Below, piece by piece: positions 1-32,627 of a stretch of 32,627 nt of DNA (positions within the stretch are counted from its first letter, which is position 1; each line of letters begins with the position of its first letter). The stretch is from the sequence record SRR20825006_2217; one strand, given 5' to 3'. A program made the position numbers and the translations under genes. Below the pieces are notes generated by a model that worked only from the letters and a program-made list of their open reading frames with translations, made no database searches and had not been told where the DNA came from.

Positions 1-91
1 GTTCATGATTCTCACTCGCCGTCTTCTCGCGACCCGAATAAGATAGGATATCGACCTCCTTCTTCAAAGATTTCAGGTTGTGAGGTCGAGA

Positions 92-952
92 ATGAAACGC
101 CTCGTACTCTTCGGGTTACTGGCCACTGCGACGCCAGGTTGTCAGAACGCCAAGGTTTCCGAGCAACCTCACCAGACCACACCTCCCAAAGTCGACCGGC
201 GCGTGAATTCGAGCGACGCGCGCGAAGCGAGCGTGAAGGAGCTCGAGAGGCACTACAAACTAGCCCCCATGAGGGTGAACTCTACCGACGACGTGACCGT
301 GTACAGAGCGCGCAATGACAGCCAGGACACGCTTATCGGTGTCGGCACAAACGGCGAAGTGCTCGAGGGCGCTGACCTCATCAACGCGACCGATCGACCG
401 ATCTATGTCGCGCGGCTCGCGTTGGGCGTCTTTGTCTCTCCGATGCAAAGCCCGCTCCATGAAAACGGCGACGGCTACCTCGGGTTGACCGAGCCTCCAA
501 GAAAAGTCGGGGGTGTGTACGAGTTTCACGCTCACGTGGACGACGTGTGGATGCGATACACCTGGAATCCAGCGACAGAGAAGCTAACCAGCGAAGATCT
601 GACCCAGACGCTTCGAGCCAGGCACGAGAAGGAGACAACCGGGGAGATCATCTGTGCGAGAAAGGCGGCCTATTGCGGCTGCTGGACAAGTCAGCTTTGC
701 TTTCGCGCCGACAAGCTCGACCCCGAGGTCTACCCTGGGGATGCGACGCATAGGCGACTCGCCATGCGCGTTGGCGACATCCGCGCCTATGTCTCCTGCG
801 ACAGCCACGCGTGCGCTCACGGTGACTGCTACGAATGCGCGGGTCCTCCGGCGCCATGCACAGCTTCGTGCAAGGAAACGCCAGCCCCTTACTATTGCGC
901 GGTAAACACACAGGGCATCTGCGAAGCGGTGCCCACGTCCGAGGCGAAGTGA
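92..952 (+). CDS. Hypothetical lipoprotein with Cys-rich C-terminal domain
   Basis: ATG at 92 after GAGG (82-85). MKRLVLFGLLATATPG-C is a signal peptide II-like N-terminus, and 12 further Cys cluster in the last ~100 aa. Confidence 0.7.
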   Translation: MKRLVLFGLLATATPGCQNAKVSEQPHQTTPPKVDRRVNSSDAREASVKELERHYKLAPMRVNSTDDVTVYRARNDSQDTLIGVGTNGEVLEGADLINATDRPIYVARLALGVFVSPMQSPLHENGDGYLGLTEPPRKVGGVYEFHAHVDDVWMRYTWNPATEKLTSEDLTQTLRARHEKETTGEIICARKAAYCGCWTSQLCFRADKLDPEVYPGDATHRRLAMRVGDIRAYVSCDSHACAHGDCYECAGPPAPCTASCKETPAPYYCAVNTQGICEAVPTSEAK

Positions 953-1115
953 CGCGTCAGGGAGCGCCGATGCATTAATTTCGCTCCCCCGAGGAGTTCT
1001 GATAAAGTGAATCGATGGCAGTCAGAGAAAGCTCTCTCCAGGACACACGGCTCGTAAACGAGCATCGCGTGTCCTTTTGGAGAGAGCACGTGAAAAGAAA
1101 TCAGGAGGGGAAAAG

Positions 1116-1781
1116 ATGAAGAACCGCATCACCCGAAGCGCTGCCCCGCTCGCTGTATTTATACTCGTCCTCATCACCGCGCTCCCGTTGCTCGCGCAGC
1201 AAGGCGGCATGTGGCACTTCAAGTACTTTGCAGGCACGCCCCCCGCCTGGCACGACCACGAGACCTTCTTCGCGAGCAAGAGCGACTGCGAGAGCGCGCG
1301 CACGAGCCGCGACAAGAGCGGTTACCCCGTCAGCCAGTGCTATCACCTGCCCGCGGTTGTCCCGAAGATGGCGAGGTCGACCTCTTCGCCATCGACCACC
1401 ACGACAAAGAAGAAGAGCGACACGAGCAAGGCCAGGACGCCCACCAGCACGGTCGCCCAGGACGCGCGCATGGTCGCGCTCGAGGCGAAGCGAAAGCGCA
1501 AGATGCTCGAGGGTTGCCTGAGCTCCTGCACGGACACGCAGAAGGCATGCCTGATGGCGATCCCGGACGAGATGAGCTGCGTCCAAAAGCACACCTCGAC
1601 GTGCATCGAGAAGTGCACCCAGGTCGACGAGCAATCGCACAACCAGTGCATTCACGACGTTTGCGCCGCCAACGCCTCGAACACCTATATGTGGAAACAG
1701 CGCTGCAATGATGACGCCGCGCTGACGCGATCGCGCTGTAGCAACGAGCAGGTCGCGTGCGAACAGCAGTGTCGTCAGTGA
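1116..1781 (+). CDS. Secreted Cys-rich hypothetical protein
   Basis: GGAGG at 1104-1108 before ATG 1116. Sec signal peptide (MKNRITR...LPLLA/QQ), small 2-Cys N-domain, S/T/K linker, and a C-terminal domain with 12 Cys including CxxxC pairs. Confidence 0.75.
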   Translation: MKNRITRSAAPLAVFILVLITALPLLAQQGGMWHFKYFAGTPPAWHDHETFFASKSDCESARTSRDKSGYPVSQCYHLPAVVPKMARSTSSPSTTTTKKKSDTSKARTPTSTVAQDARMVALEAKRKRKMLEGCLSSCTDTQKACLMAIPDEMSCVQKHTSTCIEKCTQVDEQSHNQCIHDVCAANASNTYMWKQRCNDDAALTRSRCSNEQVACEQQCRQ

Positions 1782-1954
1782 GCCGCTGAGATCTGCGCTT
1801 TGCTTGGCGATTCGTTTTTTGCTAACCAGTGGAGATCCCTGCGGCGAGGAAGGGACTGATTCGAATCAGCCCCTTCCTCGCCGCAGGGATCTCCACTGGC
1901 GTTTCTTGCGCCAGGAACACCAACAGATTCCTTTACAACGCACGGATTTATACG

Positions 1955-4171
1955 ATGCAGAACATGACACCTCGCGCTTCACGCGCCGCTGTGATGATCC
2001 TCGTGGCAATGCTCGCGACGGCTTGTGGCAACAACAACGAAGAAAACAATACCCCGGCGCCCGAAGAAGATATGGGCATGACGACGCCCGCAGAAGATAT
2101 GGGCGAGACGCCGGATGATGGCGGTGATACGGACATGGGCGAGACCACGCCTGATATGTCCGAAGACCCCGATATGGGCGAGACGACGCCCGATATGAAC
2201 GTGGACCCTGACATGGGCGAGGAAGGCCCGGATGTCCCCGAGGTGGAGCCAAACGACGAGCTCGACTTCGAGGAAGGGATCGACGAATCGACCGGGTTCG
2301 AATCTGGCCAATCGATCGGCGGTAACATCACCGCGTCGGCCGCTGGCGAGCCCGGCGATCTCGACATCTACAGCGTCCAACTCGAGGGCGGGACGATCTT
2401 CGAATGGTCGTTCGCGCAGGTCGGCGAAGGGATCACCGAAGATGGCCTGGCCACGGTGCTCATCGACGCGACGACGGGTGACATCACGCGCGCGCTCTAC
2501 TCCACAGATGGGGACAAGCGTCAGGCGTTCATCCCCGAGGATGACACTTACTACCTGCTCGTCTACGACGCCGCGGACGAAGCCGAGACGCAGGCAGACA
2601 TCCCCGCGCACGGTGGCCCGAGCGCGACCTACATCATCGAAAACTCGACCATCGACATCAGCTCCGAGGCGCTCACCGCACCAGGAAGCGCCGATGGCGA
2701 CCTGAACGATGGCGACGTGGACGTCTACGCCTTCCAATGGGCGAGCGACCAGGTGATCTCGGCCGAGATCTTTGGCGAGCGCGAGCCAAACCTGAGCGAC
2801 ATCGACTCGGTGCTCTACCTCTGGGACGCGGACGCGAGCGAGCTCGTCTCGTTCAACGATGACGCGAACAACGACACGCTCGATTCGCGCATCTCCGCTG
2901 CAGGCGTCGACGGCACGAACTACCTGTTGATCGTCGACAACTACACCTACGCGCCCTCCTCGGCTTACCAGATCGTGGTGAGCGCGGAGGATGACTCGGT
3001 CGACGCTCCTGGCGAGCTGACGACGATGGCGGATGTGACCGGAGACATCGGCGAAGCGGACGCGGCAGCCGAGCAGTACGACACCGATTACTGGGCGATC
3101 ACCGTCCAGCCTGGCGAGACGGTCAAGTTCACGACGACCGCCGACGCTGACCTCCAGCCCGCGACGCTCGTCTACCTCAACGATCAGGGTTCCTTCACCG
3201 AGCTCGCCTTCGCTCGTCCCGTCGACGGCGCATCGGCCGCGACGATCGCGGTGCCTTCGACGCTCGACTCGGCCGTGGAGCTCTACGTGCTCGTGACCGA
3301 CGTGCGCAACCTGCTCGAAGATGACATGGACACGCCTGACTACGTCGGCGGCGCTGGCTTTGGCTACTCGCTCGGCGCAGAGCTCACCACCTTCACGACG
3401 AACAACATCACCGCGCCGGCGACCTTGACTGGCACGCTCGACGAGATCGGTGATTTCGTCTGGTTCGACTTCATGACGCCCGCGAGCGCGGTGTTGTTGG
3501 TGGATGCGAGCAGCACGTTCGCCGCTGGCGATGCCAACTCGGACCTGATCCTCGCGCAGCTCGACGGCGACAACGGCGTCAGCTTCTCGACCAGCCCGAT
3601 GACCTACGTCAACACGACCGCAGGCACCAAGACCTTCGGCGTGGTGGACTCCGCCTTCCAGGCGAGCTCGATGACGACGCCTTACGACTACAACTTCAAC
3701 CTGCGTATCGTGGACACGACCAACGTGACCTACACCGAGCTCGCAGACCCGATGACCAACACCAGCGAGGCAAACGCCACGACGCTCACGCCTCCTGTCG
3801 AGGTCTCCGAGCAAACGCAGGCGCTCGACTCGATGAACCCGAGCTACGACTACTACAAGGTCGCGCTCACCGCAGGTCAGACCATCGTCGTGGTGACCGC
3901 AGAAGATCCCGATGCACCTGTCGCCGATCCAAACGATCCGAACAGCACGCCCGAGTTCGCGGACACGATCGTGCGAATCCTGGACGCAGGCGGCAACGAG
4001 CTCGCGGCGAACGACGACTTGCGCGGCGACGACCAGTCGACCTTCAGCGCGACGAGCTACACGGCGCAAGCCGATGGCACCGTCACCATCGTCGTCGAGC
4101 CTTACTACAGTGAGTTCCTCGGCGACTTCTCCAACGGGTACTACCTGCTCCGCGTGTTGGTCGAGCAGTGA
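1955..4171 (+). CDS. Large acidic surface lipoprotein with tandem PPC-like (pre-peptidase C-terminal) domains
   Basis: Lipobox LATAC, acidic DMG linker, EVEPND motif, and repeated D-x-D-x-Y/F...D(S/T)xLx(L/I)xD...NDD motifs typical of PPC domains. No catalytic motif seen. The start is uncertain (1955 or 1964; the ORF is open from 1829). Confidence 0.75.
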   Translation: MQNMTPRASRAAVMILVAMLATACGNNNEENNTPAPEEDMGMTTPAEDMGETPDDGGDTDMGETTPDMSEDPDMGETTPDMNVDPDMGEEGPDVPEVEPNDELDFEEGIDESTGFESGQSIGGNITASAAGEPGDLDIYSVQLEGGTIFEWSFAQVGEGITEDGLATVLIDATTGDITRALYSTDGDKRQAFIPEDDTYYLLVYDAADEAETQADIPAHGGPSATYIIENSTIDISSEALTAPGSADGDLNDGDVDVYAFQWASDQVISAEIFGEREPNLSDIDSVLYLWDADASELVSFNDDANNDTLDSRISAAGVDGTNYLLIVDNYTYAPSSAYQIVVSAEDDSVDAPGELTTMADVTGDIGEADAAAEQYDTDYWAITVQPGETVKFTTTADADLQPATLVYLNDQGSFTELAFARPVDGASAATIAVPSTLDSAVELYVLVTDVRNLLEDDMDTPDYVGGAGFGYSLGAELTTFTTNNITAPATLTGTLDEIGDFVWFDFMTPASAVLLVDASSTFAAGDANSDLILAQLDGDNGVSFSTSPMTYVNTTAGTKTFGVVDSAFQASSMTTPYDYNFNLRIVDTTNVTYTELADPMTNTSEANATTLTPPVEVSEQTQALDSMNPSYDYYKVALTAGQTIVVVTAEDPDAPVADPNDPNSTPEFADTIVRILDAGGNELAANDDLRGDDQSTFSATSYTAQADGTVTIVVEPYYSEFLGDFSNGYYLLRVLVEQ
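2069..2221 (+). repeat. Intragenic Asp-Met(-Gly) repeats including a 39-bp tandem unit
   Basis: GACATGGGCGAGACCACGCCTGATATGTCCGAAGACCCC / GATATGGGCGAGACGACGCCCGATATGAACGTGGACCCT / GACATGGGCGAG from 2132, encoding DMGETTPDMxxDP. Seven DM dipeptides in total. Confidence 0.8.
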
Positions 4172-4530
4172 CCCGACAGCTCCTCGCGCTCGCGCTCACG
4201 CTGATCATCGAGCTCCCCTGCGCCTATCCCTTTGGCGCCAAGATCAGCCGCGAGCGAGAGGAGCCACGCTGGCGTTGGCCAGTGATTATCCTATCAGCCT
4301 CATTGCTCACTCACCCCTTCGCGTGGTGGGCAAATGAGGTTGGCCTTATCGCGCTGCCCTTCTGGCAGCGCGCCGCGATCATCGAAGTAAGCGTGGTGAT
4401 TCTGGAGGCGATACTCTATCGCTTCGCGCTCCCCTTGCAGGCAAAACGCGCCATCGGCGCATCGCTCCTGGCCAATAGCGCGAGCTTTGGCTTCGGGCTC
4501 TTGCTCTACGCGCTCGGGGTAGCGATTTAG
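4168..4530 (+). CDS. Small integral membrane protein (~4 TM), unknown function
   Basis: GTGA start/stop overlap with the upstream lipoprotein gene. Hydrophobic helices carry the motifs LTLIIE, LLTHP, IEVSVVILE and LANSASF. Confidence 0.8.
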   Translation: MTRQLLALALTLIIELPCAYPFGAKISREREEPRWRWPVIILSASLLTHPFAWWANEVGLIALPFWQRAAIIEVSVVILEAILYRFALPLQAKRAIGASLLANSASFGFGLLLYALGVAI

Positions 4531-4540
4531 TTTCAGGTGC

Positions 4541-5602
4541 TCAACGAGATTCGGAAGAGCTCGAAACGAGCGCGCTGAGCGCGATCATCAGGATCGGGAC
4601 CTCGATCCAGGCATGCACGGCTGCGGCCACGCCATACACCGATCTCGCGATCTTGAAGTCGAAGCAAAACCCGACAAACAACACCGCGCTCGCGCCCACG
4701 ACGGCGAACAAGAAGAGCGCATCGCGCGAGCCGAGGCTCTCGGCTTCTGAGCCGGGAGCTTTCTCGTCCTCCGAAGCCATCGACGCCGCCCCGGGTTCGC
4801 TCGCTCGCGCCAGGCAACGCGGCAAGACGTGAATCACCGCCGCGTAGTGCATGACCTGCGCGAAGACCACCGCAGAGAATGCGTGCTGCGCGCTCGCCAG
4901 GCCGTGCCACTGCCGAGGCAGATAGGCCGAGAAGTGGTCGTAGAGCGGCCCTGTGGGCAGCGGCGTGAAGTCTGGCGCGTACACCCCGAGCTTCATCAAC
5001 CACACGGCAGGTACGCCGCTCGCGATAAACAGCGGGATCATCACGAACACGGCCACCGAGAGCGCCATGACCGCGCCGCGCGATCGAGATGGCGCGACCT
5101 CGACCAAAAACCCCATCGGGGTCAGGTTGTGAAGCACCGCGAGCAAGAGGAGCGTATGAATAGGGGTGACGAGCAAGCCGACCACGAGCCCCACCACGAG
5201 AAGCGCGCTCGCGGCAAAACCCGCGCGGCTCACGCGCCAGATGACGGGGAGCGCGCAGAGCGCGAGCGCGACGACCAGCGCGAGCTCGAGGTTCGTCGCC
5301 AGCGCGCCTTCGATCATGCCCGAGAGCTTGCCGATCCTCAGCCCGACCACACCTGTCAGCAGCAGCGTCAACGCCGCGAGCAACCAGCGCTGCAGGCGCT
5401 GACCGAAGCGAGCGCGCACGAAGCGCATCTCGCTCATCACATGCGCGAGCCCGAACAGCGCCAGCGATAGCGTGTACGTGAGCAACGGGAAGCCCACGCT
5501 GGCGATCATGGCAGCGAGCAGCGCCGAGGCGAAGACGCCAGCGCGCCAACCTCGCGTCAAGGAGAGCGGAAAGGGAGACTGTGTCGTGGAGATCGAGCTC
5601 AC
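4541..5602 (-). CDS. Polytopic membrane protein with His motifs (putative metal-dependent membrane enzyme)
   Basis: GTG at 5602 overlaps the upstream TGA (GTGA), which is more plausible than the 5719 start. About 9-10 hydrophobic segments, with motifs FGLAHVMSE, LHNLTP, FAQVMHY and VHAWIE. Confidence 0.75.
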   Translation of the reverse strand: MSSISTTQSPFPLSLTRGWRAGVFASALLAAMIASVGFPLLTYTLSLALFGLAHVMSEMRFVRARFGQRLQRWLLAALTLLLTGVVGLRIGKLSGMIEGALATNLELALVVALALCALPVIWRVSRAGFAASALLVVGLVVGLLVTPIHTLLLLAVLHNLTPMGFLVEVAPSRSRGAVMALSVAVFVMIPLFIASGVPAVWLMKLGVYAPDFTPLPTGPLYDHFSAYLPRQWHGLASAQHAFSAVVFAQVMHYAAVIHVLPRCLARASEPGAASMASEDEKAPGSEAESLGSRDALFLFAVVGASAVLFVGFCFDFKIARSVYGVAAAVHAWIEVPILMIALSALVSSSSESR

Positions 5603-5928
5603 GAGGCTGTCTGAGTGCTCATCGGGGAAGGTTCGCAGGCAGGCTTCTCGCGCCTGGCAAACCCGAGCAAGGAGAGCCCGGTCGCGAGCGCGATAAACCC
5701 GATGAGGTTCCCGGCGCAACCTCTGGAGGCATCCTCTTTTGGCTGCTCGCTGATGACCTCCTCGGAGGCATCCGGCGACACCGGCTCGTCAGCCTCATTT
5801 AAAGGAGGAGTTTGCCAGTTTTCGAACGAGCCAGGGTCGATCACATCAGCATGCGCCATGATCGGGGCGATGCACGCGAAACAAGCCGCGAACAAGGCCA
5901 TCGAAATCCGTGCGCGAAGAGATGACAT
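5599..5928 (-). CDS. Small secreted protein with C-terminal Cys/TM/basic anchor (MYXO-CTERM-like)
   Basis: GAGGA RBS, signal peptide ending AHA/DVIDPG, acidic linker, then RGCA + TM helix + RR. Confidence 0.75.
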   Translation of the reverse strand: MSSLRARISMALFAACFACIAPIMAHADVIDPGSFENWQTPPLNEADEPVSPDASEEVISEQPKEDASRGCAGNLIGFIALATGLSLLGFARREKPACEPSPMSTQTAS

Positions 5929-5931
5929 GAA

Positions 5932-6396
5932 TCAATCCTCGCGGCGACGTCGCGTGAGCCCGAGGAGCAAGAACCCGAGGAGGAACGCGCCGAAGGGGAT
6001 GCTGGCGCTCGAAGCCTGCGCGCAGCCACGCTGCTTCGGGGCATCCTCGGAGCCGGTCTCCGTATCAGTCGAGGTCTCGCCGCCTGTCTCGGAGCCGGAC
6101 GTGTCCGCGGGCTCCTCGGCGGTGGTCGTGTTGTTGGCGGGCTCTTCGGCCTGTGGCTCGGCGTTCGGATCGCAGGTCAGGATCGTGCTGCAATCCTCGC
6201 TCCCGTCTGGCGTGGGGCGACAACGCTTGCCCTCGACGCAGGCGCCGTCTTCGCCGTTGATACTACAGGCGTCACCGAGCTCTTTATTCGAGCAGGACTC
6301 CTGCCCTGGCGAGATGAGGTCGGCGAATGCAGCAGATGGCAACGTGATGAGGGCGCCAAATACGAGCAGGAATACACAGAGCAAACGTTGGGGCAT
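5932..6396 (-). CDS. MYXO-CTERM-type surface protein with 6-Cys domain
   Basis: AGGA RBS before ATG 6396, signal peptide ending AFA/DLISPG, a C..K..GD.C......G.C motif, an acidic T/E/G stalk, and the tail RGCAQASSASIPFGAFLLGFLLLGLTRRRRED. Confidence 0.85.
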   Translation of the reverse strand: MPQRLLCVFLLVFGALITLPSAAFADLISPGQESCSNKELGDACSINGEDGACVEGKRCRPTPDGSEDCSTILTCDPNAEPQAEEPANNTTTAEEPADTSGSETGGETSTDTETGSEDAPKQRGCAQASSASIPFGAFLLGFLLLGLTRRRRED

Positions 6397-6660
6397 GACG
6401 ATCATCCTGGATGAATTTGCCGCTGGAGAGTGTTCCTCCAGGAGGCAGTGAAGAAATGGATGGCTCGAACCTGTAGTCGCGATCGTCTACAGAGGTAACA
6501 CGCCTCTCCCGATCACACCAGACGAGAGCAACTTCGATGCTTGTACGATCGATGACAGCATATCGCGTCGCGCTCTGCTTGACCCGTCACGAGCAAAGTG
6601 TTCAGATCGGAATACTCGAACCAAAACAAGACGCTGCAGAGCGCAGCGAGGAGAGGCAAA

Positions 6661-7497
6661 ATGGCGACATGGTACGACGACACCGCAGGCAAACCCAGCC
6701 AGAACCCCCTGGGAGGGCAGCTCTCCGCGGAGCAGGTGCAGCTCAAGCGGGTCAACCCCTTTGGCGTGGACATCATGGGGATCTTCAATCAGGCCTTCGA
6801 GAAGGTCAAAGCCCAGCCAGCCGAGGCGATCGGTTACCCGCTGGTGATCATGGCCATTCAGATGGCGGTTCACATGGCGATCAACATCATCATGCAATTC
6901 GCGATGTTCTTTGTCGCCTTTGCTGGCGCGGCGGCGAGCAAGGCGCATGAGATGTTGGGCATGGCCGTCATGATCGGCGCGGGCGTGATCATCTTCGCCG
7001 TCGTGTTCGTCTTGATGATGGCGATGCAGGCGCTCGTGCAGGGCGCGCTCAACATCGCGTGGCTGCGCCTCGCGCGTGGTCAGTCGCTCAAGCTCGAGCA
7101 CCTCTTCGAGGTCAAGCGCTTCGCCAAGCCTCTTATTGTCGGCTCCATCTTGCTCCCTCTGGGCGTGACGCTCGGGTACATCTTCCTGATCATCCCCGGA
7201 ATCATCTTCATGCTCGGCTGCTTCCTCTACTCCTTCGTGGTGGTGGACAAGAACCTCTCTGGCGTCGAGAGCCTCAAGGCCGCCTGGGCGCTCACCGATG
7301 GCCACAAGCTCGACCTGTTCCTGCTGATGCTCCTGATGAGCCTCGTGAACATGCTCGGCATGATGGCATGTGGTGTGGGCATGATCGTCACGATCCCCAT
7401 GACCTTTGGCGCGATCGCCTACTTCTACGACTCCATCGCCGAGCCAGGGAACGCCTATCTCCAGGATGGCGAGGGCCTCGACGACGTCTTTGCCTGA
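6661..7497 (+). CDS. Integral membrane protein (DUF975/YciC-like)
   Basis: GGAGAGG RBS before ATG 6661. Multiple TMs with the motifs LIIPGI, VVVDKNLSGVESLKAAWALTDG and ACGVGMIVTIP. Confidence 0.75.
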   Translation: MATWYDDTAGKPSQNPLGGQLSAEQVQLKRVNPFGVDIMGIFNQAFEKVKAQPAEAIGYPLVIMAIQMAVHMAINIIMQFAMFFVAFAGAAASKAHEMLGMAVMIGAGVIIFAVVFVLMMAMQALVQGALNIAWLRLARGQSLKLEHLFEVKRFAKPLIVGSILLPLGVTLGYIFLIIPGIIFMLGCFLYSFVVVDKNLSGVESLKAAWALTDGHKLDLFLLMLLMSLVNMLGMMACGVGMIVTIPMTFGAIAYFYDSIAEPGNAYLQDGEGLDDVFA

Positions 7498-7566
7498 TAC
7501 ACCCTGGTCAAAACACCCTCTATCTACTATCTTCATGGGGGCAATTTTGCCCCCATGGAGCCCCCC

Positions 7567-8931
7567 ATGCCATCGCCAACCTCACGCATCTTCACGCCAT
7601 TGTTTCTCTGCCTGACCCTCGCGAGCGCGCAGCTCGCCTGCGGCGGAGAACGAGAGGGCGGCGCCATCGACAGCGTCATCGACAGGGGCCGCGATCTCTT
7701 CACAGACGATGAGGGCGAAGGGGGCCGAAGAAGCAAACCTCCCAAGGTCGAGATCTACACCAGCATCGCGCGATCGGATGGTCGCTACACCATGGTCGGT
7801 CACGCCAGCGATGATGGTGAGGTGCGCGGCGTGCAGGTCGTCGCCGAGTTCATCTGCCCAGGCGTCGAGGCCAAGTGCGTGCAGGGACAAAAGCTGCGTC
7901 AGATCCATGATCTGACGCCCCCCTTCGACAACTTCGTGTGGGAGACCACCCTCCCCCAGGAGCGCATCACCTACGAGGTACGCGCCGCGGACGAGGATGG
8001 CTTCGGGCAGCCCTACAAGGTCACCGTCCTGCGCGATGACCCCGACGATAATGATCACTACATCTTCGAGGAGGAGGACCTTCGCGAGTTGCGCCGTAAA
8101 CAGGGCACCTCGATCGTGGGCAACCTCTCGATCGAGGGCCTCGATGGCCTCCAGGACCTCCAGAGCTTGCGTGGTCTGGAGCAGGTCACCGGCACGCTAT
8201 CGATCTCGGGGAACCCCGACCTGCTCGACCTTCGAGGGTTGGATCAACTCGTGCGAGTCAAGGAGCTAAGGATCGCGGGCAACGCGAACCTCGCGGACGC
8301 GAGCTCGCTGCGCAGGTTGCGCGATGTGGAGTTTATCTACATCGGAGGCACGAGCTCGCTCGGAAACCTCCAAGGGCTCTCGAACGTCTCCCACCTCCCA
8401 CGCTTGACGCTCGCCGGGGTCATCGGGCTCGATGATCTTTCCGGGATGGACAGCCTGGAGAGCGTGGACCTGCTCGAGATCGAGGCATCGCGAGGGATCA
8501 CGAACCTCTCGGGATTGGATAACATCAAGACGATCGACACCCTCTCGCTCTCGGCCAATCGCAACCTCATCGATCTCGTCGGGTTGTCACCGGACCTCTC
8601 CCTGCGCCACCTCGTCTCCTACCGAAACATCGCGCAGCTCTCCTTCCGAGGTTTTCCGCCAAACCTCGAGGAACTCAGCACGTTGAGCATCGAGGACGCT
8701 GACGCCATGGAGCAGCTCTCCGGCCTCGAGGGGTTGCGGCGAGCGCACCGTATCTCGATCGTGCACAACAACCTGCTCGAGAGCCTCGATGGCCTCGCTG
8801 GCGTGGAGAGCGTCGAGCAGTTCGAGATCACCAAGAACAAGATCTTGCCGCAGTGTGATGCCAAGCAATTCGCGGCCCAACGCAGCGATGATCCTCGCGT
8901 CGCGCAAAACGCGGGCGCGAGCTGCGACTGA
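7567..8931 (+). CDS. Lipoprotein with receptor L-domain/LRR-like beta-helix repeats
   Basis: GGAG before ATG 7567 and lipobox QLAC. About 11 repeats of ~22 aa (LxIxxNxxLxxLxGLxxLxxV) with a Cys cap LPQC...C. Confidence 0.8.
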   Translation: MPSPTSRIFTPLFLCLTLASAQLACGGEREGGAIDSVIDRGRDLFTDDEGEGGRRSKPPKVEIYTSIARSDGRYTMVGHASDDGEVRGVQVVAEFICPGVEAKCVQGQKLRQIHDLTPPFDNFVWETTLPQERITYEVRAADEDGFGQPYKVTVLRDDPDDNDHYIFEEEDLRELRRKQGTSIVGNLSIEGLDGLQDLQSLRGLEQVTGTLSISGNPDLLDLRGLDQLVRVKELRIAGNANLADASSLRRLRDVEFIYIGGTSSLGNLQGLSNVSHLPRLTLAGVIGLDDLSGMDSLESVDLLEIEASRGITNLSGLDNIKTIDTLSLSANRNLIDLVGLSPDLSLRHLVSYRNIAQLSFRGFPPNLEELSTLSIEDADAMEQLSGLEGLRRAHRISIVHNNLLESLDGLAGVESVEQFEITKNKILPQCDAKQFAAQRSDDPRVAQNAGASCD

Positions 8932-8971
8932 CACGTCGCGCTCGAACACGCCTCCCCGAAAACTCCTCAGA

Positions 8972-11149
8972 TCAGACGATCCCCTTCGCGCCCAACCCGT
9001 ACAGTAGCGCTCGCTGCATCCCGATCTCCCGCAAGGTGCGAGGATACGCGACGCCCATCCTCTCGAGATACGGGAGCGCCTTTGCCGGGATCGATGCCAT
9101 CGTGGCGAGCCCGTGCAAATCCACCGAGGGAGGATCGCCCTTGCTCAACTTTTTGGAGACATCCTGTAGGCAAGAGAGCGCCTCGATCAGGTCGAGCTCC
9201 ACCTCGGTCAAATCCGACCCGAACGGGCACCTCGGGATCACGCCCGAGGCTCGGTATGGTGCGAGCGCATCGTGCAACCTGGCTGGCGAGTTATGGCGCG
9301 CCCAGGGAGGGAGTTGGTAATCGGCGGCGAGCTTGCCGTGGCGTTTGGCGACCTCGATAAGCTCTGGCTGAAAGCGCGCGTCGGCGATCTCGATCAGGCG
9401 CTGCGCGACCTCACCATCCGAGCGCCCTCGCAGATCTGCGATGCCGTACTCGGTGATCACGACATCACGCAGATGTCGTGGGATCGTGCAGTGCGCGTAT
9501 TGCCAGGCGATGTTTGACTTCGCCACGCCGCCCGAGGTCCTCGTGGAGGTGAGCATCAGCGCGCTGCGCGCGCCATAGAGCGCGTGCGCCATCGCCACGA
9601 ACTCGTACTGCCCTCCGACGCCGCTGACCACGGCGCCGTTCTCCAACCCATCCGAGACAGCCGCCCCCGAGAGGGTCATCATCATGGCTTGATTGAGAAA
9701 GCGCGCGTCGCGACGGCTCGTTCGTTTGAGCTCCTCATCGCCATAGAGCAGGTTGGTGAACCGGATACTCTTCATGGCGACGCGGGCGCGATCGACATCA
9801 TCGAAGTCGCGAAGATCCTGATAAAAGGATGGGGAGCCGACAAAGAACCCCGCGTGAAGCACCGCGCCGCGAACGAGCTCCGTGGCGAGCATCCGCTTCT
9901 CGAGCGCTTGGCGCGTGGCCCCATCAGCAAGATCCGCAGGCACCTCGCCAACGGCATCGACGAGCACGCGCTCGCCATCCGAATCCTCCAGGTGCACATC
10001 ACCCGCGAGCATCCCGAACCGCTGCATCCAGGCGACGTCCCTGGCGCCAAGTTTTTCAGCTATCGCGCCGACCTCGACGCAGGCATCGAGCAGCGCCATA
10101 TCACAGGTCGCGTCCGCGCGCCCGAGCTGGACTCGGGCGCGCTCGAGGAGCACGTCCTCGAAGACCACGCGCCGAAGCAGGCCGCGCTTGTAGAGCGCGA
10201 GGATGCCATCACTCAAAAGCTCGGTGCTCGAATACAACCCGGTCTCGAACGTGTCGGTGGAGCCGACGCGTTCGACGACCTCTTTTTCGTGAGGAGAGCG
10301 ACCGAGGGCATCCAGGATCTTGTTGTAGAGCGGCGCGTCCTGATCGCGAAGACATGCGCCAAAACACACCGCCTCACCGACGCGCCCGATGCCCACCTGG
10401 ATCGTTCCGCCATCGCGAAGCAAGCTCGCCGCGCGAAGCCCCAGGGCATACTCGGCGTCGCCGGGAGGCAGGCTCGGAGCGCCGAGCAGTTCATGATGAT
10501 AGCGAGGGTTTTCGAGGACGAGGTCGACGACATCCTCTCCCACGATCGCATCACCGCTCATCCTCGGGAGGCGCTCGTTGACCTGGACGACCAGCAACGG
10601 GATCTTCTTGCCCTCGCGCGCCGCGGTCTCCAAAAGAGGGAGCGTGAGGTCAGTGTTGCCGCCAAGATCCCAGCGGTCCTCGGAGATGGGCGCGACCATC
10701 TGCGCGATCACATCGATCTCGAGGTCGAGCAGGACCTCGATGGCGTGCGTGAAGTTGACGCTGGTGTATTGCTGCTGCGCGCGCGGATTGCCGAGTAACG
10801 AGCCCGGAGGATAGTAGAACTCGTGCACCTGAACGTGGTCGGGCAGCTCGCCCATCTCGCGCAGGCGCACGTAGGCGAGGTCAGGAGCGTCCTCGTAGAG
10901 GCGCCGCTGGATCGGCTCCATCAACCGACGCGCCAGGTCCTCATCGGGCGCGGGGACGCCAAGACTCAACGCGGTGAAGAAGGTCAACCGCTCGAGCTCG
11001 CCGAGCATCGCGCGGCGCATCAGCTCGTTGGCGACAAAGACCGCCTTTCCGATGCCGATGGGAAGAGCCACAGATAGCGCGCGCCCTCGACGCGCGATGA
11101 TCTCGTCGACGAGCACCTCGACATCTCGAAACTTCGATGCCTCTCCCAT
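8972..11149 (-). CDS. Acetyl-CoA hydrolase/transferase family protein (long form)
   Basis: Motifs PIGIGK, DGGTIQVGIG, VSGVGGQYEFV, PRHLRDVVITEYGIADLRG and IADARFQ. GGAGG RBS. Confidence 0.9.
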   Translation of the reverse strand: MGEASKFRDVEVLVDEIIARRGRALSVALPIGIGKAVFVANELMRRAMLGELERLTFFTALSLGVPAPDEDLARRLMEPIQRRLYEDAPDLAYVRLREMGELPDHVQVHEFYYPPGSLLGNPRAQQQYTSVNFTHAIEVLLDLEIDVIAQMVAPISEDRWDLGGNTDLTLPLLETAAREGKKIPLLVVQVNERLPRMSGDAIVGEDVVDLVLENPRYHHELLGAPSLPPGDAEYALGLRAASLLRDGGTIQVGIGRVGEAVCFGACLRDQDAPLYNKILDALGRSPHEKEVVERVGSTDTFETGLYSSTELLSDGILALYKRGLLRRVVFEDVLLERARVQLGRADATCDMALLDACVEVGAIAEKLGARDVAWMQRFGMLAGDVHLEDSDGERVLVDAVGEVPADLADGATRQALEKRMLATELVRGAVLHAGFFVGSPSFYQDLRDFDDVDRARVAMKSIRFTNLLYGDEELKRTSRRDARFLNQAMMMTLSGAAVSDGLENGAVVSGVGGQYEFVAMAHALYGARSALMLTSTRTSGGVAKSNIAWQYAHCTIPRHLRDVVITEYGIADLRGRSDGEVAQRLIEIADARFQPELIEVAKRHGKLAADYQLPPWARHNSPARLHDALAPYRASGVIPRCPFGSDLTEVELDLIEALSCLQDVSKKLSKGDPPSVDLHGLATMASIPAKALPYLERMGVAYPRTLREIGMQRALLYGLGAKGIV

Positions 11150-11326
11150 CGGAGCGCCTCCCTGATGTTGCTTCGAGCAACACGTCCCTTGTTGAACGAT
11201 GACGCGGGCACCTTCACATACCGCCGAGTCGAGCGCAAGAGTTCGAGGGAGGGGTAGCTTTTTCCAGCCATGTCCCTAAAATCGTGAGGAGCCCTTTACG
11301 ACCTTATTTACCGAGCCGAGCGCGTC

Positions 11327-13816
11327 ATGAACGAGGATCAAGCATCTGGAGACCTGGTCGAAGCCCCTCGCCCAGACTCTGCTGCCTTATCCAAAACCAT
11401 CGATCTCACCCCTGCCCCCTCGACCTTCGACTTCGAGGACGCAGACGTGAGTCAGAGCATCACCCCCTCCGGTCAGCGAAGGATCGCGGGGAGGTACGAT
11501 ATCCTCGGCTTATTGGGGAGCGGTGGTATGGGTAACGTCTACCGGGTGCGCGATACGGCCCTGGACGAGGAGATCGCGCTCAAGACCTTGCGCGGGGACC
11601 TCTCAGACTCCGAGCAAGCGCTGACGAGGTTTCGCCGCGAGGTCAAGCTCGCCAGGCGCGTCACCCACCCGAACGTGGCGCGCACCTTCGACATCGGCAC
11701 GGATGGGACGCTGACCTACCTGACGATGGAGTATATCGAGGGGGAGCCGCTCACCATCCACGGCAAGCGCCTGGCAAAGGGGAGCCTGACGCAACTTATC
11801 GAGCTGATGGTGCAGGTCGCGCGCGGCCTCGAGGCCGCGCATGAAGCGGGCGTGATCCACCGGGATCTCAAACCAGCGAACATCATGATCGCCTCCACCG
11901 GACGAGCCGTCATCACGGACTTCGGGATCGCGCGCGCGAGCAGCGGGCACGCCACCGCCTCGATGCTCAACACCGGGAGCGCGGGCCTCGTCGGGACGCC
12001 GCTCTACATGGCCCCCGAACAGGTTGAAGGGGTGGAGGATATCGACTTTAGAGCCGACATCTACGCCTTTGGCTGCATCCTCTACGAGCTGCTCGCGGGG
12101 GCGCCGCCCTTTATCGCGGACTCGCCAGTGGCCGTCGCCATCGCGAGGTTGATGAGGCCCGCGCCCAGGCTCTCCACAGGAGATTACCCGAGCGCTCTTG
12201 TCGACCTCGTGGCGCGCGCGCTCGAGCGTGATCCTGGCGCGCGACATCATAACGTCGGCGCGCTCGCTGCTGGCCTCGAAGAGATCCTCGGGACGCTCGA
12301 GACCGACGCGGTCGGGCGCCCTGCTCTCAAGCTCGAGAACACCTTCGAAGACTTCGACGACGCGACCCAGGTCATCGAGCACCTCCAACATCAAACACAA
12401 ACCTCGCTCCAAAAGACCACCGTCGCCGTGCTCCCGTTCATCAACCGTGACATGGACGAGTCGTGCTACGTCTCGGAGTGTCTGACCGAGGAGCTCGTCG
12501 GGGAGCTCTCGATGTCTCCGACGCTGCGGGTCAAGCCTGCGAGCAAGGGACACACGAGGGGAGAATCACTCACCCGATTGGGGAAACAACTCGGCGTGGA
12601 CTTGCTCGTCTCGGGCAGCCTGCGCCGCACGCGCGATGACAGGTTGCGCGTGCGCGTCGCGTTGACTTCCGTCGAGGATGGTTTTCAGATCTGGGGCGAT
12701 AAGTTTTTGGGCGATCACCAGGACCTCTTTCAGATCGCCGAGGACGCCGCCGAAGCGATCGCCGAGGCGCTGCGCGCCAAGGTCACGCAAGGGCGCCCGG
12801 ACGCCCTGACCGATCCTGTGGCCATCGATCTGTACATGCGCGCGCGCCACCACGCGCAGCTCAACTGGTATAACGGTATGGAGGAAGGGATCGAGTTGTT
12901 CAGGCGCGCGCTCGAGCGCGCGCCTGATGATCCTCGCATCCTGACGGGCATGGCCACCACGCTCGCGCGCCAGACGTTCTTCACGCCGGAGAAATCAGTC
13001 GAGCTCTTGACGGAAGCGGCCGAGCACGCCAAAAACGCCGTCGAGCGCGCGCCTGACTGGCCAGATCCTCACTTCGCGCTCGCCATCGTCGCGTACAACC
13101 GGGGTGATATCATCGGCACCGAGCGCTGCTGTCGCGCGGCGCTCGCTCGCCACCCCGAGCACCTCGAGAGCCTCGATCTGCTCGGACGCGTCCTCTCGGA
13201 GATGGGCCCTCTCGATGAATCCAGACTCCACCTCGAGCGCGCCATCGCTATCAACGAAGGGTTGATGCGCGCCTTCTCCGACCTACAGCGCGTCTACGCG
13301 CTACAAGCGGACTGGGAAGCATACGACAGGTTGCTCGAAGCTCGCCCCGAGATCCCTCCAACCTACAAGCGCTCGGTCGAAGCGGTCGACTTCCGGCTCG
13401 GCATGTGGCGAGGAGAACACGACGTCCTCCCGCTCGGGCCGGATGACGAACAGAGCATCAAGGAGCTGCCCACGGGCATGTTCCCGATCGCGCGCGAGCT
13501 CTCCATCGCCATCACGAACAACGAGCCATTTCCAGTCAGATTGCTCGATAACCTCATCGAGATGGGGAGGATGGCGACCCCAGGGAGTCAGCAACAATTG
13601 CTGGTCTTGCAAATCGCCACCGAGTTTGCATCCTATGCACAACTCGAGGATCAGTTCTTCGACGCGCTCACCACTGTCATCGACATGGGGTTGCGCGATC
13701 TGATGTGGCTCGAACGGGCGCCTATTTTCGACGCGTTCCGTGACGACCCGCGTTTTCAGAGACTGGTCCAACGCGTCGCCCTCAAATACCAGGCGCGCGC
13801 ATTGACCCTCGCCTGA
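11327..13816 (+). CDS. Serine/threonine protein kinase with TolB-like (VAVLPF) and TPR regions
   Basis: Motifs LGSGGMGNVY, ALK, HRDLKPAN, DFG, GTPLYMAPEQ and DIYAFG, followed by TVAVLPF and TPR-like helices. No TM seen. Confidence 0.93.
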   Translation: MNEDQASGDLVEAPRPDSAALSKTIDLTPAPSTFDFEDADVSQSITPSGQRRIAGRYDILGLLGSGGMGNVYRVRDTALDEEIALKTLRGDLSDSEQALTRFRREVKLARRVTHPNVARTFDIGTDGTLTYLTMEYIEGEPLTIHGKRLAKGSLTQLIELMVQVARGLEAAHEAGVIHRDLKPANIMIASTGRAVITDFGIARASSGHATASMLNTGSAGLVGTPLYMAPEQVEGVEDIDFRADIYAFGCILYELLAGAPPFIADSPVAVAIARLMRPAPRLSTGDYPSALVDLVARALERDPGARHHNVGALAAGLEEILGTLETDAVGRPALKLENTFEDFDDATQVIEHLQHQTQTSLQKTTVAVLPFINRDMDESCYVSECLTEELVGELSMSPTLRVKPASKGHTRGESLTRLGKQLGVDLLVSGSLRRTRDDRLRVRVALTSVEDGFQIWGDKFLGDHQDLFQIAEDAAEAIAEALRAKVTQGRPDALTDPVAIDLYMRARHHAQLNWYNGMEEGIELFRRALERAPDDPRILTGMATTLARQTFFTPEKSVELLTEAAEHAKNAVERAPDWPDPHFALAIVAYNRGDIIGTERCCRAALARHPEHLESLDLLGRVLSEMGPLDESRLHLERAIAINEGLMRAFSDLQRVYALQADWEAYDRLLEARPEIPPTYKRSVEAVDFRLGMWRGEHDVLPLGPDDEQSIKELPTGMFPIARELSIAITNNEPFPVRLLDNLIEMGRMATPGSQQQLLVLQIATEFASYAQLEDQFFDALTTVIDMGLRDLMWLERAPIFDAFRDDPRFQRLVQRVALKYQARALTLA

Positions 13817-13872
13817 CGACACATCCACGAACTCGTCGTGAGGCGGATTTTGTCCCTCTCGACGAGAACACC

Positions 13873-14919
13873 ATGCCACACATACCTCATGGGACCTCGC
13901 TGGCAATCGGCCTTTGCCTTTGCCTCTGTGTCCTCACGAGCGCCTGTCAGCCAGAGGATCAAGATCCTCCAGGTCAAACCACCAACGCCGAACCTGGCAA
14001 CAACACGACGCCACCCCCGGAAGATGAATCACTCCCCTTCCAGGATGATCCTTCCGCGCGAATGTGGCGCAACTCCGCGAGCTGGTATCCTCAAGACTAC
14101 CTCGAGCTCGATAGCACGATCTCGGGACTACTCGACGAGCACGGCGCATCTCCAAAGCGAAAGGCGCTCGGGATCATCGCGCCACACGCTGGCGTCGCCA
14201 ACTCGGGGCACGTCGCCGCCGCGGCCTATGGCCGCGTCGAGGTGCCTGATCTGGTCATCCTGCTCGCCCCCAAACACCACAACGAAGGCGCATCCCCCGC
14301 GGCCTGGAACGAAGGCCCCATCCTCGTCCCCGGGCACGCGCTCGCGACGCGCACGGATATCACAGACCAGCTCCTGATGGAGCTCGGCGAGGATGAAGTG
14401 GTCGCGGACCGAGGGGCTTTCGAGGCGGAGAACATGCACCCCTACGAGTTGCAACTCCCCTTCCTGAGCACCGCGAACCCGGACGTCGAGCTCGTCTCGG
14501 TGGCCTTCTATGATCTGTCCGTCAAGCACTTCGACGGGTTCGATCGCGCGCGCATCGAAAAATGGGGCAAGGCGCTCGCAGAGATCGTTCGCGAGCGTCG
14601 CATGCAAGGAGAGGAAGTGCTGATCGTGGCGAGCACAGACCTCGTGCACCGCATCCCGCTCGAGGAGCAAAAAATGCAGGATGCGATCTTGCTCGATCAT
14701 ATCGAGGCGCTCGATATCGACGGACTCTATCAAACGATCACCGAGGACGAGCTCTCGATGTGTGGGGAGATCCCCGTCTCGATCCTGATGCAGGTCGCGC
14801 TCGAGCTCGGCCACGAAGACGCCGAGATCGTCGCGCGCGGCTCGAGCCATGAAACACTTATGAATGCAGAGAGCGTGGTCGGTTATGGCGGCGCTGTGAT
14901 TTGGGAGGATACGCAATGA
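13873..14919 (+). CDS. amrB: MEMO1 family / AmmeMemoRadiSam protein B homologue with predicted lipoprotein signal
   Basis: Motifs SWYP, IAPHAG..SG, LAPKHH, HPYELQLPFL, ASTDLVH, MCG and VVGY. N-terminal LAIGLCLCLCVLTSA-C followed by a P/T/D linker. Confidence 0.85.
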   Translation: MPHIPHGTSLAIGLCLCLCVLTSACQPEDQDPPGQTTNAEPGNNTTPPPEDESLPFQDDPSARMWRNSASWYPQDYLELDSTISGLLDEHGASPKRKALGIIAPHAGVANSGHVAAAAYGRVEVPDLVILLAPKHHNEGASPAAWNEGPILVPGHALATRTDITDQLLMELGEDEVVADRGAFEAENMHPYELQLPFLSTANPDVELVSVAFYDLSVKHFDGFDRARIEKWGKALAEIVRERRMQGEEVLIVASTDLVHRIPLEEQKMQDAILLDHIEALDIDGLYQTITEDELSMCGEIPVSILMQVALELGHEDAEIVARGSSHETLMNAESVVGYGGAVIWEDTQ

Positions 14920-16211
14920 ACATACGAACACCACGACTTTTGATGCTCTTGCTTCTGGCGCTCGCGATGGCGTCTGCGCCCGCATGCCGAGAAGAGGAAA
15001 ACCCTGAAGATACGATGACCCCAGGCGAAGAGGTCATCAATACGGATTACACCGGAGAAGAAGAACCTCGCGCCGTGGTCCCAGAGGATGCCTCGCTCGA
15101 AGAGATCGACCTGCCACTCGAGCAGGTCGGAGAGGACAGCGGGAGCGGTGGGATGACCTACGCCGCCATCCTCTCGGGCTATTACATCCTGCGCGTCCAA
15201 CAGGACGACGGGTTGTTCGGTTACGAGTACACCATCGCCGACGGGAGTTGGTCGGAAGACAACGTGATCCACCGCCAGTGCGGCTCGACGATCACGCAGG
15301 CGTGGATGTATCGCGTGACAAAACGGGAGGAGTTCCTGATCTCGGCGCAGCGCGCGCTGATCGCCATCTACGCGCAGACCGAAGAGCTCGATGATGGGAG
15401 CCTGTTCCTGCGCGATCTCGGCGGCGTCTCACTGCTCGCCATCGCGACCTCTCTGGTGGCCATCCATGGCGGCGTCGACGAGTACGACGAGGAGCTCGAG
15501 AAGCTCGGCGCCTATATCCTCGCGCGCGTCGACGAGGACGGAAAAATCTCTGGCGGCGACAGCCTCTTTCTAAAGCAAGGTCAGGCGATGCAGGCGCTCG
15601 AACACCTGCACGCCTATACCGGGGAAGAGGTCTACCTCGACGCGCTCGAGCGCTCCACGAAGTGGCTCATCGCCAACCCCGAGGAGCATAAGTATGGCCC
15701 CTACATGGCGCTCTGGAACAACGAGCCGATGACCTACCTCTACAATTTGCGACCTGATCCCGAGATCGCGGAGCTCGTCTACGAGCTCTCCGACAGGATC
15801 GTCGCGCAGCAACACACGCCCGAAAATCACGACAAGGAGAGCTACATCGGCGGGTATTACATCGACCCCGAGAAGCCCGTGCCGAGCTGGTCGACTTGCC
15901 TGTTCCTCGAGGCCGTGGCCGATGGGTTGCGCATGGCGCGCATCGCTGGCGATGAAGAGCGCCTCGAGACCTACGCCGAGAGCTCCACGCTCGCCGCGAA
16001 ATACCTGCTCGACCTTCAATTCAGAAAGGGCGAGAAGCAGGACGCGCATGACCCTGACTTCATCAACGGGGGCGTGCCATTCACCAAGAGCGGCACGGTG
16101 ATTCGCGTGGATGTGCCACACCACGTCGCCAACGCGGTCCTCAAGACGATCGAGTACCAGCACCTCGAGGACTTCCCTGGACGCAGGGAACTCGATGAGA
16201 TCGCGCCCTGA
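14916..16211 (+). CDS. Hypothetical lipoprotein, probable alpha/alpha-toroid (six-hairpin-like) fold
   Basis: ATGA overlap with the upstream stop, GGAGG RBS and lipobox APAC. Helical repeats YILRVQQDDG, YILARVDEDG, IVAQQ and YLLDLQ, plus the motifs NVIHRQ and IRVDVPHH. Confidence 0.75.
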   Translation: MNIRTPRLLMLLLLALAMASAPACREEENPEDTMTPGEEVINTDYTGEEEPRAVVPEDASLEEIDLPLEQVGEDSGSGGMTYAAILSGYYILRVQQDDGLFGYEYTIADGSWSEDNVIHRQCGSTITQAWMYRVTKREEFLISAQRALIAIYAQTEELDDGSLFLRDLGGVSLLAIATSLVAIHGGVDEYDEELEKLGAYILARVDEDGKISGGDSLFLKQGQAMQALEHLHAYTGEEVYLDALERSTKWLIANPEEHKYGPYMALWNNEPMTYLYNLRPDPEIAELVYELSDRIVAQQHTPENHDKESYIGGYYIDPEKPVPSWSTCLFLEAVADGLRMARIAGDEERLETYAESSTLAAKYLLDLQFRKGEKQDAHDPDFINGGVPFTKSGTVIRVDVPHHVANAVLKTIEYQHLEDFPGRRELDEIAP

Positions 16212-16234
16212 CCTGACGCGATCTTTTCATCCTC

Positions 16235-18205
16235 TTACTCCGCGTCGTCGGGCTCGATGCGGAAGAGCAAGACCTTGGCCGAGACCTGCTCGCCAGTCTT
16301 GCAGCCAACCTCCATCACCTCGCCAGCGACTGGCGTCGTGAGGTTGTGCTCCATCTTCATCGCCTCCAACACACCGAGCCGTTGCCCTGGCTCGACGCGG
16401 TCGCCCACGGCGACCTCGACCTGGAGGATCTTTCCTGTCATTGGCGCCAAAATCCTGCCATCCGCGCCGGGCTCGACCCGGCGCGGGCGGCGCAGCGCGT
16501 CCTCTGTCACCCAATCGTTGGCGCCATCGCGAACATAAAGCGTGGCTCCGGCGAGCAAGGCGTCCACGTTCTGCTGCACGCCATCGAGCTCGACTCTGGC
16601 GCGGGTCTCGAGCGGATCGAACGAGAGCAAGCGCACGGTGTGTTCGCCATGCCCCTCGACCTCGACTTCGTAGTGATTCTCCGCGTGAAGCGAGAGGCGC
16701 ACATCATAAAGGTCTGCGCCAAACTCCAGCCTGAGCAACGACTCCGAGCGCCCCGTGGAAGACCACATCCTGGTCACGCCAGCCTCGGTGCTCCCGCGAA
16801 GTTTGGCGAGCAGGACACCGCACAACGCGATACTCCCCGAGGTTGGCGTGGGCGCGGCCGGTCCCCCCTCGAACGCCGAGGCGATAAATGCCGTGGTCGC
16901 CTCTCCGGCGGCGAACGCCTCGTGGCGCAGGCAATCGACCAGAAACCTTCGGTTGGTCGTCGCGCCGAGGATCACGGTGTCCTCGAGCGCACGGATCAAC
17001 CTGCGGCGCGCGACCTCGCGGTTTGCGCCGGAGGCAATGATTTTGGCGATCATGGGATCGTAATGGGGGGTGATCGACATCCCGGACTCGAGACCGTCAT
17101 CGACGCGCACGCCCTCTCCTTCTCCAGGAGACCAGCGCAAGACATCGCCCGTCTGAGGCAAGAAGCCACCAGCGGGATCCTCGGCGTAAAGGCGCACCTC
17201 GATCGCGTGACCGGTGAGCGAGACCTCCTCCTGGGTTACAGGCAACGGCGCGCCCGCGGCGACATCGAGCTGCCAGGCGACGAGATCGAAACCAGTGATA
17301 CACTCGGTCACAGGGTGCTCGACCTGAAGGCGAGTGTTCATCTCGAGAAAGTAGAACTCGCCGCTCGCGTCGAGCAGAAACTCGACGGTGCCCGCGCCCA
17401 CGTAACCGATGGCTCGCGCTGCCGCTGTGGCGGCTGCGCCCATTTGCTCGCGGATCTCTGGTGATACCGCAGGAGACGGCGCCTCCTCGACGACCTTTTG
17501 ATGACGGCGCTGGATCGAGCAATCGCGCTCGCCAAGATGAATCGCGTTGCCGTGAGTATCGGCAAAGACCTGGATTTCGACGTGCCGCGCCTGCATGACC
17601 GCGCGCTCGAGTAAGAGCTTGCCCGAGCCAAACGCACTCACCGCCTCGCTGCGAGCGCTGGCGATCGCGCCCATCAACTCGCTCTCCTCGTGCACCAGGC
17701 GCATCCCACGACCGCCACCCCCGGCGCTAGCCTTCACCATCAGCGGATAACCGATCGATGCGGCAGCCTTCGAGAGCGCCTCATCGCTTTGATCCTCGCC
17801 ATGGTAACCAGGAACGCAGGGGACGCCCGCCTCGACCATGCGACGTTTGGCCTCCATCTTCGACCCCATCGCGTCGATGGCGCTCGCTGGAGGACCGACA
17901 AACACGAGGCCAGCCTGCTCGAGCGCGCGCGCGAAGTCCGCATTCTCCGAGAGGAAGCCATACCCGGGATGCACCGCCGTGGCGCCCGTGCGTTGGCAAG
18001 CCTTAAGAATACGGTCAACGTTCAGATAAGACTCGGATAACGCAGCAGGTCCAATACAGATCGCCTCGTCTGCCTCTCGTACGTGAGGAGAGGGGGCGTC
18101 TGCTTCAGAATACACCGCGACGGTGCGGTAGCCGAGCGCGCGAGCGGTGCGAATGACCCGGCGAGCGATCTCGCCACGGTTGGCGATCAGGAGCTTGTCG
18201 AACAT
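16235..18205 (-). CDS. Biotin-dependent acyl-CoA carboxylase alpha subunit (biotin carboxylase + BCCP; geranyl/methylcrotonyl-CoA type)
   Basis: Motifs LIANRGEIA, HPGYGFLSEN, GGGGRGMR, RDCSIQRRHQK, EMNTRLQVEH and the biotin attachment site EAMKM. Confidence 0.95.
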   Translation of the reverse strand: MFDKLLIANRGEIARRVIRTARALGYRTVAVYSEADAPSPHVREADEAICIGPAALSESYLNVDRILKACQRTGATAVHPGYGFLSENADFARALEQAGLVFVGPPASAIDAMGSKMEAKRRMVEAGVPCVPGYHGEDQSDEALSKAAASIGYPLMVKASAGGGGRGMRLVHEESELMGAIASARSEAVSAFGSGKLLLERAVMQARHVEIQVFADTHGNAIHLGERDCSIQRRHQKVVEEAPSPAVSPEIREQMGAAATAAARAIGYVGAGTVEFLLDASGEFYFLEMNTRLQVEHPVTECITGFDLVAWQLDVAAGAPLPVTQEEVSLTGHAIEVRLYAEDPAGGFLPQTGDVLRWSPGEGEGVRVDDGLESGMSITPHYDPMIAKIIASGANREVARRRLIRALEDTVILGATTNRRFLVDCLRHEAFAAGEATTAFIASAFEGGPAAPTPTSGSIALCGVLLAKLRGSTEAGVTRMWSSTGRSESLLRLEFGADLYDVRLSLHAENHYEVEVEGHGEHTVRLLSFDPLETRARVELDGVQQNVDALLAGATLYVRDGANDWVTEDALRRPRRVEPGADGRILAPMTGKILQVEVAVGDRVEPGQRLGVLEAMKMEHNLTTPVAGEVMEVGCKTGEQVSAKVLLFRIEPDDAE

Positions 18206-18274
18206 GGTCTTTCCGTGGAGTTGTATGGCGGTGACAAACGAGCGCGTATGATGCGTGAACGAGCTGACAAAGGA

Positions 18275-19894
18275 TCACATGCGACCGACGCCGAAGGTGT
18301 TCGGGTGGAGGCCGCGGCGCTGCCCCTCGCGGCAGATCGAGAGCGTCGCGGCCAACACCTTTCGCGTATCGCGAGGATCGATCAGGCCATCGTCCCAGAG
18401 CCTCGCGGTCGCATACAACGCGCGCGACTCGTCGTTGATCTTGTCGATGATGAAGTCCTTCATCCCCTTCAGGAAATCGGCGTCGGGCTCCTGCCCGAAG
18501 CGCGCCATCTTCTGGCGCGTGACGATCTCCATCACGGTCGCCGCCTGCTCGCCGCCCATCACCGCGATCCGGTTGTTTGGCCAGGCGAAGATGAAGTTCG
18601 GATCGTAGGAGCGTCCGCACATGCCGTAATTGCCTGCGCCAAAGCTCGCGCCGATATGGAGCGTGATCTTTGGCACGGTGGTATTCGCCACGGCCTGGAT
18701 CATCTTGGCGCCATGTTTGACGATGCCGCCCTGTTCCATCTCCTTGCCGACGAGGTAACCCGTGGTGTTCTGGAGGAAGATGAGCGGCGTATTCGACTGC
18801 GTGCAGAGCTGGATAAACTGCGCGGTCTTCGCGGCGCCGTCCGCGTCGATCGGCCCATTGTTTCCAATGATACCGCAGGCGTAACCCTCGATGTGTGCGT
18901 GACCGCAGACGGTGTGTTCGCCGTAGAGCTCCTTGAAGGCGAGGAACCGCGAACCATCCACGATCCTGGCGATGACTTCGCGCACATCGAAGGGCTTGCG
19001 GTAGTCGGTGGGGACCACACCACAGAGCTCGTCTGGCGAGTAGAGTGGCTCGTCGAAGGTGCGCGCTGGCTTGTGCGCGAGATCGTCGTTCCAGCCGAGG
19101 TTGCCGATGACCTCGCGCGCGATGCGAATCGCGTCGGCGTCATTCTCGGCCATGTACTCGCTCACGCCCGACACGGTCGTGTGCATCTGCGCGCCGCCAA
19201 GCTCCTCGTCCGTGGCGACCTCGCCGGTGGCTGCCATCAGCAGCGGCGGCCCCGCGAGGAAGACCTTGGCGCGCTCCTTGACCATGATCACGTAATCGGA
19301 GAGTCCCGGAATGTAGGCGCCGCCAGCGGTCGAGGAGCCGTGCACCACGGTGATCTGCGGGAGCCCCATCGCCGAGAGCCGCGATTGGTTGTAGAAGGAC
19401 TTCCCGCCATCGACAAAGATCTCGGATTGATAATTGAGGTTGGCGCCACCGGACTCGATGAGGTTGACGCAAGGGAGCTTGTTCTTCATCGCGATCTCTT
19501 GACCGCGAAGGCTCTTCTTTAACCCCATGGGCGCGATGGTGCCCCCTTTGATGGCCGAATCCGAAGCATTCACCATACAACGCACGCCTTCGACGTAGCC
19601 GATGCCGATGATGCCACCGCCGCCCATGACGGTGTCCTTGCCATCATCGTCGTGCATGGCGAGGCCAGCGAGCGTCGAGATCTCGAGCCACGGAGAGCCA
19701 TCGTCGAGCAGCGCCGAAATGCGCTCCCTTGGCAGGAGCTGATCGCGCTTTCGAAACTTCTTCTTCTTGCTCGAAGAGAGGTCGCGCACGCGCTGCTCGA
19801 GTGCGCGGAACTCGTTCACCAACGCGAGCATCTCCTCGCGCTGCTGCTGGAACTCATCACTGTTGGTCCGGACTTTCGATTCGATGGCAGGCAT
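18275..19894 (-). CDS. Acyl-CoA carboxylase beta (carboxyltransferase) subunit, AtuC/MccB-like
   Basis: Motifs LLPRERI..LLD.GSP, ESGGANL, GSSTAGGAY, EELGGA.MH, SFGAGNYGMCGR and WDDGLIDPRDTR. Confidence 0.93.
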   Translation of the reverse strand: MPAIESKVRTNSDEFQQQREEMLALVNEFRALEQRVRDLSSSKKKKFRKRDQLLPRERISALLDDGSPWLEISTLAGLAMHDDDGKDTVMGGGGIIGIGYVEGVRCMVNASDSAIKGGTIAPMGLKKSLRGQEIAMKNKLPCVNLIESGGANLNYQSEIFVDGGKSFYNQSRLSAMGLPQITVVHGSSTAGGAYIPGLSDYVIMVKERAKVFLAGPPLLMAATGEVATDEELGGAQMHTTVSGVSEYMAENDADAIRIAREVIGNLGWNDDLAHKPARTFDEPLYSPDELCGVVPTDYRKPFDVREVIARIVDGSRFLAFKELYGEHTVCGHAHIEGYACGIIGNNGPIDADGAAKTAQFIQLCTQSNTPLIFLQNTTGYLVGKEMEQGGIVKHGAKMIQAVANTTVPKITLHIGASFGAGNYGMCGRSYDPNFIFAWPNNRIAVMGGEQAATVMEIVTRQKMARFGQEPDADFLKGMKDFIIDKINDESRALYATARLWDDGLIDPRDTRKVLAATLSICREGQRRGLHPNTFGVGRM

Positions 19895-19975
19895 ACGATC
19901 TCACATCGGCGCTGGAGTGGCGAAACAAGCTGCAAGTGCCATGTTTTTCGCCCATCTTGCCATCACTCGCAACCA

Positions 19976-19993
19976 AAAATTAGTGTTCACTCA
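19976..19993. promoter_or_regulatory. Candidate TetR-family operator upstream of the carboxylase genes
   Basis: AAAATTAGTGTTCACTCA is 13/18 identical to the palindrome upstream of tesB and forms an AT-rich island in GC-rich DNA. Confidence 0.45.
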
Positions 19994-20141
19994 CTTAGCA
20001 CGCTCACGCACAGCGCGCGGACGTGAGGCCCACGGGAGGCGTAAAAACCTCGAATAGGAACGCGCTTGCTGCTGTTGATTCCGATGTGAACCGCTTATAC
20101 TGACATAAACACGCTCATATAAAACCACTGGAGCCCCCAGC

Positions 20142-20816
20142 ATGTCGAAGAAGCCCGATTTCGATGAGAAGAACCCGATCTTGACGCGACGCCAGTTTGG
20201 CGTGGCGAGCGTCACAGCGGGGTTGGGGCTGTTGCTCGGCACCAACAGCCTCTTCGCGCAGGAACAACAACAGCAAAAAATCACGGCGCCGCCGGACTTC
20301 GCGCCCGAGCCACGCCGAATCATCGACAGCGGCCCGATGCTCGAGCCATTGCCCGAGGCGCTCCTGACCTTGGTGATGACGCTCGATGTCTCCGACAAGC
20401 GCCTGCGTATGAACATCTTCGCGCTCAACGAGAGCGAGCAGGATTACATCCTCGACCATACGAGCAATGGCGTCGCGCGCCACGTCGCCGCGGCCAAGCT
20501 CTCCATCAAGAACAAGACCTTCGAACTCAGAGGTTATCCCGAGGGATGGGAGCGCGCGCACATGAGCCGCTCGATCCGTCCAGGGTTCCAGACCATCGCG
20601 GCGGCCAAGAAGGGGCAGCCGACGAAGTTCCACCTCGGGGAGTTCGACGCCGAGTGGAGCAAGGAGTTGGTCGAGCAGGCCAAGAAGCTCTCTGGCAAGG
20701 AGGCCAAGCTCGAAGTCGAGATGAACCTGCGCGTGGTCAACGCCAAGAAGACCACCGTCAAGCCGCCCGAAGTCACCACCATCAAGTTCCCAGAAAAGAT
20801 GGTCCTCCCCGGCTGA
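20142..20816 (+). CDS. Tat-exported hypothetical protein
   Basis: GGAG RBS and twin-arginine motif LTRRQFG followed by a hydrophobic segment and LFA/QE. Confidence 0.75.
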   Translation: MSKKPDFDEKNPILTRRQFGVASVTAGLGLLLGTNSLFAQEQQQQKITAPPDFAPEPRRIIDSGPMLEPLPEALLTLVMTLDVSDKRLRMNIFALNESEQDYILDHTSNGVARHVAAAKLSIKNKTFELRGYPEGWERAHMSRSIRPGFQTIAAAKKGQPTKFHLGEFDAEWSKELVEQAKKLSGKEAKLEVEMNLRVVNAKKTTVKPPEVTTIKFPEKMVLPG

Positions 20817-20835
20817 TTGCCCTCGGCGAGAACCG

Positions 20836-21957
20836 ATGCCTCCAGATAACACTCATAACCGCGAGGAGAGGTTCGTGGACGAACCTCTCCTCGCGCGCGC
20901 TGATGCGCGAACGCTTATCGATCACGTGGTCGGAGAGGCGCTCTTGCACGTGCTCGATGCCGATGGGAGACCGCTCGGAGAGCAAGCCTCTCGCAGCGCC
21001 TATATCGCCGCAGGCGTCGAGGAGCGCCCCTGCCCCTTCCAGGATAACCGCGCGCGCTCGGGACATCCGATCAACATGGCGGCGCTGCGTCAGGTGTCGC
21101 GCGAGTGGGACAACATCCAGGAGCACATCGGAAGCTTGACCGCCGCGACCTCACAACACGAGCGCCTCACGGGCTTCGAGATCACGCGCGTCAACGCGGC
21201 GATGCAGTTCGCGCCGTTTGTCTGGCTGCTCCAGGAGAGCGGCCCCATCCCTGGCCCGATCGCCTCGGCCTTCAAGCTATCAGTAGGCTTTATCCGCACG
21301 CTCCCGCTGATCACCATCGCGATGGAGGGCATCTCGGAGACGCCGATGCTCGACGTGCTCTCGCCGCCGGAGTTCTTCGAGCTGCTCGATGCGCACGAGT
21401 GGCTCACGGGTCAGACTCAGGTCTGCGCTGGCTCCAGGAGGTCGATCCAGCGCATCTACGAGGCGATGGCCACGCGCGGCACTCCCAGCGATCCCCCCTC
21501 GCCCATCGCGGAGCTCGCGGTTCGAGTCGCGCCAGCATGCCGGGATCTCGACATGCTCCTGAGCGCGCTGATATGCGCCGCTCGCGGTTGCATCGACGGC
21601 GGCGCATGGGAATCACTGCCTGGCTATGGCGAACGTCGCCGAGACATCCCCTTTGCCGATTGGCCGATTGTCGCGTGGTTGCTTGCCGTGGGTTCGGCGC
21701 GAAGCATCGAGCTCGTCCTCTCCACCCCGTTGCTTCGCGTGGAGCACCTCCAGCGAGCTTTCCCACATGATGCACGACCCGCCTGGCTCGAGCGCATCCT
21801 CGAAGAAGACCTCACGCCCGACCTCGATGGCCTGAGACGTCTCGACGCGCTCCTCTTAGAGCTCGCCCTCCCACTCGTCGGCGATATCCTCGAAAAAGTT
21901 GGCGCCGAGGCTCCCGATCGCCTGTCGCGCGAGGACTTCGAGCCGCTCTGCCTCTGA
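20836..21957 (+). CDS. Hypothetical protein
   Basis: 373-aa ORF 19 bp after the Tat protein gene, with host-like codon usage. No family recognised. Confidence 0.7.
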   Translation: MPPDNTHNREERFVDEPLLARADARTLIDHVVGEALLHVLDADGRPLGEQASRSAYIAAGVEERPCPFQDNRARSGHPINMAALRQVSREWDNIQEHIGSLTAATSQHERLTGFEITRVNAAMQFAPFVWLLQESGPIPGPIASAFKLSVGFIRTLPLITIAMEGISETPMLDVLSPPEFFELLDAHEWLTGQTQVCAGSRRSIQRIYEAMATRGTPSDPPSPIAELAVRVAPACRDLDMLLSALICAARGCIDGGAWESLPGYGERRRDIPFADWPIVAWLLAVGSARSIELVLSTPLLRVEHLQRAFPHDARPAWLERILEEDLTPDLDGLRRLDALLLELALPLVGDILEKVGAEAPDRLSREDFEPLCL

Positions 21958-21970
21958 GCATCACCCCGAA

Positions 21971-21992
21971 AATAAATGAGCGCTCATTCATT
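21971..21992. promoter_or_regulatory. Palindromic operator (TetR/FadR-like) upstream of tesB
   Basis: AATAAATGAGCGCTCATTCATT is a 22-bp inverted repeat with one mismatched pair and a perfect core AATGAGCGCTCATT. Confidence 0.65.
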
Positions 21993-22107
21993 CTTCTGCT
22001 TGCAAATCGAGCAGCGGCGTGCAACTTCGCATCGCCCCCTCGCGCCGACCGGCGACAGACCGACACTCGAAAAGGGGGAAAGCAACACCCGCACGAGAGG
22101 ATCGAAG

Positions 22108-22965
22108 ATGGATGTATTGGAAGAGCTGATCCAGCAGCTCGCGCTCGAGCAGTTGGAAGTCAACCTGTTCCGCGGCCAGAGCCAGGATCTGGGCTGGGGC
22201 ACGGTCTTTGGAGGACAGGTTTTGGGGCAGGCGCTCTCTGCAGCGGTGCAGACCGTGCAAGAAGACCGCTTCGTGCATTCGCTGCACGGCTATTTCTTGC
22301 GCCCCGGCGACGTCAACCAACCGATCATCTACGAGGTCGACCGCATCCGTGATGGCAAGAGCTTCGCGACTCGCCGGGTAGTCGCCATCCAAAAGGGCCG
22401 CGCCATCTTCAATATGGCGGCATCCTTCCAGGTCGAGGAAGAGGGCTTCTCTCACCAGGACGAGATGCCAGAGGTGCCTGGCCCCGAAGGGCTCAAGTCG
22501 GAGCAAGAGCTCGCCGAGCTCGTCAAGGACCTCATCCCCGAGTCGATGCGCGAGCGAGCGTTGGCAGACAGGCCGATCGAGCTCCGCCCGGTTCGCCCCA
22601 CGAACCCACTCAAGCCTCGCGTCTCGGACCCGAGCCACGCGGTATGGTATCGCTCGCTGCGCGAGCTCCCCGATGACCCATCGCTCCACCGTTATCTGCT
22701 GGCCTATGGCTCGGACTTCCACTTCCTGACGACCGCGCTCAAGCCGCACGGGTTGAGCTGGCTGTCTCCGGGGATGCAGATGGCGAGCCTCGATCACGCG
22801 ATGTGGTTCCATCGCCCCTTCCGCATGGACGAGTGGTTGCTCCACGTCGTGGAGAGTCCGACGAGCTCTGGTGCCAGGGGTCTCGTGCGAGGCCGCTTCT
22901 TCACGCGTGATGGCAAGCTCGTCGCGACGACCGCGCAGGAAGGCCTGATGCGAAAGCACGGCTGA
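22108..22965 (+). CDS. tesB: Acyl-CoA thioesterase II
   Basis: Motifs VFGGQVLGQAL, HSLHGYFLRPGD, RDGKSFATRRV, ASLDHAMWFH and QEGLMR. GAGGA RBS before ATG 22108. Confidence 0.96.
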   Translation: MDVLEELIQQLALEQLEVNLFRGQSQDLGWGTVFGGQVLGQALSAAVQTVQEDRFVHSLHGYFLRPGDVNQPIIYEVDRIRDGKSFATRRVVAIQKGRAIFNMAASFQVEEEGFSHQDEMPEVPGPEGLKSEQELAELVKDLIPESMRERALADRPIELRPVRPTNPLKPRVSDPSHAVWYRSLRELPDDPSLHRYLLAYGSDFHFLTTALKPHGLSWLSPGMQMASLDHAMWFHRPFRMDEWLLHVVESPTSSGARGLVRGRFFTRDGKLVATTAQEGLMRKHG

Positions 22966-23011
22966 ACGCTCTCGAATAGAGCGCCAAGGTTCTCCCCAAA
23001 TGCATCACGGC

Positions 23012-23045
23012 GCCCCGTCCGCTCCTCTCTCAGAGGGGGCGGGGC
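23012..23045 (+). terminator. GC-rich hairpin downstream of tesB (possible terminator or stabiliser)
   Basis: GCCCCGTCC..CCTCT-CTC-AGAGG-GGGCGGGGC. There is no U-tract. Confidence 0.3.
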
Positions 23046-23275
23046 CAGCAGAACAACTCCGACCACGCTTCGATAACCAAAGCACCAGCGCTCCCCTTCT
23101 TTGCTGGCTCTGCTTTCCCCCATGGCACCTCGACAAGGCCACATGCTCGCGTGCTCTTCGCGCCATGGACAAGTGCATTCTGTCACCGCGAGGCAGCACC
23201 TCGATGACATCGCCCGCTCGCCACATCCTCGCCACATGAAACGATGTCGCGCGACGCCAAAAACCAAAAACACTA

Positions 23276-23305
23276 TTGAAATATCACAACCCTGCAAAAT
23301 AAAAT
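23276..23305 (+). promoter_or_regulatory. Putative sigma70 promoter of the AraC gene
   Basis: TTGAAA (23276-23281), 18-bp spacer, TAAAAT (23300-23305), within an A-rich tract. Confidence 0.4.
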
Positions 23306-23355
23306 AAAAACCCCAAACAGGGAAAACCAGGCACACAAGAAAAAACAACAAAAAC

Positions 23356-24258
23356 ATGCATCAAATAACGAGACTCTTAACATCCTTCAAAAGCAGCCTG
23401 GAAGACAACCGGGATGCCGGATTGGCTCAAACAAAAGTCCCAGGCGTGACATTCTTTTGGGATGAAAAATCGAGCGAGCGCTCGCCATTACTTTATGACA
23501 CGGGTTTGGTCATCGTCGGACAGGGCACAAAGGTTGGATACTTTGGCAAGCATCGCTTTGTATCCGACACAGATGCATGCCTGGTCCTCGGAGTCCCCGT
23601 ACCATTTGAATGTGAAGCGTTCGGGACCCAGGACGAACCGCTTCTTGGCATCCGCATCGACCTCGATCTCGTCGTGCTCAACCGGCTCGTGTTAAGGTGC
23701 AAGGATAGGCTCGAGTTGGAAAAGAGCGGCACCCACTTTGGTGTTGGCAACGTCCCCGTTCAGGGACAACTAAAAGCCGCCATCACGAGGCTTCTCGAGT
23801 TTTTGCCCAACTCCATGGACGCAGAAATCCTCGGCGAGAGCGCGGTGGATGAGGTGATCTACAGGGTATTGCAAAGCGACGCGGGTCAGCTCCTCTACTC
23901 GCTGACACAGCATCACACGACTCACGTCAAGATCGCCCAATCACTCGAGCGGATTCACGCAGGATATCACGAGGCGATCAACATCGAAGAACTGGCACGT
24001 AGCTGCTCGATGAGCACCTCCTCCTTCTACAGGGCGTTCAAGGAAGTCACCGGCGAAACACCGCTCCAGTACCTGAAGAAGGTACGGCTCATCCAGGCCA
24101 AGAGCATGCTCGTGTTCGATGGAATGGGGGTCGAGGAGGTCGCCTACGAGGTTGGCTATTCGAGCGCGTCGCAGTTCAGCCGCGAGTTCAAACGCTATTT
24201 TAATGTCCCCCCTTCCGAGGCGGAGTCACTCCCCTACAACAGCACCTTCCTCGATTAG
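23356..24258 (+). CDS. AraC family transcriptional regulator (YqhC-type N-terminal domain)
   Basis: N-domain IVGQGTK. HTH region MSTSSFYRAFKEVTGETPLQYLKKVRL and VAYEVGYSSASQFSREFKRYF. Confidence 0.93.
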   Translation: MHQITRLLTSFKSSLEDNRDAGLAQTKVPGVTFFWDEKSSERSPLLYDTGLVIVGQGTKVGYFGKHRFVSDTDACLVLGVPVPFECEAFGTQDEPLLGIRIDLDLVVLNRLVLRCKDRLELEKSGTHFGVGNVPVQGQLKAAITRLLEFLPNSMDAEILGESAVDEVIYRVLQSDAGQLLYSLTQHHTTHVKIAQSLERIHAGYHEAINIEELARSCSMSTSSFYRAFKEVTGETPLQYLKKVRLIQAKSMLVFDGMGVEEVAYEVGYSSASQFSREFKRYFNVPPSEAESLPYNSTFLD

Positions 24259-24834
24259 TGCGCTGCTCCTTTGGAACGCATGCCAACCTATCTACGCTCG
24301 AAGAGCACTCATACTTCCCACACGTTAACTGTCTAACAGCTTTAATTTTCGCCTTATTACAAACAACACCTAAATCATCTCCTCGAGCGGAGCATATAGC
24401 ACCACCGAGAAGACCTGGAAGGTTCGAGTCTCTTTTTATATTTTAACGTGAATTCTTAATATCCAGCCGGGTGTTTATCTGAGCAAAAACACCGCCCATC
24501 ATGCTCGATAACATATCGAAAACAACCCCCGACGCCCACCTGTTTACCTCGGCATCTTTTGTGAGGTTGTCTTTTGCCGAGTGATATTATGACGTCGTGA
24601 CATCTATAAATCCTTTCATCTTTGCCCACGACTCTATCAGCGCTGGCCCGGACCAGATCATGCTCGACATTCGATCTGGCCCGGGCTGGAACAGGTTGCG
24701 CTCACGCCCGACGACACCATCCGGCAAACGGTATGGTCACTCGAGGGCCAAAGCAGCCATGTGCTCGAGGACGCGCGGGGCACACCTCGAGGGGCACTGG
24801 CCGCCTCTCGTCGGTCATGGCAGGCAAGCTTGCA

Positions 24835-25203
24835 TCAAAGGACCAACTGGTCCTCGGCTTGGCTCAACTTGAAGCGAGCCATCGCGAGGTTGGACCTCTT
24901 CCGATCGAGGATGAGGTAGATAAAGACGTTGGGGTTCCTCTCGAGGACTCGGATCAGGTGGTACTGATCATCCAACGTGACGAGGATGTCCTCGATCCTT
25001 CCATCGATCTTGAGGGCTCGCATCGCCCGCAGCTTGGCCTTGATCACATCAGCGTTTGCAGCGACAGCGAGCTCAGGGTCGATGTCATCATTGCCACCCA
25101 ACGTTCCCATCGCCATGCCGCTCTCCGCGTGGCCCACTGCCACCGCGATGAATCCTTCAACCTCGTGAAGCCCGGCCAACACTTCCTTGACATTCTGAGC
25201 CAT
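24835..25203 (-). CDS. Roadblock/LC7-like small protein
   Basis: 122 aa with ESGMAMG, ELAVAANADVIKAK, IEDILVTLDDQYHLIR and LILDRKRSNLAMAR. GGAG RBS. Confidence 0.8.
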   Translation of the reverse strand: MAQNVKEVLAGLHEVEGFIAVAVGHAESGMAMGTLGGNDDIDPELAVAANADVIKAKLRAMRALKIDGRIEDILVTLDDQYHLIRVLERNPNVFIYLILDRKRSNLAMARFKLSQAEDQLVL

Positions 25204-25755
25204 TTCTTCATCTCCGTTGTTCGTTTCGTCCCTTGGCGGACTTCGCGACGATGCGAAGTCCGGGATACATCAACGATCAAAACCACCTCTGTTCATCAGC
25301 AAAGATGATCTGATCACTCGGGAGCGGAGTCTGTTAGGTGGAACGCTGGCTCGCTACATGCGAGTCAGGCAGAAGTAACCAGACCCCGCCTATGTGAACA
25401 TGGTGATGTCATGGCCGGCAGTAGCGAATGCATGATCCTCCCAATCACATGACAGATTCTACCACCACTGAAATTTTCCGCCCTCTCGGACGCCAAAGCG
25501 GCAAAATCGAGCCCAAGAAAACTAGCTCTCCCCATGCAATGGAGCCATGTAGCGCTTAAAGACATCTACTCCAAGGGGATGATCTTCACCCCAAATCTCC
25601 AGAATTGGACGCGTTGAACTCGAACGCCACACATCGAGCAGGAATAGGCAAGCATGTGACCTGATCTGCCATGGGCGACCTGCTCGCCGAACATAGCTTC
25701 GTCATTGCCTGACGGCTAAAGACACAACCCCAAGTACTTTTTTGGAGACAAGGAC

Positions 25756-26502
25756 ATGAGCGAAAACATCAAGGACAAGGTCGTGATCATCGCTGGCGCG
25801 AGCAGTGGGATCGGCGCGGCGACCACACGGCGTCTGGCGAAGGCAGGAGCAAAACTCATCATCGGAGCGCGACGCGAAGGCCGCCTCGAGGAGTTGGCAA
25901 AATCACTCCCCGAGGCCGATATCACCTACGCCGCGGCGGACGTGACAAACCCGGAGGACATGGAGCAACTGGCAAGGCTCGCCATCGACAAACACGGCCG
26001 CATCGACACCCTGTTTAACAACGCAGGCATCATGCCCACGGGCTCCCTGCGCGAACTTCGCCGCGAGGAGTGGAGAGATATGCTCGAGGTGAACATCCTC
26101 GGCGTCCTCAATGGCATCGCAGCCGTGCTCCCGACGATGGTGTCACAGAAGTCTGGACACATCATCACCACCGACTCGGTCGCAGGCCACGTCGTCTATC
26201 CTGGCTCGGCGGTCTACTGCGGCACCAAGTTCGCCGTGCGCGCCATCATGGAGGGGCTGCGGCAGGAAGAGCGCGAGAACAACATCCGCTCCACCATCAT
26301 CTCGCCAGGTTTGGTCAACACAGAGCTCTTCAAGACCATAGGCGACTCCGAGACCGCCAACGCGATCAAGCAAGCGTCGCAGATTCCCGGCATCGGCCTG
26401 ACCCCGGATGATGTCGCCAACGCGGTCGCCTATGCCGTCGGGACGCCTGCGACCGTCGCGATCAGCGAGGTCATCATCAGGCCGACCAATCAGGAGATCT
26501 GA
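25756..26502 (+). CDS. SDR family oxidoreductase (classical, likely NADP-dependent)
   Basis: Motifs AGASSGIG, GARR, NNAG and the catalytic YCGTK. AGGA RBS. Confidence 0.93.
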   Translation: MSENIKDKVVIIAGASSGIGAATTRRLAKAGAKLIIGARREGRLEELAKSLPEADITYAAADVTNPEDMEQLARLAIDKHGRIDTLFNNAGIMPTGSLRELRREEWRDMLEVNILGVLNGIAAVLPTMVSQKSGHIITTDSVAGHVVYPGSAVYCGTKFAVRAIMEGLRQEERENNIRSTIISPGLVNTELFKTIGDSETANAIKQASQIPGIGLTPDDVANAVAYAVGTPATVAISEVIIRPTNQEI

Positions 26503-26561
26503 ACGTCCTCCTGGCAAGATAACCGGGCACTGATGTCCCCCACCGCGCGACAGGTATTCTC

Positions 26562-27161
26562 ATGCGAGCACATCGATCGACCCCACGAGGCGCACGAACG
26601 CTCGGTGTGCTCGCCGCCACGAACATGCTTTGGGCCGCAGCGCCTGTCGGATGCCATCGCACCGATCAGGCCCACACGGCGACGACCGTGGCCACGACAA
26701 TCATCGAAGCGCCGTCGTCGCGGCATCCCGAAATACAACCCGAAACCGAGCGAGCGACCACGGAGAGCGCTCGCGAAGCTACGGCGGAGAGCGAAGAGAT
26801 GAAGATCCTTATCCTTGTTGATGGCGAGCAGCTTGGCGCGACGTTGGAGGATAACCCGACGGCACGAGCATTCGCAGAGATGCTCCCGCTGGAGTTCGAA
26901 CTCAGCGACTACGCCTCGACCGAAAAAATCAGCCACCTCGACGCAAAGCTCACGACACGAGACGCTCCCGAAGGACTGGACCCCACCATAGGTGATATCA
27001 CCTACTACGCTCCGTGGGGGAACATGGCGATCTTCTATCGTGATTTTGGCTACGCTCGCGGCCTCGTCAAAATCGGACACATCGATTCGGGGATCGAGAA
27101 GCTCGGACAGAAAAAGACAGACTTCACGGTGCGCTTCGAGCGAGCATCCACCTCCGAATAG
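26562..27161 (+). CDS. Cyclophilin-like fold protein with N-terminal extension (possible lipoprotein)
   Basis: Motifs ATLEDNPTARAFAEMLPL, EK and GDITYYAPWGNMAIFY. N-terminal LGVLAATNMLWAAAPVG-C, with an alternative start at 26799. Confidence 0.8.
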   Translation: MRAHRSTPRGARTLGVLAATNMLWAAAPVGCHRTDQAHTATTVATTIIEAPSSRHPEIQPETERATTESAREATAESEEMKILILVDGEQLGATLEDNPTARAFAEMLPLEFELSDYASTEKISHLDAKLTTRDAPEGLDPTIGDITYYAPWGNMAIFYRDFGYARGLVKIGHIDSGIEKLGQKKTDFTVRFERASTSE

Positions 27162-27182
27162 CCAGGAATAGACAATATCCCC

Positions 27183-27243
27183 TCAGGAGAACGAAGGCCG
27201 GGCAGGCGCGTTGCACGCACCTGCCTGGCCTTCGTTCTCCTGA
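27183..27243. repeat. Long intergenic inverted repeat (28-bp arms)
   Basis: TCAGGAGAACGAAGGCCGGGCAGGCGCG-TTGCA-CGCACCTGCCTGGCCTTCGTTCTCCTGA, with 26/28 Watson-Crick pairs. Confidence 0.85.
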
Positions 27244-27304
27244 AAGACCTGACCACCGACGCCTCACGTCCCCAGGAGAAGATGGATGAGGATAAGTCAG
27301 TGGC

Positions 27305-27348
27305 ACAACAATGTTGTCATTGACAACAGTTGTCGATAACAACATCAT
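27305..27348 (+). promoter_or_regulatory. MarR operator array overlapping a sigma70 promoter
   Basis: Perfect IR TGTTGTCA-T-TGACAACA (27312-27328) and a second imperfect site GTTGTCGATAACAAC (27329-27343). TTGACA at 27320-27325, 17-bp spacer, CATCAT at 27343-27348. Confidence 0.75.
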
Positions 27349-27374
27349 CTCCCCGACGACAGCGAGGATTTGTC

Positions 27375-27851
27375 ATGACCACACAAAAACACGAGCACAT
27401 ACCAAACATCTCACTCGAGCCATCCTCCCCAGGAAAGATGCTCTACGACGCTCACCTCAAGCTCAGCGCTGGTCTCGTCGAGAGGCTCGCCGCCGAAGGT
27501 TACGACATCAGCATCAACGCCTGGGCCATCCTCAACCTCCTCTGGGAGAAGGATGAACTACCTCAGTTCGAAATCAGCGAGCACATCTCCAGAGACAGGC
27601 ATCAGACCTCTCGCCTGATCGACTCGCTCGACCGACAGGGGCTCGCGACCCGCGTCGCGAGCACCGAGGATAAGAGGATCAAGCTCGTGGTGCTGACAGA
27701 AGAGGGCAAGGAAGCGCGCGTGGCGCTCAGGAGCGCTAGCCGCGACTACCTCGAGACCATCTTCCAGGGCCTATCCCAGGATGACTACGACTGTTTCCTT
27801 CGATGCCTCACGCACATCACAACCTCCACTTCAGACAGAGCAGAGATATGA
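27375..27851 (+). CDS. MarR family transcriptional regulator
   Basis: WAILNLLW...LPQFEIS...TSRLIDSLDRQGL.TR...EDKRIKLVVLTEEG. GAGGA RBS. Confidence 0.92.
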   Translation: MTTQKHEHIPNISLEPSSPGKMLYDAHLKLSAGLVERLAAEGYDISINAWAILNLLWEKDELPQFEISEHISRDRHQTSRLIDSLDRQGLATRVASTEDKRIKLVVLTEEGKEARVALRSASRDYLETIFQGLSQDDYDCFLRCLTHITTSTSDRAEI

Positions 27852-28486
27852 AATTTGCGATCTTTGGCGCCAATGGACCTGTCGGTTTGATCCTTACCGA
27901 GATGGCCCTCGAGCAGGGTCATGAAGTGACCGCCGTCACTCGCCGCCCTGACGAATTCCCCATCGAACACGAACACCTGAACGTGGTTCGCGGAGACGTC
28001 TTCAACCTCGAGGATGTCGAGGCCGCGATCCAGGGGAACGAGACAGTGATTTCGCTGTTCGGGGTGCCGTATAGCTTCGGCCCGATCGAGGTCTACTCCA
28101 AGGGCACGGCGAATATCATCGAGGCGATGTCCAAGCTCGGGTTGAAGCGGTTGGTGTGCTGCACCTCGGGTGGGACAAACCCGAAGTTCGACCTCTCATC
28201 GGAAGGGATCATCTTTGGCCTTATCATCAAACCGATCATCGGCCGCACGATGTACAAGGATATGCGCGATATGGAGGAGCTGGTCATGGCCAGCGATCTC
28301 GATTGGACCATCGCTCGCCCCGCCAGGCTCATGGACAGCGACGAGGTGGGAGATTACCGCACCGCTCAAGGTTACATGGTCGAGAAGATGCGCGAGACGA
28401 ACAAGCACGACCTCGCGCACTTCATGCTCGAGGAGGCTGTTGACCCCAAACACATCCATCAGGCGCTGGCCATCGCGAGTCCGTGA
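27848..28486 (+). CDS. NAD(P)H-binding oxidoreductase (flavin reductase/BVR-B-like atypical SDR)
   Basis: ATGA overlap with marR. Motifs IFGANGPVG, GHEVTAVTR, GDV and SDLDWTIARP. Confidence 0.9.
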   Translation: MKFAIFGANGPVGLILTEMALEQGHEVTAVTRRPDEFPIEHEHLNVVRGDVFNLEDVEAAIQGNETVISLFGVPYSFGPIEVYSKGTANIIEAMSKLGLKRLVCCTSGGTNPKFDLSSEGIIFGLIIKPIIGRTMYKDMRDMEELVMASDLDWTIARPARLMDSDEVGDYRTAQGYMVEKMRETNKHDLAHFMLEEAVDPKHIHQALAIASP

Positions 28487-28494
28487 GACTCCAG

Positions 28495-28944
28495 CTACTC
28501 CGTCAACGCGTCATCCTGCGCAAAGAGCGCGACAACCTTCTCCTTCGCGAGCCAGCGGCCCAGGAAGAAGCAGATCGCGCAAAACACGAGAATCCCTGGA
28601 ACCCTGGCGGCCCAGAAACCAGGACCTTCGCCCGTGTTCGGGGGGAAGAACGCATAAAAAGAGGTCAACGCGGCTCCACAAAGAGAACCCACTCCAAAAA
28701 AGAACATCAATCTCCGAAGCCAGATGCGTCCCCATTCTATCAAGAGCATCGTGGCAGCCGTGACTACCAAAAGGATCAGATCAAAGGCGACAACGATCCC
28801 CGATCCCATCCGCTCACCAGCCAGGTAAGCGGTGTTATCGCCAGAGAGGCTTACAAAGTAACCCCTGAGCACTCCCCCCAAATGAATCAATGTCAGAAGA
28901 ATCAGGAGCGCGCAGATCGCTCTCAACATTGTCTTCGATCGCAT
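28495..28944 (-). CDS. Hypothetical membrane protein (~4 TM)
   Basis: Four hydrophobic segments. It fills the gap directly downstream of cstA and has visibly lower GC. Confidence 0.6.
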   Translation of the reverse strand: MRSKTMLRAICALLILLTLIHLGGVLRGYFVSLSGDNTAYLAGERMGSGIVVAFDLILLVVTAATMLLIEWGRIWLRRLMFFFGVGSLCGAALTSFYAFFPPNTGEGPGFWAARVPGILVFCAICFFLGRWLAKEKVVALFAQDDALTE

Positions 28945-28992
28945 GAAAACCCTGTCGTACCAGGAAAAAACGAAGTCCCTGCCTGAGACCGC

Positions 28993-30858
28993 TCAAGCTG
29001 GCGTGGATGCCTCTGAAACATTGGCGGATTCCCAGGCGCCCTCTTCGAGCACTCCCCTGGCGCGGGGCCAGATGAGCAAGGCCTCGATGATCATCCACAC
29101 CTGGAGCACCTCGATGAGGATGCCAAAGCCCACGAGCAGCCACTTCTGGTTCGGGATAAAATCTGTCACGATCTGATGAATCATCGCCCAGCCAGGGAGC
29201 AAGAGCATCACCACGGCAGGCACCAGCGCAAACCACACGGGGAGCTTTCGCCGCCAGAGGTAGAACACCAGCACGGTCAGCGCGAGCCCGGCGAGCAACT
29301 GGTTGGTGGCGCCAAAGAGCGGCCAGAGGAGGAGCCCGCCGGTGCCTGGGCCCTTTGGACCGGGAATCATCGCCACCGCGCCGCCAGTGATCACAGCGAA
29401 CGAGGTCGCGGCATATTTCCCCGTCAGCGGCTTGATCCGTATTGTCTCGGCCAGCTCCTGGATCACGTACCTTTGCAACCTCGTCGCCGTATCCAGCGTG
29501 GTGGCCGCGAACGAGGCCACCAACACCGCGATCAGCGCGATTCCCATCTTGAGTGGAATCCCCAACGCGGTCAGGAAGTTCGCACCACCCTCGACAAATG
29601 CGCCGAGCTTTTGGGGGAGCCCGAGGTTTGCCCACCCGCCTGTGGTGACCGCCTTGCCATCCTTGATGACTGGCTTTCCATCAGCGTCCATCACGGGCCG
29701 AATTTCAGCCTGATACTTGGTCTCCCAGGCAGCCCTCCCCGTCAGCAACTCGCCAGTTTTGACGTCCTTGACGCCCATCCCGAGGCCAGCGCAACAGGCG
29801 AGGATCACGACCACCGCGAGCGCCCCCTCGAGCAACATCGAGCCATACCCGATCATGCGCGCGTCCGTCTCACACTCGACCTGCTTGCTGGTCGTGCCGC
29901 TCGAGACCAGCGAGTGAAAACCACTGCACGCTCCACAAGCGATGGTGATGAACAGGAATGGCCACAGCGGCGGCGCGTCGGCGGGCACATCGGTCGCGAT
30001 GGCTGGCGCCGCCTCGACGCCTGCTCCGTGCACCGCGCTCGCCACGAATAACCCCAGGATAAGCAACCCGAGCACCAACATGAGCTGATGGCTGTTGATG
30101 TAATCGCGCGGTTGCAAAAGCGTCCATACCGGCAGCACCGATGCGATAAACGAGTAGATGAGCAAGACCACCGTCCAGATGACAATCGGTCCACCGAAGG
30201 CCCCGAGCGATGCGATCGAAGGTAACGTGATAGGCAGGTGATATGCGCCGACGTACACGCAGACATACATCACAGCCAGCGCCAGCAATGATGGAATCAA
30301 CAGGTTGCCGTGGCGCTTGTGCACCCACCACCCGACCCCTATCGCCAGCGGGATCTCGATCCAGACGCTCAACACAGCGGACGGATAGACGGCAAAAATC
30401 ACCGCGATCACCAACCCGAAGATGCCGATCACGATCATCAGCGCGAAGAAGAGCACCAACAAAAACAGGCTCCTCGCCCTCGGATGGATCAACCGCCCCG
30501 CGACCTCTCCGATCGTCTGGCCCTTGTTCCTGAGTGAAATCACCAGCGCGCCAAAGTCGTGCACCGCGCCCACAAAAATGGACCCGAACAACACCCACAG
30601 GAGCGCGGGCAACCAACCCCAGAAGACCGCGATGGCGGGACCAACGATCGGACCAGTGCCAGCGATCGAGGTGAAGTGGTGCCCGAAGACGACCTCTTTC
30701 GAGGTCGGCACGAAGTCCACATCATCCCGTTGAGTCTTACTCGGGACATCGTGAGCATCATCGAGGTTAAAGATCTTCCCACCGAGCCAACGGCCATAGG
30801 TATGGTATGCGATGATAAAGCCGACAAAGGACGCGAGCGCGATAAGCAAGGTCGACAT
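28993..30858 (-). CDS. cstA: Carbon starvation protein A (CstA) family transporter
   Basis: Motifs FGHHFTSIAGTGPIVGP, GAVHDF, LPVWTLLQPRDYIN, FITIACGACSGFH, TTLDTATRLQR and WPLFGATNQLLA. GGAG RBS before ATG 30858. Confidence 0.95.
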   Translation of the reverse strand: MSTLLIALASFVGFIIAYHTYGRWLGGKIFNLDDAHDVPSKTQRDDVDFVPTSKEVVFGHHFTSIAGTGPIVGPAIAVFWGWLPALLWVLFGSIFVGAVHDFGALVISLRNKGQTIGEVAGRLIHPRARSLFLLVLFFALMIVIGIFGLVIAVIFAVYPSAVLSVWIEIPLAIGVGWWVHKRHGNLLIPSLLALAVMYVCVYVGAYHLPITLPSIASLGAFGGPIVIWTVVLLIYSFIASVLPVWTLLQPRDYINSHQLMLVLGLLILGLFVASAVHGAGVEAAPAIATDVPADAPPLWPFLFITIACGACSGFHSLVSSGTTSKQVECETDARMIGYGSMLLEGALAVVVILACCAGLGMGVKDVKTGELLTGRAAWETKYQAEIRPVMDADGKPVIKDGKAVTTGGWANLGLPQKLGAFVEGGANFLTALGIPLKMGIALIAVLVASFAATTLDTATRLQRYVIQELAETIRIKPLTGKYAATSFAVITGGAVAMIPGPKGPGTGGLLLWPLFGATNQLLAGLALTVLVFYLWRRKLPVWFALVPAVVMLLLPGWAMIHQIVTDFIPNQKWLLVGFGILIEVLQVWMIIEALLIWPRARGVLEEGAWESANVSEASTPA

Positions 30859-30993
30859 CTGGTTCTCCAACAAGAAGCTCTGCCAGTAAGCGAAACGATC
30901 AGGTATCTTACCCTCGATCGCGGCGCAGGTCACCCTGTCCCACCGCCCTCGCCCGTTGCCACAAGAGGTTTCATCATCGAACGCACGCACGCC

Positions 30994-31704
30994 ATGGCCG
31001 TGTGGCCCAAACGCATCGTCGCCGCCACAATTATCTGCGGCATCCTAGCCTACATCCTGTGGGGACCTGACATGAACGCCTCGATCCGAACACTTCGCGA
31101 GTTCGAGGCGATGGGCGCGCGCGGCTACCTGTACTTCGGGCTGGCGTACATCGTGGTGGCGCTGCTGTTGTTGCCAGCGAGCCTGTTGACGATCGGCGCT
31201 GGCGCGATCTTTGGCGCGCTCGAGGGTGTGGTCCTCGTCTCGCTCTCGAGCACCCTGGCGGCCTGCGTGGCCTTTGCCACATCACGCTGGCTACTTCGAG
31301 ACACGCTGACGCCATGGATCAAACGCACGCCGATCTTTCACGCGCTCGATCGGGCCATCGAGTTGGAGGGATTTCGCGCCGTGCTCTTGATCCGCACGAG
31401 CCCGATCTTCCCCTACAACTTCACAAACTATGTGTTGGGCGCGACGCGCCTTCCCTCGCGTGAGTTCGCGCTCGGCTCGTGGATAGGCATGCTCCCCGGG
31501 ACCATCGTCTACGTCTGGATCGGGAGCGCCGCCACGAGCATCGGACAGGCGCTCTCGAGTGATGCCGCGGCGAGCAAGCCCAAGCTCGCCCTCTTTGTGG
31601 TGGGCACGATCGCCACGATCCTGACGGTCACGTTGATAGGAAAGAGGGCCAAGAAAGAGCTCGAGGGGATCCTCTCCAAAGAGGCTCCCCTCGACTATCA
31701 CTAG
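30994..31704 (+). CDS. TVP38/TMEM64 (DedA/VTT, SNARE-associated) membrane protein
   Basis: Motifs LLPASLLTIGAGAIFG, LIRTSPIFPYNFTNY and GMLPGTIVYVWIG. Confidence 0.92.
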   Translation: MAVWPKRIVAATIICGILAYILWGPDMNASIRTLREFEAMGARGYLYFGLAYIVVALLLLPASLLTIGAGAIFGALEGVVLVSLSSTLAACVAFATSRWLLRDTLTPWIKRTPIFHALDRAIELEGFRAVLLIRTSPIFPYNFTNYVLGATRLPSREFALGSWIGMLPGTIVYVWIGSAATSIGQALSSDAAASKPKLALFVVGTIATILTVTLIGKRAKKELEGILSKEAPLDYH

Positions 31705-31760
31705 CGTCTGTTCGCTAGCATCTGATCAGTAGCGCCTGAGCGGCGCTCGTGAGCTTTATC

Positions 31761-32441
31761 TCACTGCGCTTCGGTCAGGCCGATGACGCCGCAGGAGAGT
31801 CGCCCACCGGCTGCGCCGATCGGGGGATGCTCGTGGTTGTTTGCCTTCTCGTGCACGATAACCGCGCGGCCGAGGATCGAGAACTTGCCGTGGAGAGATG
31901 CGTCCTTGAGGACCATCTCGGACTTCGCCTTGCCCTCGGCATCTGCCTGCAGGTCACCGAGGTCGCCGGTGATACGCTTGATATCCTTGGGAGGGTTCTT
32001 GGCGCTCTCCTTGAAGTTAAAGTGCGTCCCGGCGGTCTTGCCGTCATCACCGCTGCAATCACCGTAGATGTGGATATGATGTGCGTGCTTGCCATCCTTG
32101 GTGAGGCCCGTCATCTCGGTCGTGACCTTGAGCCCCTCGGGGGTCTCTTCGAATCGAATCACGCCGGTGGCGGTGTTGTCCTTGGTGGGATGAAGCACGG
32201 CGACGGCTCGAGTGACGGCATCGCTGTTCTCATCGCCGGGATCGACCATGACCTTGGCCGCGCCATCCTTTCCTTGAGGCTTGGCCTCTTCCTTTGGCGT
32301 GGTCGCAGGCGTTGTTTCGGGCGTGGTCGCCTCGGCCTTGGTGGTTTCGTTGGTCTTCTCTTTGGTCTTGTCTTCGCAAGCGGTCAACGACGCGGTCGCG
32401 ACCAGGAGGGCGCACAACAACGTGATCTTTTGGGTCTTCAT
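31761..32441 (-). CDS. sodC: Cu/Zn superoxide dismutase family lipoprotein (two Zn ligands missing)
   Basis: AGGAG RBS and lipobox LTAC. Motifs HAHHIH, GDC, AGTHFN, GDLG, GRAVIVHEK and GAAGGRLSCGVI. Confidence 0.9.
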   Translation of the reverse strand: MKTQKITLLCALLVATASLTACEDKTKEKTNETTKAEATTPETTPATTPKEEAKPQGKDGAAKVMVDPGDENSDAVTRAVAVLHPTKDNTATGVIRFEETPEGLKVTTEMTGLTKDGKHAHHIHIYGDCSGDDGKTAGTHFNFKESAKNPPKDIKRITGDLGDLQADAEGKAKSEMVLKDASLHGKFSILGRAVIVHEKANNHEHPPIGAAGGRLSCGVIGLTEAQ

Positions 32442-32627
32442 TTCAGTTCTCCTATGGGAAGAAACAAACAAGGCCGGGAAAGCAAACACCAGGCCCGTGA
32501 AGCGTTCGCCCGGGAACACGCGCTCGCGCGAGCCGGGCCATGAAATAGCTCACCGATAGCCTAGAGCCCCACACCGAGAATGCAACCGAGGATAGCGGCG
32601 AGGAGCAAAAGAAAGGGCGGCGATTTT

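Follow-up and report, generated by a model that had tools for sequence, protein, structure and literature searches.

To our knowledge, few systems that sort or mature proteins of the bacterial envelope are known: the lipoprotein pathway, prepilin peptidase, the sortases, the exosortases, rhombosortase and myxosortase. Each of these opened a field when it was found. The lipoprotein pathway is made up of Lgt, LspA and Lnt, all polytopic inner-membrane proteins, of which LspA is small, with four helices, and Lnt is optional. Its clients are defined by a short motif that ends the Sec signal peptide, and the pathway acts on the newly exposed N-terminal residue. An account of the lipobox and of the Lgt steps forms part of PMC12419801. 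In the dedicated sorting pairs, which include MrtX with MYXO-CTERM, MrtJ with JDVT-CTERM and exosortase with PEP-CTERM, an intramembrane enzyme is encoded beside its single target, and the target carries a signal in three parts, a motif, then a membrane helix, then a basic cluster. The available text of PMC11980579 describes myxosortases as CPBP enzymes with the motifs EExxxR, FxxxH and HxxxN. A further pairing, that of the Skillet-1 Lipocone with "GS-lipobox" proteins, is a prediction by Burroughs, Nicastro and Aravind (eLife 2025, PMC12419801). The Lipocone core, as outlined in that article, has four helices: helix 2 bears a His, helix 3 a Glu and, close to its end, an acidic residue, and helix 4 an Asp.

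The locus discussed here lies in a window of 32,627 nucleotides, the whole stretch of DNA that was analysed. Partner A (157 aa, 5932-6405), partner B (109 aa, 5599-5928) and protein C (353 aa, GTG start, 4541-5602) follow one another on the minus strand, and D, a four-helix membrane protein of 120 aa with a GTG start, is encoded on the plus strand at 4168-4530. The A/B junction reads TGA-ttc-ATG, a 3-bp gap, and the B/C junction reads tcGTGAgc, with the start of C overlapping the stop of B, so the tight linkage reported in a first-pass annotation of this DNA can be read directly in the sequence. The start of C at 5602 matches the N-termini of two homologues (80% and 76% identity). D and C are convergent, with 10 nt between their stops, and the start of D overlaps the stop of the gene upstream of it (1829-4171). 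A promoter and terminator scan of 4000-6700 gave no signal exceeding shuffled controls. That annotation had also presented A, B and C as a three-gene operon; the order holds, but the convergent gene at 4168-4530 is also part of the system, which is therefore larger than the operon.

Both partners carry a signal peptide, residues 1-28 in A and 1-27 in B, with A-x-A at positions -3 and -1. Cleavage as placed by the -3/-1 rule would fall between PSAAFA and DLISPG in A and between IMAHA and DVIDPG in B, giving mature N-termini whose codons occupy 6304..6321 (D29-L-I-S-P-G34) and 5830..5847 (D28-V-I-D-P-G33), both on the minus strand. After the motif, A continues with a small Cys-rich domain, an acidic/Thr-rich linker, RGC, a membrane helix and an RRRRED tail, and B with a 37-residue acidic/Pro-rich linker that holds no domain, RGC, a membrane helix and an RREK tail. 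The C-terminus of each consists of RGCA followed by a hydrophobic segment and then basic residues. A single BLASTP comparison of A with B aligns the two ends alone (E 3e-4 and 0.048), in keeping with the earlier description of proteins alike at both ends and different between them. The same description was right that B has no domain but placed about 43 residues between its motif and its Cys; there are 37 between G33 and C71, and 43 is the count from D28.

The tails were first read as MYXO-CTERM sorting signals. The pattern of a Cys, a membrane helix and an Arg-rich end is present in A (RGC...FGAFLLGFLLLGL-TRRRRED; the anchor, from R126-G-C128 through the membrane helix to RRRRED, lies at 5935..6030 on the minus strand) and in B (RGC...IGFIALATGLSLLGF-ARREK). 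An HMM scan listed TIGR03901 for neither protein at E<=1. A does match tails of MYXO-CTERM-anchored families weakly (E 1.7e-4 to 0.01), and partners at related loci exceed the TIGR03901 cut-off of 20 (L071 with 23.2 bits, L006 with 22 bits). A aligns with Myxococcota partners that adjoin C homologues, and the Cys column is kept in at least 90% of the 16 Myxococcota partners in the alignment.

C belongs to an unannotated family of 401 representative clusters. The four His motifs picked out at the start, GLAH (51-54), HNLTP (158-162), QVMHY (249-253) and HAWIE (330-334), are all present, and across 92 family sequences every one of these His residues is invariant, the full invariant set being H54, E58, E106, H158, N159, Q249, H252, Y253, R320, Y323, H330 and E334. 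C is predicted to be an inner-membrane protein; by the positive-inside count its N-terminus is inside, ten helices cross the membrane and the loop of 42 aa that connects helices 7 and 8 lies outside, where it would face the periplasm. The structural model (pLDDT 91.0, pTM 0.90), taken with this topology, places the invariant His residues about mid-membrane. C has no match in Pfam, NCBIfam or the PDB, where a sequence profile gave 0 hits. A Foldseek search of the model against the PDB found no structure at E<=0.001 (best E 0.65), a wide VIA-align search reached at best Z 8.9 over 80 residues, which corresponds to generic helix pairs, and the nearest ESM Atlas clusters have no Pfam family. The confidently modelled fold of C has no solved relative in these searches. 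A search for longer C fusions (665-2000 aa) found none, which is weak evidence.

The invariant residues of D are E15, H49 (within T-H-P), E73, E80 and N103, helix 2 carrying H49, helix 3 both E73 and E80, and helix 4 N103. D, too, is unmatched in Pfam, NCBIfam and the PDB (E 0.13 for the best PDB sequence), and its nearest ESM Atlas cluster has no Pfam family. At 24 loci D was flagged as lying in the same ORF as C, which would have made a C-D fusion; there the frame of D simply happens to stay open through C, where its translation is Arg-rich nonsense, so these loci give no evidence of fusion. CPBP identity was rejected for both proteins. C has no PF02517 match and lacks EExxxR, FxxxH and HxxxN; the first-pass annotation had already set it apart from the known myxosortases by the lack of EExxxR. 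D lacks these three motifs too and has no match, with an hhalign probability of 0.2% against 16 CPBP domains.

Among described proteins, the Lipocone has a pattern close to that of D. Skillet-1, as far as the article's available text presents it, is likewise a small four-helix membrane protein with His and Glu in helices 2 and 3, in an operon with a secreted protein, an odd motif at the end of the signal peptide and variable ectodomains. D differs from the Lipocone core outlined there in having Asn103 in place of the helix-4 Asp and an extra Glu in helix 1. None of 44 D sequences matches VanZ or DUF2809, an hhalign comparison of D with four VanZ-like sequences, a low-power test, gave 0.07%, and the text of PMC12419801 contains no word beginning "Myxococc" or "Planctomyc". 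The likeness of D to VanZ/Lipocone is one of pattern that has no sequence support, and it is a lead, not membership.

The linkage of C to proteins like A and B was assessed at the 73 loci with at least 500 nt upstream of C. A strict test, namely a hydrophobic stretch followed by D[ILVMF][ILVMPAF] together with a C-terminal hydrophobic stretch followed by basic residues, was positive just upstream of C in 39/73 loci and in 33/3675 of the other stop-to-stop frames of the same loci. With six more partners upstream under relaxed rules, three downstream and two on the opposite strand, a partner-like gene stands beside C in 50/73 loci from several phyla: 13/25 labelled Myxococcota, 20/25 Planctomycetota, 9/10 cyanobacteria and 8/13 others. 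C has no adjoining partner in 23/73 loci, and neither partner nor D in 13/73; those lacking a partner include a Myxococcota group of five loci with a different conserved neighbourhood. All-vs-all ORF clustering of 81 loci found no further conserved neighbours, only C, three partner groups and antisense shadow frames. Carriers of the module are Myxococcota, Planctomycetota, heterocystous cyanobacteria and a few Proteobacteria, with named strains of Calothrix, Tolypothrix and Aliinostoc among the cyanobacteria. Scoring the neighbours of C homologues and the conservation of the His residues had been set beforehand as the test of the first proposal, a dedicated system that joins a polytopic protein to anchored Asp-led proteins. 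With partners at 50 of the 73 loci, the His residues invariant and the cross-phylum linkage far above the control rate, that proposal has come through.

Across these loci the partners have in common a motif, usually A-x-A followed by D-[VIL]-[IVLP]-x-P-G, and a C-terminal anchor. In a profile of 40 partners, Ala stands at -3 in 31 and at -1 in 32, with Pro at -1 in 7; at +5 and +6, positions outside the rule by which partners were selected, 24 have Pro and 19 have Gly (9 have Asp), respectively. The partners show a short or basic n-region, a hydrophobic core and, by the -3/-1 rule, a signal peptidase I site, as in a Sec signal peptide; because this is an ordinary A-x-A site in most of them, no special peptidase is required. 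The middles vary by phylum and common features are confined to the ends. Myxococcota partners have a Cys-rich middle domain, and Planctomycetota partners a LysM insert that lies above the Pfam cut-off in 3/10 scanned and just below it in one more. B and the partners at L005, L027, L045, L100 and L102 are minimal and have no middle domain. Against solved structures the LysM insert alone matches (Z 7.1 over 49 residues); the rest of the partner stays at Z<=3.6, save one row of Z 4.5 at rmsd 9.0. There are one to three partners per module.

For D, a position from -200 to +1500 nt relative to the C end was taken as adjacent to C, and 57/80 loci qualify, with D on the same strand in 30 and convergent in 27. 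Both C and D are single-copy in 5/5 genomes, with D adjoining C in 4/5, and the partner is single-copy in 3/3 cyanobacteria. All C-positive sampled genomes contain D, 9/9 in Myxococcota and 12/12 in Planctomycetota (21/21). Overall D occurs in 44/201 sampled Myxococcota and 21/201 sampled Planctomycetota genomes, and without detectable C in 35/201 and 9/201, where detection of C scored 10 candidates per genome. Among ten D loci from genomes without a C match, a partner-like gene adjoins D or a divergent C in seven; at six of these there is no C-like gene within ~4 kb, and a divergent C is present in 2/10. D and partners thus occur without detectable C, so C is not needed wherever such partners exist. 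D is tied to the proteins with an Asp N-terminus at least as tightly as C is. Gene order, linkage across phyla, the invariant residues and the one-to-one relation of single-copy genes are all observed directly.

How the partner might meet C was modelled with ESMFold2 without custom alignments, using C, residues 29-90 of A and a Zn riding along. The complex scored 0.76 and the best of 3 controls 0.00; the same mark is reached by 51/78 solved complexes, 2/108 mismatched pairs and 7/44 blind neighbouring gene pairs, a calibration made without Zn and without peptides or disordered chains. Agreement between the three runs covers at least 83% of contacts, with a partner pLDDT of at least 79 and an interface of 93-104 contacts. 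On the side of A the modelled contacts include residues 29-32 and 34-35, and on that of C they fall at 43, 47 and 51, at 148-159 (with H158 and N159), at 196-240, at Q249 and at 317-331; all four His-bearing helices would therefore be touched. The mature N-terminus of A is thus predicted to dock into C, and the earlier suggestion that C partners with this peptide gains support from the model. The fold and topology of C, like the docking of the peptide, are predictions.

The gene set recurs in several phyla and therefore looks like an undescribed system for capture or maturation of a protein N-terminus. We regard the chance as about even that A, B, C and D form a conserved envelope module of this kind, working by the logic of the lipoprotein pathway. 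The first part would be one to three type-I membrane proteins, each with a Sec signal peptide, an Asp-led N-terminus and a C-terminal anchor, which in Myxococcota would be a MYXO-CTERM-type tail. The second would be D, the steadiest companion of the partners, with Glu, His, Glu, Glu and Asn embedded in the membrane by its four helices. The third would be C, whose ten membrane helices carry, within them or immediately beside them, four His and three Glu as well as Asn, Gln, Tyr and Arg; it is present in a subset of systems, the window included. After Sec export the C-terminal anchor would keep the partner at the inner membrane, and signal peptidase I or D would remove the signal peptide. The new, hydrophobic, Asp-led N-terminus may then enter a periplasm-facing cavity of C and reach the His/Glu centre, where it would undergo a chemical modification or stay bound as a tethered ligand. 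Catalysis itself, the involvement of a metal, the kind of reaction and the sequence of steps are what we infer. Among the points against a capture pathway, the invariant His residues of C, at about mid-membrane, lie deep for a periplasmic peptide.

The likeness to the lipoprotein pathway is one of analogy and would consist in the motif at the end of the signal peptide, polytopic proteins with buried polar residues, a small four-helix protein (D) and an optional component (C). The module differs in that its motif, A-x-A followed by D-[VIL]-[IVLP]-x-P-G, has no Cys, in that its clients keep a C-terminal anchor, and in being one-to-one with a neighbouring gene where the lipoprotein pathway has one enzyme for many clients. 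Neither C nor D matches models of Lgt, LspA or Lnt. More specifically, though this is doubtful, the module may be a new class of maturation system, a mirror image of the sortase-type systems at the C-terminus, in which an N-terminal signal is read by D, which would cleave or transfer at the junction, and by C, a His4/Glu3 metal enzyme that would modify the Asp covalently, for instance by lipidating or oxidising it. The outcome would then be an envelope protein fixed or marked at each terminus. No relative of C or D with a known function emerged from Pfam, NCBIfam, PDB or fold searches, and no account of such a module was found in full-text literature, supplements excluded, so the first-pass annotation's impression of an undescribed system still stands.

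The same genes might instead encode a stable complex without catalysis. In that case C, joined by D, would act as transporter, channel or sensor and bind a metal ion or small substrate in its buried His/Glu cluster; the partner would be its accessory periplasmic subunit, and the Asp-led N-terminus would serve as plug, gate or metal-delivering arm. Taken as a whole, we consider this unlikely. A parallel is found in YcnI/CopC with CopD, periplasmic copper proteins that use their first residue, together with a polytopic His-rich permease. In the complex model the large interface (93-104 contacts) also takes in the partner's Cys-rich domain, which would sit on the periplasmic loop 7-8 of C, as might be expected of a subunit, and a one-to-one relation of single-copy genes suits subunits as well as it does enzyme and substrate. 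The weak top Foldseek rows include the metal transporters BbZIP and Nramp, at E 0.65-1.3 and TM-score 0.15-0.19, but C and D match no transporter family. It would also be odd for a ligand-binding subunit that partner ectodomains are unconserved across phyla and absent in B and at L005, L100 and L102. Finally, the MYXO-CTERM tail of Myxococcota partners directs proteins to the cell surface, away from the inner membrane, according to the available text of PMC11980579.

If the anchor and not the N-terminus were the signal, C or D would be a sorting enzyme for the C-terminal end in a sortase-like one-to-one pair, and the N-terminal motif would be incidental. This we hold to be very improbable. Every partner has a C-terminal hydrophobic stretch and basic cluster, A and B have a MYXO-CTERM-like tail, planctomycete tails have patterns in common within their own group, and dedicated pairs of enzyme and target genes are described in the accessible parts of 10.1101/2023.06.07.544157 and PMC11980579. 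Across phyla, however, the tails have no signature motif, the Cys being found in Myxococcota alone, whereas the N-terminal motif is conserved in all groups. The conserved signal of the module is thus at the opposite end from that of the sorting pairs and in mirror order, basic, then hydrophobic, then motif. The MYXO-CTERM tails of Myxococcota already have a CPBP sortase of their own, as the available text on myxosortases has it, and the complex model passes with a fragment of A that lacks the C-terminal tail.

The first-pass annotation had found C loosely reminiscent of Brp/Blh, and this likeness did not hold up at the sequence level. Both are polytopic membrane proteins with a single invariant His in several helices, and in C the four such His residues in four helices, with three invariant Glu, would suit a non-haem iron site. 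Yet 0/92 C members match BCD (PF15461) at E<=10, C matches no family at E<=1, and hhalign of the C family against the BCD alignment, a shallow one of 9 sequences from one order, gave a probability of 0.5% and E 0.11. The motifs of the 9 BCD proteins (PHGxxD, HFxxGD, HxxRH, PH) differ from those of C (AHVxxE, HN, QxxHY, HAWxE), as do the lengths, no Brp/Blh entry was returned among the PDB structure matches to the C model, and in a scan of 10 C-carrying genomes the sole BCD match was a separate gene, so that one genome carries both families. That C is a Brp/Blh-like His-ligated iron oxygenase acting on a membrane lipid such as a carotenoid, with its adjacency to the partners non-mechanistic, is barely plausible, given these results, the C-partner linkage far above chance and the lack of any opsin, rhodopsin or carotenoid gene among the window's large ORFs as scanned with Pfam.

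For the preferred reading, an N-terminal capture or maturation module, what the locus offers is a defined client motif and two unannotated intramembrane families with invariant buried His, Glu and Asn. It is directly testable because named cyanobacterial strains have single copies of all three genes. If C and D are not catalytic, the module would still be a new three-part membrane complex. If they are, the membrane would be the site of a new enzyme chemistry that acts on a protein N-terminus, and functions could be proposed for unannotated families, which in the case of C span 401 representative clusters.

Three linked genes on the minus strand of the window encode two small anchored proteins, A (5932-6405, 157 aa) and B (5599-5928, 109 aa), and a membrane protein, C (4541-5602, 353 aa counted from a GTG start with which close homologues agree). 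The tight linkage described in the first-pass annotation is borne out by the open reading frames and by the DNA: A and B are separated by a 3-bp gap (TGA-ttc-ATG), and the B/C junction reads tcGTGAgc, so the stop of B and the start of C overlap. A has a typical signal peptide ending in AFA and followed by DLISPG, B has one ending in AHA and followed by DVIDPG, and the C-terminus of both proteins consists of RGC, then a hydrophobic stretch, then basic residues. BLASTP aligns the two at their N- and C-terminal ends only, as had been proposed. The finding is real and bigger than was first stated, in that the operon stands but a system of A, B, and C is incomplete, having missed a 120-aa small membrane protein, D, encoded on the plus strand at 4168-4530. 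The GTG start of D overlaps the stop of the gene at 1829-4171 (GTGA), with which it is therefore probably co-translated in the window. That plus-strand gene encodes an acidic 780-aa protein whose N-terminus resembles a lipoprotein signal (...LATAC) and which weakly matches the pre-peptidase C-terminal (PPC) domain (24.3 bits against a cut-off of 25.9); all-against-all clustering found no counterpart in 80 related loci. Divergent from the operon, 6598-7497 (plus strand) encodes a 299-aa polytopic membrane protein with weak matches only, to DUF975 (E 0.0086) and DUF7544 (E 0.034). The segment 23000-29000, which encodes an AraC-type regulator, a short-chain dehydrogenase, and an NAD(P)H-binding protein, may have been acquired given this gene content and a G+C of 0.54-0.57, lower than the ~0.62 elsewhere.

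C has no match in Pfam or NCBIfam even at E<=1, and 92 aligned members of its family gave scattered noise against Pfam, any one family being matched by at most 2 members. A word-indexed search returned 101 proteins, whose names are absent or "hypothetical" barring two odd source-given ones, and an exhaustive search returned 401 representative clusters at E<=0.001, 152 at E<=1e-30. The four His motifs noticed earlier hold up well, as all four His are invariant in the 92 members, together with P39, G51, E58, E106, N159, P162, F242, Q249, Y253, R320, Y323, E334, and P336. The structure model is confident (pLDDT 91.0, pTM 0.90), and its helices, along with hydrophobicity and charge counts, predict ten membrane spans. 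By their K+R counts, loops 2-3 and 6-7 are assigned to the cytoplasm and loop 7-8, of 42 residues, to the outside, which points to an N-in topology in which the invariant His are predicted to lie about mid-membrane. Neither a PDB sequence-profile search nor Foldseek (E<=0.001) returned any hit, and exhaustive structural comparison against the PDB gave helix-pair matches only (best Z 8.9 over 80 residues). A distant C-like subfamily scoring 58-84 bits (L099-L104, from genomes G261, G331, G197, G398, G340, and G221) has FHG[WY][LIV]E in place of VHAWIE; it adjoins D in four of six loci and Asp-motif anchored proteins in at least three (L100, L101, L102).

With one genome scanned per species, 92 of 119 candidate C stretches were confirmed, and the best 80 loci were kept (by record title, 27 Myxococcota-type, 28 Planctomycetota, 10 cyanobacteria, and 15 others). 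The gene directly upstream of C, in the same orientation, specifies in most loci a partner protein that combines a signal peptide, an Asp with two hydrophobic residues after it, and, at the C-terminus, a hydrophobic stretch and basic tail. Under a strict rule this partner is found upstream in 39 of the 73 loci having enough upstream DNA, against 33 positives among 3675 control frames. A relaxed rule adds 6 upstream, 3 downstream, and 2 on the opposite strand, so that the proposed association with C homologues is seen in 50 of 73 loci; among the 23 with no partner next to C is a group of Myxococcota whose conserved neighbourhood is a different one. Across 40 partners, with Asp at +1 fixed by selection, Ala occupies -3 in 31 and -1 in 32 (Pro in 7), +2 is V (19), I (13), L (6), or M (2), and +3 is mainly I (17), V (8), L (6), or P (5). 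Pro at +5 (24) and Gly or Asp at +6 (19 and 9) support the motif independently, since both positions lie outside the selection rule.

Partner middles vary by phylum. Those of Myxococcota have a small Cys-rich domain and a MYXO-CTERM tail (partners at L071 and L006 pass TIGR03901), those of Planctomycetota a domain of ~200 residues carrying a LysM insert, and those of cyanobacteria a related domain without LysM, and several domainless partners resemble B (L005, L027, L045, L100, L102). One planctomycete partner was modelled confidently (pLDDT 88), with solved relatives for its LysM part only. Another (L072:3033-3905) carries the motif three times in tandem straight after the signal peptide (APDVIA-APDVIA-APDVIPPG). 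Two or three tandem paralogues, as with A and B, occur at L023:2650-4023, at L130:3432-5003, and downstream of C at L050 and L080; the L023 copy closest to C has lost its Asp motif. A further subtype (L004:923-1294, L006:3516-3950, L101, L138) has a very short, 12-residue signal peptide with zero basic residues, then ADIPPP-x-x-YVE-x-C and another kind of Cys-rich domain.

D was first noticed beside the distant C-like subfamily, as a small membrane protein resembling the window's own. Four such proteins seeded a profile that, after one iteration, locates D between -200 and +1500 nt from the C end in 57 of 80 loci, either directly after C on the same strand (30, mainly Planctomycetota) or convergent with it (27, mainly Myxococcota and cyanobacteria, as in the window). 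D has four hydrophobic helices, and across 44 sequences it keeps E15, H49 (in T-H-P), E73, E80, and N103 without exception. It has no match in Pfam, NCBIfam, or PDB; weak matches to the Rnf-Nqr membrane subunit family in 3 of the 44 proteins of the D alignment, A6 (best E 3.2e-05), are probably compositional. Twenty-four cases flagged as C and D in the same ORF proved on translation to be open junk frames and gave no evidence of fusion. D is single-copy in five of five genomes and adjoins C in four. When 201 genomes of each phylum were sampled evenly, C turned up in 9 from Myxococcota and 12 from Planctomycetota and D in 44 and 21, including all 21 C-positive genomes, so D is wider than C. Among ten D loci from genomes without a C hit, two have a divergent C (34 and 50 bits) and seven have an Asp-motif partner-like gene adjoining D or divergent C, six of these with a C-like gene absent within ~4 kb. 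Because D is the wider family and partners sit beside it without C, partner and D form the evolutionary core and C is an addition; the window holds all three.

How the partner may meet C is suggested by an ESMFold2 model, made without family alignments, of C with residues 29-90 of A (mature N-terminus and Cys-rich domain) and Zn. It scored 0.76 against 0.00 for the best of three controls, with at least 83% contact agreement over three runs and partner pLDDT of at least 79. In the calibration, which unlike the model had no small molecule and covers no peptides or disordered chains, 51 of 78 solved complexes came up to the score mark, compared with 2 of 108 mismatched pairs; among blind pairs of neighbouring genes, 7 of 44 came up to it too. 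The modelled contacts of A include 29-32 and 34-35 of the motif and 49-80. Those of C are predicted to include residues in helix 2 (43, 47, and 51, near H54), helix 6 (148-159, with H158 and N159 among them), the periplasmic loop (196-240), helix 8 (Q249, near H252), and helix 10 (317-331, around H330). The Cys-rich domain would thus rest on the periplasmic loop, and from these residue lists, which are not paired, the Asp-led peptide may reach a pocket between the four helices that bear the His. The model supports partner-C binding, short of a demonstration, and would link the motif to the invariant pocket of C.

The module's linkage is conserved, its buried polar residues are invariant, and its copy number is one-to-one. 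Its best fit, which we hold with about even confidence, is a dedicated pathway for N-terminal capture or maturation. The partner would be exported via Sec and tethered at the inner membrane by its C-terminal anchor, after which the signal peptide would be removed. Signal peptidase I suits 32 of 40 sites, and the seven with Pro at -1 suggest another peptidase, for which D is a candidate. The new Asp-[VIL]-[IVLP] end would then enter the pocket of C to be modified or held. The Glu, His, Glu, Glu, and Asn of the four-helix D would suit an intramembrane hydrolase or transferase, and the four His and three Glu of C a metal centre. If maturation is right, this would echo the logic of the lipoprotein pathway. 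A full-text literature search found no description of the module; the nearest analogy in print, from PMC12419801, pairs by prediction a 4-helix "Skillet-1" Lipocone protein with Ser-type lipobox proteins. D appears to share its pattern of His in helix 2 and Glu in helix 3 but gives no sequence match.

A non-catalytic complex, a transporter or sensor with an accessory subunit, is a rival reading that we consider unlikely. That a sorting enzyme here acts on the C-terminal anchor is improbable. Myxosortases, according to PMC11980579, are CPBP proteases marked by EExxxR and HxxxN, and both motifs are missing from C and D, in agreement with the first-pass annotation as to EExxxR in C. Least probable is a lipid oxygenase of the Blh kind with no relation to the partners, since the Brp/Blh likeness once suggested for C found no support at the sequence level: nine BCD proteins taken from genomes share PHGxxD, HFxxGD, HxxRH, and PH, the comparison of their profile with that of C gives 0.5%, and one Luminiphilus-labelled genome has a BCD protein and a C-family member together. 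The capture or maturation pathway is a function we infer for a module that is conserved across phyla and comprises families without annotation, a client motif that is new, and a fold lacking any solved relative.

Follow-up and report, generated by a model that had tools for sequence, protein, structure and literature searches.

What would a protein of the Memo/AmrB family do outside the cytoplasm, and why should its gene be coupled to that of a second exported protein? Two genes of sequence record SRR20825006_2217, lying in the stretch of 32,627 nucleotides analysed here (the window), raise this question. Conservation of Memo and AMMECR1 extends from archaea to humans, and both have links to disease. 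To our knowledge neither has a known reaction, and an RNA base was once proposed as their substrate. A literature search outside subscription journals found no paper on exported Memo proteins, on this gene pair or on proteins in which AMMECR1 is fused to an alpha/alpha-toroid.

The two genes follow each other on the same strand (Table 1), and the ATGA overlap on which the predicted coupling rested is present. At the related loci L001, L002, L007 and L017 the two genes likewise overlap by 4 bp or lie just a few bases apart. A promoter and terminator scan of the locus gave no promoter-like sites; four weak terminator-like sites, inside genes or in the leader, were rejected as not credible.

Table 1. 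Features of the gene pair, in positions of the window
Feature	Position	Strand	Basis
Gene for predicted exported Memo/AmrB-family lipoprotein (348 aa)	13873..14919	+	PF01875, TIGR04336, AlphaFold2 model, MEMO1 structural match
Predicted Memo signal peptide with lipobox, residues 1-25, ending VLTSAC	13873..13947	+	Sequence reading; Cys column; model helix 8-23
Low-complexity P/T/D/N/E tether of Memo, ~residues 26-57	13948..14043	+	Low pLDDT; variable among orthologues
Memo domain; putative metal ligands His105, His135, Cys297; also His189, Glu192, Asp256, His259	14080..14898	+	Pfam envelope 70-342
ATGA start/stop overlap of the Memo and partner genes	14916..14919	+	
Gene for predicted exported (alpha/alpha)6-toroid partner, ATG 14916 (431 aa)	14916..16211	+	AlphaFold2 model, VIA, Foldseek
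Predicted partner signal peptide, residues 1-24, ending MASAPAC	14916..14987	+	Sequence; invariant Cys24
Acidic linker of partner, ~residues 25-76, with conserved short motifs (Pro51, Pro67, Asp74)	14988..15143	+	pLDDT, invariant columns
Toroid domain of partner, ~residues 77-414	15144..16157	+	Predicted helices; conserved polar residues

The first protein (ORF A) belongs to the Memo family. It was matched by Pfam Memo (PF01875) over residues 70-342 with E = 2.7e-32 (112.5 bits versus a cut-off of 27) and by NCBIfam TIGR04336, AmmeMemoSam_B (164.9 bits versus 26), and it scored below the cut-off of the MEMO1 equivalog NF001987 (127.3 versus 295 bits). Its AlphaFold2 model (pLDDT 91.1) had MEMO1 as top structural match in Foldseek (7l5c_D; E = 1.7e-21, TM 0.82). 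With AmrB/MEMO1 (PF01875; structures 3bcz, 7kq8 and 7l5c) it has in common the fold, the two His and one Cys ligands and the H..E and D..H motifs. The superfold is also common to LigB-type class III extradiol dioxygenases (LigAB, DesB and 2-aminophenol 1,6-dioxygenase; Foldseek E = 6.4e-10 to 1e-6, TM ~0.45-0.57), but the third metal ligand is Cys in the window protein and Glu in theirs, a difference that PMC11081632 also describes for MEMO1.

All of the motifs that had been read from the sequence were recovered: PHAG at residues 104-107, KHH at 134-136, MHPYE at 188-192, D..H at 256-259 and CG at 297-298. In an alignment of 26 exported and 23 cytoplasmic Memo proteins, the two substitutions called unusual, MHPYE and LAPKH, indeed departed from the customary EHS.E and GPNH. 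His105, His135 and Cys297 aligned to the PHAG, xHH and CG motifs of MEMO1 7kq8 and were kept in 26/26, 26/26 and 24/26 exported sequences, respectively, and these columns, together with those of His189 and Glu192 (H..E) and Asp256 and His259 (D..H), were invariant or nearly so in both sets. According to PMC11081632, the metal ligands of MEMO1 are H49, H81 and C244, and this 2-His-1-Cys site binds iron and copper. The window protein keeps the mononuclear 2-His-1-Cys site, which by analogy with MEMO1 would hold Fe or Cu. The surroundings of the site differ from those of cytoplasmic AmrB: the second shell is altered in the window protein (Phe183 in place of His, Glu188 lost, and Trp145, His155 and Glu299 gained), which also carries an 8-residue insertion at 216-223.

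At the N-terminus, the hydrophobic leader, the TSAC (residues 22-25) and the linker rich in P, T, D and N were all found as originally described. In the AlphaFold2 model the leader forms a predicted helix at residues 8-23; pLDDT is ~48-69 across residues 21-50, and the tether differs in sequence and length between orthologues. We used a PROSITE-like lipobox pattern of the [LVI][ASTVI][GAS]C type. The window Memo protein matched this pattern, and the leader of the partner likewise ends in the predicted lipobox, APAC (residues 21-24), whose Pro at -2 departs from the strict form; cleavage by signal peptidase I after ASA, before the Pro, is a possible alternative for this protein. At the loci that came from the first scan of genomes, 7/12 Memo and 11/13 partner sequences conformed to the strict pattern, and those that did not had a hydrophobic run and a Cys with one deviation.

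Conservation of leader and Cys argues for export of both proteins, as had been predicted. The Cys column was kept in 25 of the 26 exported Memo sequences, and a protein search found a hydrophobic leader with Cys in 14/15 long Memo homologues, the exception (P0008, 93% identical to the window protein) being a shorter gene call. On the partner side, all seven homologues from the protein search had leader and Cys, and Cys24 was invariant in 18/18 aligned sequences. Both elements were also present in the locus copies and persisted down to 30-45% identity, although two relatives (L053 and L054) had leaders of just nine residues. In contrast, the N-terminus of cytoplasmic AmrB begins straight at the domain, and neither a leader with lipobox Cys nor a tether was seen in any of the 23 comparators. 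Lipidation of both proteins at the N-terminal Cys is, judging from these sequences, the most likely outcome.

The acknowledged weakness of the Memo leader, an n-region (MPHIPHGTS) devoid of Lys and Arg, was confirmed, and it bears on the alternative that the protein is an ordinary cytoplasmic AmrB whose start was mis-called and truly lies at Met64, the upstream hydrophobic stretch being untranslated. Third-position GC content points the same way, at 0.56 over residues 1-63 (0.56 and 0.61 in the leader/linker parts versus 0.79 and 0.84 in the domains), as does the shorter N-terminus called for P0008. Nevertheless, Arg63, which precedes Met64, was invariant in 26/26 exported and 23/23 cytoplasmic proteins, and the sole in-frame ATG, GTG or TTG before it is the ATG at 13873; a start downstream of the Cys, one of the doubts raised about the prediction, is also at odds with the persistence of leader and Cys in distant orthologues. 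Both variants in the Memo leader were synonymous (3/3 in the two leaders together, and 27 of the 30 listed differences overall). RNA-library contigs covered 13811-14100, reaching over the leader, and spanned the gene junction at 14659-14986, although such libraries may contain DNA and the contigs reveal neither strand nor transcript ends. Coverage by RNA runs X15 and X18 was limited to small parts, and uncovered stretches carry no meaning. We regard a mis-called start as extremely improbable.

The pair is conserved as a pair. Memo and partner genes were adjacent in 21/23 loci from genomes of Myxococcota and Bradymonadaceae, at protein identities of 30-50%: the Memo gene lay directly upstream of the partner gene in 11 of 13 genome loci, and further genomes drawn from a 301-genome phylum sample had it adjacent in 8/8. 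One genome (G004) contained a second pair, and at L058 the gene order was reversed with the two genes still adjacent. In the remaining two of the 13 loci (L008 and L010) no Memo gene was found within the locus sequence. All-against-all clustering of 14 loci and Pfam searches of 40 chosen neighbours from 10 loci gave no third conserved gene, in agreement with the two-component module that had been proposed. Metal-related neighbours were seen at two of the 10 scanned loci, an ArsP permease together with an HMA domain at L002 and a protein with a MopE-type Cu-binding motif at L009.

The exported Memo proteins formed a single clade on one side of a long branch (length 1.07, SH-aLRT 100), distinct from the cytoplasmic AmrB that their genomes also encode, which identifies them as paralogues and bears out their description as an offshoot. 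Unlike AmrB, the window protein does not stand beside AmrA or AmrS. The window lacks both of these members of the AmmeMemoRadiSam system (A, B and a radical SAM protein), as the original prediction had stated: Pfam searches of 26 chosen ORFs gave neither AMMECR1 (AmrA) nor a radical SAM domain in its 32.6 kb, and tblastn of the AmrS and AmrA of a relative against all six frames reached only E = 0.25. Related genomes carry amrS, amrB and amrA elsewhere, with a different, cytoplasmic Memo protein, and in one of them (G001) the three genes are contiguous. The genome with two pairs had neither AMMECR1 nor an AmrS above the cut-off of TIGR04337.

The partner matched no Pfam or NCBIfam family above threshold, and a profile of seven partners searched against the PDB gave a best E of only 0.23. 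Its AlphaFold2 model (pTM 0.70), however, consists of helical hairpins over residues 77-414, with pLDDT below 50 over residues 1-78, and fold searches upheld the predicted alpha/alpha-toroid. VIA aligned the model to cellobiose 2-epimerase 4z4j with Z = 24.6 (rmsd 3.8 over 301 residues), to 5x32 with Z = 24.5 and to the GH76 structure 6shm with Z = 24.4 over 293 residues; Foldseek gave 68 matches at E ≤ 0.001, the best being GH76 6y8f (E = 7.7e-6). The overall fold is that of GH76 alpha-1,6-mannanases and of AGE-family epimerases and isomerases (cellobiose 2-epimerase, mannose isomerase, YihS), but identity to these enzymes is just 10-15%, the similarity seen with the family profile is weak and partial (E = 1.6e-7 to 2.9e-6), and no single family stands out. 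The protein atlas placed the partner in unnamed clusters only (best 0.92), with a 13% lead to GH127.

Across 49 toroid sequences, a set of nine polar residues was invariant or nearly invariant (Tyr103, Arg120, Trp267, Gln299, Glu332, Gln368, Arg397, Asp399 and His403), and in the linker Pro51, Pro67 and Asp74 were invariant in 18 partner sequences. Position 223, in the PGEA motif, separated the subfamilies: it was Gln in 11/11 Memo-linked members and Glu in 37/38 distant ones. Because a Glu that is near-universal in the family is thus replaced, the partner itself may lack catalysis. Structure prediction of the Memo-partner complex, performed without supplied alignments and with partner residues 1-59 (part of the conserved linker) omitted, gave an ipSAE of 0.00 in two runs and speaks neither for nor against binding.

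A search with the partner profile collected 2345 representative proteins at E ≤ 1e-3. Of 91 relatives scanned, 18 carried an N-terminal AMMECR1 domain above cut-off, two of these fusions exceeding the AmrA cut-off of TIGR04335. The likeness to AMMECR1-fused barrels that had originally been put forward is therefore one of homology: the fused toroids matched the partner profile with E = 1.8e-44 to 1.9e-33, and P0070, P0073, P0074 and P0077 did so over ~330 positions each (1.8e-44, 1.5e-40, 1.2e-38 and 1.3e-37). The fusion proteins, among them also P0092 and P0094, are ~560-630 aa long, and most have a hydrophobic anchor or signal at the N-terminus. Their C-terminal toroid has in common with the partner the conserved Tyr, Arg, Trp, Gln, Glu and Gln and the R.D...H motif; they differ in carrying the AMMECR1 domain, which the partner lacks, and the PGEA Glu in place of its Gln223. 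No fusion of Memo to a toroid was found (PF01875 in 0/91 scanned relatives). A Memo gene stood beside an AMMECR1-toroid fusion in none of 31 metagenome loci, which is weak evidence since most of these loci were short, just nine having at least 5 kb of flank. The neighbourhoods of the fusion loci had no theme in common; one (L021) contained four radical SAM genes and a DUF362 gene.

These results bear on a second alternative, in which the two lipoproteins act independently and simply have an operon in common, the toroid being a stand-alone glycan enzyme (a hydrolase, lyase or epimerase) and the Memo protein acting on a different target. The best structural matches of the toroid are carbohydrate enzymes and so are its profile matches, the family profile reaching GH76, cellobiose 2-epimerase and AprG with E = 1.6e-7 to 3.2e-6 in partial matches confined to 40-80 residues; moreover, L008 and L010 have the partner gene without an adjacent Memo gene, and toroid relatives appear in many other architectures. 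Chance association is nevertheless a hard explanation for an adjacency that holds at such divergence, with start/stop overlaps and through a reversal of gene order, in a toroid family that is elsewhere fused to AMMECR1, the usual companion of Memo. Independent action is in our view improbable.

A third reading, a periplasmic metal-handling pair, deserves more weight. Here the tethered Memo protein would serve to bind Fe or Cu or to hand these metals on, a role suggested for human MEMO1, with the toroid as scaffold or receptor. It agrees with the retained 2-His-1-Cys site, with the report that MEMO1 binds Fe and Cu there and that dioxygenase activity was not detected for it (PMC11081632), and with the Gln of the toroid subfamily where relatives carry Glu. 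The metal-related neighbours at L002 and L009 would fit as well, but they are not conserved. Two other observations favour an enzyme. His189, Glu192, Asp256 and His259 are invariant even though, according to the same paper, mutation showed two of their equivalents in MEMO1 (D189 and H192) to be dispensable for metal binding, so that catalysis fits better than simple binding. Furthermore, the nine polar pocket residues of the toroid are kept family-wide. We therefore consider metal handling unlikely, though a reading to be taken seriously.

The reading that we favour, and hold to be probable though by no means certain, is that of a tethered periplasmic metal enzyme of the Memo family that cooperates with a substrate-binding toroid, probably on a glycan-like substrate of the envelope or the exterior. 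The two genes would form a self-contained, co-transcribed module whose products leave the cytoplasm by Sec-type leaders and are most likely anchored through a lipidated N-terminal Cys, on a membrane face within the periplasm. The first would be a neofunctionalised AmrB/Memo paralogue with its metal site kept and its second shell remodelled; the second, an (alpha/alpha)6 toroid from a large unnamed family in which fusion behind an AMMECR1 (AmrA) domain is frequent among the other members, would hold or process in its central pocket a polar, probably carbohydrate-containing, substrate, which may come from the envelope or from prey. The two proteins would interact, the tethered metal centre acting on that same substrate in a redox or metal-dependent reaction, without a radical SAM enzyme or AMMECR1.

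A broader proposal goes with this reading: that the toroid belongs to the AmrA/AmrB world as a fourth component so far overlooked, joined to AMMECR1 by fusion in one branch and to Memo by an operon in another, the members of both being mostly exported or anchored in a membrane. An envelope molecule (a glycan, a lipid-linked sugar or similar) would be the substrate in its pocket, and the Myxococcota pair would work without radical SAM, through oxygen or metal chemistry. We offer it as a speculation that is rather unlikely to hold in full. Should it be true, the substrate of the Memo/AMMECR1 system would be a molecule of the cell envelope and not an RNA base, and two soluble proteins might suffice to reconstitute the Myxococcota pair.

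Collectively, the locus presents a compact, strongly conserved two-gene version of Memo that needs no radical SAM enzyme. Two independent routes, AMMECR1 fusion and the Memo operon, tie the toroid family to the Memo system, and the predicted leaders place part of the Memo/AMMECR1 system outside the cytoplasm. Solubility is predicted for both proteins after release from their anchor, and the pair may offer a tractable route to the substrate.

The two genes under study, a Memo/AmrB-family gene (ORF A) and the gene of a helical toroid protein (ORF B, the partner), are tightly coupled, with the stop codon of the former overlapping the ATG of the latter as ATGA. All Memo motifs named in the original prediction were found in ORF A. 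The absence of AmrA and radical SAM genes nearby was likewise borne out: Pfam searches of 26 chosen ORFs detected neither AMMECR1 nor an AmrS-type radical SAM protein in the window, and tblastn of a relative's AmrS and AmrA against every frame gave a best match of only E = 0.25. Two other parts of the window have a G+C content of 0.54–0.57 versus about 0.62 elsewhere; acquisition from elsewhere or a simple difference in composition could account for this. The first 7536 nt contain six sizeable ORFs with no Pfam match at E ≤ 1e-5.

Coordinates of features in the window and at comparison loci
Sequence	Feature	Coordinates	Strand	Remarks
Window	ORFs without Pfam match	80-952, 1077-1781, 1829-4171, 4541-5719, 5615-6451, 6487-7536		
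Window	Gene with EndoS-type LRR domain	7555-8931		Next after the six unmatched ORFs
Window	Ser/Thr kinase with TPR repeats	11327-13816	+	Upstream of pair
Window	ORF A, Memo protein	13873..14919	+	348 aa
Window	ORF B, partner	ATG 14916, end 16211	+	431 aa
Window	Acidic linker of partner	14988-15143		
Window	Biotin carboxylase and carboxyltransferase pair	16235-19894	-	Convergent, downstream of pair
Window	Low-G+C stretches	23001-25000, 27001-29000		AraC-family regulator (23356-24258), MarR regulator, NAD(P)-binding proteins
L002	Module variant	3567-6951		Two tandem exported Memo genes, then one partner
L017	Module variant	1210-3512		
L058	Module variant	3193-5426		Partner first, Memo downstream
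L059	Toroid-containing protein	1879-4182		
L060	Toroid-containing protein	3005-5365		
L021	AMMECR1-toroid fusion locus	243-11923		29%-GC DNA

Scanning one genome per species yielded partner genes at 13 loci; the carriers belong to Bradymonadaceae, Nannocystaceae, Kofleriaceae and Polyangiaceae or are other Myxococcota MAGs. At 11 of these loci the gene immediately upstream, on the same strand, encodes Memo. The exceptions are L010 and L008; L008 comes from the same MAG as L002 and is its second partner copy. L013 is frameshifted. The related genome G004 has two full pairs, the genes of the second overlapping by 4 bp. When 301 genomes from the phylum of another relative, G001, were sampled, the partner was matched in 16 of them at E ≤ 1e-20, and in nine at E ≤ 1e-70. 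Eight of these nine were new, none of their loci duplicating earlier ones, and in all eight Memo adjoins the partner on the same strand, upstream in seven. With the window included, an exported Memo gene adjoins 21 of 23 partner genes (several of the genomes being incomplete MAGs), and the pair is thus conserved in other genomes, contrary to one way in which the original prediction could have failed. No further neighbour was conserved, either by clustering of 14 loci or when 40 genes surrounding the pair at 10 loci were searched with Pfam. The module thus consists of two genes, and its distribution is patchy, at about 3% of the phylum sample. Two partner genes stand apart from any exported Memo gene, and next to 21 that do not, we regard it as distinctly improbable that the products are independent lipoproteins sharing an operon. 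In seven genomes of the same 301-genome sample, proteins of about 770–790 aa (loci L059 and L060) show a weaker C-terminal toroid match, preceded by about 400 residues without a family assignment, and have no adjacent Memo gene.

Both proteins begin with conserved putative export leaders, in which a Cys occupies the predicted cleavage position. In ORF A a hydrophobic stretch runs into VLTSAC (Cys25), followed by a tether rich in Pro, Thr, Asp and Asn, while the Lys/Arg-containing leader of the partner ends in MASAPAC (Cys24). Leaders were compared with the general lipobox consensus, from which the partner departs by a Pro at -2; its ASA-P sequence could be an alternative signal peptidase I site. 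A hydrophobic leader and Cys are present in 14 of the 15 closest Memo homologues from a protein search (304–349 aa, 39–93% identity; the exception, P0008, has a shorter gene call) and in all seven partner homologues, so that orthologues do not lack the putative signal peptide, another outcome that would have told against the original prediction. The same features recur in the copies at the 13 genome loci, in the second G004 pair and in the eight further genomes, and the Cys column is kept in 25/26 Memo and 18/18 partner sequences. The next Memo homologues are cytoplasmic AmrB proteins of about 267 aa (≤ 37% identity), in which the domain begins right at the start. At L053 and L054, a stop codon closely precedes the Memo and partner starts, and the leaders have about nine residues before the Cys (e.g. 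MLPLLLLAC), fewer than lipoprotein signal peptides usually have. These short leaders and the Pro at -2 weaken the case for export, as does GC3, which is lower in leader and linker parts (0.56, 0.61) than in the domains (0.79, 0.84).

The n-region of the ORF A leader indeed contains no Lys or Arg, a weakness flagged at the outset, and the start codon could have been mis-called. A start at ATG 13873 can be argued because Arg63, which is invariant in exported (26/26) and cytoplasmic (23/23) sequences, precedes Met64, and this ATG is the sole in-frame ATG, GTG or TTG upstream of it; we consider a mis-called start very unlikely indeed. Public-run rows containing the stretch or part of it numbered 19, including six RNA libraries, and contigs from four RNA runs were compared. 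Those at 13811–14013 (run X14) and 13816–14100 (run X16) cover the intergenic end, start codon, leader and tether, and a 328-base X14 contig (14659–14986) spans the gene junction. They lend weak support to transcription of the pair, because RNA libraries can contain DNA and the contigs reveal neither strand nor ends. The variant pattern is cleaner evidence: of the 30 listed differences, 27 are synonymous, among them both of those in the Memo leader and the single one in the partner leader, and 26 affect the third base of a codon.

ORF A matched Pfam PF01875 (E = 2.7e-32, 112.5 bits, residues 70–342) and NCBIfam TIGR04336, 'AmmeMemoRadiSam system protein B' (164.9 bits, cut-off 26), and fell below the MEMO1 equivalog NF001987 (127.3 bits versus 295). 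Its AlphaFold2 model, built from 25 sequences, was confident (pLDDT 91.1, pTM 0.85), with a leader helix at 8–23, a low-confidence tether and the domain from about residue 50; MEMO1 (7l5c) was the best structural match (E = 1.7e-21, TM 0.82), followed by LigB-type extradiol dioxygenases. According to PMC11081632, the residues of MEMO1 that bind Fe or Cu are H49, H81 and C244, and dioxygenase activity was not detected. Alignment to 7kq8 places these ligands at His105, His135 and Cys297 of ORF A, kept in 26, 26 and 24 of 26 exported Memo sequences, respectively. Arg63, Tyr72, His189, Glu192, Asp256, His259 and G337-Y338 are common to exported Memo and cytoplasmic AmrB, whereas Trp145 (26/26), Pro149, Gly154, His155 (21/26), Asp214, an eight-residue insertion (216–223), Glu299 beside the Cys ligand (26/26), Met306 and Trp344 are confined to the exported clade. 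Phe183 (25/26) replaces a His found in 21/23 cytoplasmic sequences, and Glu188, present in 23/23 of the latter, is lost (Met in the window). The protein reads as a Memo paralogue with predicted metal-site residues intact and an altered second shell. That the pair serves in metal handling is an unlikely alternative to substrate chemistry, for all that the ligands are retained.

In an unrooted, quick maximum-likelihood tree of 53 sequences, with the cytoplasmic sample limited to homologues recovered by our searches, a branch of length 1.07 (SH-aLRT 100) separates the 26 exported Memo proteins from all the others. Among five related genomes, AMMECR1 was found in four, AmrS above cut-off in four and Memo in all five (2–3 matches each). 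As the original prediction had proposed checking, a separate canonical set was sought in relatives: in G001, amrS, amrB and amrA are contiguous, on a contig other than that of the exported pair, and this AmrB is leaderless. In G004, with its two exported pairs, AMMECR1 was not found and no AmrS scored above cut-off, an absence that is unproven in a MAG. The exported Memo is thus an extra paralogue, independent of a canonical set nearby.

ORF B matched no Pfam or NCBIfam family. Its model, from seven sequences, was of middling confidence (pLDDT 67, pTM 0.70), with helical hairpins at 77–414 and low-confidence segments at 1–78, 301–321, 369–388 and 418–431. With Foldseek, 68 PDB entries matched at E ≤ 0.001, GH76 mannanases and AGE-family epimerases ranking highest, and an independent search gave cellobiose 2-epimerase 4z4j (Z 24.6, rmsd 3.8 over 301 residues), mannose isomerase 5x32 (Z 24.5) and GH76 6shm (Z 24.4), with GH88/GH105, terpene cyclases and others at about 20–22. 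The model thus indicates an (alpha/alpha)6 toroid, and no single family stands out. Tyr103, Gly209, Glu332, Gly385 and His403 are invariant across 49 diverse toroids, and Arg120, Gly169, Leu228, Trp267, Gln299, Gly312, Gln368, Arg397 and Asp399 are kept in at least 90%. The Memo-linked subfamily has Gln223 in place of the Glu of 37/38 distant members, and Glu270, Trp325 and Arg370 of its own. In the otherwise disordered acidic linker, Pro51, Pro67 and Asp74 are invariant (18 sequences), near ...EPR.VVP... and ...LPL.Q.GED; this region might serve in docking.

When 1.84 billion representative proteins were searched with a profile built from 18 partners, 2345 matched at E ≤ 1e-3; the number fell to 1190 at E ≤ 1e-10 and to 66 at E ≤ 1e-30. 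Many of the matches are 560–630 aa long with a C-terminal toroid. Pfam scans of 91 of the 149 new matches listed found AMMECR1 above cut-off in 18 and a Memo domain in none; P0077 (119.9 bits) and P0094 (152 bits) both pass the TIGR04335 AmrA cut-off of 99, and a custom HMM of the N-terminal domain matched 33 of 82 proteins of at least 500 aa. The partner is hence a toroid of a family repeatedly joined to AMMECR1, which confirms the likeness named in the original prediction. Matches of the toroid-family profile to GH76, cellobiose 2-epimerase and AprG (E = 1.6e-7 to 3.2e-6) extend over 40–80 residues only. An N-terminal hydrophobic anchor or signal was seen in most fusion proteins inspected; P0094 has none.

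These fusions, in which an (alpha/alpha)6 toroid comes after AMMECR1 or a domain resembling it, constitute a large unnamed family of about 560–630 aa (P0070, P0073, P0074, P0077, P0082, P0090, P0092, P0094; loci L020–L050), whose toroid part is covered by no Pfam or NCBIfam model. Other architectures (P0063, P0101, P0137, P0124, P0132, P0095) include a tandem toroid pair behind a membrane anchor; fusions to a class-V aminotransferase, to PGA_cap and Mur ligase, and to TPR repeats; and a protein of 1133 aa that also contains DUF6895 and AMMECR1. At L021 a leaderless fusion identical to P0094 has four radical SAM genes and one DUF362/4Fe-4S gene as neighbours; the radical SAM gene immediately upstream overlaps its start and best matches, below cut-off, the YydG-type peptide epimerase in NCBIfam. 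This layout resembles that of a gene cluster for peptide maturation. A literature search, with most subscription journals outside its scope, revealed no publication about either an exported Memo or an AMMECR1-toroid fusion.

Taken as a pair, the two proteins would be lipid-anchored in the periplasm through flexible tethers. The toroid pocket would bind, and possibly transform, a polar, probably sugar-containing substrate, on which the Memo centre would carry out a metal- or oxygen-dependent step, with no need for SAM. We find this general picture reasonably probable, and any particular substrate much less so.
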